Source: Eledone cirrhosa (Eukaryota). From it: DNA of 64,000 nucleotides. The stretch is taken from NCBI GenBank assembly GCA_964016885.1, contig OZ024740.1, positions 372,000,001 through 372,064,000 on the forward strand, given 5' to 3'. A program made the position numbers and the translations under genes. Numbering within the stretch: position 1 is the first letter of the stretch; each line of letters begins with the position of its first letter. Shown one piece after another: positions 1 to 64,000 of this stretch. The notes beneath the pieces are model-generated. The model did no database searches, was not told where the DNA came from, and saw nothing but the letters and a program-made list of their open reading frames with translations.

Positions 1-2
1 TA

Positions 3-61
<59 letters not shown>

Positions 62-550
62 TCTCTCGTGCTATGAGGCACCATACGTTTTCCCTGATGT
101 CACCCCAAATTCTATGTGTTTTGAAGCTTAACAGTTATAAATTAAAGTTTTATCTCTCGTCTCTTACTCCACTGGAAAGCGTTTGTTTTCTGTCAGACGC
201 TTAGACGTGGCATGGACCAACAGTAACATTGGTAGGGGTTGAAACTGCGCACGCCCATCTCAACGGCCGATGACCATGGAGTTCTGTGCCCTTCGTTTGT
301 ATTTTTATTTTTAAAAAAAATTGTTTTAAGGTTTCCCCTTAAAAAAATTGTTTTTTGTATTGTTTCTGTCGTTGTCTTGTCCTCTCTTTGTTAATTTTCT
401 TTAGTATATTTAAATATATAGTTTATGTAGCAATTTTGTTGATTACAGAAGGAGGTATCTATATGAGCACTCTATGCTATAGCTGTGACAAGGCTGGCTG
501 GTTCATTGCAGATACATTCCTTTCTACGAGATTCTAAACTACTGGGTCAA

Positions 551-620
<70 letters not shown>

Positions 621-666
621 TAACAGATTAAAGTTTTAGCAAAGAATCGCTGCTTTCACCCTTAAT

Positions 667-1008
667 GGAATTCCAACTTTGTCTGATTTACTCGTTTTAT
701 TTACAATCCTTTAAAATTATAATGATATTATAATGAAATAGTATGGTAGAATATTAAATGTTAAATGTTAATTGAAGAAGTACTTTCCTGCTTTCGCAAT
801 CCTCAGGATCATATTCAGTGGTGACACTGAAAAAATTGCAAACTTGACTGTTACCACTGAATATGAATCTGAAGATTACGAAAGCATGAAAGTACTTGTT
901 CAATTAACATTTAACATTTAATATTCTACCATACTATTTCATTATAATATCATTATAATTTTAAAGGATTGTAAATAAAACGAGTAAATCAGACAAAGTT
1001 GGAATTCC
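667..1008. repeat. ~160-bp inverted repeat (fold-back) with ~20-bp spacer
   Basis: 667-826 (ggaattccaactttgtctg...cagtggtgaca) is the near-perfect reverse complement of 849-1008. Confidence 0.9.
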
Positions 1009-1048
1009 TTTTATTAATATAATCTTCTATACACAATCATACACACCC

Positions 1049-1106
<58 letters not shown>

Positions 1107-1114
<8 letters not shown>

Positions 1115-1826
1115 TGAGTTAAGAACTCAGTAGTTGTTGACAAATTAGTGATCCTTTCACGTCTAAAAATATTAGAGAATGAATTGTGTACGATATGAAT
1201 TATCGCACGTGTCATTCGGAACACAGCTTGTTTCGAAATTCCCTGCCGCTAAAAATAGCAGCCTGGCTGACAGGACATTAAAAATTAGCACTACATGATG
1301 GAGCCGACAAATATATATTGAGTTAAGAACACAGAGTAGCCTCTTACAATTAAATAGCTCTAAGAAAAAAGCTTTTCCGAGCCGTACAATATAATTGAAC
1401 AAACAAGAGAGATGAACACTAATATAAACATACATGTGTTCGAATCGTAAGGATCAAATTTGCTAGGGTGAAAAAACACTAACTACAGCAATATGGTTTG
1501 TTATCCACAACTTTAAATATTAAACTAAGAAAAATTAAGAAAAATAACCGACCTATATTGGGAAAAATGCCTGGTAACAACTAGAAAGTATTGGAGACTG
1601 TTCGCAACGACTTATTAAGTGAAGTTCTCACGTTTCTCTGCTCCTCTGTAGTTGCTGAGAAATTAGTGATCCTTTCACTTCTAAAAATATTAGAGAATGA
1701 ATTGTGTACGATATCAATTATCGCACGTGTCATTCGGAACCCAGCTTGTCTCGAAATTCCCTGCCGCTAAAAATAGCAGCCTGGCTGACAGAACATTAAA
1801 AATTAGCTCTACATGATGGAGCTAGA
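1107..1826 (-). mobile_element. ORF-less partial-tandem element (~518-nt unit) with a degenerate hammerhead, pLTR/retrozyme-like
   Basis: 1131-1305 is repeated at 1649-1823. Bounded by (TA)n. Minus strand 1576-1656 reads agcaacta-CAGAGGA-gca..tgc-GAAc-agt..act-ttc-tagttgtt. Homologous to 1895-2601 and 17230-17560. Confidence 0.65.
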
Positions 1827-1837
1827 CAGTATTGGAG

Positions 1838-1894
<57 letters not shown>

Positions 1895-1900
<6 letters not shown>

Positions 1901-2601
1901 TAATATAAAAGAAAAAAGAACACAGACATATACATATATGTGTTCAAATCGTAAGGGACCTGATTCGCTAAGGTGAAAAGAATACAAACTATAGACAATA
2001 GGGTTCGCTTGTCTCAATTTAAGAACAAATTAAGAAAATATATACAAACCGGAATTGTGGTAACTACCAATCACCCAGACAACCTGTTGTTGTTTCGCAA
2101 AGTTAATTGTGAATAGAAATACCAATCCAAGCTCTTCAGTGGGTGATGAATTAGTATCCTAGATACATCTAAAGTATGCTATATATAAAATACATAAAAT
2201 ACCGCACATGGCATCCTACCGTGTCTCATAAACCGACACCACTAAAAATAGCAGCCAGGTTTACTCGACATTTGAAATAGCTCAATAAATTAATGGAGCC
2301 GAAAATATCAAAGGTATATATTGAGTTAGGAACTCAAAATAGTCTCTTACAATAAAATAGCTCTAAGAAAGAGATATTTCTGAGCCGTATATTATAATAT
2401 AAAAGCAAAAGAAAACACAGACGTATACATATATGTGTTCAAATCGTAAGGGACCTGATTCGCTAAGGTGAAAATAATACTAACTATAGACAATAGGGTT
2501 CGCTTGTCTCAATTTAAGAAAAAATTAAGAAAATAAATACAAACCGGAATTGTGGTAACTACCAATCACCCAGACAACCTGTTGTTGTTTCGCAAAGTTA
2601 A
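1895..2601 (-). mobile_element. ORF-less partial-tandem element (~495-nt unit) carrying a hammerhead
   Basis: 1901-2107 is repeated at about 2395-2601 (offset 495 at tcacccagac). One complete HHR and a second truncated copy. Confidence 0.75.
2070..2147 (-). ncRNA. Type I hammerhead ribozyme, canonical core
   Basis: Minus strand: atcaccca-CTGAAGA-gc...gc-GAAA-caac(aacag)gttg-TC-tgggtgat. 8-bp stem I, GUC cleavage triplet. Confidence 0.85.
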
Positions 2602-3220
2602 CGAGGAAAATTAATGAGGAAACACATCTGTATATGCAGAACGCCAATACAAACATTTTAATACCACTCCGTATGCAAATGAGATATATCGACTCATAAA
2701 CATAAGCAGAAGAAATCTATAAGATTCTAGCTTATTTTCGCCCCAGTGAAAGCAGGGAGATTTGTTTTCTTGATCACCACTGATACACGAGAAACGATGG
2801 CATTGTCGATTACTTCCTCCTGTTTTTGCTGAGGCTTGGTGTGGGACATTGGTCACAAATTTCAAAATTTATAGCGAAAGGCCTTCAAATGTTTTTCAGA
2901 AACATCCCGTGTATTATTCAATATACAATACGTACATATGTACACCGCTATCTAGGAGCACCAATACAAAACCTATGTATGTATGTATGTATGTATGTAT
3001 GTATGTATGTATGTATGTATGTCATGTATGTATGTATGTATGTATGTATGTATGTATGTATTTATAAATCCATGTATGTATAAATCCATGTATAAATCCA
3101 TACCGGGGTTCTACACGACTGGGGCAGTGATGGTTGTAGGTCACACCTACACACAATACAACATCCCAAAATACAGTTAGATGGATAGAAAGGAGAAAGA
3201 GAAGAATAGATAGATAGAGC

Positions 3221-3269
<49 letters not shown>

Positions 3270-3478
3270 TATGAGAAAAGAAAAGGTGTATATCTAACAA
3301 GAAAGAGTAAAATGCAACACTGTAAAAATATGCAGATGTAGGTAGACGCTCTGGAAATGTAAAGATATTTGACCTAGTGGAAAGACGTTCTCATGAGAGC
3401 TGGACAGGACAGCAGAAGGTCTTCAGAGAAGAAACACCGCCTCAAGCGAGTGTTTCAGCATGTATATATGTATAACAA

Positions 3479-3584
<106 letters not shown>

Positions 3585-3593
3585 ATCTCTTAA

Positions 3594-3793
3594 NNNNNNN
3601 NNNNNNNNNNNNNNNNNNNNNNNNNNNNNNNNNNNNNNNNNNNNNNNNNNNNNNNNNNNNNNNNNNNNNNNNNNNNNNNNNNNNNNNNNNNNNNNNNNNN
3701 NNNNNNNNNNNNNNNNNNNNNNNNNNNNNNNNNNNNNNNNNNNNNNNNNNNNNNNNNNNNNNNNNNNNNNNNNNNNNNNNNNNNNNNNNNNNN
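3594..3793. other. Assembly gap (200 N)
   Basis: Run of N. Confidence 1.
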
Positions 3794-4566
3794 AGGGTCA
3801 AGGCAGGAGGAGGGTTGTGTGTCTGTGTGTGCGGGGAGGTGGTCAGAGAGGCATAGCAGCAGTAGGGTAGAATGGTAAGTGAAGAAAGTCGATGTGTCAG
3901 TGTGTGCGGAGGTGCGGTGGACAGGGGAGAGGATGGGTAGGTGTGAAAGTTGGAGTGATGAGGGGGGTGTGTGTGTATTAGTAGAGGTGTTAGTGGGATG
4001 TGTGAGTATTTGAGAAAGGGTGTGGGTGGAGCGAGGAGAGAAGGGTGTGGGGGCCGATGAAGGGAGTGTAGTGTACTGGTGTGTGTGTGGTGAAGGGGGG
4101 TGTTAGTGGGTGTTAGTATACTGGAGGTGGAGAAAGGGTTGAATGCGGGTGTGAGTGGGGGTCAGTGGTGGTAGGGGTGTGTAGAGTGGGTGGTGTAAGA
4201 GGGTGTGTGTGTTCGTGTGCGTAGGGTTGGGGGGTGTTAGTGATGTTAGTTGCGTGTAGAGTGGGTGGTATAAGTGGGTGTGTGTGTTCGTGTGCTTGGG
4301 GTCAGGGGGTGTTAGTGATGTTAGTTGCGGGATGGTGGGGGTGGATGTGTGGGGGTGAGGGTTAGTGGTGGTAGTAGGGTGTGTGTGTTTAGTGTGAGCG
4401 CGTGTATATATGTACCGGTGGGTATGTGCGTGTGATGAGGAGGGGGGGAGAAGAAGGGAGGGATGTTAGTATGTTAGTTGTGGAAGGGTGGTCGGATGTG
4501 GGGTGGAGGTGTTAGTATTGTTAGTTGTGGGGGTGGGCGGTGAAAAGGAGAGGTGTGTTACTGGTG

Positions 4567-4862
4567 TTAGTGGGGGATATGTGTGGGGGAGGGGGGGCGG
4601 TCGAAGGCTAAAGGAATAAGGGTGGGGAGTTCAGGCCGGGGGGAGTGTGGGTCTGTAGGGTGAAAAATGGTTCGTTGTTCGACCCTTAGGAGATTGGCGG
4701 GTGTTCCGTGGCATTGGAGTAGGCCACAGACTGTGAGGTGGTGTGCGGAATGTCCAGGGGCACCAAAGTGGCGGGCGATGGAGGAACTACCACCGAGACG
4801 AATATCCCGGAGGTGCTCAGTAAATCTGTCCGCCAGGCGACGTCCAGTCTGTCCGACCCGTA
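4567..4862 (-). pseudogene. 5'-truncated Penelope-like GIY-YIG endonuclease fragment (different lineage from the other PLEs here)
   Basis: VGQTGRRLADRFTEHLRDI...IARHF..PGHS..HLTVCGL...EQRTIF is a typical PLE C-terminal GIY-YIG. Followed by a C-rich (G-rich on +) tail at 3794-4566. Confidence 0.8.
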
Positions 4863-5052
4863 TTTTGTTTAATTTCATTGTTTTTACTATTTGTATTATA
4901 TATATATACAGAGAGATAGATAGATAGATAGATGAATATTTATTCAGTTATATATAAATACATACACCCTGCTCTTCTATGCAATCAAACATACATCTCT
5001 TTCTCTCTCTCTTAATTTCTCTCTCTTATCTAACTATCTATCTATCTATCTA

Positions 5053-5117
<65 letters not shown>

Positions 5118-6583
5118 CATATTATCTCAGATCATGCTATTTTTTAAATTCTTTTTTCCACTTATTTAATATTTATTGATTTGATTACTTCTATTATATA
5201 TCAATATTTTTATTACATTTTCACATTGTTATCATATTTTTTCTATTTCTAAATTTTCTGATATCATTTTTTTTTTCTTGAAATCCGATTTACTTAATAT
5301 TTACCGTTAAATTCATTTTTAAATGTTGTTTCATATAATTAAATTATTTCATATTTACTGATTTTATATTTTTCTTGAGAATAGTGCGAAAGTCTACAGC
5401 CGTATTCTAATATTTCGTATCATGTTACTTAGTTAAATTAAGTGGCAAGATATATCGAGAACAATTCGGTTTCTTTTAATAAATTATCTTAACACTTTTA
5501 TTAAGTTGAAAGAAATCAATAATTCCAAACTGCAATACGATAGATTACATGGAACCAAGATTTCGAAATTCTTATTGATGTCATGGCACTTTACTAATTA
5601 CGGTTAACGTTCTCAAGACAGAAAGGAATAACATTAAAAAAAATATTTCCCTTCATTATAAAATAAAACGAATTACTGTGGAACTTAAAACTAGACGCCG
5701 CACGACGAAGAAACTATGATGCATATAATCATAAAATAACGCACGGGGTTACAGAAGGCGATTTTGTTTAGTGCAGTAAAGAAAACAGTACATCTAAATT
5801 CATACTAGTATATAATCAATCTATTTTAATGTATTGCTGTAAAGCTACAGATCGTTCAATAGGTTTCTTAAGTTCAGTGGTTAAAAAAGCGAAATTAGAC
5901 AAAAAACAAAAAACAAAAAAAAAACAAGACCTAAACAAATACAAATAAAGATACCTCATACTTGATAAACAACAAACAAATAATAGACACAAAACGATCG
6001 AAAGTATTATGCAATTTAAACTCTGCTATTTATTTTATCAGCAATGATACGCTGCGTAAAATCTACTATTGCCAATAAGAACCGTTTGATTTCATTAAGA
6101 ATCTTTGGGAAGATATAAGAGATAAAACTACTTATTACTATGCAAGTGTAAGAAATCATTAATATAACATTATTTGTGTGTTACTATTTGCGTTATAACT
6201 ATTTGTTTTCACATATATCTTATCGCCAAAATATATTATCCGCTTTTAATTTTTCATCCCATTGGCACCAGTTTTACAATTGATGCCAATTCAAGAAGAC
6301 TATATGGAAGTGAATTTTAGTAAAGTTCTATTTTATATTTAGATTACTTTCTTGTTTAACTACAAGCTCTTTAGAAAACCAAAACCAACACTAAAAAGCC
6401 TAACTCAGAAAGACATAAAAACCGAATGTAATTAGATAACGAAAATAGATGAACTGCACTAAAACATGCTCAAACACGCACATACAAAAGCACAAGTAGA
6501 CGCACACTGAAACACATGACCATGTTACCGAAGATACACACGCATATATGCAAACAAATAAGTGCCCAAACTTTTGTTCATCA

Positions 6584-6584
<1 letters not shown>

Positions 6585-6674
<90 letters not shown>

Positions 6675-6978
6675 CATACATATATATACACACATATATA
6701 TATATATATATATATAAATACACATACATACATATATATACACATACATATATATATATATATACATCCATATATATATACATACACACATATATATATA
6801 TATATGTGTGCGTGTATATATATATATATTTATATGTATATGTATATATATACATGCATATATATATATATATGTATGTATTTATGTTTATATATATATA
6901 TGTATATACACACACATATATATACATATATATATATACATATATATATAATATATACATATATATGTAATATACACA

Positions 6979-7076
<98 letters not shown>

Positions 7077-7160
7077 CATACATATATATATATATATACA
7101 CATATATATATATATATACATACATATATATATATATACATACATATATATATATATACG
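6585..7160. repeat. Compound (CA)n/(TA)n microsatellite, representative of dozens in the window (e.g. 15472-15994, 17766-18150, 60925-61186)
   Basis: Direct reading; source of the YI/CV/HT-repeat ORFs. Confidence 0.98.
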
Positions 7161-7219
7161 CGTATATGTGTCTCTCTCTGTCTCTGCGTGTGTGAGTGTG
7201 TGTCACTGTATCCTTGTTT

Positions 7220-7294
7220 GTATACGCTGTATACGCTGTATACGCTGTATACGCTGTATACGCTGTATACGCTGTATACGCTGTATACGCTGCT
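7220..7294 (+). repeat. 9-bp minisatellite (TATACGCTG) x ~8
   Basis: Direct reading. Confidence 0.95.
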
Positions 7295-7525
7295 ATAAAT
7301 AACTATAAGAAAATAACTATTGTGGACAGAAAGGTATTCTTTCTCTGCTGATAGACTAGCGAGACTAAAGCCTAAAACTTTCTGAGATTAATCGATATTC
7401 ATGTTTCGGGGCAGATAAATCGTGGGTGTAAAAACTTGTTTACTTCTCATATCAGCACTAAATTCCATATGTGCATTAAGACTACTTTCTAATTCCATCA
7501 ATCTATCCATATATATGTATCCGTC

Positions 7526-7578
<53 letters not shown>

Positions 7579-7598
7579 GAAAATGAAAGGTATAGAAA

Positions 7599-7688
<90 letters not shown>

Positions 7689-7741
7689 ATCTATATGTAT
7701 ATATATATATATATCTCCATCTATATGTATACGTCTATATG

Positions 7742-7773
<32 letters not shown>

Positions 7774-8866
7774 CGTGTATGTATACAAACTCCCACACAC
7801 ACACATATATATATATATGTGTCTGTGTATGCTTGTGTGTATATACATTTATGTATACATATGTACATCAACCCATTATGCATATATAAACACACATAAT
7901 TATTGAGTATATACAAAAACACACTCATAGGTACACATGCACAAACACACGCGCACATGTACACACGTATGAACGCATACGTTCATGCGTTTGGCATTAA
8001 TATGAACACATTCTTGAACTGATGAACTGTAAGGATGAAAGTGGCGAGAATTAAAAGAGAGAAATCGACGAGATAATATAAGGAAGGAGAGAAAGAGATA
8101 CAAAGACGAAATTGTATAGAAGAAAGCAAGATGGCAATAAAATTTGAAAGTAAGTTATAATGGAAAATTTCTATTCTAGATACATTTGAATCAGTGTTTT
8201 TGTCTTTAAAATTATCAAAAATAACAAGATCGTTTATATACAAAATCATAAAAAAAATTAAATGGAAATATAAAAAATAGATAACACCGATAACAAACAA
8301 AACCAGAATAACACTAATACTTAAAACAACAAATAAACAACACAACAACAGTAATAAGCAAAGATTAACCACAATATCATATTTTTAGTTTCTTCTTAAT
8401 GAAAATATTTGAACTCTCAAATAAAGCTATAAAATAATCCATAAAAAATATATAAAATGGAGCTAAACTTTTAATGGCAACCAAGAATATATAGTTAAAA
8501 ATCAATAGTATATATTTACATGTGAAATTGGGCGTTCTACAATTTCATTAGACGTAAGAAATGCTAAAGTCGGATTATACAGCATTTGAAACTTGAAATG
8601 AAAATGCATTATTAAATTACGTAACAACAGAAAGAGAAAGAGCGAAATATAGGCAATGAACAATAAACACAAAACTAGAAAAAATGGTGCGAAAACAAAG
8701 GAAGGTAAAATTTAAGGAAAAAGTATATAAAAACAAAACAAAAAAAAGAGCCTAACATGAAGGTAAACGTAAAGTAATTTTAACAATAAACATTACCCAA
8801 CATATAAGTAAAATGGGACAGGAAACTTGAAATTGCATAGCACAATAGAAGTATCAAATGTAAATA

Positions 8867-8906
<40 letters not shown>

Positions 8907-8940
8907 TTTTGTTAATATTTTGAATTAATATTAATAAATG

Positions 8941-9042
8941 TTTCTACTTTTGGCACAAGGCCAGCAATTAATCAGTGCATTACTGGCACTTTATTTTATC
9001 GACCCCGTAAGGATGAAAGGCAAAGTTAACCTCGGCGGGATT
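8941..9042 (-). mobile_element. SINE 3' fragment (same family as 47796-48172)
   Basis: Reverse complement of cccgccgaggttaactttgcctttcatccttacggggtcgataaaataaagt..gctggccttgtgccaaaagtagaaa. Confidence 0.8.
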
Positions 9043-9796
9043 TAATATTAATAACTCTGGAAAACCAAATCTTTTGAGTGCTTCCAATCTATTGTAAAAC
9101 TCATTCTTTGATTTATTCATTGAACCTTGTTTAACCTTTAAATATATATATATAAAAGACTTTGTAAGTGAATAATAATATCATAATATTAATATTTGAT
9201 TCGTTTGCAAGGAAACAGCCTCACAATGCCATGTGTTTAAGAGAGCTACTATCATCCTTCCTTTTGTTCCAGCGGTAGCAGAAAGAAAAACAATCTACAA
9301 TTGTTTCGAGGTTATTGTCCTCTATCAAGATTGTGTATTTATCCCATTTCTGCTACACACTGTAACTCTTGAGAATATATAATCTTCTCTGAAGTATATA
9401 TCGGCTGATTAGAGCGAAAACAAATTTTGTTTGCCCCGGATGGCTGGAATAGGTAAAAGAGTAAAAGAGTAATACACACACACACACACACATTTATCGC
9501 TCGTATACAGGACACTGACTGGCCAGTCTGCTAACATGCAAATCAGGCCGATCAGTCACTTTGTATTTTTGAAAATAGCATATAATTTCACTAGCTCTGA
9601 CAATTTGGCAGGTGAACAGTGAGCTGTACGGATGAAGGCTGATACCCAGAAACATTAGTGTCTGCAGTTCTGTTCACATGCCAACCCAAGAGCAAGAATG
9701 AAGGGTTCATTCTACTAACATGGCTACAAAATTGAGGCTTGTTTGCATAATTGAAAACGAATCGAATGTTATTATTAATATACTGATTACATTTGT

Positions 9797-9833
<37 letters not shown>

Positions 9834-10057
9834 TGCTATATATATATATATATCTCCTTACTTACTATAGTAGTAATTCCGACCTAAGAAACAAATTTGA
9901 TTGACAGGTGGAGAATGAAAAGAACCAAATAGTGGACAACTATGAGTGGCTAGAAATACCGTTGACGTGTACAATTCTTAACCTCTTATACAATGACAAC
10001 AACAGGCGAAGTATATCGATGTAAAAGGGCATAGGAAAATCTGCTTCGTAGACTCAA

Positions 10058-10158
10058 GACGTATCTGAGGTCCTTGCGATTTTCAGAATCAGGTTCGATC
10101 ATCACATCCCATCGATCGAGCCTCTAGCTGGTCGCCAGAGAAACGATTGTAATATGTC
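10058..10158 (+). ncRNA. Hammerhead-like motif with extended stem II (core CUGAGGU)
   Basis: gacgtat-CTGAGGT-[long stem II incl. ggttcgatc/gatcgagcc hairpin]-GAAA-cgattg-TA-atatgtc. 7-bp stem I. Lies in a ~350-bp unit between (TA)n runs. Confidence 0.7.
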
Positions 10159-10200
10159 CAATAAATTGAAGTCGTCTCAACACTGATTTTCTTTTTTTCT

Positions 10201-10245
<45 letters not shown>

Positions 10246-10958
10246 GTTAGACACGCAGTGACTTTCAACAAAATGTTTTAAGTCTGCCTGTCTGACATAT
10301 AAAATAAAAAATTCAAGGGGTTCCGCTGGCCGTGGTGATCTCTGCCAATCATCTTTTGTAATGTATCGTCTTATTGGCTAATTTCATCGTCGTATTGGCT
10401 AATCGACCAGTGAGACTAATTGTTGCTCAAAATCATCTGCCACTTTGTTTGCACGTTTATTTATCGTTTCACTTTCGAATCTTCCTCCTGTATTTCGTCG
10501 TTTATTATCAACATGTTTTTCTCGTTTTGGTAAGTTATATTGTTAATTTATATATGATTTTTTGAATTTATATTAACTATTTTTTTTTCAGTTCATTATA
10601 ACATGCTTATAATATTGATTGTATCATATTTACTTGTATATTTGTCCATATTATTGTTCGTTTTATGTTAGATTATTTTATTATTATTATGTTAGATTAT
10701 TTTTTTTATTATTATGTTAGACTATTTGTATTTAATTTTTATTAATTCACTATAACAATTATTTAATATTGATTGTTTTTTGTAGTTATTTATATTAAAA
10801 GTCTGAAAATATTTTTATACATCTTACAATAATATCTATAAGATCATTTATAAAATAACAATTATATAATCTCATTACATTACAACGATAATTTATTATT
10901 AATATATATCATGTTTAACTAGAGTTATTACAAGCGTTGCCTTAAAAAAATTTATTAA

Positions 10959-11404
10959 ACTAGACGTGAAAAATGCGCAAGCTCAAAAGAGCCACAGAAT
11001 GTTATAATAAACCTTCAAAAGTGTGGGACTAGAGTTGTTGCTAAAAAATATTGTAATTATTATCTATCGTACACTCTGTGGCATCCTTTTATAAAAAAGA
11101 GACTCATAACGAACTCAAAACGACCTGATAATTATTTAAGTGAATTTATAATATAGAATTCGGTTTAAGTGCATTTCGTATTAATCGTTACTAAACATCT
11201 AATATGAGATATTGAACATTAGCTTAAATAATTATCGCGTCGTCTTGAGTTCGTAATGAGTCTCTTTTTTATAAAAGGATGCCACAGAGTGTACGATAGA
11301 TAATGATTACAATATTTTTGAGCAACAACTCTAGTCCCACACTTTTGAAGGTTTATTATAACATTCTGTGGCTCTTTTGAGCTTGCGCATTTTTCACGTC
11401 TAGT
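10959..11404. repeat. ~180-bp inverted repeat, ~80-bp spacer
   Basis: 10959-11140 is the reverse complement of 11222-11404. Ends in (TA)n. Confidence 0.9.
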
Positions 11405-11590
11405 ATATATATATATATATATAATAAATCCTTCGTCGGTTTCAATGATGTGCATTCAATTGTTCGAACAGCCAACTAGTTACTGGTTGAGTGTTTCAAA
11501 GAAATGTGTAGTGTGAACTTAATTTTCAACCCGAATCAGCTTGATGTAACATACTACATTGCTGGATATTTGAATTATAGATACAGTTCA

Positions 11591-11723
11591 TCCGATGGTC
11601 TTCCATACAGTTTCACTCACCGAACTTGTTTATTTAAGAGACTTGTCCAGGAAGCAACGCGGTGAGATTGAAATTGGGACCACATGATTACAAAAGAAGT
11701 GTGTTAAGCACACAACCATGCCT
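11591..11723 (-). mobile_element. Decayed tRNA-derived SINE (second family)
   Basis: Minus strand ggcatggttgtgtgcttaa (A-box-like)...ggtcccaatttcaatctcaccgcgttgcttcctggacaagt (B-box-like region). Confidence 0.55.
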
Positions 11724-12656
11724 TCGTCCAAACACACACACACACATCACGTGCGTGCACACGCACATATGGGCATTAAATGATGATGATAAAATATATA
11801 TTTATATATACACTCACACACAATAGTCTCCATGCTAAATATGGTACGTTGATAAACTTCGCTCACCAATGATTATCTCACCAATAATTATCTCTTACCT
11901 TTCCTTACCAAAGAGCCCAAATAAACCCATGTAAACACAATGTTTGTGATTTCGGTTAAAATAAATATATATATATTTATATCACGTAAATTTAGAGCCA
12001 TTAGACGAATGTTACGCGAGAATAACATACATTGAGCGTGTCATCACGAGTTGGTATTTTAAAAAGATGGTGATATGAATGTTAGTTGTTGATTGTCCAA
12101 CATTGGGTTAACATAGTAGTATATGTTAATTTCTCCCTGCATGCTAGTGGACGTGTTCAGAATATGATAGTTTGCTAAAGATGCTGGTCAAGCAAGCTGT
12201 CAAACCATTCGGACTTTATCTTGATTGATGGATTCATTCGTTGTCATTCTCTACACGACCATTTCTCAGAATCCTACTATTTAATGGTTAGACACAGTTA
12301 TCTCCTTATTGTTTATATTGTTGTGCTTCAGTTGATCAAATGTTCTTTCAATTTATCGCCTTTTCCTTCACTATCTCTTCTACTCTCCCCTCTCCTTCAC
12401 TTTCTCCCCTCTCCTCCTCTCCTTCACTTTCTCCTTCACTCTCTCCTCCACCCCCCTGCCACAGTATCTCTCATCCTCTCTCCTCTCCTTCACTCTCTCC
12501 TCACCCCTCTGCCTCAGTATCTCTCGTCCTCTCTCCTCTCCCTCATCCTCTCTCCCCCGCTTCTCATTTCCTTCACTCTCTCTTCTCCTCTCCCCTCACC
12601 TTCACTCTCTCCTCCTCTCCCATCTCCTTCACTCTCTCTCCTCCTCTCATATTCTC

Positions 12657-12739
<83 letters not shown>

Positions 12740-12880
12740 TTAGGTTAGTAGGAGTTAGGTATTATATACCCGTGTCCCGTTAAGGTATTGGAGCATAATA
12801 ATTAGCTCTATGCTTTGGAGCAGAGCCGTATATATGAAAAAGAACACAAGAGCGTCTACAACATCAAAAGATTTTTATTG

Positions 12881-12927
12881 GCTAACAATGTTTCTTTCTT
12901 ACGTGTAACCGTAGGATTCATCAGAGC
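12881..12927 (-). ncRNA. Minimal type I hammerhead, canonical core
   Basis: gct-CTGATGA-atcctacg(gttaca)cgtaagaaa-GAAA-cattg-TT-agc. Confidence 0.75.
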
Positions 12928-13388
12928 TATAAAAGGGGTTTGATTGGTGTTATGGACTCTACCAACCAAACACCCAAGAACAAAGAGTAAAGAGAGTAAA
13001 GAGCAAAAGTAGGGGACGATAAGTCTAATTTTGGTGCGGGAGGGTGGGGTGTTGGTCCTTGTTTACTAGCTGCGGTAATATTCATTCCCGGGGGTCGGGT
13101 GGTTAGCTGAACCATAGATGGGGTGGCGTGGATAGTATGGTGCAGAGGGTGCGCAGAGGCTACACAAACACAAAGGGCGTAGAATACATATATACATATA
13201 GCGGAGGAGAAGGTACATGAGGTAATTAGACATGGAAAAAGAGTAATAATAATAATCTATAATTAATAGTGTATAATAAGGCATGGGGAAGATTACACTA
13301 TAATAAGGTATAAAGGTAAGAATAAGGTAAAATATAAAGGAGGATAAAAGTGGAAATAATAATAAAGATAAAAAATATAGAGAGAATA

Positions 13389-13514
13389 TGTTTACTGGAA
13401 TGCCATGCCATAATACACTCTAAACTGAACCTGCTTAACAGGAAATCGGAAATTTTCTCCTCATGCCAACACAAAATCCTGAGTTCCTTCTTCTATTTTA
13501 AACCTAGCACATAG
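13389..13514 (+). pseudogene. PLE endonuclease C-terminal remnant (too short for the ORF track)
   Basis: Translates CLLECHAIIHSKLNLLNRKSEIFSSCQHKILSSFFYFKPST*, aligning with CILETHNIIFSNRNLLNKKSEVFATCQHRLRHSFQNFKPYI* of the intact PLE. Confidence 0.85.
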
Positions 13515-15527
13515 ACGTAACATATATCACGCAACCCCCACCTAGACTATAGTCCCCCCCCCCCCTCCCCCCAACCCGTAACCTTGATAGATAGGTACCG
13601 TAAGGGTGGTGCAGTCCCCTACAAGGTTGGTGCTCTTGCGTGTGTGTGTGTGTGTGTGTGTATTCTCCTTTTATCTCTCACACGCACGCACACGCAGACA
13701 TATGTGTGGGTGTGCGTGCGTGTGTGCATGCATGCACGCATGTGTGCGTGCATTATATGTAAGTATATTGTGTGTATATGTATGTATATATATGTATATG
13801 CATGTGTGTGTGTGTGTATGTGTATATTGTATGCATGCGTATTATATTGTGTGTATGTGTATGTGTATGTGTGACATGTATGTGAATATATGTATGTATG
13901 CGTATGAGTGAGTATGTGTAAGTGTATAATGTGTGTATGTATGTATATATGTATGTATACTCTTCTGTAGAAATTCTCTCTATGTGTGCTGTGTGGCATG
14001 AATTCCCCCTATAATACTCTTCTCTGAGAGGAGCACGATATGCAGAGTAACACATATGTATTGCCGAAGTTGAAACTGAGAACCACCACCCCTCCTGCTG
14101 ACCTGGATGTTTACTGAGGACCAGAACACCATTCTTCGCAATATAAGAGCGAAATGCGCTTGCCGGACTATTGATGACCATAACATCACATTCCAATGTA
14201 GTGGCAAAATACAGTGAATGATATGCACGACCAGAACACCACAGCATGCATATCCAAACAGCACAGATATGATATCAATGGGGGAATCAACTGAAACATT
14301 TTTTGAGTTGAAACAGCACAGATATGATATCAATGGGGGAATCAACTGACATTTTTTGAGTTGAAATACATGTGGATATGTGTCTGTGTGTATCGAACAC
14401 ACGAACACATAAGGAGGCTCTTGACCTAAATATACCTGTCATGCCTGTCTGAATCCCTAAGGGAACTGCCGGCCAGTTACTGTCTTGACCGATTGTAGTA
14501 CCACTGGGTGAATCATTTGAGTTTTTTGGGTTGAAATACATATAGATATGTGTGTGTGTGTGTCGGACACACGTACACACATAAAAAAGCTGTTATGCCT
14601 GCCTGAATTTTCGGTCAGTTGCTGACTTGACTGATTAACCCCACAATTACTACGTAGCGGTTCTTGCACGTGACTACTGGACCCGGATGAAACGAAGACG
14701 AAGAATTTCCTTCCGCACCGTTTTGTACCACAGATGCGATATCACCCTGCTTCGTTGATGTCCTATCGACACCAAAGTTCAACGTTTGGGTATCACACCA
14801 AACCGGAGTACTGTGATCCTTGTGACTTCCAAATATACAACCACTGACACTGTCACGAAGACCAGGAAACCATACTCCATATATTGAACCAATTGATTGA
14901 TTTGTGCGAACAAAATAACACCAAACACATATTGAACTAGGAATATTGGATCCTCGGTCAATGTCCGGGTGAGAAAAAATTGACTTCTATCTGCATTGGA
15001 ATTTACAAACTTGTGCATCTGCTGTGGTGTCAAAAACAAACGCACATGACCGCACAGATAAACAATGGACCATGCCACGTGGCTTGAACCCGTAAGTGAA
15101 TTGAAGGTTCTGCAACTCTGATACACATATTGTTTATTATTTATTATTAAGATGTATAAATCGGACACAACTGTTATCATCCTATATTCTCTCAACGAAT
15201 CACACTTGATCATATTTCTCTATCCTGTTTTCTCCCCCCATAATTATTATATTTTTATTATTTTTTATTATTGTTTGAAAAAAATCGGTTTTTTTACATT
15301 GTGTTTTCCCCTCCAAATATTCGCTTATATTTCCTTATATATTCTCTATATATTTTTTATCTTTATTATTATTATTTCCACTTTTATCCTCCTTTATATT
15401 TTACCTTATTCTTACCTTTATACCTTATTATAGTGTAATCTTCCCCATGCCTTATTATACACTATTAATTATATATATATACATACTACTGTACGTTTGT
15501 ATACATATATATATGTACGTGAACATA

Positions 15528-15627
<100 letters not shown>

Positions 15628-15809
15628 CATATATATACATATATATATATATACATATATACATATATATATATACATATATATACATATATATATATAC
15701 ATATATATATATACATATATATATATACATATATATATATACATATATATATATACATATGTATATATACATATATATATACATATATATATACATATAC
15801 ATATATACA

Positions 15810-15847
<38 letters not shown>

Positions 15848-15864
15848 TATATACATATATATAC

Positions 15865-15912
<48 letters not shown>

Positions 15913-15919
15913 GTACATA

Positions 15920-15969
<50 letters not shown>

Positions 15970-15994
15970 CATATATACATATATATATATATAT

Positions 15995-16546
15995 AATGAA
16001 GGTTTAGCAAATAAGAAAAAGTTTCAAAATAAAATTTAAAAAATTATCTTTACCTACTATAGTTACCTTTACCGAATCGGTTTCGAGTTTCAAAAATAAA
16101 CGACAACTGTTTCAAAGAAAGGCTCTCGTCAGAAGGATCTTTCCACTCGAAGAATATAAAATTCCCGAATTCAAATTACGAACTGGCGCTATTCAAAATT
16201 GTTCCCGAGATGAGAGTAAATGAAGTGGTATCAATTTTTTCAAGGGCCGTGTGTAAAGATAAGAGGCGGAGGCAGGGAGGTCAGTCGGCTACCGCTATAA
16301 CTAGCAGCAGTCAGAACGACCACATTTTTTTCTCAACCAAAAGGAGGTAATAATAATAGGGTATATGTTCCTACACACACAAGGCGCTAAGGGACACATG
16401 TATTGTCCAACCATATGTCAATGTGGTTCAATGGCAGGTTAATAAATTAAAGAGCCAGAACATATATAATGAAGGTTTAGCAAATAAGAAAAAGTTTCAA
16501 AATAAATTTTAAAAAATGAACTTTACCTACTATAGTTACCTTTACC

Positions 16547-16550
<4 letters not shown>
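15995..16550 (-). mobile_element. ORF-less 473-nt unit with ~83-bp terminal direct repeat and hammerhead (retrozyme/pLTR-like)
   Basis: 15995-16077 is repeated at 16468-16550 (offset 473). Embedded in (TA)n. Confidence 0.8.
16066..16136 (-). ncRNA. Type I hammerhead ribozyme, canonical core
   Basis: cctt-CTGACGA-gag...ctc-GAAA-ccga(t)tcgg-TA-aagg. GUA triplet. Confidence 0.88.
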
Positions 16551-17130
<580 letters not shown>

Positions 17131-17158
17131 ATTATATATATATATATATACATATATA

Positions 17159-17232
<74 letters not shown>

Positions 17233-17308
17233 TATATTTAGAGTTATAAACTCAAACAGTCCTTTACAATTAATTAGCTCAAAGAAAGAAGCATTTCTGA
17301 GCCGTGAA

Positions 17309-17763
17309 ATACAAGTTAATATAAATTAATATATGATAAACACAAAAGTGTTTGTATTGTAAAAGACGAAGTTAGCTGGAATGAAATAAACTAATTCAAA
17401 TAAATATAGTTTGCCTGTCTCGATTTAAAATAATAAATCAATAAAAACAAACCCATATTGGCAAATAGCCGTGGTACCTGGACAAATTTAAATTTCAAAA
17501 TCCAAAGCTGTTCCGCAGATAAATCCGAATTTCAAAATCCAAATAAGTTTCGCAACGATAGTATAAAAAGTGGATTTTGAAATTTAAATTTGTCCAGGTA
17601 CCACGGCTATTTGCCAATATGGGTTTGTTTTTATTGATTTATTATTTTAAATCGAGACAGGCAAACTATATTTATTTGAATTAGCTTATTTCATTCTAGC
17701 TAACTTCGTCTTTTACAATACAAACACTTTTGTGTTTATCATATATTAATTTATATTAACTTG

Positions 17764-17766
<3 letters not shown>
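17309..17766. repeat. ~196-bp inverted repeat of a member of the 1107/1895 family
   Basis: 17309-17504 vs 17571-17766 are nearly perfect. 17235-17310 matches 1315-1390 and 2320-2390. Confidence 0.9.
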
Positions 17767-17843
<77 letters not shown>

Positions 17844-17866
17844 TACATATATATATATATATAAAC

Positions 17867-17901
<35 letters not shown>

Positions 17902-17950
17902 AACATATATATATACATATATAAATATACACACACATATATATATATAC

Positions 17951-18042
<92 letters not shown>

Positions 18043-18076
18043 GCATATGTATATATATATATATATATATATACGC

Positions 18077-18155
<79 letters not shown>

Positions 18156-19060
18156 CATATGGGATAACAAGTTATCGTTATAGGTATTCCAGTTAGAGGT
18201 TGTGAGTACCCTGCGTCGTGGATAGTTTTAACGTACGGCTTTGTTTGACTCAACAAGATGTTTCCATAGTTAGGCAGCGAGTTCGCAGTAATTCCTATGT
18301 AGGTTATACTTGGAGTAATAATAGTGAAAGAATAAAGAGTAACATGGTTGGCTGTACAATAAGGGGCTTTACTTCAAGTACTGACAATTGTTTCATTGAT
18401 CATGTGGGTCTAGAGGTCGCTAATCGCTTGAAGTTGCGTCACTCGATCTCCAATACATTATTTACCTCTGATCAACACATCAGAGTACGTAGATATAAAA
18501 ATAATTCACTCGAAGCAAGACGTATATAGAAGAATAGCGTATAATCAAAACAATAACACCAATAATAAAACATATATGGTAAATAGGTAAAGTTATAGAT
18601 GTAAAAATAAAAAGTAAAAAATAAGATAGGATACATTAAAAAAGTAACAAAATAAGAAAATGGAAAATATAAAGAAATAAATAAGGATAAGTGAGAGCAT
18701 GTAAGTACAGAGTATGTTTGTGGTGGTGGTGAGTAAGTGTTCTTATAAGGATTCTTTGGTGGGTTTAGTGCTAACATGAAAAAACCAAATTCGAAATATA
18801 CATAGATACGTGTAGAGAGTCTGGTGTAGTGACAGATAAAAGAAAAAAGAAAAAGCAATAAATTAGAGATTAATTGGGGGATGCAAGTATGAGATTTAAG
18901 GGCTAGGGGTGGATTGTGAAGGGAGGTTTGACAAACGTGTGTTGTAAATGTTTTGCTGATTGTTATATCATAATGGGGTTGATCAATGAAACAATTGTCA
19001 GTACTTGAAGTAAAGCCCCTTATTGTACAGCCAACAATGTTACTCTTCATTCTTTCACTA
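18156..19060 (-). mobile_element. ORF-less pLTR-like element with partial inverted terminal copy (family E)
   Basis: 18322-18402 is inverted at 18980-19060. Homologous to 61187-62103. Flanked by (TA)n. Confidence 0.75.
18378..18488 (-). ncRNA. Hammerhead with ~65-nt insert in stem II (core CUGAUGU)
   Basis: gtact-CTGATGT-gttgatca...tgatcaat-GAAA-caattg-TC-agtac. Confidence 0.75.
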
Positions 19061-19074
19061 TATATATATATATA

Positions 19075-19802
19075 TGTGTATGTGTGTGTATGTAAAAGGT
19101 AAACAGAAATAACAACACAATCGGTACGTATGGATATATAAGCTGTGTATATGTGTACATTGTGTTTTGGTTGACGTATGTTTGGTGAACATATGTGTAT
19201 TTACCTGTAGGTATGTCTGTACGTGGGCTATATACGTATTTATGTGTGTATATTTATATACGTTTATATAATTATATGTATGCACACACACATATATGTA
19301 TATATATTTTTATGAGTATTTGGTGTATACGTTCGTATGTGTGCGGGTACATGTGTTGCGCGGGTTTATGCATGTGTGTGCGTGTTTATGTGTAGGCGTG
19401 TTTATGCATGCAAGGTTGGTGTTTTCGCGTATTCATGTGTATCTACGTATATAGATGCGTTTATGTATATATTTAATTATTATTCATTTTAATAACCTCT
19501 GTCATTTTACTTCTACTAATTTATTTACATTATTCTTAACTCTGAAGCCGAGAATCCTTCGGTTTCCTAAGTAGAATATTAGTCTACGACTTCATTTATA
19601 CCATAAACGTGGTTTTGTCTTTGCGTGTATTTGTTCTCATTGATCCAGACAATGACGTACCAAAGTAACGACTTCTTGTTTTCCTTCGGTTGCAACGTTT
19701 TTCGAAATATTTACTTCTGCGTTCACAGATTGTTTTTTCTAGTTTCAGAAGATCCCGTTAAGAGTGAAAGAGGCGATTCTTTGCTTAAACTTTCATATGT
19801 TA

Positions 19803-19808
<6 letters not shown>
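19075..19808 (+). mobile_element. Diverged 3'/pLTR fragment related to PLE family B
   Basis: Similar to 34890-35460 and 60780-60915 (aactctgaagc.gagaatc.ttcggtttcct; agtttcagaagatcccgttaag). Confidence 0.75.
19741..19791 (+). ncRNA. Hammerhead-like motif, CAGAAGA core (family B, diverged)
   Basis: agttt-CAGAAGA-tcccgttaagagt-GAAA-gaggcgattctttgc-TT-aaact. Confidence 0.55.
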
Positions 19809-19877
<69 letters not shown>

Positions 19878-19907
19878 ATACTTGGGGAGGGTCATAATAA
19901 TAATAAT

Positions 19908-19977
19908 TGTTTCTACGTTAGGCACAAGGCCAGCAATTACCCAGTGCATTACTGGTACTTTATTTTATCGACCCCGT
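19908..19977 (-). mobile_element. SINE 3' fragment
   Basis: ggcacaaggccagcaattacccagtgcattactggtactttattttatcgacccc; same family as 8941 and 47975. Confidence 0.75.
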
Positions 19978-20579
19978 ATAATAATAATAATAATAATGGA
20001 CAGACAGGCAAATAATTTCACCACCAACACCACTACCGCCACCATTACCACTACCACGCCAAAAACTCTCGTCAAGCTACCTCAACTTCTATTTCTACTT
20101 CAACTTCAACACCATCACTACAGTACTACGATCACATCACCACCACCACCACTGCCTCATTATCGCTACCGCCGCTATTCTCTCCCACTACCTCCTGCTA
20201 GGTACTACTAGCACAGCAGCACCACCACCATCACCACTGCCTCATTACCACTACCGCCGCTATTCTCTCCCACTACCTCCTGCTAAGACATGCATCGTAG
20301 TATCTCCACTAAAAGAGGAAGGCATCAAAAGATATAAATAGACAGATTTGATGACCCGGTCAAAAAATCGAAAAACAAAAAATCAAAATCAAAATCAAAA
20401 TAGCACAGCAACAACGAAAAACGTAAAGAAAAGAAAAATGAAAAGAAAAACAAACAGACAGACAGAGAAGGAAACAAAAAAAAAAAACTATGTCAGACAT
20501 TCAAACATTACATTACAATGAAACTTATGCTTATTCTTTTTTTTTTTTTTTACCTATTTGTTTGTTTGTTTATTTATGT

Positions 20580-22770
20580 TCGTCTACAGCGTGATAGTGC
20601 CACACTAAAATCACCGGGGGTGATGAAATCACCGGTGGTTATGTAACCATACATTCACCAATCCTCGATAAGAGTGTTTAAATGTCGAACCTAAACAGTT
20701 CGAATAACGGTGAAGTGGAGACTGGAATGTCATGTGACAGACTCTCAACCAGCAGGTGCTCCCTGGCTCAGCAGCAGAGACCTGGCTGTCAACCAAATAC
20801 TGCTGGTGTCGGAGGAAGAAGAAGGAAAGGGATCAGAACCAACTGGACGAAAGAATTGAATAGAACTGTTATGCAATGTTACCTGAAGAGTAACCCCAAG
20901 GAGAAAGGCTATAGGAAACGGATGTATAACATCTGGAACGAGATTGGTCTATTTAAATTAGATGAACAAAAATTGGCCGGGCAGGCTCGGGTAATAAGAA
21001 TTAATGGGTGGATAAGCGAGCTGTAACTGGAGGAACCGAACAGAGATATTAGGTTGGAAATGGAGGGTGGTGTATACAGGCAAACGAGCCAGTGGGAAAT
21101 GAAGGTGAAGAGGTTGAGAGAACGGTGGAACCATCCGAAGCAGACAATGATCTGAATGCTGAAATAAATAATACCTGGAACAGAGATACGGCCATTGATG
21201 AGATGAATGCTGACGGGCTAGGACAAGATTTGGTTGATATCCTAAACTTAGTGGGAGATGAATTGAACAATGATAGTGGGATACCTATGAACCTAAGATT
21301 TGTAGACAGGAAAAAGTTAAAAGAAACAACAGCTAAGGTAAACAAAGTCATCCCATACCTTGAGCCGAGGAGCCTTCACCAGTGCAACAATATCCTCAAA
21401 CAATATCCTGAAAGCAACAGCAAATGCGGTGAGGAAATTACTTGGCATAAAAGCGAGAGGAAACAACGAACAGGAAAGATCAGAACCTTGGAAGAAACGA
21501 CTGAATGGTCAAATGAGGGAAATGTAAAATGACATTGGAAAGCTTGAGTCCCTACTGAATGGGACACTAAAAAACATAGACACTAAAAATAGACTGGAAA
21601 TAAAGTACAAAACTAGGAGGAAAAGGCTAAATATTATCATAGAGCAACTGAAGCAACGCATTGTAGCAAAGAGTGCAAAAACTAGGCGATACGAGAGCAG
21701 AGTCAGTCAGTATAGACAGAACCGCTGTTTGGACCGCTTGAAGGGAAAGAAAGAGGCAACGACTTGATCCCTGAGGCGGAACAAACTAAGACATTCTGGA
21801 GAGGAATATGGGAGCAGGATGTTAAACTCAATGACCATGCAGTGTGGATTGAGACAGTACAAAAGGAGATTAGTGAACAGGCACACCAACAAACTGATTT
21901 GAGTATCACAGTTGAAACTCTTAAGGGGCAGGCCAAAAAACTAACCAACTGGAAATCATAAGGCCCAAAAGGTGTGCAGGGGTAATGGATTAAAAATATA
22001 ACATCCCTCCACCCGAAACTGACAACTATGTTCAATGACTGCTTGATGTCAGGTGAGGTACCAGAGTGGTTGACAAAAGGTACCACAGTTCTGGTAATGA
22101 AAGACCGAATCAAGGGTAATGATGTTACCAACTATAGACCTATCACATGTCTGTCCGTAATGTGGAAACTGTTGACAAGCATTATGTCTGAGGAAATCTA
22201 CCATCACCTCCACACAAACAACTTGTTACCGAATGAACAGAAAGGATGCCGAAGGAAGTCCCGTGGTACAAAGGACCAGTTACTTATTGATAAGATGGTA
22301 ATGAGGAATTGCAAGAGGAGACACACTGGTCTTGCCATGGGATGGATAGACTACAAAAAGGCATTTAACATGGTGTCTCATTCTTGGATCACCAAAAGCC
22401 TAGAGATCTTCAAAGTGGCAGATAACATCAGACAGTTGTTGAGCAAAAGTATGAAGTCCTGAAAAACAGAGTTAACATCAGCTGGAGAATCCTTGGGAGG
22501 CGTGAAGATCAAGTGAGGCATCTTCCAGGGAGATAGTCTGTCCCCTCTGTTGTTTGTCCTTGCTCTGATGCCCCTGACCATTATACTGTGAAAAGTGAGA
22601 GCAGGATACAAGTTGGGAAAGGGAGAGTTGACCATAAATCACCTCCTCTTCATGGACGATCATAAGTTCTTCGGGAAGAGTGAGAAGGAGTTGGATGTGC
22701 TTGTTGACACTGTCCGTATTTTCAGCAATGATATATGTATGCAATTTGGTATTATTAAGTGTGGAGTCGC
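20580..22770 (+). pseudogene. Decayed R4/Dong-type non-LTR retrotransposon (N-terminus and RT, 3'-truncated)
   Basis: N-terminal WTKELNRTVMQCYLKSNP..GYRKRMYNIW..EQKLAGQARVI..GWISEL. RT motifs NYRPITCL, EQKGCRRKSRGTKDQLLID, WIDYKKAF, GIFQGDSLSPLLF, HLLFMDD. Multiple stops and frameshifts. 5' boundary approximate. Confidence 0.85.
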
Positions 22771-23032
22771 ATTTTCCGTGGCAAAGATTTGCACCGAAGA
22801 TATGTGTCGTCAGTTCCAAAAAGTGTGGTTGGTTTTACAAAAGCCTTCACCACTTAAAACAAAACTTTATGTGGGTAGTTAAACAACAGTACACTTTCTC
22901 ACATTTCCGCCAGTCTTTTGTAGACGGAGTACGTTGGCGATGAAGATTGAAATGTTACATGAGACACCGCCATCTAGAGAGCTGAACTTTTGTTGGACAC
23001 TCATACGTCGGATATCGAGGGGAGAGTCCATC

Positions 23033-23124
<92 letters not shown>

Positions 23125-23134
23125 TATGTATATA

Positions 23135-24438
23135 CAGAGTGGGGCATAATTCCTGTTACAAAGTTTTAAATCAATTTAAAAATACATTATGTTGCTAATA
23201 TAACTAATATATTTGTATCAAATCCATGCACTATAACCATATTAACTATTTTTCAGAACATTACTCCATTAACAATTTGCAATGTCCATAGAATTGAAAA
23301 GAAAATTCATAATAGAGAAGCATGAAAAAGGCCTGACTCCACCCAAGATATTTAAATTGGGGAAAATTCTTAAGATCAATAGAATGTTGATCAAAAGGAC
23401 AATCGATCGATTTAAGGAAACTTCCTCGATCAAAGACAGACCTCGATCCAGACGCCCTCGCACCTCAAGAACACCAAAACTCGTTAAAAGTGTGAGGGAA
23501 AAAATAAGGCGTAATCCAAGAAGGTCCATGAGAAAAATGGCAGAAGAAGCAGAAACATCGCCGAGAACTATGCGGAGGATATGTCGAAATGATCTGGGGA
23601 TGTCACCCTATAAGTTCCAAAAGAGGGAGCTTCTTTCTGCAGCCACAATTGAAAAGAGGCTCTCCAGAAGTAAACTGTTATTGAACTGTATCAAGGATGG
23701 CACGCTGCAAAACATCATCTTTACAGATGAGAAGTTATTCACTGTGCAGCAGTTTCACAATCATCAAATTGATCGAGTACTTGCAAAAAGTCTCAAATCA
23801 ATTCCTTCAAGTGTAGGAAAAGTGTTCAGAACACAGAAACCAGCATCAGTGATGATTTGGGCAGCCATTTCTGAAAGAAGTAAGTCTCCTCTGATTTCTG
23901 TGCCTCAAGGAGTTAAAATTAACAAAGAACTTTACATAAAGTATATTTTGGAAGGAGCACTGATGCCATGGTCCATATCTGTTTATGGCGATGACATTTG
24001 GACTCTCCAACAAGATGGAGCGACGAGCTACACTGCTTGCATAACACAACAGTGGTGTAGAGACCATTGTCCTGCTTGGTTCAGTAAGGAAGAGTGGCCT
24101 CCCACATCACCAGATCTCAACCCTCTCGATTTTTCTTTATGGTCAATTCTTGAGAGTGAAACCTGCTCTACTCCTAGCCAAAATATTGAAACTCTAAAAT
24201 CAAAACTGAATAAAGTATGGGAGAAAATACCCATGGAAACTGTTCGTGCAGTCATCAAAGACTTTCCTAGAAGACTTCCAGCGGTGGTGAGAGTTAGAGG
24301 AAAGCATTTCGAATAAATTTTTGTGCAGTTGTTTAATAGTATATTACTTACTATTTGTTGAAGTCAGATCTTGAAATAAATGTTTTTTTCAAGAACTATT
24401 TTTATTTTATTTTGTAACAGTTTTTACGCCCCACCCTG
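23135..24438 (+). mobile_element. Full-length Tc1/mariner-superfamily DNA transposon, DD37D (maT-type), 1304 bp
   Basis: Imperfect ~28-bp TIRs CAGAGTGGGGCATAATTCCTGTTACAAA / CAGGGTGGGGCGTAAAAACTGTTACAAA (rc). TA on both sides. Confidence 0.93.
23282..24316 (+). CDS. DD37D transposase, 344 aa, uninterrupted
   Basis: N-terminal HTH region (DRPRSRRPRT, IRRNPRRSMRKMA). Catalytic IFTDEK, QQDGA, SPDLNPLDF with 37 residues between the second and third Asp. Confidence 0.93.
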   Translation: MSIELKRKFIIEKHEKGLTPPKIFKLGKILKINRMLIKRTIDRFKETSSIKDRPRSRRPRTSRTPKLVKSVREKIRRNPRRSMRKMAEEAETSPRTMRRICRNDLGMSPYKFQKRELLSAATIEKRLSRSKLLLNCIKDGTLQNIIFTDEKLFTVQQFHNHQIDRVLAKSLKSIPSSVGKVFRTQKPASVMIWAAISERSKSPLISVPQGVKINKELYIKYILEGALMPWSISVYGDDIWTLQQDGATSYTACITQQWCRDHCPAWFSKEEWPPTSPDLNPLDFSLWSILESETCSTPSQNIETLKSKLNKVWEKIPMETVRAVIKDFPRRLPAVVRVRGKHFE

Positions 24439-24972
24439 TATATATATAACCTAACATAAATTATATATATGTTAATGAGGTTAAACAGCTCATAAACATA
24501 ATTGACATTCTATAAGAATCCAGCTTCCACAGCTCACAGCAAATACAGAGACGATATATAGACTTGATAACCGCTAAACAGTGAGAAACGATCGAACTTC
24601 GGTTATTTCCCTTTGTTTTTGTTGAAGCTAAGTATAAGACTATAGTCGCTATCTTAAATTCATGGCGAAAGACCTTCAAAATGTTTTCAAATAAACATGC
24701 AGTATATTATTAAATATACAATACGCAGATTCATATATACATCGCTAATTCAGAGCACCAACACACATTTATACATATATATATACATATATATAGATAT
24801 CATTTATGTTGGGATGTTTACCAATGCGTAGAACTGATGGTTCGGGCTGGTAAACGATGATGCAAAGAATTGATTAAAACACTCAACGCTACGCGAATCA
24901 CCCATCGTAGTTGTGATATCAACTTGCTGGTGCAGGAACGAAGTAAAATAATTATTAAAACAATACCAGAAT

Positions 24973-25380
24973 GTCGGACTGGAAAATTTACTTTAGAATT
25001 TTAATTTCGCGAAAACACTATACATACTTCGATGGCTCAGCGTTATCATCCGATTATGATACAAGACCAAGCAATTTTATCACTTGTTATTTGCAGAATT
25101 ATGTAACAGGATTGCGTTGAACCCAAGATTCGGGGACTGTCTGCTATCTTTATAACACCATATTAGCAAGCAGTTCCTGAAACGAATTTCCTATTTTCCA
25201 TTTTTTTCTATTTCCTATCTTCTTTTATCTGTTTGAGTTCAGCATAATCCTGTTACATAATTCTGCAAATAACACATAATGAAATCGCCTATCCTTACAT
25301 CATAACCGGATGACAGTGCTGGACCATCTATAATGTTATCGCGGAATTAAAATTCTAAAGTAAATAATTTTCCAGTTTGG
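24973..25380. repeat. Old, diverged ~150-bp inverted repeat
   Basis: actggaaaat..ttactttagaattttaatt..gttatttgcagaattatgtaacaggatt (24978-25125) is inverted at 25235-25378 with many mismatches. Confidence 0.75.
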
Positions 25381-25416
25381 CCTTCTGTTATTGTTATAAC
25401 ATTTATATATATATAG

Positions 25417-25624
<208 letters not shown>

Positions 25625-25825
25625 TTAGTTATACTATTTATGGTTATGTAAACACAAAACCTTAAGCAGTTGTAAGTATTTTACACACACCCTAAATAGT
25701 GGTAGGCAGTAATGTATTACTACCTTATTACCAGTAAGTTAAGTAGCTCAATGTAAAAACATCAGCTGATTTACAGAGCAGTTATATGAAATATAAGAAT
25801 CAAAGAACTATTCAAAACATTATTG

Positions 25826-25872
25826 TGCTTACAGCTGTTTCCTCCAAACCGAGGTTTGGATTCTTCGGAGCA
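25826..25872 (-). ncRNA. Minimal hammerhead, CCGAAGA core (3' pLTR of family A)
   Basis: tgct-CCGAAGA-atccaaacc(tc)ggtttggag-GAAA-cagctg-TA-agca. Confidence 0.8.
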
Positions 25873-27315
25873 ATTTATTAATGCATGGACAGTTATATGA
25901 CCTCCTTTTCAGCCGAGAGACATACCAATACATATTCAAACATTGATACATATTCAAACATTGTGGGTCAACATTCATTACAAAATTTAGAGTGGCAGTA
26001 CACACTTCGAGATTACATTTATATTAATAGGTACAATCAAAAATCAAAGATATAGGTTAAAGTACAACATGAAGATAAGTGGTTATATAGTGCAAATGTT
26101 ATATGTGTGGCACGCATGTGCGTCTTGTTTATATAGTGTGGCAGAGAGATATGTGTGGTAGAGGCACTTAGGTAGGTAAATAAGAGTGTTAGGTTGGTAG
26201 ATCTGGTGGCAAAGTCTTTATATGATTGATGTAGTCTGTGTGTGGAGAAATATTATAAGCATTAAAGATAGTGCAAGCATTAAAAGTGTTATAAGTATTG
26301 GAGATGCACAACGCAGGGATGTCAAGTAATTCATGTACTTCGGCATTTTCATGATCAAGGGAGTGTATATTTCGATTATATGCCTTTCATATAATCCACG
26401 ACAATCCAGTTAGAGATCGTAGTCTGGTGTTCTTTAGTTCGATACAGGAGGTTGTTACGTTTCGAGAGACGCCATTGAATACCGGAAGTGTGTGTGTGGC
26501 TAAGGGGAGTTAATGCATGCGGGGAGGTAACTCTGGGGTTTCTATATCTAGCCATTAAAATGTGTCCCAATATGGACCCTAAATTCTATGGTGAGGTGCA
26601 CCCTCCAAGAGAGACTTTTAAAGCATAAAGTGTACTAACTATAGAGTAGTTTAACTAAATTATGCTGAAGGTGATCATATTATTATTAAGGTGGATTAAC
26701 CCATCTTAAGGTGCTACAAATGGAAATTATAGATGATGAGCGAGGATTCTAAATTAATGATCTCTGTGGTTGTAGTCTGCTCATATGACCAGGCGCGGTG
26801 ATTGCAGGATTGCTTCAGGACCCAATGATCTCTGGTAAGATCTGGGTCATCGCTTGCTACATTGGATGTCGAAAGATAATCGTCCCCAGGCAGGCCAAAG
26901 GTCAATCCGCAGTCCTCGCGACCCCTCTCTGACCGTCAGATCATCCATATACGTACAACCCGCACGGCAGTTGCATTGCATTCACTCACTGCGCTCAGCA
27001 GCCCGGTCCTACTGGTCAACAGCGCTACTCGATTAAATCATTTTACATCTGTCTAAGGAAGGTGTTTCCTCTGCCCAACACCATCCAACCGATCAATTCA
27101 TGCTCAAATTACCCTTAGAGCGGTGTAGTGCCGTCCAGGTGGGTGGATGTTGTCACACCTGCCGTAGAGGTATAAATGGGTATTTTCCCTGCGAAGGGTT
27201 CCAGATGGATGTCGTTGTTTGTGTTATAATGGATCAGCTAGTGTTGGGTATGTAGTATAGGGTGTGTCTCTGGTGTTTGATGCTAGATGTGGTGTTAGGT
27301 TCCAGTCCGACATTG

Positions 27316-29775
27316 CTATATATAGGGCTTAAAGTTTTGGAAGGAATGTCTGAGGCGGTGTTGGCAAGTTGCAAACACCTCAGATTTTTTGTTAAGTAGG
27401 TTACGGTTGGAGAAGATAATATTGTGTGTCTCTAGTATACAGAGGTTACAGAATTTATTAGGTGGTTTGTACGAGGTCGCGCTGCCTATCACTTCCCATT
27501 TGAGTGTGTATGGTTTATTTTTAGATTTTAGATAGTGTATGTAGCTAGAAAGTGAGGTGGAGTTGGCTAGGCTGTGCTTTTTGAACGAGTGGATGTGCGA
27601 GTTATATCTAATTTTGAAGCAGTTAGAAGTGGAGCCTACATAGGTTTCTGAAGAGTTATTAGTCGTGACTGTGCATGAGTATATGACATCCTTGGTTAGG
27701 CATTTTTTATCTAAAGGGCAGGTTCTATTAGCTCTACAGTTACAATTATTCTGTGCGTTAGTCCGCTGGTTATAATGCAATGCGGAAGTCTGTGTGGTGG
27801 ATATAGGATTTTGGGTGTTCAGGTTGACAACCCTGGTGTTATTACTTATACTAGTGTTATTTCTATTGTTACTGCCGTTGCTATTGTTGCTTGCTACAGT
27901 GGTATTTAGAGGGTTTGCATCCCGTTGTGATTTTGTTTGTTGGAAGTAAGAACTAATTTTACTATTATTGCTGCTAGCTATGTGGTATGCTAAGTTAGGT
28001 GTCGTAGAGTATGAGATTTTAATGGTGTTTTTGTTTAAGAGGTTGTGGTACTTGTGTCCTAGAGGGAAGTTTTTATCTAGTAGTGAGAAGAAAGCCCTAG
28101 GTATGTTGGTGGAGACATTTAGGTTGAAAGGAGGGTTGAAAAATGTATTATTTCTTCTTCTATTTTTGCTTTTAGTGTTTGGTGTGTTGCTTCCTCCTAA
28201 GGCCTCACAGTAGTTTCCATGGTAATGGTTACTTCTGGTGGCACTCTCCGCTTTGGTGTACTTGTGGTTGCTATTCCTATTATTAGATTTCCTCATGGAC
28301 ATGTTGTGCGAGATGATGTTGTAGCTATGTGTTTTCTTAGGTAGGAACTCTATTTCTATATTATGGCCGGAGCTAGCTAATGCTTGATTGTAATATTGTG
28401 AGTTTTTGCTAAATATGTTTGCGTCATAGGACAGACTAGAGATTCTATTGGACACCCCCTTAGAGATAGAGTTTAATATTGATCTAGGGTGATTAGACTT
28501 GGTATCTACGTAAATAAGTTTCTCATTAGGCTTATGGAAAGGTGTATATATTTTTGAGTCTAGGTATAGTGTGGCGTCTAGGAAGTTAACATTTTTAGTG
28601 TTTTTGTCCATGGTGATACTAAGGTTAAAGTTTTTGAATGTCTTATGCAGTTGTTTTCTAGTTCTTTCTATATTAAATTTTTTATATTCTATGAGTAGAA
28701 GTGCATCATCGCGGTACAAACCACCGTTGAGGTAAGGGAGGTCTTTATGGATTTCATTGAGGAGGTATAGGCCGACCAAATCAGTGACCTGCGCCGAGTC
28801 ACTAGATCCCATGGTTATGTCGAAGTTGTTGTGCGTATCCTTGCGTGTCCATAGTTGGTCCTCGAAGGTGATTATGGTTTTACGGGCCGCAAGGATGACA
28901 TCAACCTGGGCTCTAGTCAGGTCGCTATTGGTCATGGCCATGATAAGTGCCTTATTTAATAGGATAGGGGAAATAGAGGTGTAGTATGAATTGATATCAA
29001 ATTGAATAAATTTTTTGTTCTTATTATTCTTGATATCCTTAAACCATTCAATTACTTCACCCGTATTTCCCCATTGTTTAAGGTGTATCTTGTGTTTAAT
29101 TTGTGGGATGATTTTATCCAAAATCTTCTTGCTGATAATACCAATGTCGGACTTGGAAGGGCAGATAAGTCTTATCGTGGGGTTGCTGATGAAGTTCTCC
29201 TTATGGTCCTTCAGAGAGAATCTAGGGGGGTTCGGAGTGAAAGGTTGTGTATGCCTCTGTAGTCCTAGTTTAGACACTATATTATAACCCTCTACATTAA
29301 TATCTTCTAAGTTTTTCAAGGTGGTTTTTTTGTAGCTTTTATGTAGTTCATTATATATAAACTTTCTATAAGTAATATAATCTAGGCTGTATATGTTATT
29401 AGTTTTATCTGCGTGTACAATAATTTTATTACTAGTTTTGAATCCACTAATAGAAGTGTTAAGTTTGTTTAAGAAGGTGTTGCTTCTAATATGGTGCTTA
29501 TTGTATTTAATGTTCTTAACTAGTTTAACTAGGTCATTTTCAAAGGAGTTAAGTAGAGTGTTATGAGGGGGGCTTTTAAAGGTTTTAAAGCCGAAGGAGT
29601 CAAAATTGTTAGTATTATTCAAGTTGTTAGATTTGTTTCTATCATAATGGAATGTCCTCCATCTCACTCTATTGATAAATGAATTTACACTGTTGATCAG
29701 CAATTTCTCATATGTATTCCTGGATGGTATTGGTATGTTCTTGGTTGACATGGGGAGTTGGTCTTTGATTAGCAT
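27316..29775 (-). CDS. PLE reverse transcriptase + GIY-YIG endonuclease, 819 aa
   Basis: ADKT; RT motifs QFDINSYYTSI, TMGSSDS, LYRDD, NFLDATL; SNHP thumb; CNCR-x4-CPL-x3-CL Cys linker; VIYSC..YVGST..FKIRYNSH; CNLCILE..LNKKSE..CQH. Architecture resembles the Hydra-type PLE group (inference). Confidence 0.95.
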   Translation of the reverse strand: MLIKDQLPMSTKNIPIPSRNTYEKLLINSVNSFINRVRWRTFHYDRNKSNNLNNTNNFDSFGFKTFKSPPHNTLLNSFENDLVKLVKNIKYNKHHIRSNTFLNKLNTSISGFKTSNKIIVHADKTNNIYSLDYITYRKFIYNELHKSYKKTTLKNLEDINVEGYNIVSKLGLQRHTQPFTPNPPRFSLKDHKENFISNPTIRLICPSKSDIGIISKKILDKIIPQIKHKIHLKQWGNTGEVIEWFKDIKNNKNKKFIQFDINSYYTSISPILLNKALIMAMTNSDLTRAQVDVILAARKTIITFEDQLWTRKDTHNNFDITMGSSDSAQVTDLVGLYLLNEIHKDLPYLNGGLYRDDALLLIEYKKFNIERTRKQLHKTFKNFNLSITMDKNTKNVNFLDATLYLDSKIYTPFHKPNEKLIYVDTKSNHPRSILNSISKGVSNRISSLSYDANIFSKNSQYYNQALASSGHNIEIEFLPKKTHSYNIISHNMSMRKSNNRNSNHKYTKAESATRSNHYHGNYCEALGGSNTPNTKSKNRRRNNTFFNPPFNLNVSTNIPRAFFSLLDKNFPLGHKYHNLLNKNTIKISYSTTPNLAYHIASSNNSKISSYFQQTKSQRDANPLNTTVASNNSNGSNNRNNTSISNNTRVVNLNTQNPISTTQTSALHYNQRTNAQNNCNCRANRTCPLDKKCLTKDVIYSCTVTTNNSSETYVGSTSNCFKIRYNSHIHSFKKHSLANSTSLSSYIHYLKSKNKPYTLKWEVIGSATSYKPPNKFCNLCILETHNIIFSNRNLLNKKSEVFATCQHRLRHSFQNFKPYI

Positions 29776-30024
29776 ATTGGCAATATTATATGTCAGCTCA
29801 ACGATATGGAGCAGTTAATAGTATTAGTTATACTATTTATGGTTATGTAAACACAAAACCTTAAGCAGTTGTAAGTATTTTACACACACCCTAAATAGTG
29901 GTAGGCAGTAATGTATTACTACCTTATTACCAGTAAGTTAATTAGCTCAATGTAAAAACATCAGCTGATTTACAGAGCAGTTATATGAAATATAAGAATC
30001 AAAGAACTGTTCAAAACATTATTG

Positions 30025-30071
30025 TGCTTACAGCTGTTTCCTCCAAACCGAGGTTTGGATTCTTCGGAGCA
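30025..30071 (-). ncRNA. Minimal hammerhead, CCGAAGA core (5' pLTR of family A)
   Basis: Identical to 25826-25872; ~250 nt upstream of the ORF ATG. Confidence 0.8.
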
Positions 30072-30622
30072 ATTTATTAATGCATGGACAGTTATATGAC
30101 CTGTGTGAAAGGCATATAATCGAAATATACACTCCCTTGATCATGAAAATGCCGAAGTACATGAATTACTTGACATCCCTGCGTTGTGCATCTCCAATAC
30201 TTATAACACTTTTAATGCTTGCACTATCTTTAATGCTTATAATATTTCTCCACACACAGACTACATCAATCATATAAAGACTTTGCCACCAGATCTACCA
30301 ACCTAACACTCTTATTTACCTACCTAAGTGCCTCTACCACACATATCTCTCTGCCACACTATATAAACAAGACGCACATGCGTGCCACACATATAACATT
30401 TGCACTATATAACCACTTATCTTCATGTTGTACTTTAACCTATATCTTTGATTTTTGATTGTACCTATTAATATAAATGTAATCTCGAAGTGTGTACTGC
30501 CACTCTAAATTTTGTAATGAATGTTGACCCACAATGTTTGAATATGTATCAATGTTTGAATATGTATTGGTATGTCTCTCGGCTGAAAAGGAGGTCATAT
30601 AACTGTCCATGCATTAATAAAT

Positions 30623-30669
30623 TGCTCCGAAGAATCCAAACCTCGGTTTGGAGGAAACAGCTGTAAGCA
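30623..30669 (+). ncRNA. Minimal hammerhead, CCGAAGA core (inverted pLTR of family A)
   Basis: Identical motif on the + strand. Confidence 0.8.
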
Positions 30670-30700
30670 CAATAATGTTTTGAACAGTTCTTTGATTCTT

Positions 30701-30740
<40 letters not shown>

Positions 30741-30743
<3 letters not shown>

Positions 30744-31345
30744 AAGGCGGGTAAAATTCCCGAGATCCATGGACGAGTTCTCTCCAGCGGTCTCTGTCCC
30801 TCATTATCGCTGCCATATCCTGCATCTCCGACAGACCAGTGTCTGTCCTTAGGGCATCAACATATGTTAACCTTGGTCTTCCTCTTCTAGTGTGTCCATG
30901 TAGGCGGGAAGCCGCTGGAATTGGTTGAGGACTTCCTGTATTTGGGAGCAAAGATTGGGAATACGGAAGATGATGTGGTTGAGAGGAAGAGCAAGGCCTG
31001 GGCGGCGTGTCACAGCTTGAGATCGGTGTGGAAGTCGGACCTTCGTAGAGACCTGAAAATCCGCCTCTTCATTGCTGTAGTGGAGTCTGTGCTGCTGTAT
31101 GGGTCTGAGACTTGGACACTGACCAAGAGACTCACTCAGATGGTGGATGGGTGCTACACGAGAATGCTGAGGATGGCTCTGAACATTAATCACTATACAC
31201 TGAGGATGAAAAACTCAGAGCTGTATCGGAGCATCCCAAAAGTCAGCTCAAAAGTGACACAGAGGAGACTGAGGTTGGCTGGACATGCTCACCGACATCC
31301 AGAGTTGACAATGCACTCAGTGCTCCTTTGGCAGCCCCTACATGG

Positions 31346-31351
<6 letters not shown>
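30741..31351 (-). mobile_element. RTE-type LINE 3' fragment with 5' inversion
   Basis: 30741-30904 (-) encodes HGHTRRGRPRLTYVD..DRDRWR. 30905-31351 (+) encodes the preceding FLYLG..VLLYGSETWTLT..RLRLAGH..LHGHT. Confidence 0.88.
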
Positions 31352-31388
<37 letters not shown>

Positions 31389-31617
31389 TTATTATTATTA
31401 CACTTTGCCTAGTACTGCACCTCTATACTTACTGGAGTCTACGCATCGAGTGCTCACTCTGGGGAAACTACAGTAACTGGACGTTACAACCCCTATATAT
31501 ATATATAGTAATAATAATAAATTTGAAGACTAAAATCCAAAGAGGGCTCGATAAGGATAAATATATATCAAATATATAAGAACCGTAGAGCAATTATTTA
31601 TTAAAATAACGGATTAA

Positions 31618-31668
31618 AGTTTAAGCAAAGAATCGCTGCTTTCACCCTTAACGGGATCTTCTGAAACT
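31618..31668 (-). ncRNA. Hammerhead-like motif, CAGAAGA core (family B)
   Basis: agttt-CAGAAGA-tccc(gttaa)gggt-GAAA-gca(gcgattctt)tgc-TT-aaact. Confidence 0.68.
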
Positions 31669-32600
31669 AACAAAGTCAATCTGTAAACGCAGAAGTGGAT
31701 ATTTCAAAAAACGTTGCAACCGGAGGAAGACAGGAAGACGATACTTTGGTTCGTGGAAACGTTCCCTGGCAAAGAACGGGAAAAAACGAATATAATACGT
31801 CATTAATAGGAGAGGTGAAAAACAATTACATGCAAAGACAGAACCACGTTTATGGTATAAAAGAGGTCGTAGATTAATGTTCTCTTAGGTGGTGCATAGA
31901 GACGTTCTCTGGCAAAGAACGAAAAAAACGAAGATAAAGCGTCATATGTGGAGCGTGGAGAACAATTGCACGCAAAGACAAAACCACTTAAATGGTATAG
32001 CTGAAGTCGTAGACTAAAATTCTAACTAGGAAACCGAATGATTCTCTGCTTCAGAGTTAAGAATAAAGTAAATAAAATACAATACAGAGGTAATTGAAAT
32101 TAAATAAATACATACACGCATCCACATACGTACATTCACAAGCATACGCGAAAACACTCGCCATAGGTATACAAAACCACGCACATATAAATATGTGTGT
32201 GTATGCGTGTATACAAATAAATAAGTAATTAAAAAACGTATATAAATAAATAAATACGTATATAACAAGCGCACGCACATACCTACATGTAAATACACAA
32301 ATGTTCGGAGACGAACGTCAACCAAAACATGAAGTACACGTATACACGCACCCAACATACGTACGAACCCGTAAATCTCCCGTAAAGACATAACCAGAAG
32401 CATATGTACCAGAATATATAAAAATATACGCCATAACATATACAATCAAATATACGTACGAGAAAGTATATGTACCTTCACAAAACAGGTACCTTCACAT
32501 ACAGGTAATATATACTTACCTATGTAAATAAGTAATGGTATAAACACAACATATACTTAGTTACCACATCAAGACGTAAAATATCCACGTATAGAACGTA

Positions 32601-34451
32601 CTATCCGTTAGGGTATAATGTGGGGCTGTAATATAGGAAAGTTTTGTGCAATTTATGTTTACAAGCCGAAATTGCCTCAGATTTTTTGTTTAAGATGTCG
32701 TCTGTGCCGTAGAGTATTTCCAGGGCCTCAGCGGCGCAGAGGTCACATGGTCTTTTATTTCCGTTATACGATCTAGCCCTAGCTAGGATCTCCCAGTGTA
32801 ACTTATATTGGGTGTGGTTGTCTTTTAGACTCCAGATATAAGCTGAGAGTGACGTCATATTCCTTCTTACAGGGTAACGAAAAGAATGGGTATGCATGTA
32901 AAGACGCTGCTTGAATCTATTGGCGGTTAACCCTATGTAGGCCATACGGGACGTGGGTGTTTCAACCTTACATTTGTAGACAATGTTACTAGAGAGGCAT
33001 TTCCCGGATAGGGGGCAATCAACCCGATTCCTACAATTACAGTTAGTACTAACTACAGGGTTGCACGTGTTCCTACGGCTAGGTAGATTAGCTAAATTTG
33101 AAGCTGTGATGTTATGTGCAAGGTTAGGAGTCGTAGAGTAAGAAATTTTAATAGTATTTCTATTAAAAATGTTACTATATTTATGTGTAGGGGAAAATGC
33201 TTCGTAATAAGGGATAGAAAGATCTTAGCTAAAGATGTGGCCACCTCCATATTATATGGTGGGTTATACCATATAATGCGACGGGATCTATTTCTTCTAG
33301 GTCTATTCTCGTACTCTGTATATGCTACCTTATCGACAAATCCACTCCGAGCAAGAGCTTCATTGTAATAAGTGGAATGGTCGTTGAAAATATGCTCGTT
33401 AGTAGATAGACGGGAAAGCCTCAACGAAACGTTTCTACCAGGTTCTTGGTTATGCTAGCAGGATGGTTGGAATGCTTACTTATGTAATTAAGCGTATCAT
33501 TCGGCTTTCTATACGGGTAATACAAACTATTCGATAAATTGAGGGTAACGTCGAGGTAATTAACGACCGAGAGGTTGGCCTCTACCTGTATAGAGAGGTT
33601 GAAGCCTTTAAAGAAGGCTGTGAGTTCTTTTCTGAACCTGTCGCAAGCACGAGGGCCGCACTTAGTCATGGTCAAAATACCATCATCACGGTACAAACCA
33701 CCGCCCGCGTTGGGGAATTCGTCCTTGATAGAGAAAAGAAGGGAAAGGCCGATAAGATCAGTAACCCCCGCAGAATCGCTGGCGCCCATACTCACGTCGA
33801 ATGGGGTACTATTGGATTTTTTAATCCAAATAGAGTCGTCGAAATTTATCACCGACTTACGGCCATTGAGGATGACATCAACTTCGAAATCCTTAATCAC
33901 TGTGAGTGTTTTAGCGAAATTGATAGCTCAAAGGAGAAGTGGTAAAGTGATGGAGGAGTAGTAATTATTGATGTCGAATTGGATAAAACGGCAATGTTCC
34001 TTGTTGCATATGCCGTTGAACCAATCAATCACCGCGAAAGAATTGTTCCACAGTGCAAGAGGGGCCAAACTTCTAATTTCAGGTATAATTCTATCAAGAA
34101 TCCTTTTACTAAGTCTACCTACATCGGACTTCGTAGGGTTAATAAGCCGAATAGAGGAGTTGTTCGGAATATTGGATTTGTGATAGTTCAGGGAAAGTGG
34201 GGAGAAATAGGGTCCAGAGGTTCGGTCCGGTCCAGGATGTTGAGATCGGAGGTGATTTTAAACCCAGCATCGTTGAATTCATTGATGACGCACCGATTAG
34301 CTTTACGGTAATCCTTAGTTACAGCATTATGTAGTAGTTGATGGTAAGTACTGCGCTCCACCTGATATAGGTTGCGAGTTTTGTCGGAATCGACGTGCAC
34401 GACATTAGAATCCTTAATAGAACGAATTCTATTCTTCAGGTAACCTTGCAC
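32601..34451 (-). pseudogene. PLE RT + GIY-YIG, frameshifted
   Basis: SDKT, SMGASDS, LYRDD, NYLDVTL, SNHP, WYNPPY, YIGLTANRFKQR, CDLCAAE, LNKKSE spread across several frames. Confidence 0.92.
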
Positions 34452-35042
34452 ATAACATCACAGCTTCAAATTTAGCTAAACTACCTAGCCGTAGGAACAC
34501 GTGCAACCCTGTGGTTAGTACTAACTGTAATTGTAGGAATAGGGTTGATTGCCCCCTATCCGGGAATTGCATCTCTAGTAACATTGTCTACAAATGTAAG
34601 GTTGAACTTTCCTGTATTACAGCCCCACATTATACCCTAACGGATAGTACGATCTATACGTGGATATTTTACGTCTTGATGTGGTAGCTAAGTATATGTT
34701 GTGTTTATACCATTACTTATTTGCATAGGTAAGTATATATTACCTGTATGTTTTGTGAAGCTACGTATACTTTCTCGTACGTATATTTGATTGTATATGT
34801 TATGGCGTATATTTTTATATATTCTGGTACATATGCTTCTGGTTATGTGTTTACGGGAGTTTTGCGTCTGTGTGAGTATGCGGGTTCGTACGTATGTTGG
34901 GTGCGCGTATATGTGTACTTCATATTTTGGTTGACGTTCGTCTCCGAACATTTGTGTATTTACATGTAGGTATGTGCGTGCGCTTGTTATATACGTATTT
35001 ATTTATTTATTTATATACGTTTTTTAATTACTTATTTATTTG

Positions 35043-35080
<38 letters not shown>

Positions 35081-35467
35081 CACACACACACACATATTTA
35101 TATGTGCGTGGTTTTGTATACCTATGGCGAGTGTTATCGCGTATGCTTGTATATGTACGTATTTGGATGCGTGTATATATTTATTTAATTTCTATTACCT
35201 CTGTATTGTATTTTATTTACTTTATTTTTAACTCTGAAGCGGAGAATCATTCGGTTTCCTAGTTAGAATTTTAGTCTACGACTTCTGCTATACCGTTTAC
35301 GTGGTATTTTCTTTGCGTGCAATTGTTCTCTACGATCCACATATGACGTATTATCTTCGTTTTTTCCATTCATTGCCAGAGAACGTCTCTATGAACCACC
35401 TAGGAGAACATTAGTCTACGATTTCTTTTATACCATAAACGTGGTTCTGTCTTTGCGTATATCTATA

Positions 35468-35565
<98 letters not shown>

Positions 35566-35639
35566 GAGAGAGTATTTATGCATATACACTTATACACACA
35601 GACGCACAGACTTACAGGTATACACGCATATATCAATGC

Positions 35640-35670
<31 letters not shown>

Positions 35671-35714
35671 CATACATACATATAAATACACACATACACA
35701 TATACACACACACA

Positions 35715-35767
<53 letters not shown>

Positions 35768-35770
35768 ACT

Positions 35771-35820
<50 letters not shown>

Positions 35821-38800
35821 CATGGAAAGTTATATTTAAATTGTTGGGTTACAACTAGTAAATATTTATAACTGATATAAAAGCACTCGACAAGTATTTG
35901 GAGTATATTTACAATATTAAATAAATGGAAACTATATTTATAAAACCATATTTATTTCATTATATATATTTCAGGGATATCATATTAACAATATGCTATG
36001 CCTTCCTCAGACAAAATACAATATAAACAGTTTTATAGATAAATAGATTTGACATACCGTAACAACATCGACTTATATTTGAAAAGTTGAATTGGCAGTG
36101 AAAAGATTGTACACAGAGAGAAAGAAAGAGAGAAAAGGAAAGAAAGACAGAAAACGAAGAAAAAGAAGAAACAAAAGAAGAAATGCATGGAACAAAATAG
36201 AGAGATGGAAAGATAGATAAAGAGAAGAACTTCATGTAAAGAAACAGAGAGATATATATATATATATAGAGAGAGGAAATAGAGATAGATACATATATAT
36301 AGAAAACTAGGTAGTGGGACGTCCGTTGAGTAAACGTATCAATGATACATTTATTTATTTATTTATTTATTTAGCTCTAGTATTAATGTAAGGGAGATAT
36401 ATGTGGTTAGGAAAGAAACCAGCTGTTATATAGAGAGACAAATTAAAAATAACCAGACATAGGCGAGGCATAAAACCCTATGTTTTAATGTAGAGGTATT
36501 AGTATGTATAAAAACCAGCCACTATATTGTAAATATTAGTATTCCTGAATGAGACATGTATCCATAATGTGTGAAAAGTAATGATCTTATGTTTAGTTTT
36601 TTTTAAAAATTCATATGTTTATGTGATAAACATCTATGTGAATTTACATGATCAACTCTGTAAACCCTAAGTTCACGGAAACTCTAACCACCCCAGATCT
36701 GTCAAAAACACTATAGTAAACTCTGTTCAAAAACGTATCTCTAGGATCTCGTCGAATAGAAAGATTTTCGACGAAAAAGCCCAATACTACAATGAAGCAT
36801 TAGCTAGAGCAGGATATGCTGATAAGATTATGTACATAGATAATGATAGACAAACTAAACAAAATAACAACTATTTTAATTACGGCAACAACCTTAACAA
36901 CTATAATAGAAAGCATTACAATAATTCCAAAGGCCAAAAAAGAAATAGAACTAGGAACATAATTTGGTTTGCCCCCCCCCCCCCCCCCTTTCTCACTAAA
37001 CATTAAAACCCACATCGCTAAACTATTTTTTAAAGCTCTTGATAATCGCTTCCCTAGAACACATAGGTATCACTCAATTTTCAATAGACATACAATAAAA
37101 TTAACCTACTCATCCACCAAAAATTTAGCACAAAATATTAATAGAATAAATAATAGGAACTTAAAACCTAGTGATAATAGCATAAATAATATACAAGTTA
37201 ACAAATGTAACTGTAGAGATAGATCTAAATGTCCGTTAAATAACAACTGCTTAGTTAAAAATATAGTATACAATTGTAATGTTAAAACTGACTCTAATTC
37301 TTTTAACTACGTCGGTTCCACATCGACGGAATTTAAACTTCGCTATAATAACCACAAGAATTCTTTCACAGATCCAAGCAAAAAATCTTCAACGGCACTA
37401 TCAGGCGTACTCTGGCAACTTAAGCTAGATAACGTTAGATATTCGACGGCTTGGAATATAGTCTCAAGAGGGATTCCTTTTAATTCATCCTCTGAGACAT
37501 GTGACCTCTGCGCAGAGGAGATATTCTTTATACTAAAATCTAAAAATTCCCTTAATCTACGGACAAATTTATTCAGTTGCTGCAAACATAGATTAAACTC
37601 AACGTTTAAATATAAATTTAAATTTAAAATGTAGTATATTTAGTTTGATTTATAATTATATGGGAAACTAGCCGATAAATCTTTGATTTCTTCTTTTTAT
37701 TCTTTTTATTTTTATTTTTATTTTTATTTAAACATTCTTCACGAAAAATTAAGCTACCCTAAAAGTTGATGCTCCAAATATTTCGAATAAACGTTACACT
37801 AGATAAACTTCTATATTAAATATAAGAACACATGTAGACCAAATGGGCATCCTAAACTTTTTGAAATGATCTTTGCTAGATGCGATTTGATAAATAATTT
37901 TTGGCTTTATCTGTTTTTCGACTCTGATGCTTATAATGAACTTGGCAATATATTGTCAATTAATTTTGAAGGGTTGATCTTTGTGGTTTATTTTTATTAT
38001 TGTAGTATTTTCTAATATTTTTATTTTTAATATTTTTAATATGTAATATTTTTAATATGTAATATTTTTAATATGTAATATTCTTTCGTAATATTTTTTA
38101 GTTTTCTATTTTATTATTACTTATTATTATTATTATTGTTATTTTTTGGTTTTTGTTTCTGATATATGTTTTTATTAGTATATTGAAATCTGCTCTCTAT
38201 TTCTGCTTGATAGATAATCTTGTAGAGTAAAGACAGGAATAGTAGTAATATTGACTCTATATATATTTGTGTGTATATATATACACATATATGTATACTT
38301 AAATTTTTATAGCACAATGAAAATATTTTCCGTGAACTTAGGGTTTACAGAGTTGATCATGTAAATTCACATAGATGTTTATCACATAAACATATGAATT
38401 TAAAAAAAAAACTAAACATAAGATCATTACTTTTCACACATTATGGATACATGTCTCATTCAGGAATACTAATATTTACAATATAGTGGCTGGTTTTTAT
38501 ACATACTAATACCTCTACATTAAAACATAGGGTTTTATGCCTCGCCTATGTCTGGTTATTTTTAATTTTTCTCTCTATATAACAGCTGGTTTCTTTCCTA
38601 ACCACATATATCTCCCTTACATTAATACTAGAGCTAAATAAATAAATAAATAAATAAATAAATGTATCATTGATACGTTTACTCAACGGACGTCCCACTA
38701 CCTAGTTTTCTATATATATGTATCTATCTCTATTTCCTCTCTCTCTATATATATATATATCTCTCTCTGTTTCTTTACATGAAGTTCTTCTCTTTATCTA

Positions 38801-39099
38801 TCTTTCCATCTCTCTATTTTGTTCCATGCATTTCTTCTTTTTTTTCTTCTTTTTCTTCGTTTTCTGTCTTTCTTTCCTTTTCTCTCTTTCTTTCTCTCTG
38901 TGTACAATCTTTTCACTGCCAATTCAACTTTTCAAATACAAGTCGATGTTGTTACGGTATGTCAAATCTATTTATCTATAAAACTGTTTATATTGTATTT
39001 TGTCTGAGGAAGGCATAGCATATTGTTAATATGATATCCCTGAAATATATATAATGAAATAAATATGGTTTTATAAATATAGTTTCCATTTATTTAATA
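35821..39099 (+). mobile_element. 5'-truncated PLE (family C) with ~770-bp inverted arms
   Basis: 35915-36681 is inverted at 38327-39099. Central ORF remnant. Confidence 0.9.
36671..37634 (+). pseudogene. PLE thumb + GIY-YIG remnant, frameshift at poly-C (~36973-36988)
   Basis: VHGNSNHP..YYNEALARAGY..; CNCRDRSKCPLNNNCL, IVYNC..YVGST..FKLRYNNH, CDLCAEE. Confidence 0.9.
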
Positions 39100-39145
<46 letters not shown>

Positions 39146-39177
39146 ATTATTATGTAATAAACAACATAAGGCAATTA

Positions 39178-39237
39178 TTTCATTTACCAGTGGTTTCTTA
39201 AAAGCAAAAGGTTTTGCTTTCAATCCTCAGAATGAAA
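39178..39237 (-). ncRNA. Type I hammerhead, canonical CUGAGGA (family D outer, left arm)
   Basis: Reverse complement of 43812-43871. Confidence 0.85.
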
Positions 39238-39519
39238 AATCCTGGTTTGTTTATTGAATATGGATTCTAAAAACAAAAATGCAATCTATATGAAAGTGAG
39301 GCTGGAAAAGGGAGAAGGAAAGGAAAAATAAAATAAAACTACACATGCAAACACACACACAAAAAAACACAAAAGCATACTTACACACACATACATATAT
39401 ACATATATATAAATGTACGCATACATATATACATATACACATATATATATATATAAAACGTATACCTACACACACATACACATATATACACACATATAGA
39501 CATACATACATTCATACAT

Positions 39520-39552
<33 letters not shown>

Positions 39553-39574
39553 TACACACACACATATATATACA

Positions 39575-39640
<66 letters not shown>

Positions 39641-40022
39641 TGTGTGTGTACAAGCATACACATACACACACACATATATATACATATACATACATTCACA
39701 CAAACATACAACGTACATACATACACATACATGAATGCACTCCACTACATATTCACACACGCAGATAAATATAAGAAAAAAATATATAAATATATATTAA
39801 CAAATTTTTGACAGCGACACATGCCCCAGCTAACAGGACAGACACGCGTGGTAAGTAATACACACAAAAGCACATATACATACGTACGAAATAGTAAACA
39901 CATACACACACTCTCACACATAAATATACATATACAAATACATAAACACGTACATACACATACATACACAAACACGTACACGTATATAACATAAACACAC
40001 ACATGTATATGTAATTATATAG

Positions 40023-40055
<33 letters not shown>

Positions 40056-40181
40056 CATACAAAAAATATAAAAATATAAACGCACACACACATATAAATA
40101 CGTAAACACACATATACATACATAGCAAAACAATTATACACATGCAAATACGTATATATCAAAAGCACGCACAACCAAATA

Positions 40182-40218
<37 letters not shown>

Positions 40219-40309
40219 ACACACACACTCACACATACATAAAAATAAATAAATACACACGCACACATATACATACATACACATACACACATATATACAT
40301 ATATATACG

Positions 40310-40486
40310 ATATTAAATAAATGGAAACTATATTTATAAAACCATATTTATTTCATTATATATATTTCAGGGATATCATATTAAAAATATGTCATGCCTT
40401 CTTCAGACAAAATACAATATAAACAGTCTTATAAATAGATAGATTCGACATACCTTTCAACTTCGACTTCTATTTGAAAAGTTGAT

Positions 40487-40487
<1 letters not shown>
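40310..40487. mobile_element. Fragment of family C pLTR nested in the left arm of family D
   Basis: Matches 35915-36090. Absent from the mirror position (~42720) in the right arm. Confidence 0.85.
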
Positions 40488-40570
<83 letters not shown>

Positions 40571-40717
40571 CATACACGTACACATACACACATGCATACA
40601 CATACACACACACATATACATGTGTGTATGTGTAAAGCTCAGTATTAGATAAGACAAATGAACCTTACATAAACGTATATATAGTAGTAAAGTAATAAAG
40701 CCATACAAGGCAATTAA

Positions 40718-40776
40718 TCCATTCACCAGAGGTTTCTTAAAAGCAAAAAAAGTTTCCTTCAATCTTCAGAATGAAA
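40718..40776 (-). ncRNA. Degenerate hammerhead (family D inner, left arm)
   Basis: Reverse complement of 42505-42562. Confidence 0.65.
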
Positions 40777-40853
40777 AAAAGCCTGGTTTATCCACATATA
40801 CATACATATACATACACAAATATACAATTATATACACACATACACACACGCAG

Positions 40854-40914
<61 letters not shown>

Positions 40915-41153
40915 AATATATACATACAAATATATATATATACACATATATATATACACACAAAAATACATACACATACACATAGGTATGTGAAGGGCAA
41001 AACAAAAAGAATATATGGGGGGGGGGGGGGCATAAGAGAAGGTAAAATATAAGGGGAAGTAAGGGAGAAAAACATTTTTTAAATATACAAGAGTACAGAA
41101 GGTAGAGTCAGCAAAATAAAAACCGTAGCAAAAGTAAAGAGCAGAGAAGGAGT

Positions 41154-41800
41154 TCAAGGCGGTTGATTTCTCATAGGAGTGTCAATCCAGTTACAGATCA
41201 GATGCGATTTCAGATGAGGACAGCATCTGAAGATCTCAGTCTTTGAGTTAAGGCAAGCGGAAATGGCTCTCAAGTTTGGCAAAATCCTATACTTTTCTGT
41301 GGTGCACAAAGAACAATTCTTTGTGCCCCTTTGGTACTCCCTCGAATGGTCTAATATAGACCAATCAATAGAGTACGGGATATTACTATCCTTGAGATCC
41401 CATACCTTACTTGCGAGGGCCGTTGATGTTCGTTTATCAGAGTGCTTAAAAGAAGCGACATGTGAGTAAAATCTGGTTTTAAACCTGTCCTGGGTCATAC
41501 CGACATATCGCTCACTCCTGGCTGGCTGGTTGTTGATAACTGGCGTTATCTTAGCCTCATAAACGACAGATTTTGTGTTACATTTACCCTGCAATGGGCA
41601 TTCATCCGGCTTCCTGCAACTGCATCCTGGATTTATCCTCGTACGGTTTGAACTGGTGATTTTGGACTTCATGGATGGGCAACAAGAGTAGCTGATCTTA
41701 ACTACATTCCTATTAAAAATCTTATAATATCTATGAATAGGAGGAAAATGTTTGTCTAATAGTTCAAGGAATTTCCTACCTACATTAGTTTTGACAGTTA
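41154..41800 (-). pseudogene. PLE linker + GIY-YIG remnant
   Basis: KTNVGRKFLELLDKHFP..KISYSCCPSMK..CSCRKPDECPLQGKC..VVYEA..YVGMTQDRFKTRFYSH..CSLCTTE..LNSKTE..CPH. Confidence 0.92.
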
Positions 41801-42335
41801 GACAATTTGATATTGTCGAAATTTACCCTTCTATTACTGTTTCCTTATTAACCAATGCCTTGGATAGTAATATCCCGTACTCTATTGATTGGTCTATATT
41901 AGACCATTCGAGGGAGTACCAAAGGGGCACAAAGAATTGTTCTTTGTGCACCACAGAAAAGTATAGGATTTTGCTAAACTTGAGAGCCACTTCCGCTTGC
42001 CTTAACTCAAAGACTGAGATCTTCAGATGCTGTCCTCATCTGAAATCGCATCTGATCTGTAACTGGATTGACACTCCTATGAGAAATCAATCGCCTTGAA
42101 CTCATTCTCTGCTCTTTACTTTTGCTACGGTTTTTATTTTGCTGACTCTACCTTCTGTACTCTTGTATATTTAAAAAATGTTTTTCTCCCTTACCTCCCC
42201 TTATATTTTACCTTCTCTTATGCCCCCCCCCCCGTATATTCTTTTTGTTTTGCCCTTCACATACCTATGTGTATGTGTATGTATTTTTGTGTGTATATAT
42301 ATGTGTGTATATATATATATTTGTATGTATATATT

Positions 42336-42426
<91 letters not shown>

Positions 42427-42504
42427 CTGCGTGTGTGTATGTGTGTATATAATTGTATATTTGTGTATGTATATGTATGTATATGTGGATAAACCAGGCT
42501 TTTT

Positions 42505-42562
42505 TTCATTCTGAAGATTGAAGGAAACTTTTTTTGCTTTTAAGAAACCTCTGGTGAATGGA
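42505..42562 (+). ncRNA. Degenerate hammerhead (family D inner, right arm), GUG at the cleavage site
   Basis: ttcatt-CTGAAGA-ttgaagg..gcttttaa-GAAA-cctctgg-TG-aatgga. Confidence 0.65.
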
Positions 42563-42789
42563 TTAATTGCCTTGTATGGCTTTATTACTTTACTACTATA
42601 TATACGTTTATGTAAGGTTCATTTGTCTTATCTAATACTGAGCTTTACACATACACACATGTATATGTGTGTGTGTATGTGTATGCATGTGTGTATGTGT
42701 ACATGTATGTGTGTATATATATATATATATGTATATATGTGTGTATGTGTATGTATGTATATGTGTGCGTGTGTATTTATTTATTTTTA

Positions 42790-42820
<31 letters not shown>

Positions 42821-42946
42821 TTGTATTTGGTTGTGCGTGCTTTTGATATATACGTATTTGCATGTGTATAATTGTTTAGCTATGTATGTATATGTGTGTT
42901 TACGTATTTATATGTGTGTGTGCTTTTATATTTTTATATTTTTTTG

Positions 42947-43007
<61 letters not shown>

Positions 43008-43387
43008 ATATAATTACATATACATGTGTGTGTTTATATTATATACGTGTACGTGTTTGTATATGTATGTGTATGTACGTGTTTATGTATTTGTATATGT
43101 ATATTTATGTGTGAGAGTGTGTGTATGTGTTTACTATTTCGTACGTATGTATATGTGCTTTTGTGTGTATTACTTACCACGCGTGTCTGTCCTGTTAGCT
43201 GGGGCATGTATCGCTGTCAAAAATTTGTTAATATATATTTATATATTTTTTTCTTATATTTATTTGCGTGTGTGAATATGTAGTGGAGTGCATTCATGTA
43301 TGTGTATATATGTACGTTGTATGTTTGTGTGAATGTATGTATGTGTATATATATGTGTGTGTGTATGTGTATGCTTGTACACACACA

Positions 43388-43469
<82 letters not shown>

Positions 43470-43493
43470 TGTATATATATGTGTGTGTATGTG

Positions 43494-43532
<39 letters not shown>

Positions 43533-43811
43533 ATGTATGAATGTATGTATGTGTATATGTGTGTATATATGTGTATGTGTGTGTAGGTGTACGTTTTATA
43601 TATATATATATGTGTATATGTATATATATATGCGTACATTTATATATATGTATATATGTATGTGTGTGTAAGTATGCTTTTGTGTTTTTTTGTGTGTGTT
43701 TGCATGTGTAGTTTTATTTTATTTTTCCTTTCCTTCTCCCTTTTCCAGCCTCACTTTCATATAGATTGCATTTTGTTTTTTGAATCCATATTCAATAAAC
43801 AAACCAGGATT

Positions 43812-43871
43812 TTTCATTCTGAGGATTGAAAGCAAAACCTTTTGCTTTTAAGAAACCACTGGTAAATGAAA
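43812..43871 (+). ncRNA. Type I hammerhead, canonical CUGAGGA (family D outer, right arm)
   Basis: tttcatt-CTGAGGA-ttgaaagcaaaa(cc)ttttgcttttaa-GAAA-cca(c)tgg-TA-aatgaaa. Confidence 0.88.
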
Positions 43872-43973
43872 TAATTGCCTTATGTTGTTTATTACATAAT
43901 AATAATAATTAAGCTCTGTTGCCTACATAGAGCACTCTTTTTTCCTGGACTTTTCCGATGGAATTACTTCATT

Positions 43974-44018
<45 letters not shown>

Positions 44019-45478
44019 CCATACGTAACTTACAAAGTATGTAGGCCTAGTAAAAAAGATATTTTGAGATAAATGTCTGCATACCTATTTTTTTTATTTA
44101 CTACCTTTTAGCGTGTTACTATTAAATGTACTCTGTACTATATAACACACATCCCATGACCCTTGCATCAAGTGTACGTGTGATGCTTAAAACAAATGTT
44201 CTTACGCACATATTTTTTTCTTAGACGTACAAATTAAAAGCGAATCTGTTGTACATCAATTCCCATTACCTTTAAGTGATCTAGATAATTTGATTAGCAC
44301 TTCTCATTAATGTATATATGTGCCATCAGCACGAGTGAACAAATAAAACCACTCCAAAACAATGAAGCCTTTCCTGACAAAGGGAATTGATTTATCAGTT
44401 CAGATTGGAGCTGAATGAATGCATGTATCGTTGAATTAACACATTAACACAGCAACTTGGATTGAATTCATGTTTGTATTTACTTCTCATCTTTTACGCT
44501 GACGATGTCCTCGGGAAAGGTATCAATGCCAAAACGTTAAATCCGCAGCTGCACAAAAAATATAAATAACAAATACTTTTCCAACGTGACAATTATTGAA
44601 CAACTAGCTGAAGTCTAGGAGGTTTGCATTGTTCTCGTTGCAAAGATCAGTTAAAATGTTCATAGCTGAGCCTAATTACTATTACATGCAATCTAATGTT
44701 GGAAGAATAATTGTTATAAGTTGTAGAAGCAACAGCAAAGTAGAAATGAAGAATATTTCGCCCAGCATGGGAAATACACGAAATTCATATTTAGAAGTAG
44801 GTATTCTGTCTATACGATTAAGCACGAAGAAATTGGTCATAAGTGCTACCTGTTTGTATTCTTGTAAATATTAGTTTATTTCAGTCGATTTCTTGTCATT
44901 GAAGAAACAAACAAACTAGATCCTGGTGGATAAATAAATAAACTATATTTCTCTGATTATGTTGACTGTTGGATATATCTAATGAGAGGTGGATTTTTCT
45001 TTAGTGATTCAGGTGTATCTCACCGATCGATTAGATCCGCCGTGCAATACGGAAACCTGTGCTCGAGTTAAAATTCACTTACAAAAAGTTAAGTAATACG
45101 GACCTACATATTAGATATATATTAGGGATAATTTTTTTCGTTATTTGACTACTTCACAACTTAGAGCTAGCAACAGTATGGAACTTCAGCATGATCTCAA
45201 GAGGATTGATCCAAACCGGTATACGTTATATTATTCTAGAATTTGAAATGAATAATATATAGAAAAATAAATATTTAATATATCCAGACGGTTTCTCAAT
45301 ATCTGTGAATATTAAATTCCCCGGTTTCATTTCTTTTGTAAAAACGACTCTATATCATTATCTATCACATTTATCTATAATTGTTAAGCTAAAATACAGC
45401 TCATTATTTTTATCATTTAAACATTGTGTATAATTATTTCTTTACACACATGCGTATTCACACATATTTACACATATT

Positions 45479-46160
45479 TAATAATAATAATGATAATTAT
45501 AATGAAATATTGTGTACAGTACTCAGGTGCACTACAACTCATCTAAAAGTGTATGTATAGTACATAGGATAATGTACAAACGTCAGGAAAATGAACAGTG
45601 CATGAGTCATGATATACACATGTGTGCATGTGTATGGAACGGGTACATCAGGTGTAGTTTTGGCGAATTTAGGGAAGCATGAGGGTTTTAAAGGATGCAG
45701 TGTCTCGGCAGCTAACAACTGACGCAGGCAGTTTGTGCCATGCTTCAGCACCTCTGAGCGTGAAAAAATGTTTCCGAAAGTCATGGGAGCTGTGCTGTTT
45801 TCTGATTTTGTAGGCATGTCCACGTGTGTTAGAACCATGGAGATCAAAAATGTGCTCAGGGTTGTTGTTGGTGAGATGGTTAATAACTTTGTGGGTGTTT
45901 ACCAAGTCCATTGCCAGATGTCGGAGCTTCAATGAATCCATGCCCAGGGAAGCAAGGCGTTCAGAGTATGGTAGGTGTCTGATGGAGAGTATGCGCTTGG
46001 TTGCACGTCTCTGAACAGTTTCCAGGAGGTCAATGTTCTGAGCAAGATAGGGGTTCCAGACTGATGATGCGAATTCCAAGTGTGGTCGTACCATAGCTGT
46101 ATACAGCTTTAAATAGATGGCTGGAGAGCGGCTAACAAAGGTCTTGCTGAGTGATTCCAA
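45479..46160 (-). mobile_element. CR1-type LINE 3' fragment
   Basis: LYTAMVRPHLEFASSVWNPY..LETVQRRATK..YSERLASLG..TRGHAYK..FFTLR..W.KLP, followed by a (TTA)n-like tail. Confidence 0.88.
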
Positions 46161-46639
46161 GATTTACAATATATGATAGCGATTTTCATTATTTATATTT
46201 TATTGCGTGAAATTAATTATCCCCGATGCATCTGATGCCAATATATGTTTCTAAAATAAATGTCACTTAATGAGAAATTCGGAGGACATCGGGGGAAATG
46301 CTTTGTGGCATTTCCTTGCATCTCTTTGTGATTCGACTTCGAATCTCGTCAAGATCGACTTTGCTTTTAATAATTTGAGGATCTGTACTATAATTACAGA
46401 TAACTCTCGTTAAACCTGACCCTGCTAAGACGGTTATCAGATAAATACGTTCGAAATAACTGTGAATACTGACATCCGACGCCGTCTTTGACAATCAGTG
46501 TTGTAGGGGCATATATTGTGACTGAAAGGTTACTGCATCGTATCCACAAACGCTGCTAATTTTATCATAAATATATAGCTCACTTAATGATATAAACATG
46601 AATCACAATTGGAAAGGAATCATTTTGTTCCTTTTTCTC

Positions 46640-47150
46640 CAACTTATTCCCGAGAAGGTCAAAGGGGAAGGGTCCTCAAACACTCCTTCCAGCGGGTCCT
46701 GTAAGAAGCAAACGTCTCCAACTCATCTGGATGAATCCCCAAGTGAGACCAGCCAAGCTCATGCATGTTATCCAACCATCTTGCTCTGGGTCTACCCCTG
46801 GGTATCATGGGTCCTGGTTTTGCCCGTAAAATATGTCCAGTGATTCTTTCTTGTGACATTCTAACCACATACCCATAGTATCGGAGCTGTGATCTCTCAA
46901 TTCGGTGAAGATACGCACTCTGATCTCCGAGATACGCACTCTATCGTGTAACGTTACTCCGAAGGCTCTTCGGAATAACCTCATTTTGGCCGCTTGTATC
47001 CGTGATCGTATTCTTTCGGTCATTACCCAAGATTCATGAATATAGGTAAGGATTGGCATGAATACCGAATTGAAGATAGCGAGTTTGGCTTTTACACCTA
47101 CCTCCCTTCTGATTACTGAATGCTGAAGCTGGCGCATTACTGCATAATTC
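46640..47150 (-). mobile_element. RTE-type LINE 3' fragment (different family from 30741)
   Basis: KAKLAIFNSVFMPILTY.HESW..RIQAAKMR..GVTLHDRVR; MVRMSQER..RGRPRARWLD. Confidence 0.8.
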
Positions 47151-47795
47151 TGATGCCTGTTATGAAATATATTTTCTGAGATGGCACTATGCACAACACA
47201 GCTAGTTGTATCATATGTGCAAGGTGGATCCAAGAAATAGAAGAATGACAGCAATAAGACCAGAAGACAAATGATATATCATCAGTATGTATCTTGTTTA
47301 TTATTCGCTTTTAAATCGCTCTCTAAGAAATAAAAACACTCCCAGTTAACTAACTACCTTCTCAACCCCGCTACTATTCTAAGCAATTTACCACTACCAT
47401 ATTTACTTCTTTCTATCTACATTTGATTTGTTACGCATATATAGATTACTCTTTCGTATTTGCTTGGATACTGCATTTAGAGGACACTAGGTCTCAGTGG
47501 TGAGAATTTGTATCAATAAATTCGTCGACAATGTATCAAATTCTATTCTTGCTGTACCGTGATATGATCTCGCCGTAATATCCTTTTCAAAGCAATAACA
47601 TTCACTCAAAAATAAAGTCAAATTAGCAAAACGTTTCACTTTATTTATAATACCTATTAGTACGTACTACTCATAAAGTAGTAGGCTCAGCACGGTCGAA
47701 ACACCATTTACAACACGTGTTTTATATCACATTTGTTTACAGCATACATATTTTATATCACAACTTTAAGGGAGAATAATACTACACCAGTTACG

Positions 47796-48172
47796 GTTCG
47801 GTGGATTGGCTGTAAAAGGTCGGACGCTATCCTTTCTAGCATATAGTTACGGCCCTTTTCGGTCTCAGTTCAAATCCCGCCGAGGTTAACTTTGCCTGGT
47901 CGATAAAATAAAGTACCAGTAATGGACTGGGATAATTGCCTCGTGCCAAAAACAGAAACAATTATTAATATTACCACGGTGGATTGGCAGTATCAGTAGA
48001 GTGTCGGACGCCATGCTTTGCAGCATGGAATTACGGCCCTTTAAGTTATGAGTTCCAATCCCGCTGTGGTTAACTTTGCCTTTCATCCTTACGGGGTCGA
48101 TAAAATAAAGTACCAGTAATGCTCTGGAATAATTGCTGGCCTTGTGCCAAAAGAAGAAACAATTATTAATAT
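47796..48172 (+). mobile_element. Two tandem tRNA-derived SINE copies (~47796-47970 and ~47975-48172)
   Basis: Each has cggtggattggc (A-box-like), gttc(a/c)aatcccgc (B-box), then ttaactttgcc..ggtcgataaaataaagtaccagt..gtgccaaaa..gaaacaattattaat. Confidence 0.82.
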
Positions 48173-49461
48173 TACCCCAAATCCTATTTCATTTATGTAT
48201 ATATTTAAAAAGTATATATCCTATTTGTGAATACAAAACTGGAACTTAAAATGAAGTCTGACACAGGTGTTGTTTTAGTGGCAAGCGTTTGTGAAGACTA
48301 TGATGTTCGAAAGTAGCTTCAGAAATACGCAAAGCTACGGATAACCTCACTGCATTAACTTTGAAATATTATACTGATAATAATTCTACATCAACATCTG
48401 CTAGTGGAAGGAATTATACGAGAGTTGGAAAAAGTATAAAACTTGAGGAGTTAGTGGTAACAACGTCGGAGGTGTAGACATCGAAAGCAATAATAATCAA
48501 TTAACAAATATTATTAATATTTCTCTAAATCGTGGTTCACCATATAATTAATGATAGGTTTTTCCCGAATTTGATTCCTGCAATGCGTAAATAGAGGAAA
48601 TATTTAAACATTCTGCTAATGAGGTAAAAACGCAAATACCTTCGGAATACAATATAACGGGTAATTAAATCTAGTAATCGGAAGTAAATAAGAGAACATC
48701 TTGTTATACAATGAAATGAACGTTTTAGAGAAGCGTCATGAGTAGAATATAATATATTTACTAGAGACGCATGCAACGCCTATAGTACATTTGAACCTAA
48801 AGTCCTCATGTACCTATTTGTGTTAAGCATTTCGACATTGAATATAAAGAGCCACGAATTCATCATAAATATTCTTTTTCAGGTGATGTAGGAAGATTAG
48901 ATGAAGCAGAATAGAAAAGAGAACAATAGACAGGAAGGAAGGAAAGAAGAAAATTCTACAATGCATATTTACAGAAACTTCCGTTTCATACTTTTTCGCT
49001 ATTGTGTAAAATAAAGATAAACTAATGCGCCCCATCATACACAATCACACACAAATACTCAAACCACCACCACAACAACAATTATAACAACAAAATATAC
49101 CCACATGATATACGATAATAAGTATAAATACTGAGTGGAAAAAAAAGTAAAAAAAAAAAAAAAGAAACCATACTGCAAAACAGGAAAATAATTGAGAATT
49201 TAAAAAAATACACATCAAATGTAGAAAGGCGGATAGAAATAAACAAACCAAAAGCTGAAAAAACAAATATTTCACTTATCGTTAAAATATATAACTCTTC
49301 CAAGCACTTAGAAAATAAGAACAAAAAACAAAAAAAAAAAAAAACAACAACAAAAAATTAAAAACCAAAAAACAAAACAAAAACCACCCACCCACCCAAC
49401 TCAATCAGGCAGTTAGCAGCGAGGAGTAAGATCTAATCTAATGATTTTGAAACATATATAT

Positions 49462-49548
<87 letters not shown>

Positions 49549-49682
49549 TATATACATACACACATATATATGTTATACATACATACATACTTATATATAT
49601 ATATATATACATGCATGCATACATATATATATATAGTTGAAATTGAACGAACAAAACACAGGAGGCAGTATATATATCTATA

Positions 49683-49714
<32 letters not shown>

Positions 49715-49943
49715 ATATATATATATACAGACATACAGGCACATTTTTATATTTCAATATGAAAATAATACATCATCCTCATGACCACTTTTGCCATTAT
49801 AGTTTTGAATACCATCATCATCATCACACTTATCGTTGTGAATATCATCATCATCATCATACTAGTAATTCTGTTCAGCAATAACAGTAACCGAAAATTA
49901 ACTATCTTTTATAAGAACCACACTGCTGTTGCTGCTGTTGCCG

Positions 49944-49999
<56 letters not shown>

Positions 50000-51718
50000 G
50001 GCTTTGCAGCACAAACAGAAACAAAGGCTACAATAGTAGCCGTGATAAGAAAACTATTGAAAGAAAGAAGAAGGAATATGTAGAATGAAAATTTAGAAAA
50101 CCAAATAAAAAAAAATAAAAAAAAATAAAAAAAAATAAAACAAAATATAACAACAGGCAGTTTGGCAGTAAAAGAATAAGGAAATAAGTTACAATAAAAC
50201 AGACTCTGCTATAAACGTCTCGAACGGAAGTAAGAGGCAATATTGATATTAGCTGAGCGCAAAGGGAGATCAATACGATGTGTATTGGACGAATGCCAGT
50301 TGTTGTTTTCAGCATGCAAGCTTGTAATGGAATGTGAATAAATTAATCTTCAACCAGACACAGCACCTTAGCTCTCTTAAATTCAAACCACATGCAAATG
50401 AACGTGCAAGCACGCTTATACACGAAGCTTCGTCAACACATACACTTACACAAATATACAGACATAACGGAGAAACACCCAGATATACTCAAACAGATAT
50501 GCATAATATTGATATACGTGAATCTCAAACACGCACATCATTCACCCACGTACAAAGGTTGAATGATATATAATGTGATAAATCACGCCAAGCATCTATA
50601 CACCTATACGTTCGGCTTCTATCTATTCCTACAAGATAAACAAATACACATACATACGTAGAACACATACATACGTAGACACACATAAATACACACATAA
50701 ACTAACACACAAATTCACACACGTATCTATATGTGTGTATGTATGTATGTATGTATGTATGTATGTATGTATGTATGTATGTATGTATGTATGTATGTAT
50801 GTATGTATGTATGTATGTATGTATGCATGTATGTATGTATGTTACTATGTATGCATGTGTTTGTGTATATATGTAGGTGTGGAAAGTTAAAGAGACTGAG
50901 TTCCAAACGGTGTTTAATATACGCAATGTATATTTTCAGCCTTCAAATTGCTTTGCAAATGTACTAATCCTGGGATTACAGCCTTTCAGAAGTATGCTTG
51001 AAAACCCGTGGGATGTTAACTCTACAACCGGACCCCTCGCGATGTAGACCTGTAAAAATTAATACTTACTGAACTGTATAAAGAAACTGTATTAAACTGT
51101 CGCAACGCCGAATAGATGAAGCGAAATTTGTGATATATATGAGACGAATTATCAATTCATATATATGTTTTCTTTTGTATGTGGGTGAAATGTGGTGTGA
51201 TTTTCGTATGTATTATCTTGAGGGTGCGTACATGTGCTTTTGTATGCATCATATATGTATGTATGGCGCGCATGCGCATTTCGTTTGCTTCGCTTTTAAT
51301 AATCATTAGCATAACTGCTCTATTTTCTTTTGAAAGAGCTGACTCAGGAAGTTAATATGATTACCGATTTCTGACTTAAGCACAAGGCCATACGATTAAC
51401 TGGTACTTTATTCTATCAAAGTTGTAATATAATTATTGAAACTTAATAACCTTATTTGGCTGCAAACTCGCTTTGTTTACGATTAAATTGATTGTTTCGT
51501 ACTTATATGAAATAAAGCTATAACAAAATTATTAGAATTCATTTAATGTTTTCAGTGTCGGAGGGTAGGTCTAGTGTATGATTTTGTAGCAGCTATAACA
51601 CTATTTAAACTGTTTTTCAAAGACTAGGTTTTCTGCATAGGACCAGAAACTATTTCAGTTCTGGCCCTTTGCAGTTCATCAATTCATGAGCGTAGAGTAT
51701 TACTTGCATATACGGGAA

Positions 51719-54700
51719 AGCCTGATCTAGAACGATTCATGCTCCTCTGAACTACCACGTTGTATAAACTCGCGTTATAGTTATAGCCTGATCTAGAACG
51801 ATTCACGCTCCTCTGAACTCCACGTTGTATAAACTCGCGTTATAGTTATAGCCTGATCTAGAACGATTCACGCTCCTCTGAACTACCACGTAGTATAAAC
51901 TCGCGTTATAGTTATAGCCTGATCTAGAACGATTCACGCTCCTCTGAACTCCACGTTGTATAAACTCGCGTTATAGATATAGCCTGATCTAGAACGATTC
52001 ACGCTCCTCTGAACTCCACGTTGTATAAACTCGCGTTATAGCTATAGTTTGATCTAGAACGATTCACGCTCCTCTGAACTCCACGTTGTATAAACTCGCG
52101 TTATAGTTATAATTTGATCTAGAACGATTCATGCTCTTCTGAACTACCACGTTATATAAACTCGCGTTATAGCTATAGTTTGATCTAGAACGATTCATGC
52201 TCCTCTGAACTACCACGTTGTATAAACTCGCGTTATAGTTATAATTTGATCTAGAACGATTCATGCTCCTCTGAACTACCACGTTGTATAAACTCGCGTT
52301 ATAGTTATAATTTGATCTAGAACGATTCATGCTCCTCTGAACTACCACGTTATATAAACTCGCGTTATAGTTATAATTTGATCTAGAATGATTCATGCTC
52401 CTCTGAACTACCACGTTGTATAAACTCGCGTTATAGTTATAATTTGATCTAGAACGATTCATGCTCCTCTGAACTACCACGTTGTATAAACTCGCGTTAT
52501 AGTTATAGTTTGATCTAGAATGATTCATGCTCCTCTGAACTACCACGCTGTATAAACTCGCGTTATAGTTATAATTTGATCTAGAACGATTCATGCTCCT
52601 CTGAACTACCACGTTGTATAAACTCGCGTTATAGTTATAATTTGATCTAGAACGATTCATGCTCCTCTGAACTACCACGTTGTATAAACTCGCGTTATAG
52701 TTATAGTTTGATCTAGAATGATTCATGCTCCTCTGAACTACCACGCTGTATAAACTCGCGTTATAGTTATAATTTGATCTAGAACGATTCATGCTCCTCT
52801 GAACTACCACGCTGTATAAACTCGCGTTATAGTTATAATTTATAATTTGATCTAGAATGATTCATGCTCCTCTGAACTACCACGTTGTATAAACTCGCGT
52901 TATGGTTATAGTTTGATCTAGAATGATTCATGCTCCTCTGAACTACCACGCTGTATAAACTCGCGTTATAGTTATAATTTGATCTAGAATGATTCATGCT
53001 CCTCTGAACTACCACGTTATATAAACTCGCGTTATAGTTATAATTTGATCTAGAATGATTCATGCTCCTCTGAACTACCACGTTGTATAAACTCGCGTTA
53101 TAGTTATAATTTATAATTTGATCTAGAATGATTCATGCTCCTCTGAACTACCACGTTGTATAAACTCGCGTTATAGTTATAATTTGATCTAGAATGATTC
53201 ATGCTCCTCTGAACTACCACGTTATATAAACTCGCGTTATAGTTATAATTTGATCTAGAATGATGCATGCTTCCCTGAACTACCACGCTGTATAAACTCG
53301 CGTTATACTTATAATTTATAATTTGATCTAGAATGATTCATGCTCCTCTGAACTACCACGTTGTATAAACTCGCGTTATAGTTATAATTTGATCTAGAAT
53401 GATTCATGCTCCTCTGAACTACCACGTTATATAAACTCGCGTTATAGTTATAATTTGTTCTAGAATGATTCATGCTCCTCTGAACTACCACGTTATATAA
53501 ACTCGCGTTATAGTTATAATTTGATCTAGAATGATTCATGCTCCTCTGAACTACCACGTTATATAAACTCGCGTTATAGTTATAATTTGATCTACAATGA
53601 TTCATGCTCCTCTGAACTACCACGCTGTATAAACTCGCGTTATAGTTATAATTTATAATTTGATCTAGAATGATTCATGCTCCTCTGAAATACCACGCTG
53701 TATAAACTCGCGTTATAGTTATAATTTATAATTTGATCTAGAATGATTCATGCTCCTCTGAACTACCACGTTGTATAAACTCGCGTTATAGTTATAATTT
53801 GATCTAGAATGATTCATGCTCCTCTGAACTACCACGTTATATAAACTCGCGTTATAGTTATAATTTGATCTAGAATGATTCATGCTCCTCTGAACTACCA
53901 CGTTATATAAACTCGCGTTATAGTTATAATTTGATCTAGAATGATTCATGCTCCTCTGAACTACCACGTTATATAAACTCGCGTTATAGTTATAATTTGA
54001 TCTAGAATGATTCATGCTCCTCTGAACTACCACGCTGTATAAACTCGCGTTATAGTTATAATTTATAATTTGATCTAGAATGATTCATGCTCCTCTGAAC
54101 TACCACGCTGTATAAACTCGCGTTATAGTTATAATTTATAATTTGATCTAGAATGATTCATGCTCCTCTGAACTACCACGTTGTATAAACTCGCGTTATA
54201 GATATAGCCTGATCTAGAACGATTCACGCTCATCTGAACTCCACGTTGTATAAACTCGCGTTATAGCTATAGTTTGATCTAGAACGATTCACGCTCCTCT
54301 GAACTCCACGTTGTATAAACTCGCGTTATAGCTATAGTTAGATCTAGAACGATTCATGCTCCTCTGAACTACCACGTTGTATAAACTCGCGTTATAGTTA
54401 TAATTTGATCTAGAACGATTCATGCTCCTCTGAACTACCACGTTGTATAAACTCGCGTTATAGTTATAATTTGATCTAGAACGATTCATGCTCCTCTGAA
54501 CTACCACGTTATATAAACTCGCGTTATAGTTATAATTTGATCTAGAATGATTCATGCTCCTCTGAACTACCACGCTGTATAAACTCGCGTTATAGTTATA
54601 ATTTATAATTTGATCTAGAATGATTCATGCTCCTCTGAACTACCACGTTGTATAAACTCGCGTTATAATTATAATTTGATCTAGAACGATTCATGCTCCT

Positions 54701-57306
54701 CTGAACTACCACGTTATATAAACTCGCGTTATAGCTATAGTTAGATCTAGAACGATTCATGCTCCTCTGAACTACCACGTTGTATAAACTCGCGTTATAG
54801 TTATAATTTGATCTAGAACGATTCATGCTCCTCTGAACTACCACGTTGTATAAACTCGCGTTATAGTTATAATTTGATCTAGAACGATTCATGCTCCTCT
54901 GAACTACCACGTTATATAAACTCGCGTTATAGTTATAATTTGATCTAGAATGATTCATGCTCCTCTGAACTACCACGCTGTATAAACTCGCGTTATAGTT
55001 ATAATTTATAATTTGATCTAGAATGATTCATGCTCCTCTGAACTACCACGTTGTATAAACTCGCGTTATAATTATAATTTGATCTAGAACGATTCATGCT
55101 CCTCTGAACTACCACGTTGTATAAACTCGCGTTATAGTTATAGTTTGATCTAGAATGATTCATGCTCCTCTGAACTACCACGCTGTATAAACTCGCGTTA
55201 TAGTTATAATTTGATCTAGAATGATTCATGCTCCTCTGAACTACCACGCTGTATAAACTCGCGTTATAGTTATAATTTATAATTTGATCTAGAATGATTC
55301 ATGCTCCTCTGAACTACCACGCTGTATAAACTCGCGTTATAGTTATAATTTATAATTTGATCTAGAATGATTCATGCTCCTCTGAACTACCACGTTGTAT
55401 AAACTCGCGTTATAGATATAGCCTGATCTAGAACAATTCACGCTCCTCTGAACTCCACGTTGTATAAACTCGCGTTATAGCTATAGTTTGATCTAGAACG
55501 ATTCACGCTCCTCTGAACTCCACGTTGTATAAACTCGCGTTATAGTTATAATTTGATCTAGAAAGATTCATGCTCCTCTGAACTACCACGTTATATAAAC
55601 TCGCGTTATAGCTATAGTTTGATCTACAACGATTCATGCTCCTCTGAACTACCACGTTGTATAAACTCGCGTTATAGTTATAATTTGATCTAGAACGATT
55701 CATGTTCCTCTGAACTACCACGTTGTATAAACTCGCGTTATAGTTATAATTTGATCTAGAACGATTCATGCTCCTCTGAACTACCACGTTATATAAACTC
55801 GCGTTATAGTTATAATTTGATCTAGAATGATTCATGCTCCTCTGAACTACCACGCTGTATAAACTCGCGTTATAGTTATAATTTATAATTTGATCTAGAA
55901 TGATTCATGCTCCTCTGAACTACCACGTTGTATAAACTCGCGTTATAGTTATAATTTGATCTAGAACGATTCATGCTCCTCTGAACTACCACGTTGTATA
56001 AACTCGCGTTATAGTTATAGTTTGATCTAGAATGATTCATGCTCCTCTGAACTACCACGCTGTATAAACTCGCGTTATAGTTATAATTTGATCTAGAATG
56101 ATTCATGCTCCTCTGAACTACCACGTTATATAAACTCGCGTTATAGTTATAATTTGATCTAGAATGATTCATGCTCCTCTGAACTACCACGCTGTATAAA
56201 CTCGCGTTATAGTTATAATTTATAATTTGATCTAGAATGATTCATGCTCCTCTGAACTACCACGTTGTATAAACTCGCGTTATAGTTATAATTTGATCTA
56301 GAATGATTCATGCTCCTCTGAACTACCACGTTATATAAACTCGCGTTATAGTTATAATTTCATCTAGAATGATTCATGCTCCTCTGAACTACCACGCTGT
56401 ATAAACTCGCGTTATAGTTATAATTTATAATTTGATCTAGAATGATTCATGCTCCTCTGAACTACCACGCTGTATAAACTCGCGTTATAGTTATAATTTA
56501 TAATTTGATCTAGAATGATTCATGCTCCTCTGAACTACCACGTTGTATAAACTCGCGTTATAGTTATAATTTGATCTAGAATGATTCATGCTCCTCTGAA
56601 CTACCACGTTATATAAACTCGCGTTATAGTTATAATTTGATCTAGAATGATTCATGCTCCTCTGAACTACCACGTTATATAAACTCGCGTTATAGTTATA
56701 ATTTGATCTAGAATGATTCATGCTCCTCTGAACTACCACGTTATATAAACTCGCGTTATAGTTATAATTTGATCTAGAATGATTCATGCTCCTCTGAACT
56801 ACCACGCTGTATAAACTCGCGTTATAGTTATAATTTATAATTTGATCTAGAATGATTCATGCTCCTCTGAACTACCACGCTGTATAAACTCGCGTTATAG
56901 TTATAATTTATAATTTGATCTAGAATGATTCATGCTCCTCTGAACTACCACGTTGTATAAACTCGCGTTATAGTTATAATTTGATCTAGAATGATTCATG
57001 CTCCTCTGAACTACCACGTTGTATAAACTCGCGTTATAGTTATAATTTGATCTAGAATGATTCATGCTCCTCTGAACTACCACGTTGTATAAACTCGCGT
57101 TATAGTTATAATTTGATCTAGAATGATTCATGCTCCTCTGAACTACCACGTTGTATAAACTCGCGTTATAGTTATAATTTGATCTAGAACGATTCATGCT
57201 CCTCTGAACTACCACGTTGTATAAACTCGCGTTATAGTTATAGTTTGATCTAGAATGATTCATGCTCCTCTGAACTACCACGTTGTATAAACTCTCGTTA
57301 TAGTTA
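51719..57306. repeat. Satellite array, 66-bp unit (65- and 73-bp variants), ~80-85 copies
   Basis: Unit tgatctagaa(t/c)gattcatgctcctctgaactaccacg(t/c)t(g/a)tataaactcgcgttatagttataatt, highly homogeneous. Confidence 0.98.
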
Positions 57307-58797
57307 ACCCAATACGAACTTACCCCCCTCTCTTTCCTTCTCTCCCCCTCTCTCTCCATCTCTCTCGCTCATCATCCATTTTGTGCCCCACTTCCAAATT
57401 AAATGTTTCCTCCACATTATGTTTCAGGTTATTGTAACCATCTCGTCTCATAACAGCACCTTCCTAAGAGGAATTAAATTATTGATGTTTGTGGTGAACA
57501 CAACGCAATCTATCAGTTCTGGAAGAAGGTCGAGAAGAATGTTTAGCTACAGAATCTTCATCTCCGCCTATAATCCCGTTTTCGATTTATAATACAAGCT
57601 AATACCTTAGTCTGATAAATTCGTAGTAGTTAATTGTAATGGCCATAATTTGAAATAATCGATTAGGGTAGCCATTATTGTTACTAATCAATTGGGCCAT
57701 GATTTGTCAACTGAGGTAGCCGAATGAAATGATGTCTAAGGTAAACTGAATTTAGAATACCATATTGCATGTTACATGATATTTGAACGTAAATCATATA
57801 ATCCATCACTTCTTAAAATGTAATCGGCTCAATTTTTATATAAGTGAAAAACGTTGATCACGGTTGCAGCTCCTTGCAGAAGATGGAAATGAATATAAAA
57901 GTAAGAAGTAAAGAAATAAAACAGCAACACAACAACAAAACCAAAGCAAATTAAACAACAGCAGCAAAAATAAAATCATTAACTTAAACAAAGGACAAAA
58001 ATATATTTACAGAATGAAATATAATGCAATCAAGAGTTTGCTAATTAATTGTGACTAAATTCAATTAAACATTTTGGCAGTAAGTCACGACAACAATGTT
58101 ACGTTGTTGTCATTCTTTTACAGATATCCATTTATATGTCAGGGCGGCCTTCAAATATAAACAAAACGAATTTTTAGTTATTTTATTACCGATTATATAG
58201 TTTGCTTTCGTTTTATTTTTGTTTCGTATGTGATTTCGAATGCCAAAGAATGTGGTCGGAAATAAATATTTTTATTTTATTTTTCAACACAGGTGATAAT
58301 TGCCTAATAATCACACCATATATCATGCATTCGTCATTAGCTATGGGAGGTGGGGAAAATAGTTGAAAATTGCATGATCCGATGACATTTTTCAAAGCAC
58401 GCAGCGTCTATCGGAGATACTTAATGAAAAGGTCTTGCCATACATGCAAATAAGAGATATTATTTGCTTGAAGAAATAATAATATATAAAAGAGAAAGAA
58501 AAAGTATACACAGACACGAAATACAAAAGAATTAGTCTTCACTGTTGATTGGTGCTTAATGGAAACAATATAAATATTTAAAATATAACATAAATAGTAT
58601 GAAATATCACTTTGTAGATTTGCTTAACTGCAATTTTGTTACAAAACCTAAAGTTTCGTTTTGTAGTATAGAGATCGAATTGATCATATGTAAGATACAT
58701 ATGACAGTCATCAATATTATAGTTAGTTAGGTATATCTCTATTTGATTATGAGTATAATGTGTGAGTACGTGTGTGTGTATCTATCTATCTCTTTTT

Positions 58798-58854
<57 letters not shown>

Positions 58855-58855
<1 letters not shown>

Positions 58856-59402
58856 CTAAGGCGGGTAAAATTCCCGAGATCCATGGACGAGTTCTCTCCA
58901 GCGGTCTCGGTCCCTCATTATCGCTGCCATGTCCTGCGTCTCCAACAGACCAGTGTTTGTCCTTAGGGCATCAACATACGTTAACCTTGGTCTTCCTCTT
59001 CTAGTGTGTCCATGTAGGGGCTCCCAAAGGAGTACTAAGTGCAATGTCAACTCTGGATGTCGGTGAGCATGTCCAGCCAACCTCAGTCTCCTCTGTGTCA
59101 TTTTTGAGCTGACTTTTGGGATGCTCCCATACAGCTCTGAGTTTTTCATCCTCAGTGTATACTGATTAATGCTCAGAGCCATCCTCAGCATTCTCGTGTA
59201 GTACCCATCCACCATCTGAGTGAGTTTCTTGGTCAGTGTCCAAGTCTCAGACCCATACAGCAGCATAGACTCCACTACAGCAATGAAGAGGCGGATTTTC
59301 AGGTCCCTACGAAGGTCCGACTTCCACACCGATCTCAAGCTGTGGCACGCCGCCCAGGCTTTGCTCTTCCTCTCAACCACATCATCTTCCGTATTCCCAA
59401 TT
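58855..59402 (-). mobile_element. RTE-type LINE 3' fragment, non-inverted sibling of 30741-31351
   Basis: KIGNTEDDVVERKSKAW...HGSREFYPP*. Same 3' end, followed by (TA)n. Confidence 0.9.
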
Positions 59403-59526
59403 TTTATATATATATAGTAATAATAATAAATTTGAAGACTAAAATCCAAAGAGGGCTCGGTAAGGATAAATATATATCAAATATAGAAGAACCATAGAGC
59501 AAATATTTATTAAAATAACAGATTAA

Positions 59527-59577
59527 AGTTTAAGCAAAGAATCGCTGCTTTCACCCTTAACGGGATCTTCTGAAACT
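59527..59577 (-). ncRNA. Hammerhead-like motif, CAGAAGA core (family B)
   Basis: Identical to 31618-31668. Confidence 0.68.
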
Positions 59578-60850
59578 AACAAAGTCAATCTGTGAACGCA
59601 GAAGTGGATATTTCAAAAAACGTTGCAACCGAAGGCAGACAGGAAGACGATACTTTGGTTCGTGAAAACGTTCCCTATGCAAATAAGTAATGGTATAAAC
59701 AAAACATATACTTATCTACCACATCAAGACGTAAAATATCCACGTATAGATCGTACTATCCGTTAGGGTATAACGTGGGGCTGTAATACATAAGTAAGCA
59801 TTCCAACCATCCTGCCAGCATAACCAAGAACCTGGTAAGAAATGTTTCGTTGAGGCTTTCCCGTCTATCTACTAACGAGCATATTTTCAACGACCATTCC
59901 ACTTATTACAATGAAGCTCTTGCTCAGAGTGGATTTGTCGATAAGGTAGCATATACAGAGTACGAAAATAGACCTAGAAGAAATAGATACCGTCACATTT
60001 GTTGGTATAATCCACCATATAATATGGAGGTGGCCACACCATTAGCTAAGATGTTTCTTTCCCTTATTACGAAGCATTTCCCCCTACACATAAATATAGT
60101 AAAATTTTTAATAGAAATACTATTAAAATTTCTTACTCTACGACTCCTAACCTTGCACATAACATCACAGCTTCAAATTTAGCTAATCTACCTAGCCGTA
60201 GCAACACCTGCAACCCTGTAGTTAGTACTAACTGTAATTGTAGGAATCGGATTGATTGCCCCCTATCCGGGAAATGCCTCTCTAGTAACATTGTCTATAA
60301 ATGTAAGGTTGAAACACCCACGTCCCGTAGGGCCTACATAGGGTTAACCGCCAATAGCTTCAAGCAGCGTCTTTACATGCATACCCATTCTTTTCGTTAC
60401 CCTGTAAGAAGGAATATGACGTCACTTTCAGCTTATATCTGGAGTCTAAAAGACAACCACACCCAATATAAGTTACACTGGGAGATCCTAGCTAGGGCTA
60501 GATCGTATAACGGAAATAAAAGCCCATGTGACCTCTGCGCCGCTGAGGCCCTGGAAATACTCTACGCCACAGACCACATCTTAAACAAAAATCTGAGGCA
60601 ATTTCGGCTTGTAAACATAAATTGCACAAAACTTTCCTGTATTACAGCCCCACGTTATACCCTAACGGATAGTACGATCTATACGTGGATATTTTACGTC
60701 TTGATGTGGTAGCTAAGTATATGTTTTGTTTATACCATTACTTATGTGCATAGGGAACGTTTCCACGAACCAAAGTATCGTCTTCCTGTCTTCCTCCGGT
60801 TCCAACTTTTTTTGAAATATCCACTTCTGCGTTTACAGATTGACTTTGTA

Positions 60851-60901
60851 AGTTTCAGAAGATCCCGTTAAGGGTGAAAACAGCGATTCTGTGCTTAAAC
60901 T
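60851..60901 (+). ncRNA. Hammerhead-like motif, CAGAAGA core (family B)
   Basis: agttt-CAGAAGA-tcccgttaagggt-GAAA-acagcgattctgtgc-TT-aaact. Confidence 0.6.
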
Positions 60902-60929
60902 TTAATCTGTTATTTTAATAAATATATAT

Positions 60930-60988
<59 letters not shown>

Positions 60989-60989
60989 C

Positions 60990-61127
<138 letters not shown>

Positions 61128-61128
61128 G

Positions 61129-62224
<1,096 letters not shown>

Positions 62225-64000
62225 CTAGCAGGGGCAGTTGGCGTTGCCAAGGGATGAATTTGAATCAGTGCTTGGTTAAAATGTTTTTCAGAGAACTTAA
62301 TATTAATATCTGGGTTTGCTTGTTGAACTGCCATGTCCTCACGATGTTTCATCCAAAGCTGTAGGGGACTGCCAAGTTGACACACGTTCAGCATAATTGC
62401 AAAAATGTTACGGAGTTTCCTTGGAAAATCTAACACTGATGCTTCAGTCAATGCAAGGACCCATTGTTCATAATTTTCTAAAAAAAACATTTTAATAGCA
62501 TGATTCCCTATAATTTTCACACACATGACTATTCACCCTCAAATCTTGGAATGATTTGGGACCACGTACTTCATGCTACGTAGTAGCATTCTGCTTGAAT
62601 TAGATGGGCACTGTAAACTCTTGCGTCAGTCTCACGTTTTCTCTTGTGCCATTTATTGTTTCTCCAGGTGTAATACATGGGTAATTCTAGGTAAAGGAGT
62701 TTTCTTGCATCTTCATCTTGACACAACTTTAAAAAAGCAGTAAAGGTAGCTTATTTTGGAGAAAGTGCTTGTTGCGAGGCTGTTTGTTTTGTAAACATAA
62801 CCATTTGGCAATTCTCTAGATGGACACTCAGATGAATGATAGCTGGGTGCCTCTCATGAAAGAGAAAATTGAAGATGTGCCACAAAGCCTCATTGCGACT
62901 GATGTATCTACCTCTCTCATACTGTGCAACTTCGTCGTTTTTATTTATCTGCTGACTGCCATTCTACATAAGAGTGTATGTTGCAGCATCTAAACCTTTG
63001 TTTATATATTTGCAAACATACTTAATACTCTTAATCAGAGTTGCAGAATTCAACATTGATATGGGCTTTGAAAGTTTTTGTAAGAAGAGGATAGTAGGGT
63101 GCAACCCATCGATTGTCAATGATGAATTCTTGCCTATTTCTCAATTTCGTTTTCGGAGTGAATCGACCATGCCCAGGTGTTCTTCTCATGTAAAGGGGGT
63201 AGCCACCTTCTCCAGTTTCGTGTTTTAGTACAGAGGGACGCGGGTAGTTCTTAGTAAACTTATTATCCCTCATGCATGGGGAGGATGGATTAATTGAATC
63301 ACAGGGCCCATAAATCATCTGGGACTTGACAATTTCATGCAACAAAGGATCTTGCTGTGGATCAGGCAGTTCAGCTGAGATAAATAAATCAATATCAAAG
63401 ATTTTCATGTAACCAAATAAAAATGTGGGCATGTGGCAATCTCTTTTTTAAGAGATCCATCAGCTTTATGACTTTAAGTCTGAACACCCTAGCTATAATA
63501 TTTGAGTTCTTCATGATAAAGCTCACTCTTTATTTTATGCCATGCTGGGTTACATGTGAATGCAATGAAGAGAGGTCTGGATGACCATAGTGTCTGACAT
63601 ATGTAAGTGCATCTTGGGTACGCTCATGCATATACCGTGGACTTTCTGTAAAGCTTGATGGAAGAATGACAAAAAGCTATCCTATGTTATTAGCAGCCAA
63701 TGCTCCTTCATTACTGTTTGCATCTCTCAGGTAAATGCACGGAGATCTTTCTAATGTGTTCTAATGTAAAGAAGCCTTTCTCCTTCAATCCTTGCATACA
63801 TATCAACTGCAAATTGCTGGAAGAGCTCACGTGAATGATGAAGAATATTGAAGTCTTGCTCTCTTAATATGAAAAGGTAAGCATAGAATCCCATGCAGCT
63901 TACTGTCTTTGTCAGTGCAGGAGCTGTTCTTTTAAGATCTGTTTGTTTGGTACGAAAGTGATATCCATCTTGGCCAAATACATAGACTAATGGATACTGG
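62225..64000 (-). mobile_element. Decayed Helitron: Rep-domain remnants joined to the 3' terminus; runs off the window
   Basis: RLPHAH (HUH, ~63425-63445); ISAELPDP..MIYGPC..SPCM..GYPLYMRR..DNRWVAPY..AHINVE.C..KYVCKYINKG. 3' end ttggc-aac-gccaa hairpin ~10 nt before CTAG followed by T. Confidence 0.9.

What the first reader, a model, noticed from the sequence alone, without database searches (positions are those of the whole stretch)
1107..2601. Two adjacent, diverged ~500-nt ORF-less units with partial tandem repeats and one HHR per unit
Seen: units of 518 nt and 495 nt, each about 1.4 copies long, mutually homologous but cut at different registers (circularly permuted ends). The 2070 HHR has a perfect 8-bp stem I. 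The 1576 relative has a different stem I sequence that still pairs. A third relative lies at 17230-17766. Inference: permuted 1.x-mer insertions are what reverse transcription of a circular or multimeric RNA would give, i.e. a retrozyme-like family.
Basis: partly seen in the sequence, partly recalled or inferred. Interest (0 to 1): 0.72.

Follow-up and report, generated by a model that had tools for sequence, protein, structure and literature searches.

The report
Hammerhead mini-elements with Penelope start signals
These are two copies of abundant ~500-base non-coding repeats that carry a predicted self-cutting RNA fold and end at two fixed points beside a small hairpin shared with a Penelope-type jumping gene in the same genome, which likely copies them; the ends are fixed rather than shuffled, and an RNA circle remains untested.

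Summary
The observation largely holds. A (495-nt unit, 1.42 copies) and B (518-nt unit, about 1.35 copies plus two short pieces) lie on the minus strand. A carries a type I hammerhead; B's copy is mutated here but intact in relatives. The 'permuted ends' reading fails. In 110 loci of three related families, 167 of 198 arms end at one of two homologous sites 78-83 nt apart, mostly at (TA)n, while 5' ends scatter. In 50 of 52 back-to-back arm pairs with both ends fixed, one arm ends at each site. This is the Penelope-like element (PLE) 'tail' signature. A GCUC...GAGCU hairpin follows both sites in A, B, C and in a young Hydra-type PLE at 25621-30712. Hammerhead stems covary between families; family C uses a U3-A8 core. 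Best reading: non-autonomous PLE passengers (non-LTR retrozyme class), likely copied by Hydra-type reverse transcriptase priming internally from both ends of a (TA)n break. A circular template is open (about 45%); no RNA run was listed. The exact partner was not found. This scan found the same class before on other DNA of this genome.

The parts
1897..2601 (-). Element A: 1.42 copies of a 495-nt unit; 3' end at start site 1 against (TA)n; 5' end truncated inside the hammerhead
2070..2147 (-). Complete type I hammerhead of A (8-bp stem I, CUGAAGA, 2-bp stem II with 32-nt loop, GAAA, 5-bp stem III, GUC; predicted cut after 2078)
2565..2601 (-). 3' half only of a second hammerhead in A (upstream pass)
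   Evidence: sequence
2359..2388 (-). A start site 1 (2388) and the GCUC...GAGCU hairpin 3' of it (2385-2359)
2279..2305 (-). A start site 2 (2305) and its hairpin (2299-2279); 2387-2305 is the 83-nt tail
   Evidence: (loose TA ends at 2305)
1108..1840 (-). Element B: 518-nt unit, about 1.35 copies, plus a 23-nt site-2 end piece (1108-1130) and a 17-nt hammerhead piece (about 1824-1840) joined across deletions; 3' end at site 2 against (TA)n
1576..1656 (-). Hammerhead of B, core mutated in this copy; intact in 11 of 35 relatives' copies scored
1311..1389 (-). B start site 1 (1389), hairpin 1382-1356, and start site 2 (1311); 78-nt tail. Site-2 hairpin of the upstream pass at 1822-1805
1058..1107 (.). 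(TA)n target at the 3' end of B
1841..1892 (.). (TA)n between B's 5' end and A's 3' end
17230..17768 (.). Family C copy: two back-to-back arms; left arm (minus) ends at site 2, right arm (plus) ends at site 1, both at (TA)n; site-1 hairpin at 17302-17276
25621..30712 (-). Young Hydra-type PLE (4199-nt unit; open frame 27316-29814, about 811 aa from MSTKN) with the same twin-arm, (TA)n, two-site anatomy (164-nt tail); candidate class of enzyme donor
29795..29982 (-). The PLE's start sites 1 (29982) and 2 (29818), each followed by a GCUC...GAGCU hairpin (29978-29944, 29812-29795)

Best explanation
A, B and C are three related families of ORF-less 495-560-nt repeats with a conserved hammerhead fold and two fixed 3' ends at (TA)n, likely non-autonomous passengers of Hydra-clade Penelope-like elements (the non-LTR retrozyme class). 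Inferred mechanism: the unit RNA carries two GCUC...GAGCU hairpins 78-83 nt apart that would each position a PLE reverse transcriptase. The endonuclease would cut (TA)n, and each broken DNA end would pair with a short AU run just 5' of a hairpin and prime cDNA internally, one end at site 1 and the other at site 2. The two cDNAs would stop at variable points and join, giving back-to-back arms or a single 5'-truncated arm. Arms pass through the hammerhead cut site and into the previous unit (shown), so the template must be either an uncut tandem transcript or a cut and re-ligated circle. I put these near even (55:45). Shown: fixed ends, arm pairing, (TA)n flanks, hairpin positions, covariation, lack of ORF. 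Inferred: cleavage activity, transcription, which enzyme, hairpin function, template form.
For: Ends: 83 of 100 A arms (54 loci), 36 of 45 B arms (28 loci) and 48 of 53 C arms (28 loci) end within 10 nt of site 1 or 2, against 2-4 expected per site; 151 of these 167 ends abut TA; only 7 of 198 5' ends lie near the sites. The C query ended at site 2, so its site-2 count is selected. Pairing: of 74 back-to-back arm pairs, 52 have both outer ends at a site, and 50 of the 52 have one at each. Craig et al. 2021 describe 5' truncation, partial tandems, inverted 5' copies and a tail at one end for PLEs, and (TA)n targets for Hydra (PMC8557442; passages and section 11). Frangieh et al. 2024 tie the tail to two internal RT start sites and extension of both strands (PMC11167929; parts 1-2 of 4). 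Shared signal: GCTC-N6..36-GAGCT occurs 15 times in the window against 1.9 expected (0 of 100 shuffles reach 15); five matches sit at start sites of A, B and C and three at those of the PLE. A second Hydra-like family has GCTC...GAGC after its end site (L051). The PLE has RWR, DKT, CxCx5C, CxxC and CxH, as listed for Hydra, and its 40 scored copies are mostly 99-100% alike. Hammerhead: in 30 core-intact A and B copies 97.6% of cells pair and 6 of 15 pairs change on both sides; slid controls pair 23-43%. Family C has U3 with A8 in 19 of 19 copies and an A-U/G-C swap in stem I; natural U3-A8 cores are reported (Perreault 2011, PMC3088659, passages).
Against: No autonomous PLE with an A/B/C-like pLTR was found: one pattern search gave one spurious match, and the units share only about 21 nt (the hairpin, E 0.14) with the window's PLE. 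That PLE is younger (99-100%) than A and B (83-95%), so it cannot be their own donor; it could serve C (96-99%). The hairpin also occurs in at least two PLE families, so it names a clade, not a partner. No hammerhead was found in this PLE, although Craig et al. report them in Hydra elements. In the anole PLE the RT start site is not homologous to the cut DNA, whereas AU pairing with the target is inferred here. The covariation set was chosen for intact cores and reflects about three lineages, not 30 events; for 'pairs with a change on both sides' 90 of 500 shuffles reached the observed value. Only 36 of 68 A and 11 of 35 B hammerhead copies are intact. Cleavage and expression are untested. Each genome search scored only the best 40 of 432-2991 candidates.
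Confidence: 0.82

Rival explanations
1. One reading: copies come from reverse transcription started at random points on a circular or multimeric RNA, giving permuted ends.
For: A and B end at different registers in the window; arms exceed one unit (up to 2.1 in A and 2.3 in B); the hammerhead is conserved.
Against: 167 of 198 arms end at two sites; the two window copies use one site each.
Confidence: 0.03
2. Sub-hypothesis within the best explanation: the template is a hammerhead-cut, ligated monomer circle round which both enzymes run (the Cervera and de la Pena model), with fixed internal priming.
For: Tandem passes within an arm differ less than loci do (A 5.1% vs 7.9%; B 5.0% vs 7.9%, C 1.4% vs 2.9%). 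Loci do not share pass-specific differences as a diverged linear source would give (same vs opposite polarity: A 31 vs 44 after removing an alignment artefact; B 25 vs 22; C 0 vs 0). 25 locus-private variants are shared by both inverted arms. The A unit folded as a circle has z = -3.1 against 40 shuffles with the hammerhead left free. The hammerhead is kept by compensatory change in all three families.
Against: A young linear source with identical repeats gives the same patterns. Arms rarely pass 1.5 units. B folds only at z = -1.7. The Hydra-type PLE without a detected hammerhead also makes arms longer than one unit. In vitro, hammerhead cleavage was not needed and uncut RNA was the main substrate for the anole PLE. 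No A-to-G editing marks that could tag a single template molecule (3 A>G vs 10 T>C among 50 shared variants).
Confidence: 0.45
3. The units are solo pseudo-LTRs or truncated 3' ends of a long autonomous PLE, not an element of their own.
For: They have pLTR order (hammerhead, site 1, site 2). PLE ORF pieces abut the 5' junction in 3 of the first 60 loci (L022, L024, L048). Li et al. 2026 derive retrozymes from pLTRs.
Against: 88 of 198 arms continue upstream through site 2 into another copy of the same unit; 5' ends show no shared exit point; the three abutting ORF pieces are not alike at DNA level. Origin from a pLTR stays possible.
Confidence: 0.1
4. The template is the hammerhead-cut linear monomer, and longer arms arise by template jumps.
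For: 5' ends are somewhat denser just 3' of the cut (9 of 51 in q24-53); L027 and L044 begin at the cut.
Against: No sharp pile-up: of 19 TA-joined A starts within 30 nt, read by eye, about 2-4 fall at the cut, 6 include bases 5' of it and 9 lie 6-9 nt 3' of it; 4 of 7 B starts include the GUC. No control region was searched.
Confidence: 0.05

Closest known systems
Metazoan non-LTR retrozymes (Cervera and de la Pena 2020, PMC7229834: part 2 of 6, passages and Discussion read; Li, Clavereau and Pollet 2026, bioRxiv 10.64898/2026.07.22.740005: parts 1-3 of 5 read)
   Same: Non-coding, low-GC (33-35%) units with a type I hammerhead, in tandem and dispersed copies, in a genome that holds PLEs.
   Different: Units of 495-560 nt (above the 170-400 nt of Cervera, within Li's 51-972 nt); mostly under 2 units; 32-36-nt loop II and, in C, a long stem III and a U3-A8 core. 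Two fixed ends, asymmetric twin arms and a shared start hairpin are not described in the parts read. Circles are shown there and untested here.
Hydra-clade Penelope-like elements (Craig et al. 2021, PMC8557442: passages and section 11 read)
   Same: (TA)n targets, 5' truncation, partial tandems, inverted 5' arms, a tail at one end; same start hairpin as the Hydra-type element in the window.
   Different: No ORF; unit about one eighth the length; tail 78-83 nt against 30-40 nt described and 164 nt in the window's element.
Poseidon PAc of Anolis (Frangieh et al. 2024, PMC11167929: parts 1-2 of 4 read)
   Same: Order hammerhead, site 1, site 2; two internal RT start sites at a stem-loop explain the tail; AT-rich target; both strands extended.
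   Different: PAc is autonomous; its start site is not homologous to the target, while AU pairing is inferred here; here one arm uses each site in 50 of 52 pairs.
Non-autonomous Chlamys elements such as MRC1 (Craig et al. 2021, passage read)
   Same: Non-autonomous PLE passengers with pLTRs and head-to-tail copies.
   Different: They resemble their partners along the 3' end and the clade mostly lacks hammerheads; here only a short hairpin is shared.

Membership tests
Non-LTR retrozyme | Type I hammerhead in each repeat unit | tested here: met
   (family level; the window's B copy is mutated)
Non-LTR retrozyme | Short non-coding low-GC unit, no LTR-element features | tested here: met
   GC 33-35%; no frame over 93 codons, no PLE protein hit; PBS and PPT not searched
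Non-LTR retrozyme | Tandem copies with two consecutive complete hammerheads | tested here: met
   e.g. L004, L010, L013, L016; not met by the window's own A or B copy
Non-LTR retrozyme | Self-cleavage in vitro | not testable with these tools
   bench test
Non-LTR retrozyme | Expressed as monomeric circular RNA | not testable with these tools
   no RNA holder listed
Non-autonomous Penelope-like element | Fixed 3' ends with an optional tail; variable 5' truncation | tested here: met
Non-autonomous Penelope-like element | Partial tandems and inverted 5' copies | tested here: met
Non-autonomous Penelope-like element | Sequence shared with an autonomous partner's 3' end | tested here: inconclusive
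   only the start hairpin is shared; no partner with a matching pLTR found
Hydra-clade PLE (element at 25621-30712) | RWK, DKT, CxCx5C linker, CxxC and CxH motifs; C-terminal GIY-YIG | tested here: met
   motif scan, (RWR in place of RWK); Pfam gave no hit; no tree built
Hydra-clade PLE (element at 25621-30712) | Insertion into (TA)n | tested here: met
   all 20 loci fetched have a site-2 end at TA; the query itself ended at site 2
Hydra-clade PLE (element at 25621-30712) | Canonical hammerhead in the pLTR | tested here: not met
   relaxed scan of 25601-27330 found none; filed as Hydra-type, not as a proven member
Solo pLTR of an autonomous PLE | Upstream sequence leads into an RT/EN ORF | tested here: not met
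   88 of 198 arms run into another unit copy; ORF pieces abut in 3 of 60 loci and are unlike each other

The most novel reading that the evidence does not exclude
A PLE reverse-transcriptase dimer binds two small hairpins on one hammerhead-made RNA circle and copies it from both ends of a (TA)n break. The hairpin is a portable, clade-level start signal of about 20-30 nt that lets unrelated RNAs hitch onto Hydra enzymes, and one insertion can draw on two different RNAs (retrozyme/PLE chimeras at L103 and L105).
Probability: 0.3. Interest if true: 0.75.

Novelty: new member of a known kind. Interest (0 to 1): 0.48.

Why it matters
PLEs have been proposed as the mobilisers of animal retrozymes from co-occurrence and pLTR similarity. 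These families give a footprint and a handle: two mapped start sites, a 50-of-52 rule that each arm uses a different site, and a hairpin shared with a young, intact Hydra-type element. That makes the donor clade, the role of the hairpin and the circle-versus-linear question testable in an in vitro assay of the kind already published for an anole PLE. The elements themselves belong to a described class and are common in this genome.

Tried and rejected
Rfam: no hammerhead hit at gathering score over the window or at E up to 10 over 1000-2700. RNA: no RNA holder listed; three runs of unknown kind, one sample, contigs only show inversions, the tandem joint and TA loose ends at site 2, but nothing on expression. 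A-to-I editing scars (lead from note e1-8803865): no A>G excess in A, B or C. Pile-up of 5' ends at the hammerhead cut: not sharp, and no control region was searched. Shared pass-specific variants: a first excess in A (244 vs 89) came from misalignment at q189-202 and vanished when q165-216 was dropped (31 vs 44). Partner search by hairpin plus Hydra N-terminal codons: one spurious match. Pfam on seven window PLE-like frames: no hit. Protein Atlas: sequence not held. A's 5' flank as a second arm of the same event: it is an older, different repeat; rejected. The B site-1 pattern matched only one place and was not used; the other fractions there are lower bounds. The motif extraction caught only 10 hammerheads per family and was replaced. 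Paper searches listed no paper describing fixed two-site ends or a shared start hairpin in animal retrozymes; the library lacks most subscription journals, and I read no supplements (those of the Li preprint are closed; those of Craig and Cervera may list related families). The search terms 'octopus' and 'cephalopod' were my guess at the host; the host was not tested.

Full report
Observation. Window 1107-2601 holds two related elements on the minus strand, separated by (TA)n. A (2601 to 1897) is 1.42 copies of a 495-nt unit; the repeat is 96% identical. B (about 1840 to 1108) has a 518-nt period over 1126-1823 (170 of 180 identical) and two short pieces joined across internal deletions. A and B are 74-77% alike and the copy at 17230-17768 is 68-69% alike to both. 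A has one complete type I hammerhead at 2147-2070 and the 3' half of another. B's hammerhead keeps its stem I but has three core changes in this copy. Rfam misses both. No unit holds a frame over 93 codons or matches the window's PLE protein.

Families. Searches of the window's own 3.0-Gb genome gave 2961, 2232 and 2991 first-look candidates for A, B and C; 40 were scored and 30 loci fetched each time, plus 30 loci from an 89-nt A query with 432 candidates. After removing duplicates and window self-hits I analysed 54 A, 28 B and 28 C loci. Scored A and B matches are about 83-95% alike to the window's copies; C is younger, 96-99%, with a unit near 560 nt.

The ends are fixed. 83 of 100 A arms, 36 of 45 B arms and 48 of 53 C arms end within 10 nt of one of two sites, against 2-4 expected per site; 151 of these 167 ends abut TA, and 7 of 198 5' ends lie near the sites. 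C's site-2 count is favoured by its query. The sites are homologous across families and 83, 78 and 83 nt apart. Of 74 back-to-back arm pairs, 52 have both outer ends at a site and 50 of those have one at each. With the short query, 42 of 51 arms are under one unit, so 1.4-mers are the long tail of a truncation series. This anatomy matches PLE insertions (Craig 2021) and the two internal RT start sites mapped in vitro for the anole PLE (Frangieh 2024).

Not solo pLTRs. 88 of 198 arms run upstream through site 2 into another copy of the same unit, and 5' ends share no exit point. PLE ORF pieces abut the 5' junction in three of the first 60 loci and are not alike at DNA level. In L103 and L105 an A or B arm and a PLE arm point away from each other with (TA)n at or near both outer ends and none at the joint. 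That may be one event on two RNAs, or nested insertion with deletion; I could not tell.

The hammerhead is maintained. In 30 core-intact A and B copies, 97.6% of cells pair and 6 of 15 pairs change on both sides, against 23-43% pairing for slid controls. These changes reflect about three lineages, and the pair-count measure does not beat the shuffle (90 of 500). Family C has U3 with A8 in 19 of 19 copies, an 8-bp stem I with an A-U/G-C swap, and a long G-U-rich stem III. Natural U3-A8 cores are known and such cores are active in vitro (Perreault 2011). Inserted copies decay: 36 of 68 A and 11 of 35 B hammerheads are intact.

Link to Hydra-type PLEs. GCTC-N6..36-GAGCT occurs 15 times in the window against 1.9 expected. 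It lies a few bases 3' of both sites in A, B and C and of both sites in the PLE at 25621-30712. That element has an 832-codon open frame with the motifs listed for Hydra, the same twin-arm and (TA)n anatomy, and copies 99-100% alike. A second Hydra-like family shows the hairpin too (L051). At each site the element reads ...AUAU or ...UAUA, matching the target, so priming by short pairing is inferred. Beyond the hairpin the units share nothing with this PLE, and a pattern search for a partner with an A/B/C-type hairpin before a Hydra start found none. The donor is therefore named to clade, not to family.

Circle or linear. Arms cross the hammerhead cut site, so the template was uncut or re-ligated. 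5' ends do not pile up sharply at the cut. Tandem passes within an arm are closer to each other than loci are, and loci share no pass-specific differences; both arms share private variants. This fits one monomer read repeatedly, and also a young homogeneous linear source. The A circle folds well with the hammerhead free (z = -3.1), B less so (z = -1.7). Against the need for a circle: the Hydra-type element, with no hammerhead found, also makes arms longer than one unit, and cleavage was dispensable in vitro for the anole PLE. No editing marks were found and no RNA run was listed. I put the circle at 45%.

Comparison and novelty. The families meet the sequence criteria for non-LTR retrozymes (Cervera 2020; Li 2026) and the insertion criteria for non-autonomous PLEs; cleavage and circles are untested. 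Those papers propose PLE mobilisation and a pLTR origin. In the parts I read and the searches I ran I found no description of two-site ends, the one-arm-per-site rule or the shared hairpin for retrozymes. Earlier notes of this scan report the same class several times on other DNA of this genome; a sequence look-up with unit A returned none. Verdict: a new member of a known kind, with useful and testable mechanistic marks; interest 0.48.

Noticed in passing
window 2660-2970: An older repeat family (76-83% to relatives, 1101 candidates, period about 335 nt in tandem copies) abuts A's 5' end; relatives carry GAGCTGATGAAACTC, a hammerhead-like half core, on the minus strand.
   Followed up: partly
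window 668-1008: About 340-nt palindrome between (TA)n runs, with CTGAGGA/CTGAAGA followed closely by GAAA in each arm; looks like another twin-arm element with a minimal hammerhead core (by eye).
   Followed up: no
window 16070-16132, 35961-36010, 39004-39053, 39185-39230, 40357-40406, 43819-43864: Six further type I hammerhead-like motifs of three sequence types, all with long stem or loop II, several near PLE endonuclease fragments.
   Followed up: no
L103 (G000:C3:274243000-274249000), L105 (G000:C2:117141000-117146500), L104 (G000:C2:378690500-378696500): A or B arms joined at their 5' ends, without (TA)n, to arms of ORF-bearing PLEs; possible two-RNA insertions.
   Followed up: partly
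window 12804-12826 (-) and 51317-51340 (+): Two more GCTC...GAGCT hairpins in the same context (ATATACGGCTC, TAACTGCTC), probably start signals of other PLE-related families.
   Followed up: partly
L051:860-1000; window near 18160-18400: A second Hydra-like family (MSLKNVP...IRWKA) whose end site is followed by a GCTC...GAGC hairpin; its terminal region recurs in the window (window match by eye).
   Followed up: partly
window 51723-57306: 66-bp satellite, 83 copies, 93% matches, with a 271-bp higher period.
   Followed up: no
window 23273-24316 (+): 347-codon open frame that resembles a Tc1/mariner transposase (recalled, not tested).
   Followed up: no
L106:4654-6221: A 99%-identical tandem and inverted array with period about 317 nt between (TA)n runs, likely the young 310-nt family of earlier notes.
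   Followed up: no

What the first reader, a model, noticed from the sequence alone, without database searches (positions are those of the whole stretch)
15995..16550. Cleanest retrozyme-like element: 473-nt cleavage-site-to-cleavage-site unit
Seen: on the minus strand the element starts 8 nt before a predicted cleavage site (attcggTA^aagg, ~16543), runs 473 nt to a complete canonical HHR (CUGACGA, GUA^ at ~16070) and continues ~75 nt. No ORF. Inference: the template was a circular or multimeric 473-nt RNA copied about 1.2 times by a PLE RT.
Basis: partly seen in the sequence, partly recalled or inferred. Interest (0 to 1): 0.75.

Follow-up and report, generated by a model that had tools for sequence, protein, structure and literature searches.

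The report
Penelope-copied hammerhead retrozyme, one decayed copy
This is one damaged copy of a protein-free repeat with a hammerhead (predicted self-cutting RNA) motif that occurs hundreds of times in this animal genome and was likely pasted into TA microsatellites by the enzyme of a Penelope-type jumping gene; such 'retrozymes' are known from other animals, and whether this RNA cuts itself or forms circles is untested.

Summary
The anatomy is confirmed: predicted cleavage sites at 16543 and 16070 (473 nt apart), an 81-nt terminal repeat, a complete type I hammerhead, (TA)n on both sides and no ORF. It is not the 'cleanest' copy. A deletion found once in the genome shortens a family unit of about 481-487 nt, and stem II is broken. 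The family has at least 696 exact ribozyme matches, real stem covariation, and no copy joined to a Penelope ORF end in 110 loci. Copies end at two fixed sites, about 75-81 (A) and 181-193 (B) nt after the cut, fused to (TA)n. Back-to-back insertions pair A with B in 35 of 36 classifiable cases, and both arms usually share one template lineage. A bulged hairpin just after site A is shared with an intact Hydra-clade Penelope element in this window, the likely class of mobiliser. Most arms pass the cut site without added bases, which fits a circle but also an uncut or strand-transferred linear RNA. No RNA run was listed. Verdict: a new family of a known kind (non-LTR retrozyme). The scan already reported this two-arm pattern for other families in this genome.

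The parts
15995..16550 (-). Whole insertion: 8 nt + one 473-nt unit + 75-nt tail, single arm ending at site A
   Evidence: L001: 5' at unit position 476, 3' at 81
16070..16542 (-). Cut-to-cut monomer, 473 nt here, 471-489 nt (mostly 481-486) in 33 family monomers
16066..16136 (-). Type I hammerhead: stem I 16136-16133 with 16069-16066, core 16132-16126, stem II 16125-16123 with 16087-16085, GAAA 16084-16081, stem III 16081-16071, predicted cut after 16070
   Evidence: sequence; family covariation
16103..16104 (-). Site of the private deletion of about 11 nt in the loop-II hairpin; two stem II pairs nearby are also broken in this copy
16543..16550 (-). Remnant of the upstream hammerhead (3' half of stem III and first predicted cut); not a complete ribozyme
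15995..16069 (-). Tail (unit positions 1-75) ending at start site A; positions 68-71 (CCUU) are predicted to pair with the AAGG after the cut and so compete with stem I
16426..16461 (-). Bulged hairpin (GUUC...UU GAAC) directly after site A, shared in form with the Hydra-type PLE at 27316-29814 and four other hammerhead families; candidate RT recognition signal
16350..16362 (-). Start site B (unit positions 181-193), used by the second arm in other copies, not used as an end here
16551..16584 (.). Upstream (TA)n target
15531..15994 (.). Downstream (TA)n-rich target
27316..29814 (-). Not part of the element: intact 832-aa RT + GIY-YIG ORF with Hydra-clade motifs, an example of the likely class of mobiliser

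Best explanation
This is one decayed copy of a high-copy, protein-free hammerhead repeat (unit about 484 nt) that was likely inserted into (TA)n by the reverse transcriptase and endonuclease of a Hydra-clade Penelope-like element acting in trans. Shown: copy number, fixed 3' ends A and B, ragged or inverted 5' ends, the A+B pairing of arms, shared variants between repeats, and the hairpin shared with a Hydra PLE. Inferred: the PLE protein binds the hairpin after site A, nicks the TA run, and primes cDNA inside the RNA. One nicked strand primes at A; when the second strand also primes it does so at B, usually on the same RNA, giving back-to-back arms. The RT runs through the cut junction and stops at random after about 300 nt on average. 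Inferred with less support: the RNA is a monomer released by the hammerheads and ligated into a circle, in which a decoy helix keeps the ribozyme off. This copy is a single A-primed arm of 1.17 turns, and the hairpin deletion may have arisen during copying.
For: 696 and 778 exact pattern matches, controls 0. Of 113 arms in 71 position-ordered loci, 62 end at unit positions 70-99 and 40 at 170-209. 134 of 149 A/B ends and 61 of 76 free 5' ends abut (TA)3. Head-to-head arms: 32 A+B, 0 A+A or B+B, 6 with an unclassifiable end, of 38; a second set added 3 A+B, 1 A+A, 1 unclassifiable. At subfamily-polymorphic sites tandem repeats differ at 44 of 828 (391 expected for random copies) and opposite arms at 38 of 578 (274 expected). 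12 near-private variants are carried by all repeats of an insertion, against under 1 by my arithmetic on that call's rates. No insertion at any of 66 junctions outside the junction-selected loci. 18 of 21 arms that reach a second junction pass it. The hammerhead has two pairs with many-sequence double changes (G-C to U-A in stem II, U-A to C-G in the loop-II hairpin), with 97.5% of cells paired. Three family monomers fold better than shuffles as circles, z -2.6 to -4.9. The hairpin is found in this family, the window's PLE and 4 of 8 other families, always just after the short end, in at most 1.6% of shuffles. Hydra motifs DKT and CxCX5C are present, and Hydra elements target (TA)n (PMC8557442).
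Against: No autonomous element with sequence homology to the unit was found, so the partner is assigned by class only; the window's PLE is much younger (108 scored matches at 99-100% identity) than this family (median 1.9% from majority). The hairpin descriptor was written after looking at these sequences, and 4 of 10 families lack it. Arms are short (maximum 1149 nt, 2.4 units), not the long runs that would force a circle. The active hammerhead fold has near-zero predicted probability in all 30 monomers folded as circles, costing 2-14.5 kcal/mol, 14 for this copy. In vitro a PLE used uncut RNA and did not need its hammerhead (PMC11167929), and only 1 of 9 Xenopus retrozyme dimers cleaved (10.64898/2026.07.22.740005). 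There is a slight excess of stops at the second junction, 3 against 0.87 expected, p 0.058. One A+A insertion (L150) and one pair of arms with discordant subfamily sites (L033, 6 of 15) break the rules. No A-to-G editing bias marks an RNA stage (4.06 against 4.5 per 1000 for T-to-C). Stem I and III invariance is partly built in by the selection pattern.
Confidence: 0.72

Rival explanations
1. Same family and same PLE mobiliser, but the template is linear: an uncut read-through transcript of a partial-tandem locus, or a terminally redundant RNA that the RT re-copies by homologous strand transfer. The hammerhead would only trim ends or be mostly off.
For: Arms never exceed 2.4 units; predicted block of stem I by the tail; mild excess of stops at the junction; uncut RNA was the dominant substrate for the anole PLE in vitro (PMC11167929). 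Homologous transfer would also leave seamless junctions.
Against: Pure read-through can only shorten copies over generations and does not explain variants carried by both repeats without a re-copying step or gene conversion. Hammerhead stems were kept through compensatory changes. Related animal retrozymes accumulate as circles (PMC7229834).
Confidence: 0.35
2. The copies are 5'-truncated pseudo-LTR ends of an autonomous PLE whose ORF-bearing copies were not sampled or have been lost; no independent non-coding element exists.
For: Tail, inverted arms and TA targets are PLE hallmarks (PMC8557442); retrozymes are proposed to derive from pLTRs (10.64898/2026.07.22.740005).
Against: Arms longer than one unit continue into the same unit, never into an ORF. 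In 110 loci, 12 have a same-strand PLE fragment upstream, 11 of them 820-3289 nt away and one (L070) an N-terminal piece. The unit has no credible match to five PLE protein fragments (best E 0.016 over 17 aa, reverse strand). Limits: five queries only, and flanks of 1.5 kb for L001-L030.
Confidence: 0.1
3. The partial tandems arose at DNA level (unequal crossover, slippage, gene conversion) from dispersed monomers.
For: Conversion could homogenise neighbouring repeats; DNA-level tandem growth is proposed for some retrozyme arrays.
Against: Fixed 3' ends, ragged 5' ends fused straight to (TA)n, and A+B inverted arms are not products of crossover.
Confidence: 0.04

Closest known systems
Metazoan non-LTR retrozymes (Cervera and de la Pena 2020, PMC7229834; passages, part 2 of 6 and sections 14 and 17 read)
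   Same: Non-coding repeat, one type I hammerhead per unit, GC under 45% (37% here), no LTR features, thousands-scale copy number, co-existing with PLEs that the paper proposes as mobilisers.
   Different: Unit about 484 nt against 170-400 nt; hammerhead with a 4-bp stem III and about 50-nt loop II; dispersed 1-2.4-unit copies rather than long arrays; ribozyme predicted blocked in the circle, whereas the paper predicts most animal circles leave it free; no RNA evidence here.
Retrozymes as non-autonomous PLE derivatives (Li, Clavereau and Pollet 2026, bioRxiv 10.64898/2026.07.22.740005; parts 1-3 of 5 read, supplements closed)
   Same: PLE link; unit length inside their 51-972 bp range; many near-monomer copies.
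   Different: Their link is pLTR homology in Xenopus; here it is insertion geometry and a shared hairpin, with no homologous pLTR found. This copy would not count as 'active' by their rule of two complete hammerheads.
Hydra-clade Penelope-like elements (Craig et al. 2021, PMC8557442; passages read)
   Same: (TA)n targets, hammerhead in the terminal repeat, partial tandems, inverted 5' arm, tail at one end only. The window's own Hydra-type element ends 43 and 208 nt after its predicted cut.
   Different: No ORF; the tail between the two ends is about 110 nt against the 30-40 bp described.
PAc (Poseidon) internal RT initiation (Frangieh et al. 2024, PMC11167929; parts 1-2 of 4 read)
   Same: Two internal start sites downstream of the hammerhead that define the genomic tail; both DNA strands nicked and extended.
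   Different: They saw no difference in start site between strands and no homology to the target; here the two arms almost always use different sites, and both sites are UA-rich like the target.

Membership tests
Metazoan non-LTR retrozyme | Type I hammerhead with intact core in each unit | tested here: met
   stem II weakened in this copy
Metazoan non-LTR retrozyme | Head-to-tail repeats of a unit of a few hundred bases | tested here: met
   22 of 113 arms cross two or more junctions, maximum 2.4 units; no long arrays seen in the loci fetched
Metazoan non-LTR retrozyme | Non-coding, not attached to an RT ORF | tested here: met
   (110 loci, five query proteins)
Metazoan non-LTR retrozyme | Dispersed, multi-copy, low GC | tested here: met
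Metazoan non-LTR retrozyme | Self-cleavage of the transcript | not testable with these tools
   only folding predictions, which disfavour the active fold
Metazoan non-LTR retrozyme | Accumulates as linear and circular monomer RNA | not testable with these tools
   needs RNA data; genomic signs fit a circle but do not prove it
Metazoan non-LTR retrozyme | Canonical helix sizes and loop I-loop II contact | tested here: not met
   stem I 4-5 bp, loop II about 50 nt, Rfam RF00163 13 bits against 34; mussel retrozymes also lack the usual contact residues, so this is not decisive
Autonomous Penelope-like element | RT + GIY-YIG ORF between pLTRs | tested here: not met
PLE-mobilised insertion | Fixed internal 3' ends with a tail at one end, 5' truncation, inverted arm | tested here: met
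PLE-mobilised insertion | Sequence homology to the pLTR of an autonomous family | tested here: inconclusive
   no match to PLE ends in the window or among hammerhead clusters in the fetched loci; only a structural hairpin is shared; no genome-wide pLTR census
PLE-mobilised insertion | Target-site duplication | not testable with these tools
   targets are (TA)n runs

The most novel reading that the evidence does not exclude
A Hydra-clade Penelope dimer engages one circular retrozyme RNA at a hairpin signal and primes the two strands of a TA break at two different fixed sites, A and B, with both RTs running round the same circle; the helix that blocks the ribozyme and start site A sit side by side, so the RNA switches between a 'cut' fold and a 'copy me' fold.
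Probability: 0.3. Interest if true: 0.7.

Novelty: new member of a known kind. Interest (0 to 1): 0.4.

Why it matters
How PLEs make their tandem and inverted ends, and whether retrozyme circles are the real templates, are open questions that the papers read here propose answers to but do not show. This family supplies a 484-nt substrate, two mapped start sites, a candidate recognition hairpin and an intact enzyme class in the same genome, so an in vitro test can be specified directly. The copy itself is ordinary and damaged, and families with much longer arms reported earlier by this scan would test the circle better.

Tried and rejected
RNA evidence: no RNA holder listed. The two runs of unknown kind were laid; their contigs show many variant copies of the family and nothing on expression. 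Rfam: no hammerhead hit at gathering score; the microRNA hits are TA-repeat noise. Unconstrained folding of the window's hammerhead gives no signal, z -0.01. A-to-I editing scars, a lead from e1-8803865: none in this family. Pile-up of 5' ends at the cut: by my hand count of the first 100 rows, TA-abutting ends are about as dense just upstream (32 loci on contigs 1-3) as just downstream (35 loci, list cut within contig 3), and the peak at the cut is matched by a TA-microhomology peak at +10, so there is no hard stop. Intron idea (GTRAGT at unit position 13): no spliced copy seen, and the A/G change also fits pairing in the tail helix; dropped. Covariation in unit positions 1-200: only 1 of 44 predicted pairs has a double change, so the decoy helix and hairpin rest on folding and cross-family likeness, not on covariation. 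Search for a homologous autonomous partner: protein search returned only the young window family; a relaxed hammerhead pattern returned 24 matches, 22 of them by eye family copies with shortened loop II. Pfam did not name the full PLE ORF (GIY-YIG E 0.021 below cut-off), PDB gave nothing, and the Atlas gave no result. The bacterial promoter scan is not informative for an animal. No earlier scan note matched this sequence or place.

Full report
1. Observation. On the minus strand the motif TCGGTA^AAGG occurs twice, with the predicted cleavage-site A at 16543 and 16070, 473 nt apart; the two repeats match at 78 of 81 positions. The element begins at 16550, straight after a (TA)n run, and ends at 15995, 75 nt after the second site, where it merges into another TA run. 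Upstream of 16070 lies a complete type I hammerhead. No real frame of 120 aa lies in the unit. Rfam does not call the ribozyme (13 bits) because loop II is long.

2. It belongs to a large family, and this copy is damaged. The genome (3.0 Gb, probably a cephalopod; inferred from its size, its TA-rich sequence and earlier scan notes) holds 696 exact matches to a 22-mer across the cut and 778 to a hammerhead pattern, with 0 for reversed controls. The DNA search saw about 2,500 candidates and scored 40; the best other copy is 92% identical. Thirty-three intact monomers measure 471-489 nt, mostly 481-486. The window copy lacks about 11 nt of the loop-II hairpin, a junction that occurs once in the genome. 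Its stem II keeps three of the first five family pairs, it folds less well than three relatives (z -1.7 against -2.6, -4.3, -4.9), and its active fold costs 14 kcal/mol against about 5 for a typical copy. So neither 'cleanest' nor '473' describes the family.

3. The hammerhead was maintained in the master lineages. On 54 of 107 extracted hammerheads (every second one; 52 distinct), 97.5% of cells pair. Two pairs change on both sides in many sequences: stem II G-C to U-A, and the loop-II hairpin U-A to C-G. These are a few inherited events, and stems I and III were partly fixed by my selection patterns.

4. Insertion geometry. I mapped every arm in 110 loci onto a tandem ruler. In the 71 loci taken in chromosome order, 62 of 113 arms end at unit positions 70-99 (site A, about 75-81) and 40 at 170-209 (site B, about 181-193); 11 end elsewhere. 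134 of 149 A or B ends and 61 of 76 free 5' ends abut TA repeats. 5' ends are spread over the whole unit. Of 38 head-to-head junctions, 32 join an A arm to a B arm, none joins like to like, and 6 have an unclassifiable end. In 28 further loci there were 3 A+B, 1 A+A (L150) and 1 unclassifiable. Single-arm insertions are mostly A (30 A, 5 B), like the window copy. I found this rule before consulting the scan's notes, which report it for 310-, 422- and 591-nt families of the same genome. Those notes are unchecked and are not independent support.

5. One template, copied more than once. At subfamily-polymorphic sites, tandem repeats within an arm differ at 44 of 828 positions where random copies would differ at 391, and opposite arms differ at 38 of 578 against 274. 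L033 is an exception (6 of 15). Twelve variants seen in at most two loci are carried by all repeats of their insertion, beside 296 unshared ones over 13,391 sites (three duplicated loci dropped); by my arithmetic chance gives under 1. Gene conversion could contribute. No junction carries added bases, including 66 outside the junction-selected loci, two of which lose bases just after the cut. Of 21 arms that reach a second junction, 18 pass and 3 stop there (0.87 expected, p 0.058); the mean run is about 300 nt and the longest arm 1149 nt. The junction is therefore usually continuous in the template. A circle explains this simply. An uncut multimer with occasional re-copying, or homologous strand transfer on a terminally redundant linear RNA, explains it too. 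There is no A-to-G editing bias.

6. No ORF, but a likely class of partner. No arm continues into a PLE ORF end: 12 of 110 loci have a same-strand PLE fragment upstream, 11 at 820-3289 nt and one an N-terminal piece 13 nt away. The window holds an intact 832-aa ORF with YRDD, DKT, RWR, a CxCX5C linker, a GIY-YIG-like end and CxxC and CxH motifs, which match the diagnostics given for the Hydra clade, whose members insert into (TA)n (PMC8557442). Its two arms end 43 and 208 nt after its own predicted cut, the same short-and-long design. Following a lead from e1-8805697, I tested for a shared signal. A hairpin RYUC...2-nt bulge...GARY starts 1-8 nt after the short end in this family, in that PLE and in 4 of 8 other hammerhead families, and appears in at most 1.6% of shuffles. 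The descriptor was written after seeing the sequences. That PLE family is far younger than this repeat, so it shows the class, not the actual partner.

7. Predicted folding. In 30 monomers folded as circles the active stem I has probability near 0. In linear constructs with an 80-nt tail, the AAGG after the cut mostly pairs with CCUU at positions 68-71, directly before site A. This could keep a template uncut, but it is a prediction without tertiary contacts and without covariation.

8. Mechanism. Shown: anatomy, copy number, two fixed ends, TA targets, A+B pairing, shared variants, shared hairpin. Inferred: trans-mobilisation by a Hydra PLE with internal priming (likely, about 0.85), and both strands of the break primed on one RNA (about 0.65). 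Inferred with weaker support: hammerhead release and ligation to a circle as template (about 0.5). Promoter unknown.

9. Relation to known systems. The element works like, and meets the sequence-level tests for, a metazoan non-LTR retrozyme (PMC7229834). Cleavage and circles, which define that family experimentally, could not be tested. The PLE origin of such repeats is argued in bioRxiv 10.64898/2026.07.22.740005. Tails at one end and inverted arms are described for PLEs (PMC8557442), and two internal RT start sites were shown for an anole PLE (PMC11167929). PLE hammerheads with short helix I and long helix II are described in PMC4209133 (part 1 of 4 read). Four searches listed no paper whose title or abstract concerns octopus retrozymes or states the A+B arm rule; subscription journals and supplements were not covered.

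10. Verdict. Real, a new family of a known kind, and a damaged single-arm copy of it. Interest 0.4: the family makes a proposed but unshown copying route testable, but this locus adds little, and the circle is not demonstrated.

Noticed in passing
window 25620-30710: Intact Hydra-type PLE (832-aa ORF, minus strand) with partial tandem and inverted 5' arm; the 108 genomic matches scored were 99-100% identical and most had open frames, so the family is very young. Its hammerhead-like core reads CCGAAGA rather than CUGANGA.
   Followed up: partly
window 16585-16676 and 16860-16955 (minus): Two copies of the tail of another hammerhead family (the L060 type) lie just upstream; the finding's element sits in the TA run at the end of one of them.
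   Followed up: partly
window 35961-36010, 39004-39053, 39185-39230, 40357-40406, 43819-43864: Five further hammerheads of two other families, some in inverted pairs, near PLE ORF fragments.
   Followed up: partly
G000: About 22 family copies each carry a different deletion in the loop-II hairpin, suggesting that the RT skips this hairpin.
   Followed up: no
window 51600-57400: Tandem array of a 66/73-bp unit.
   Followed up: no
window 23273-24316: 347-aa open frame that looks like a Tc1/mariner transposase (label from recall, no family search run).
   Followed up: no
L087 and L088; L076: Near-identical repeated insertions (two loci 11 kb apart, and a doubled segment within L076), probably local duplications; left out of the variant counts and wholly or partly out of the arm-length test.
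   Followed up: partly
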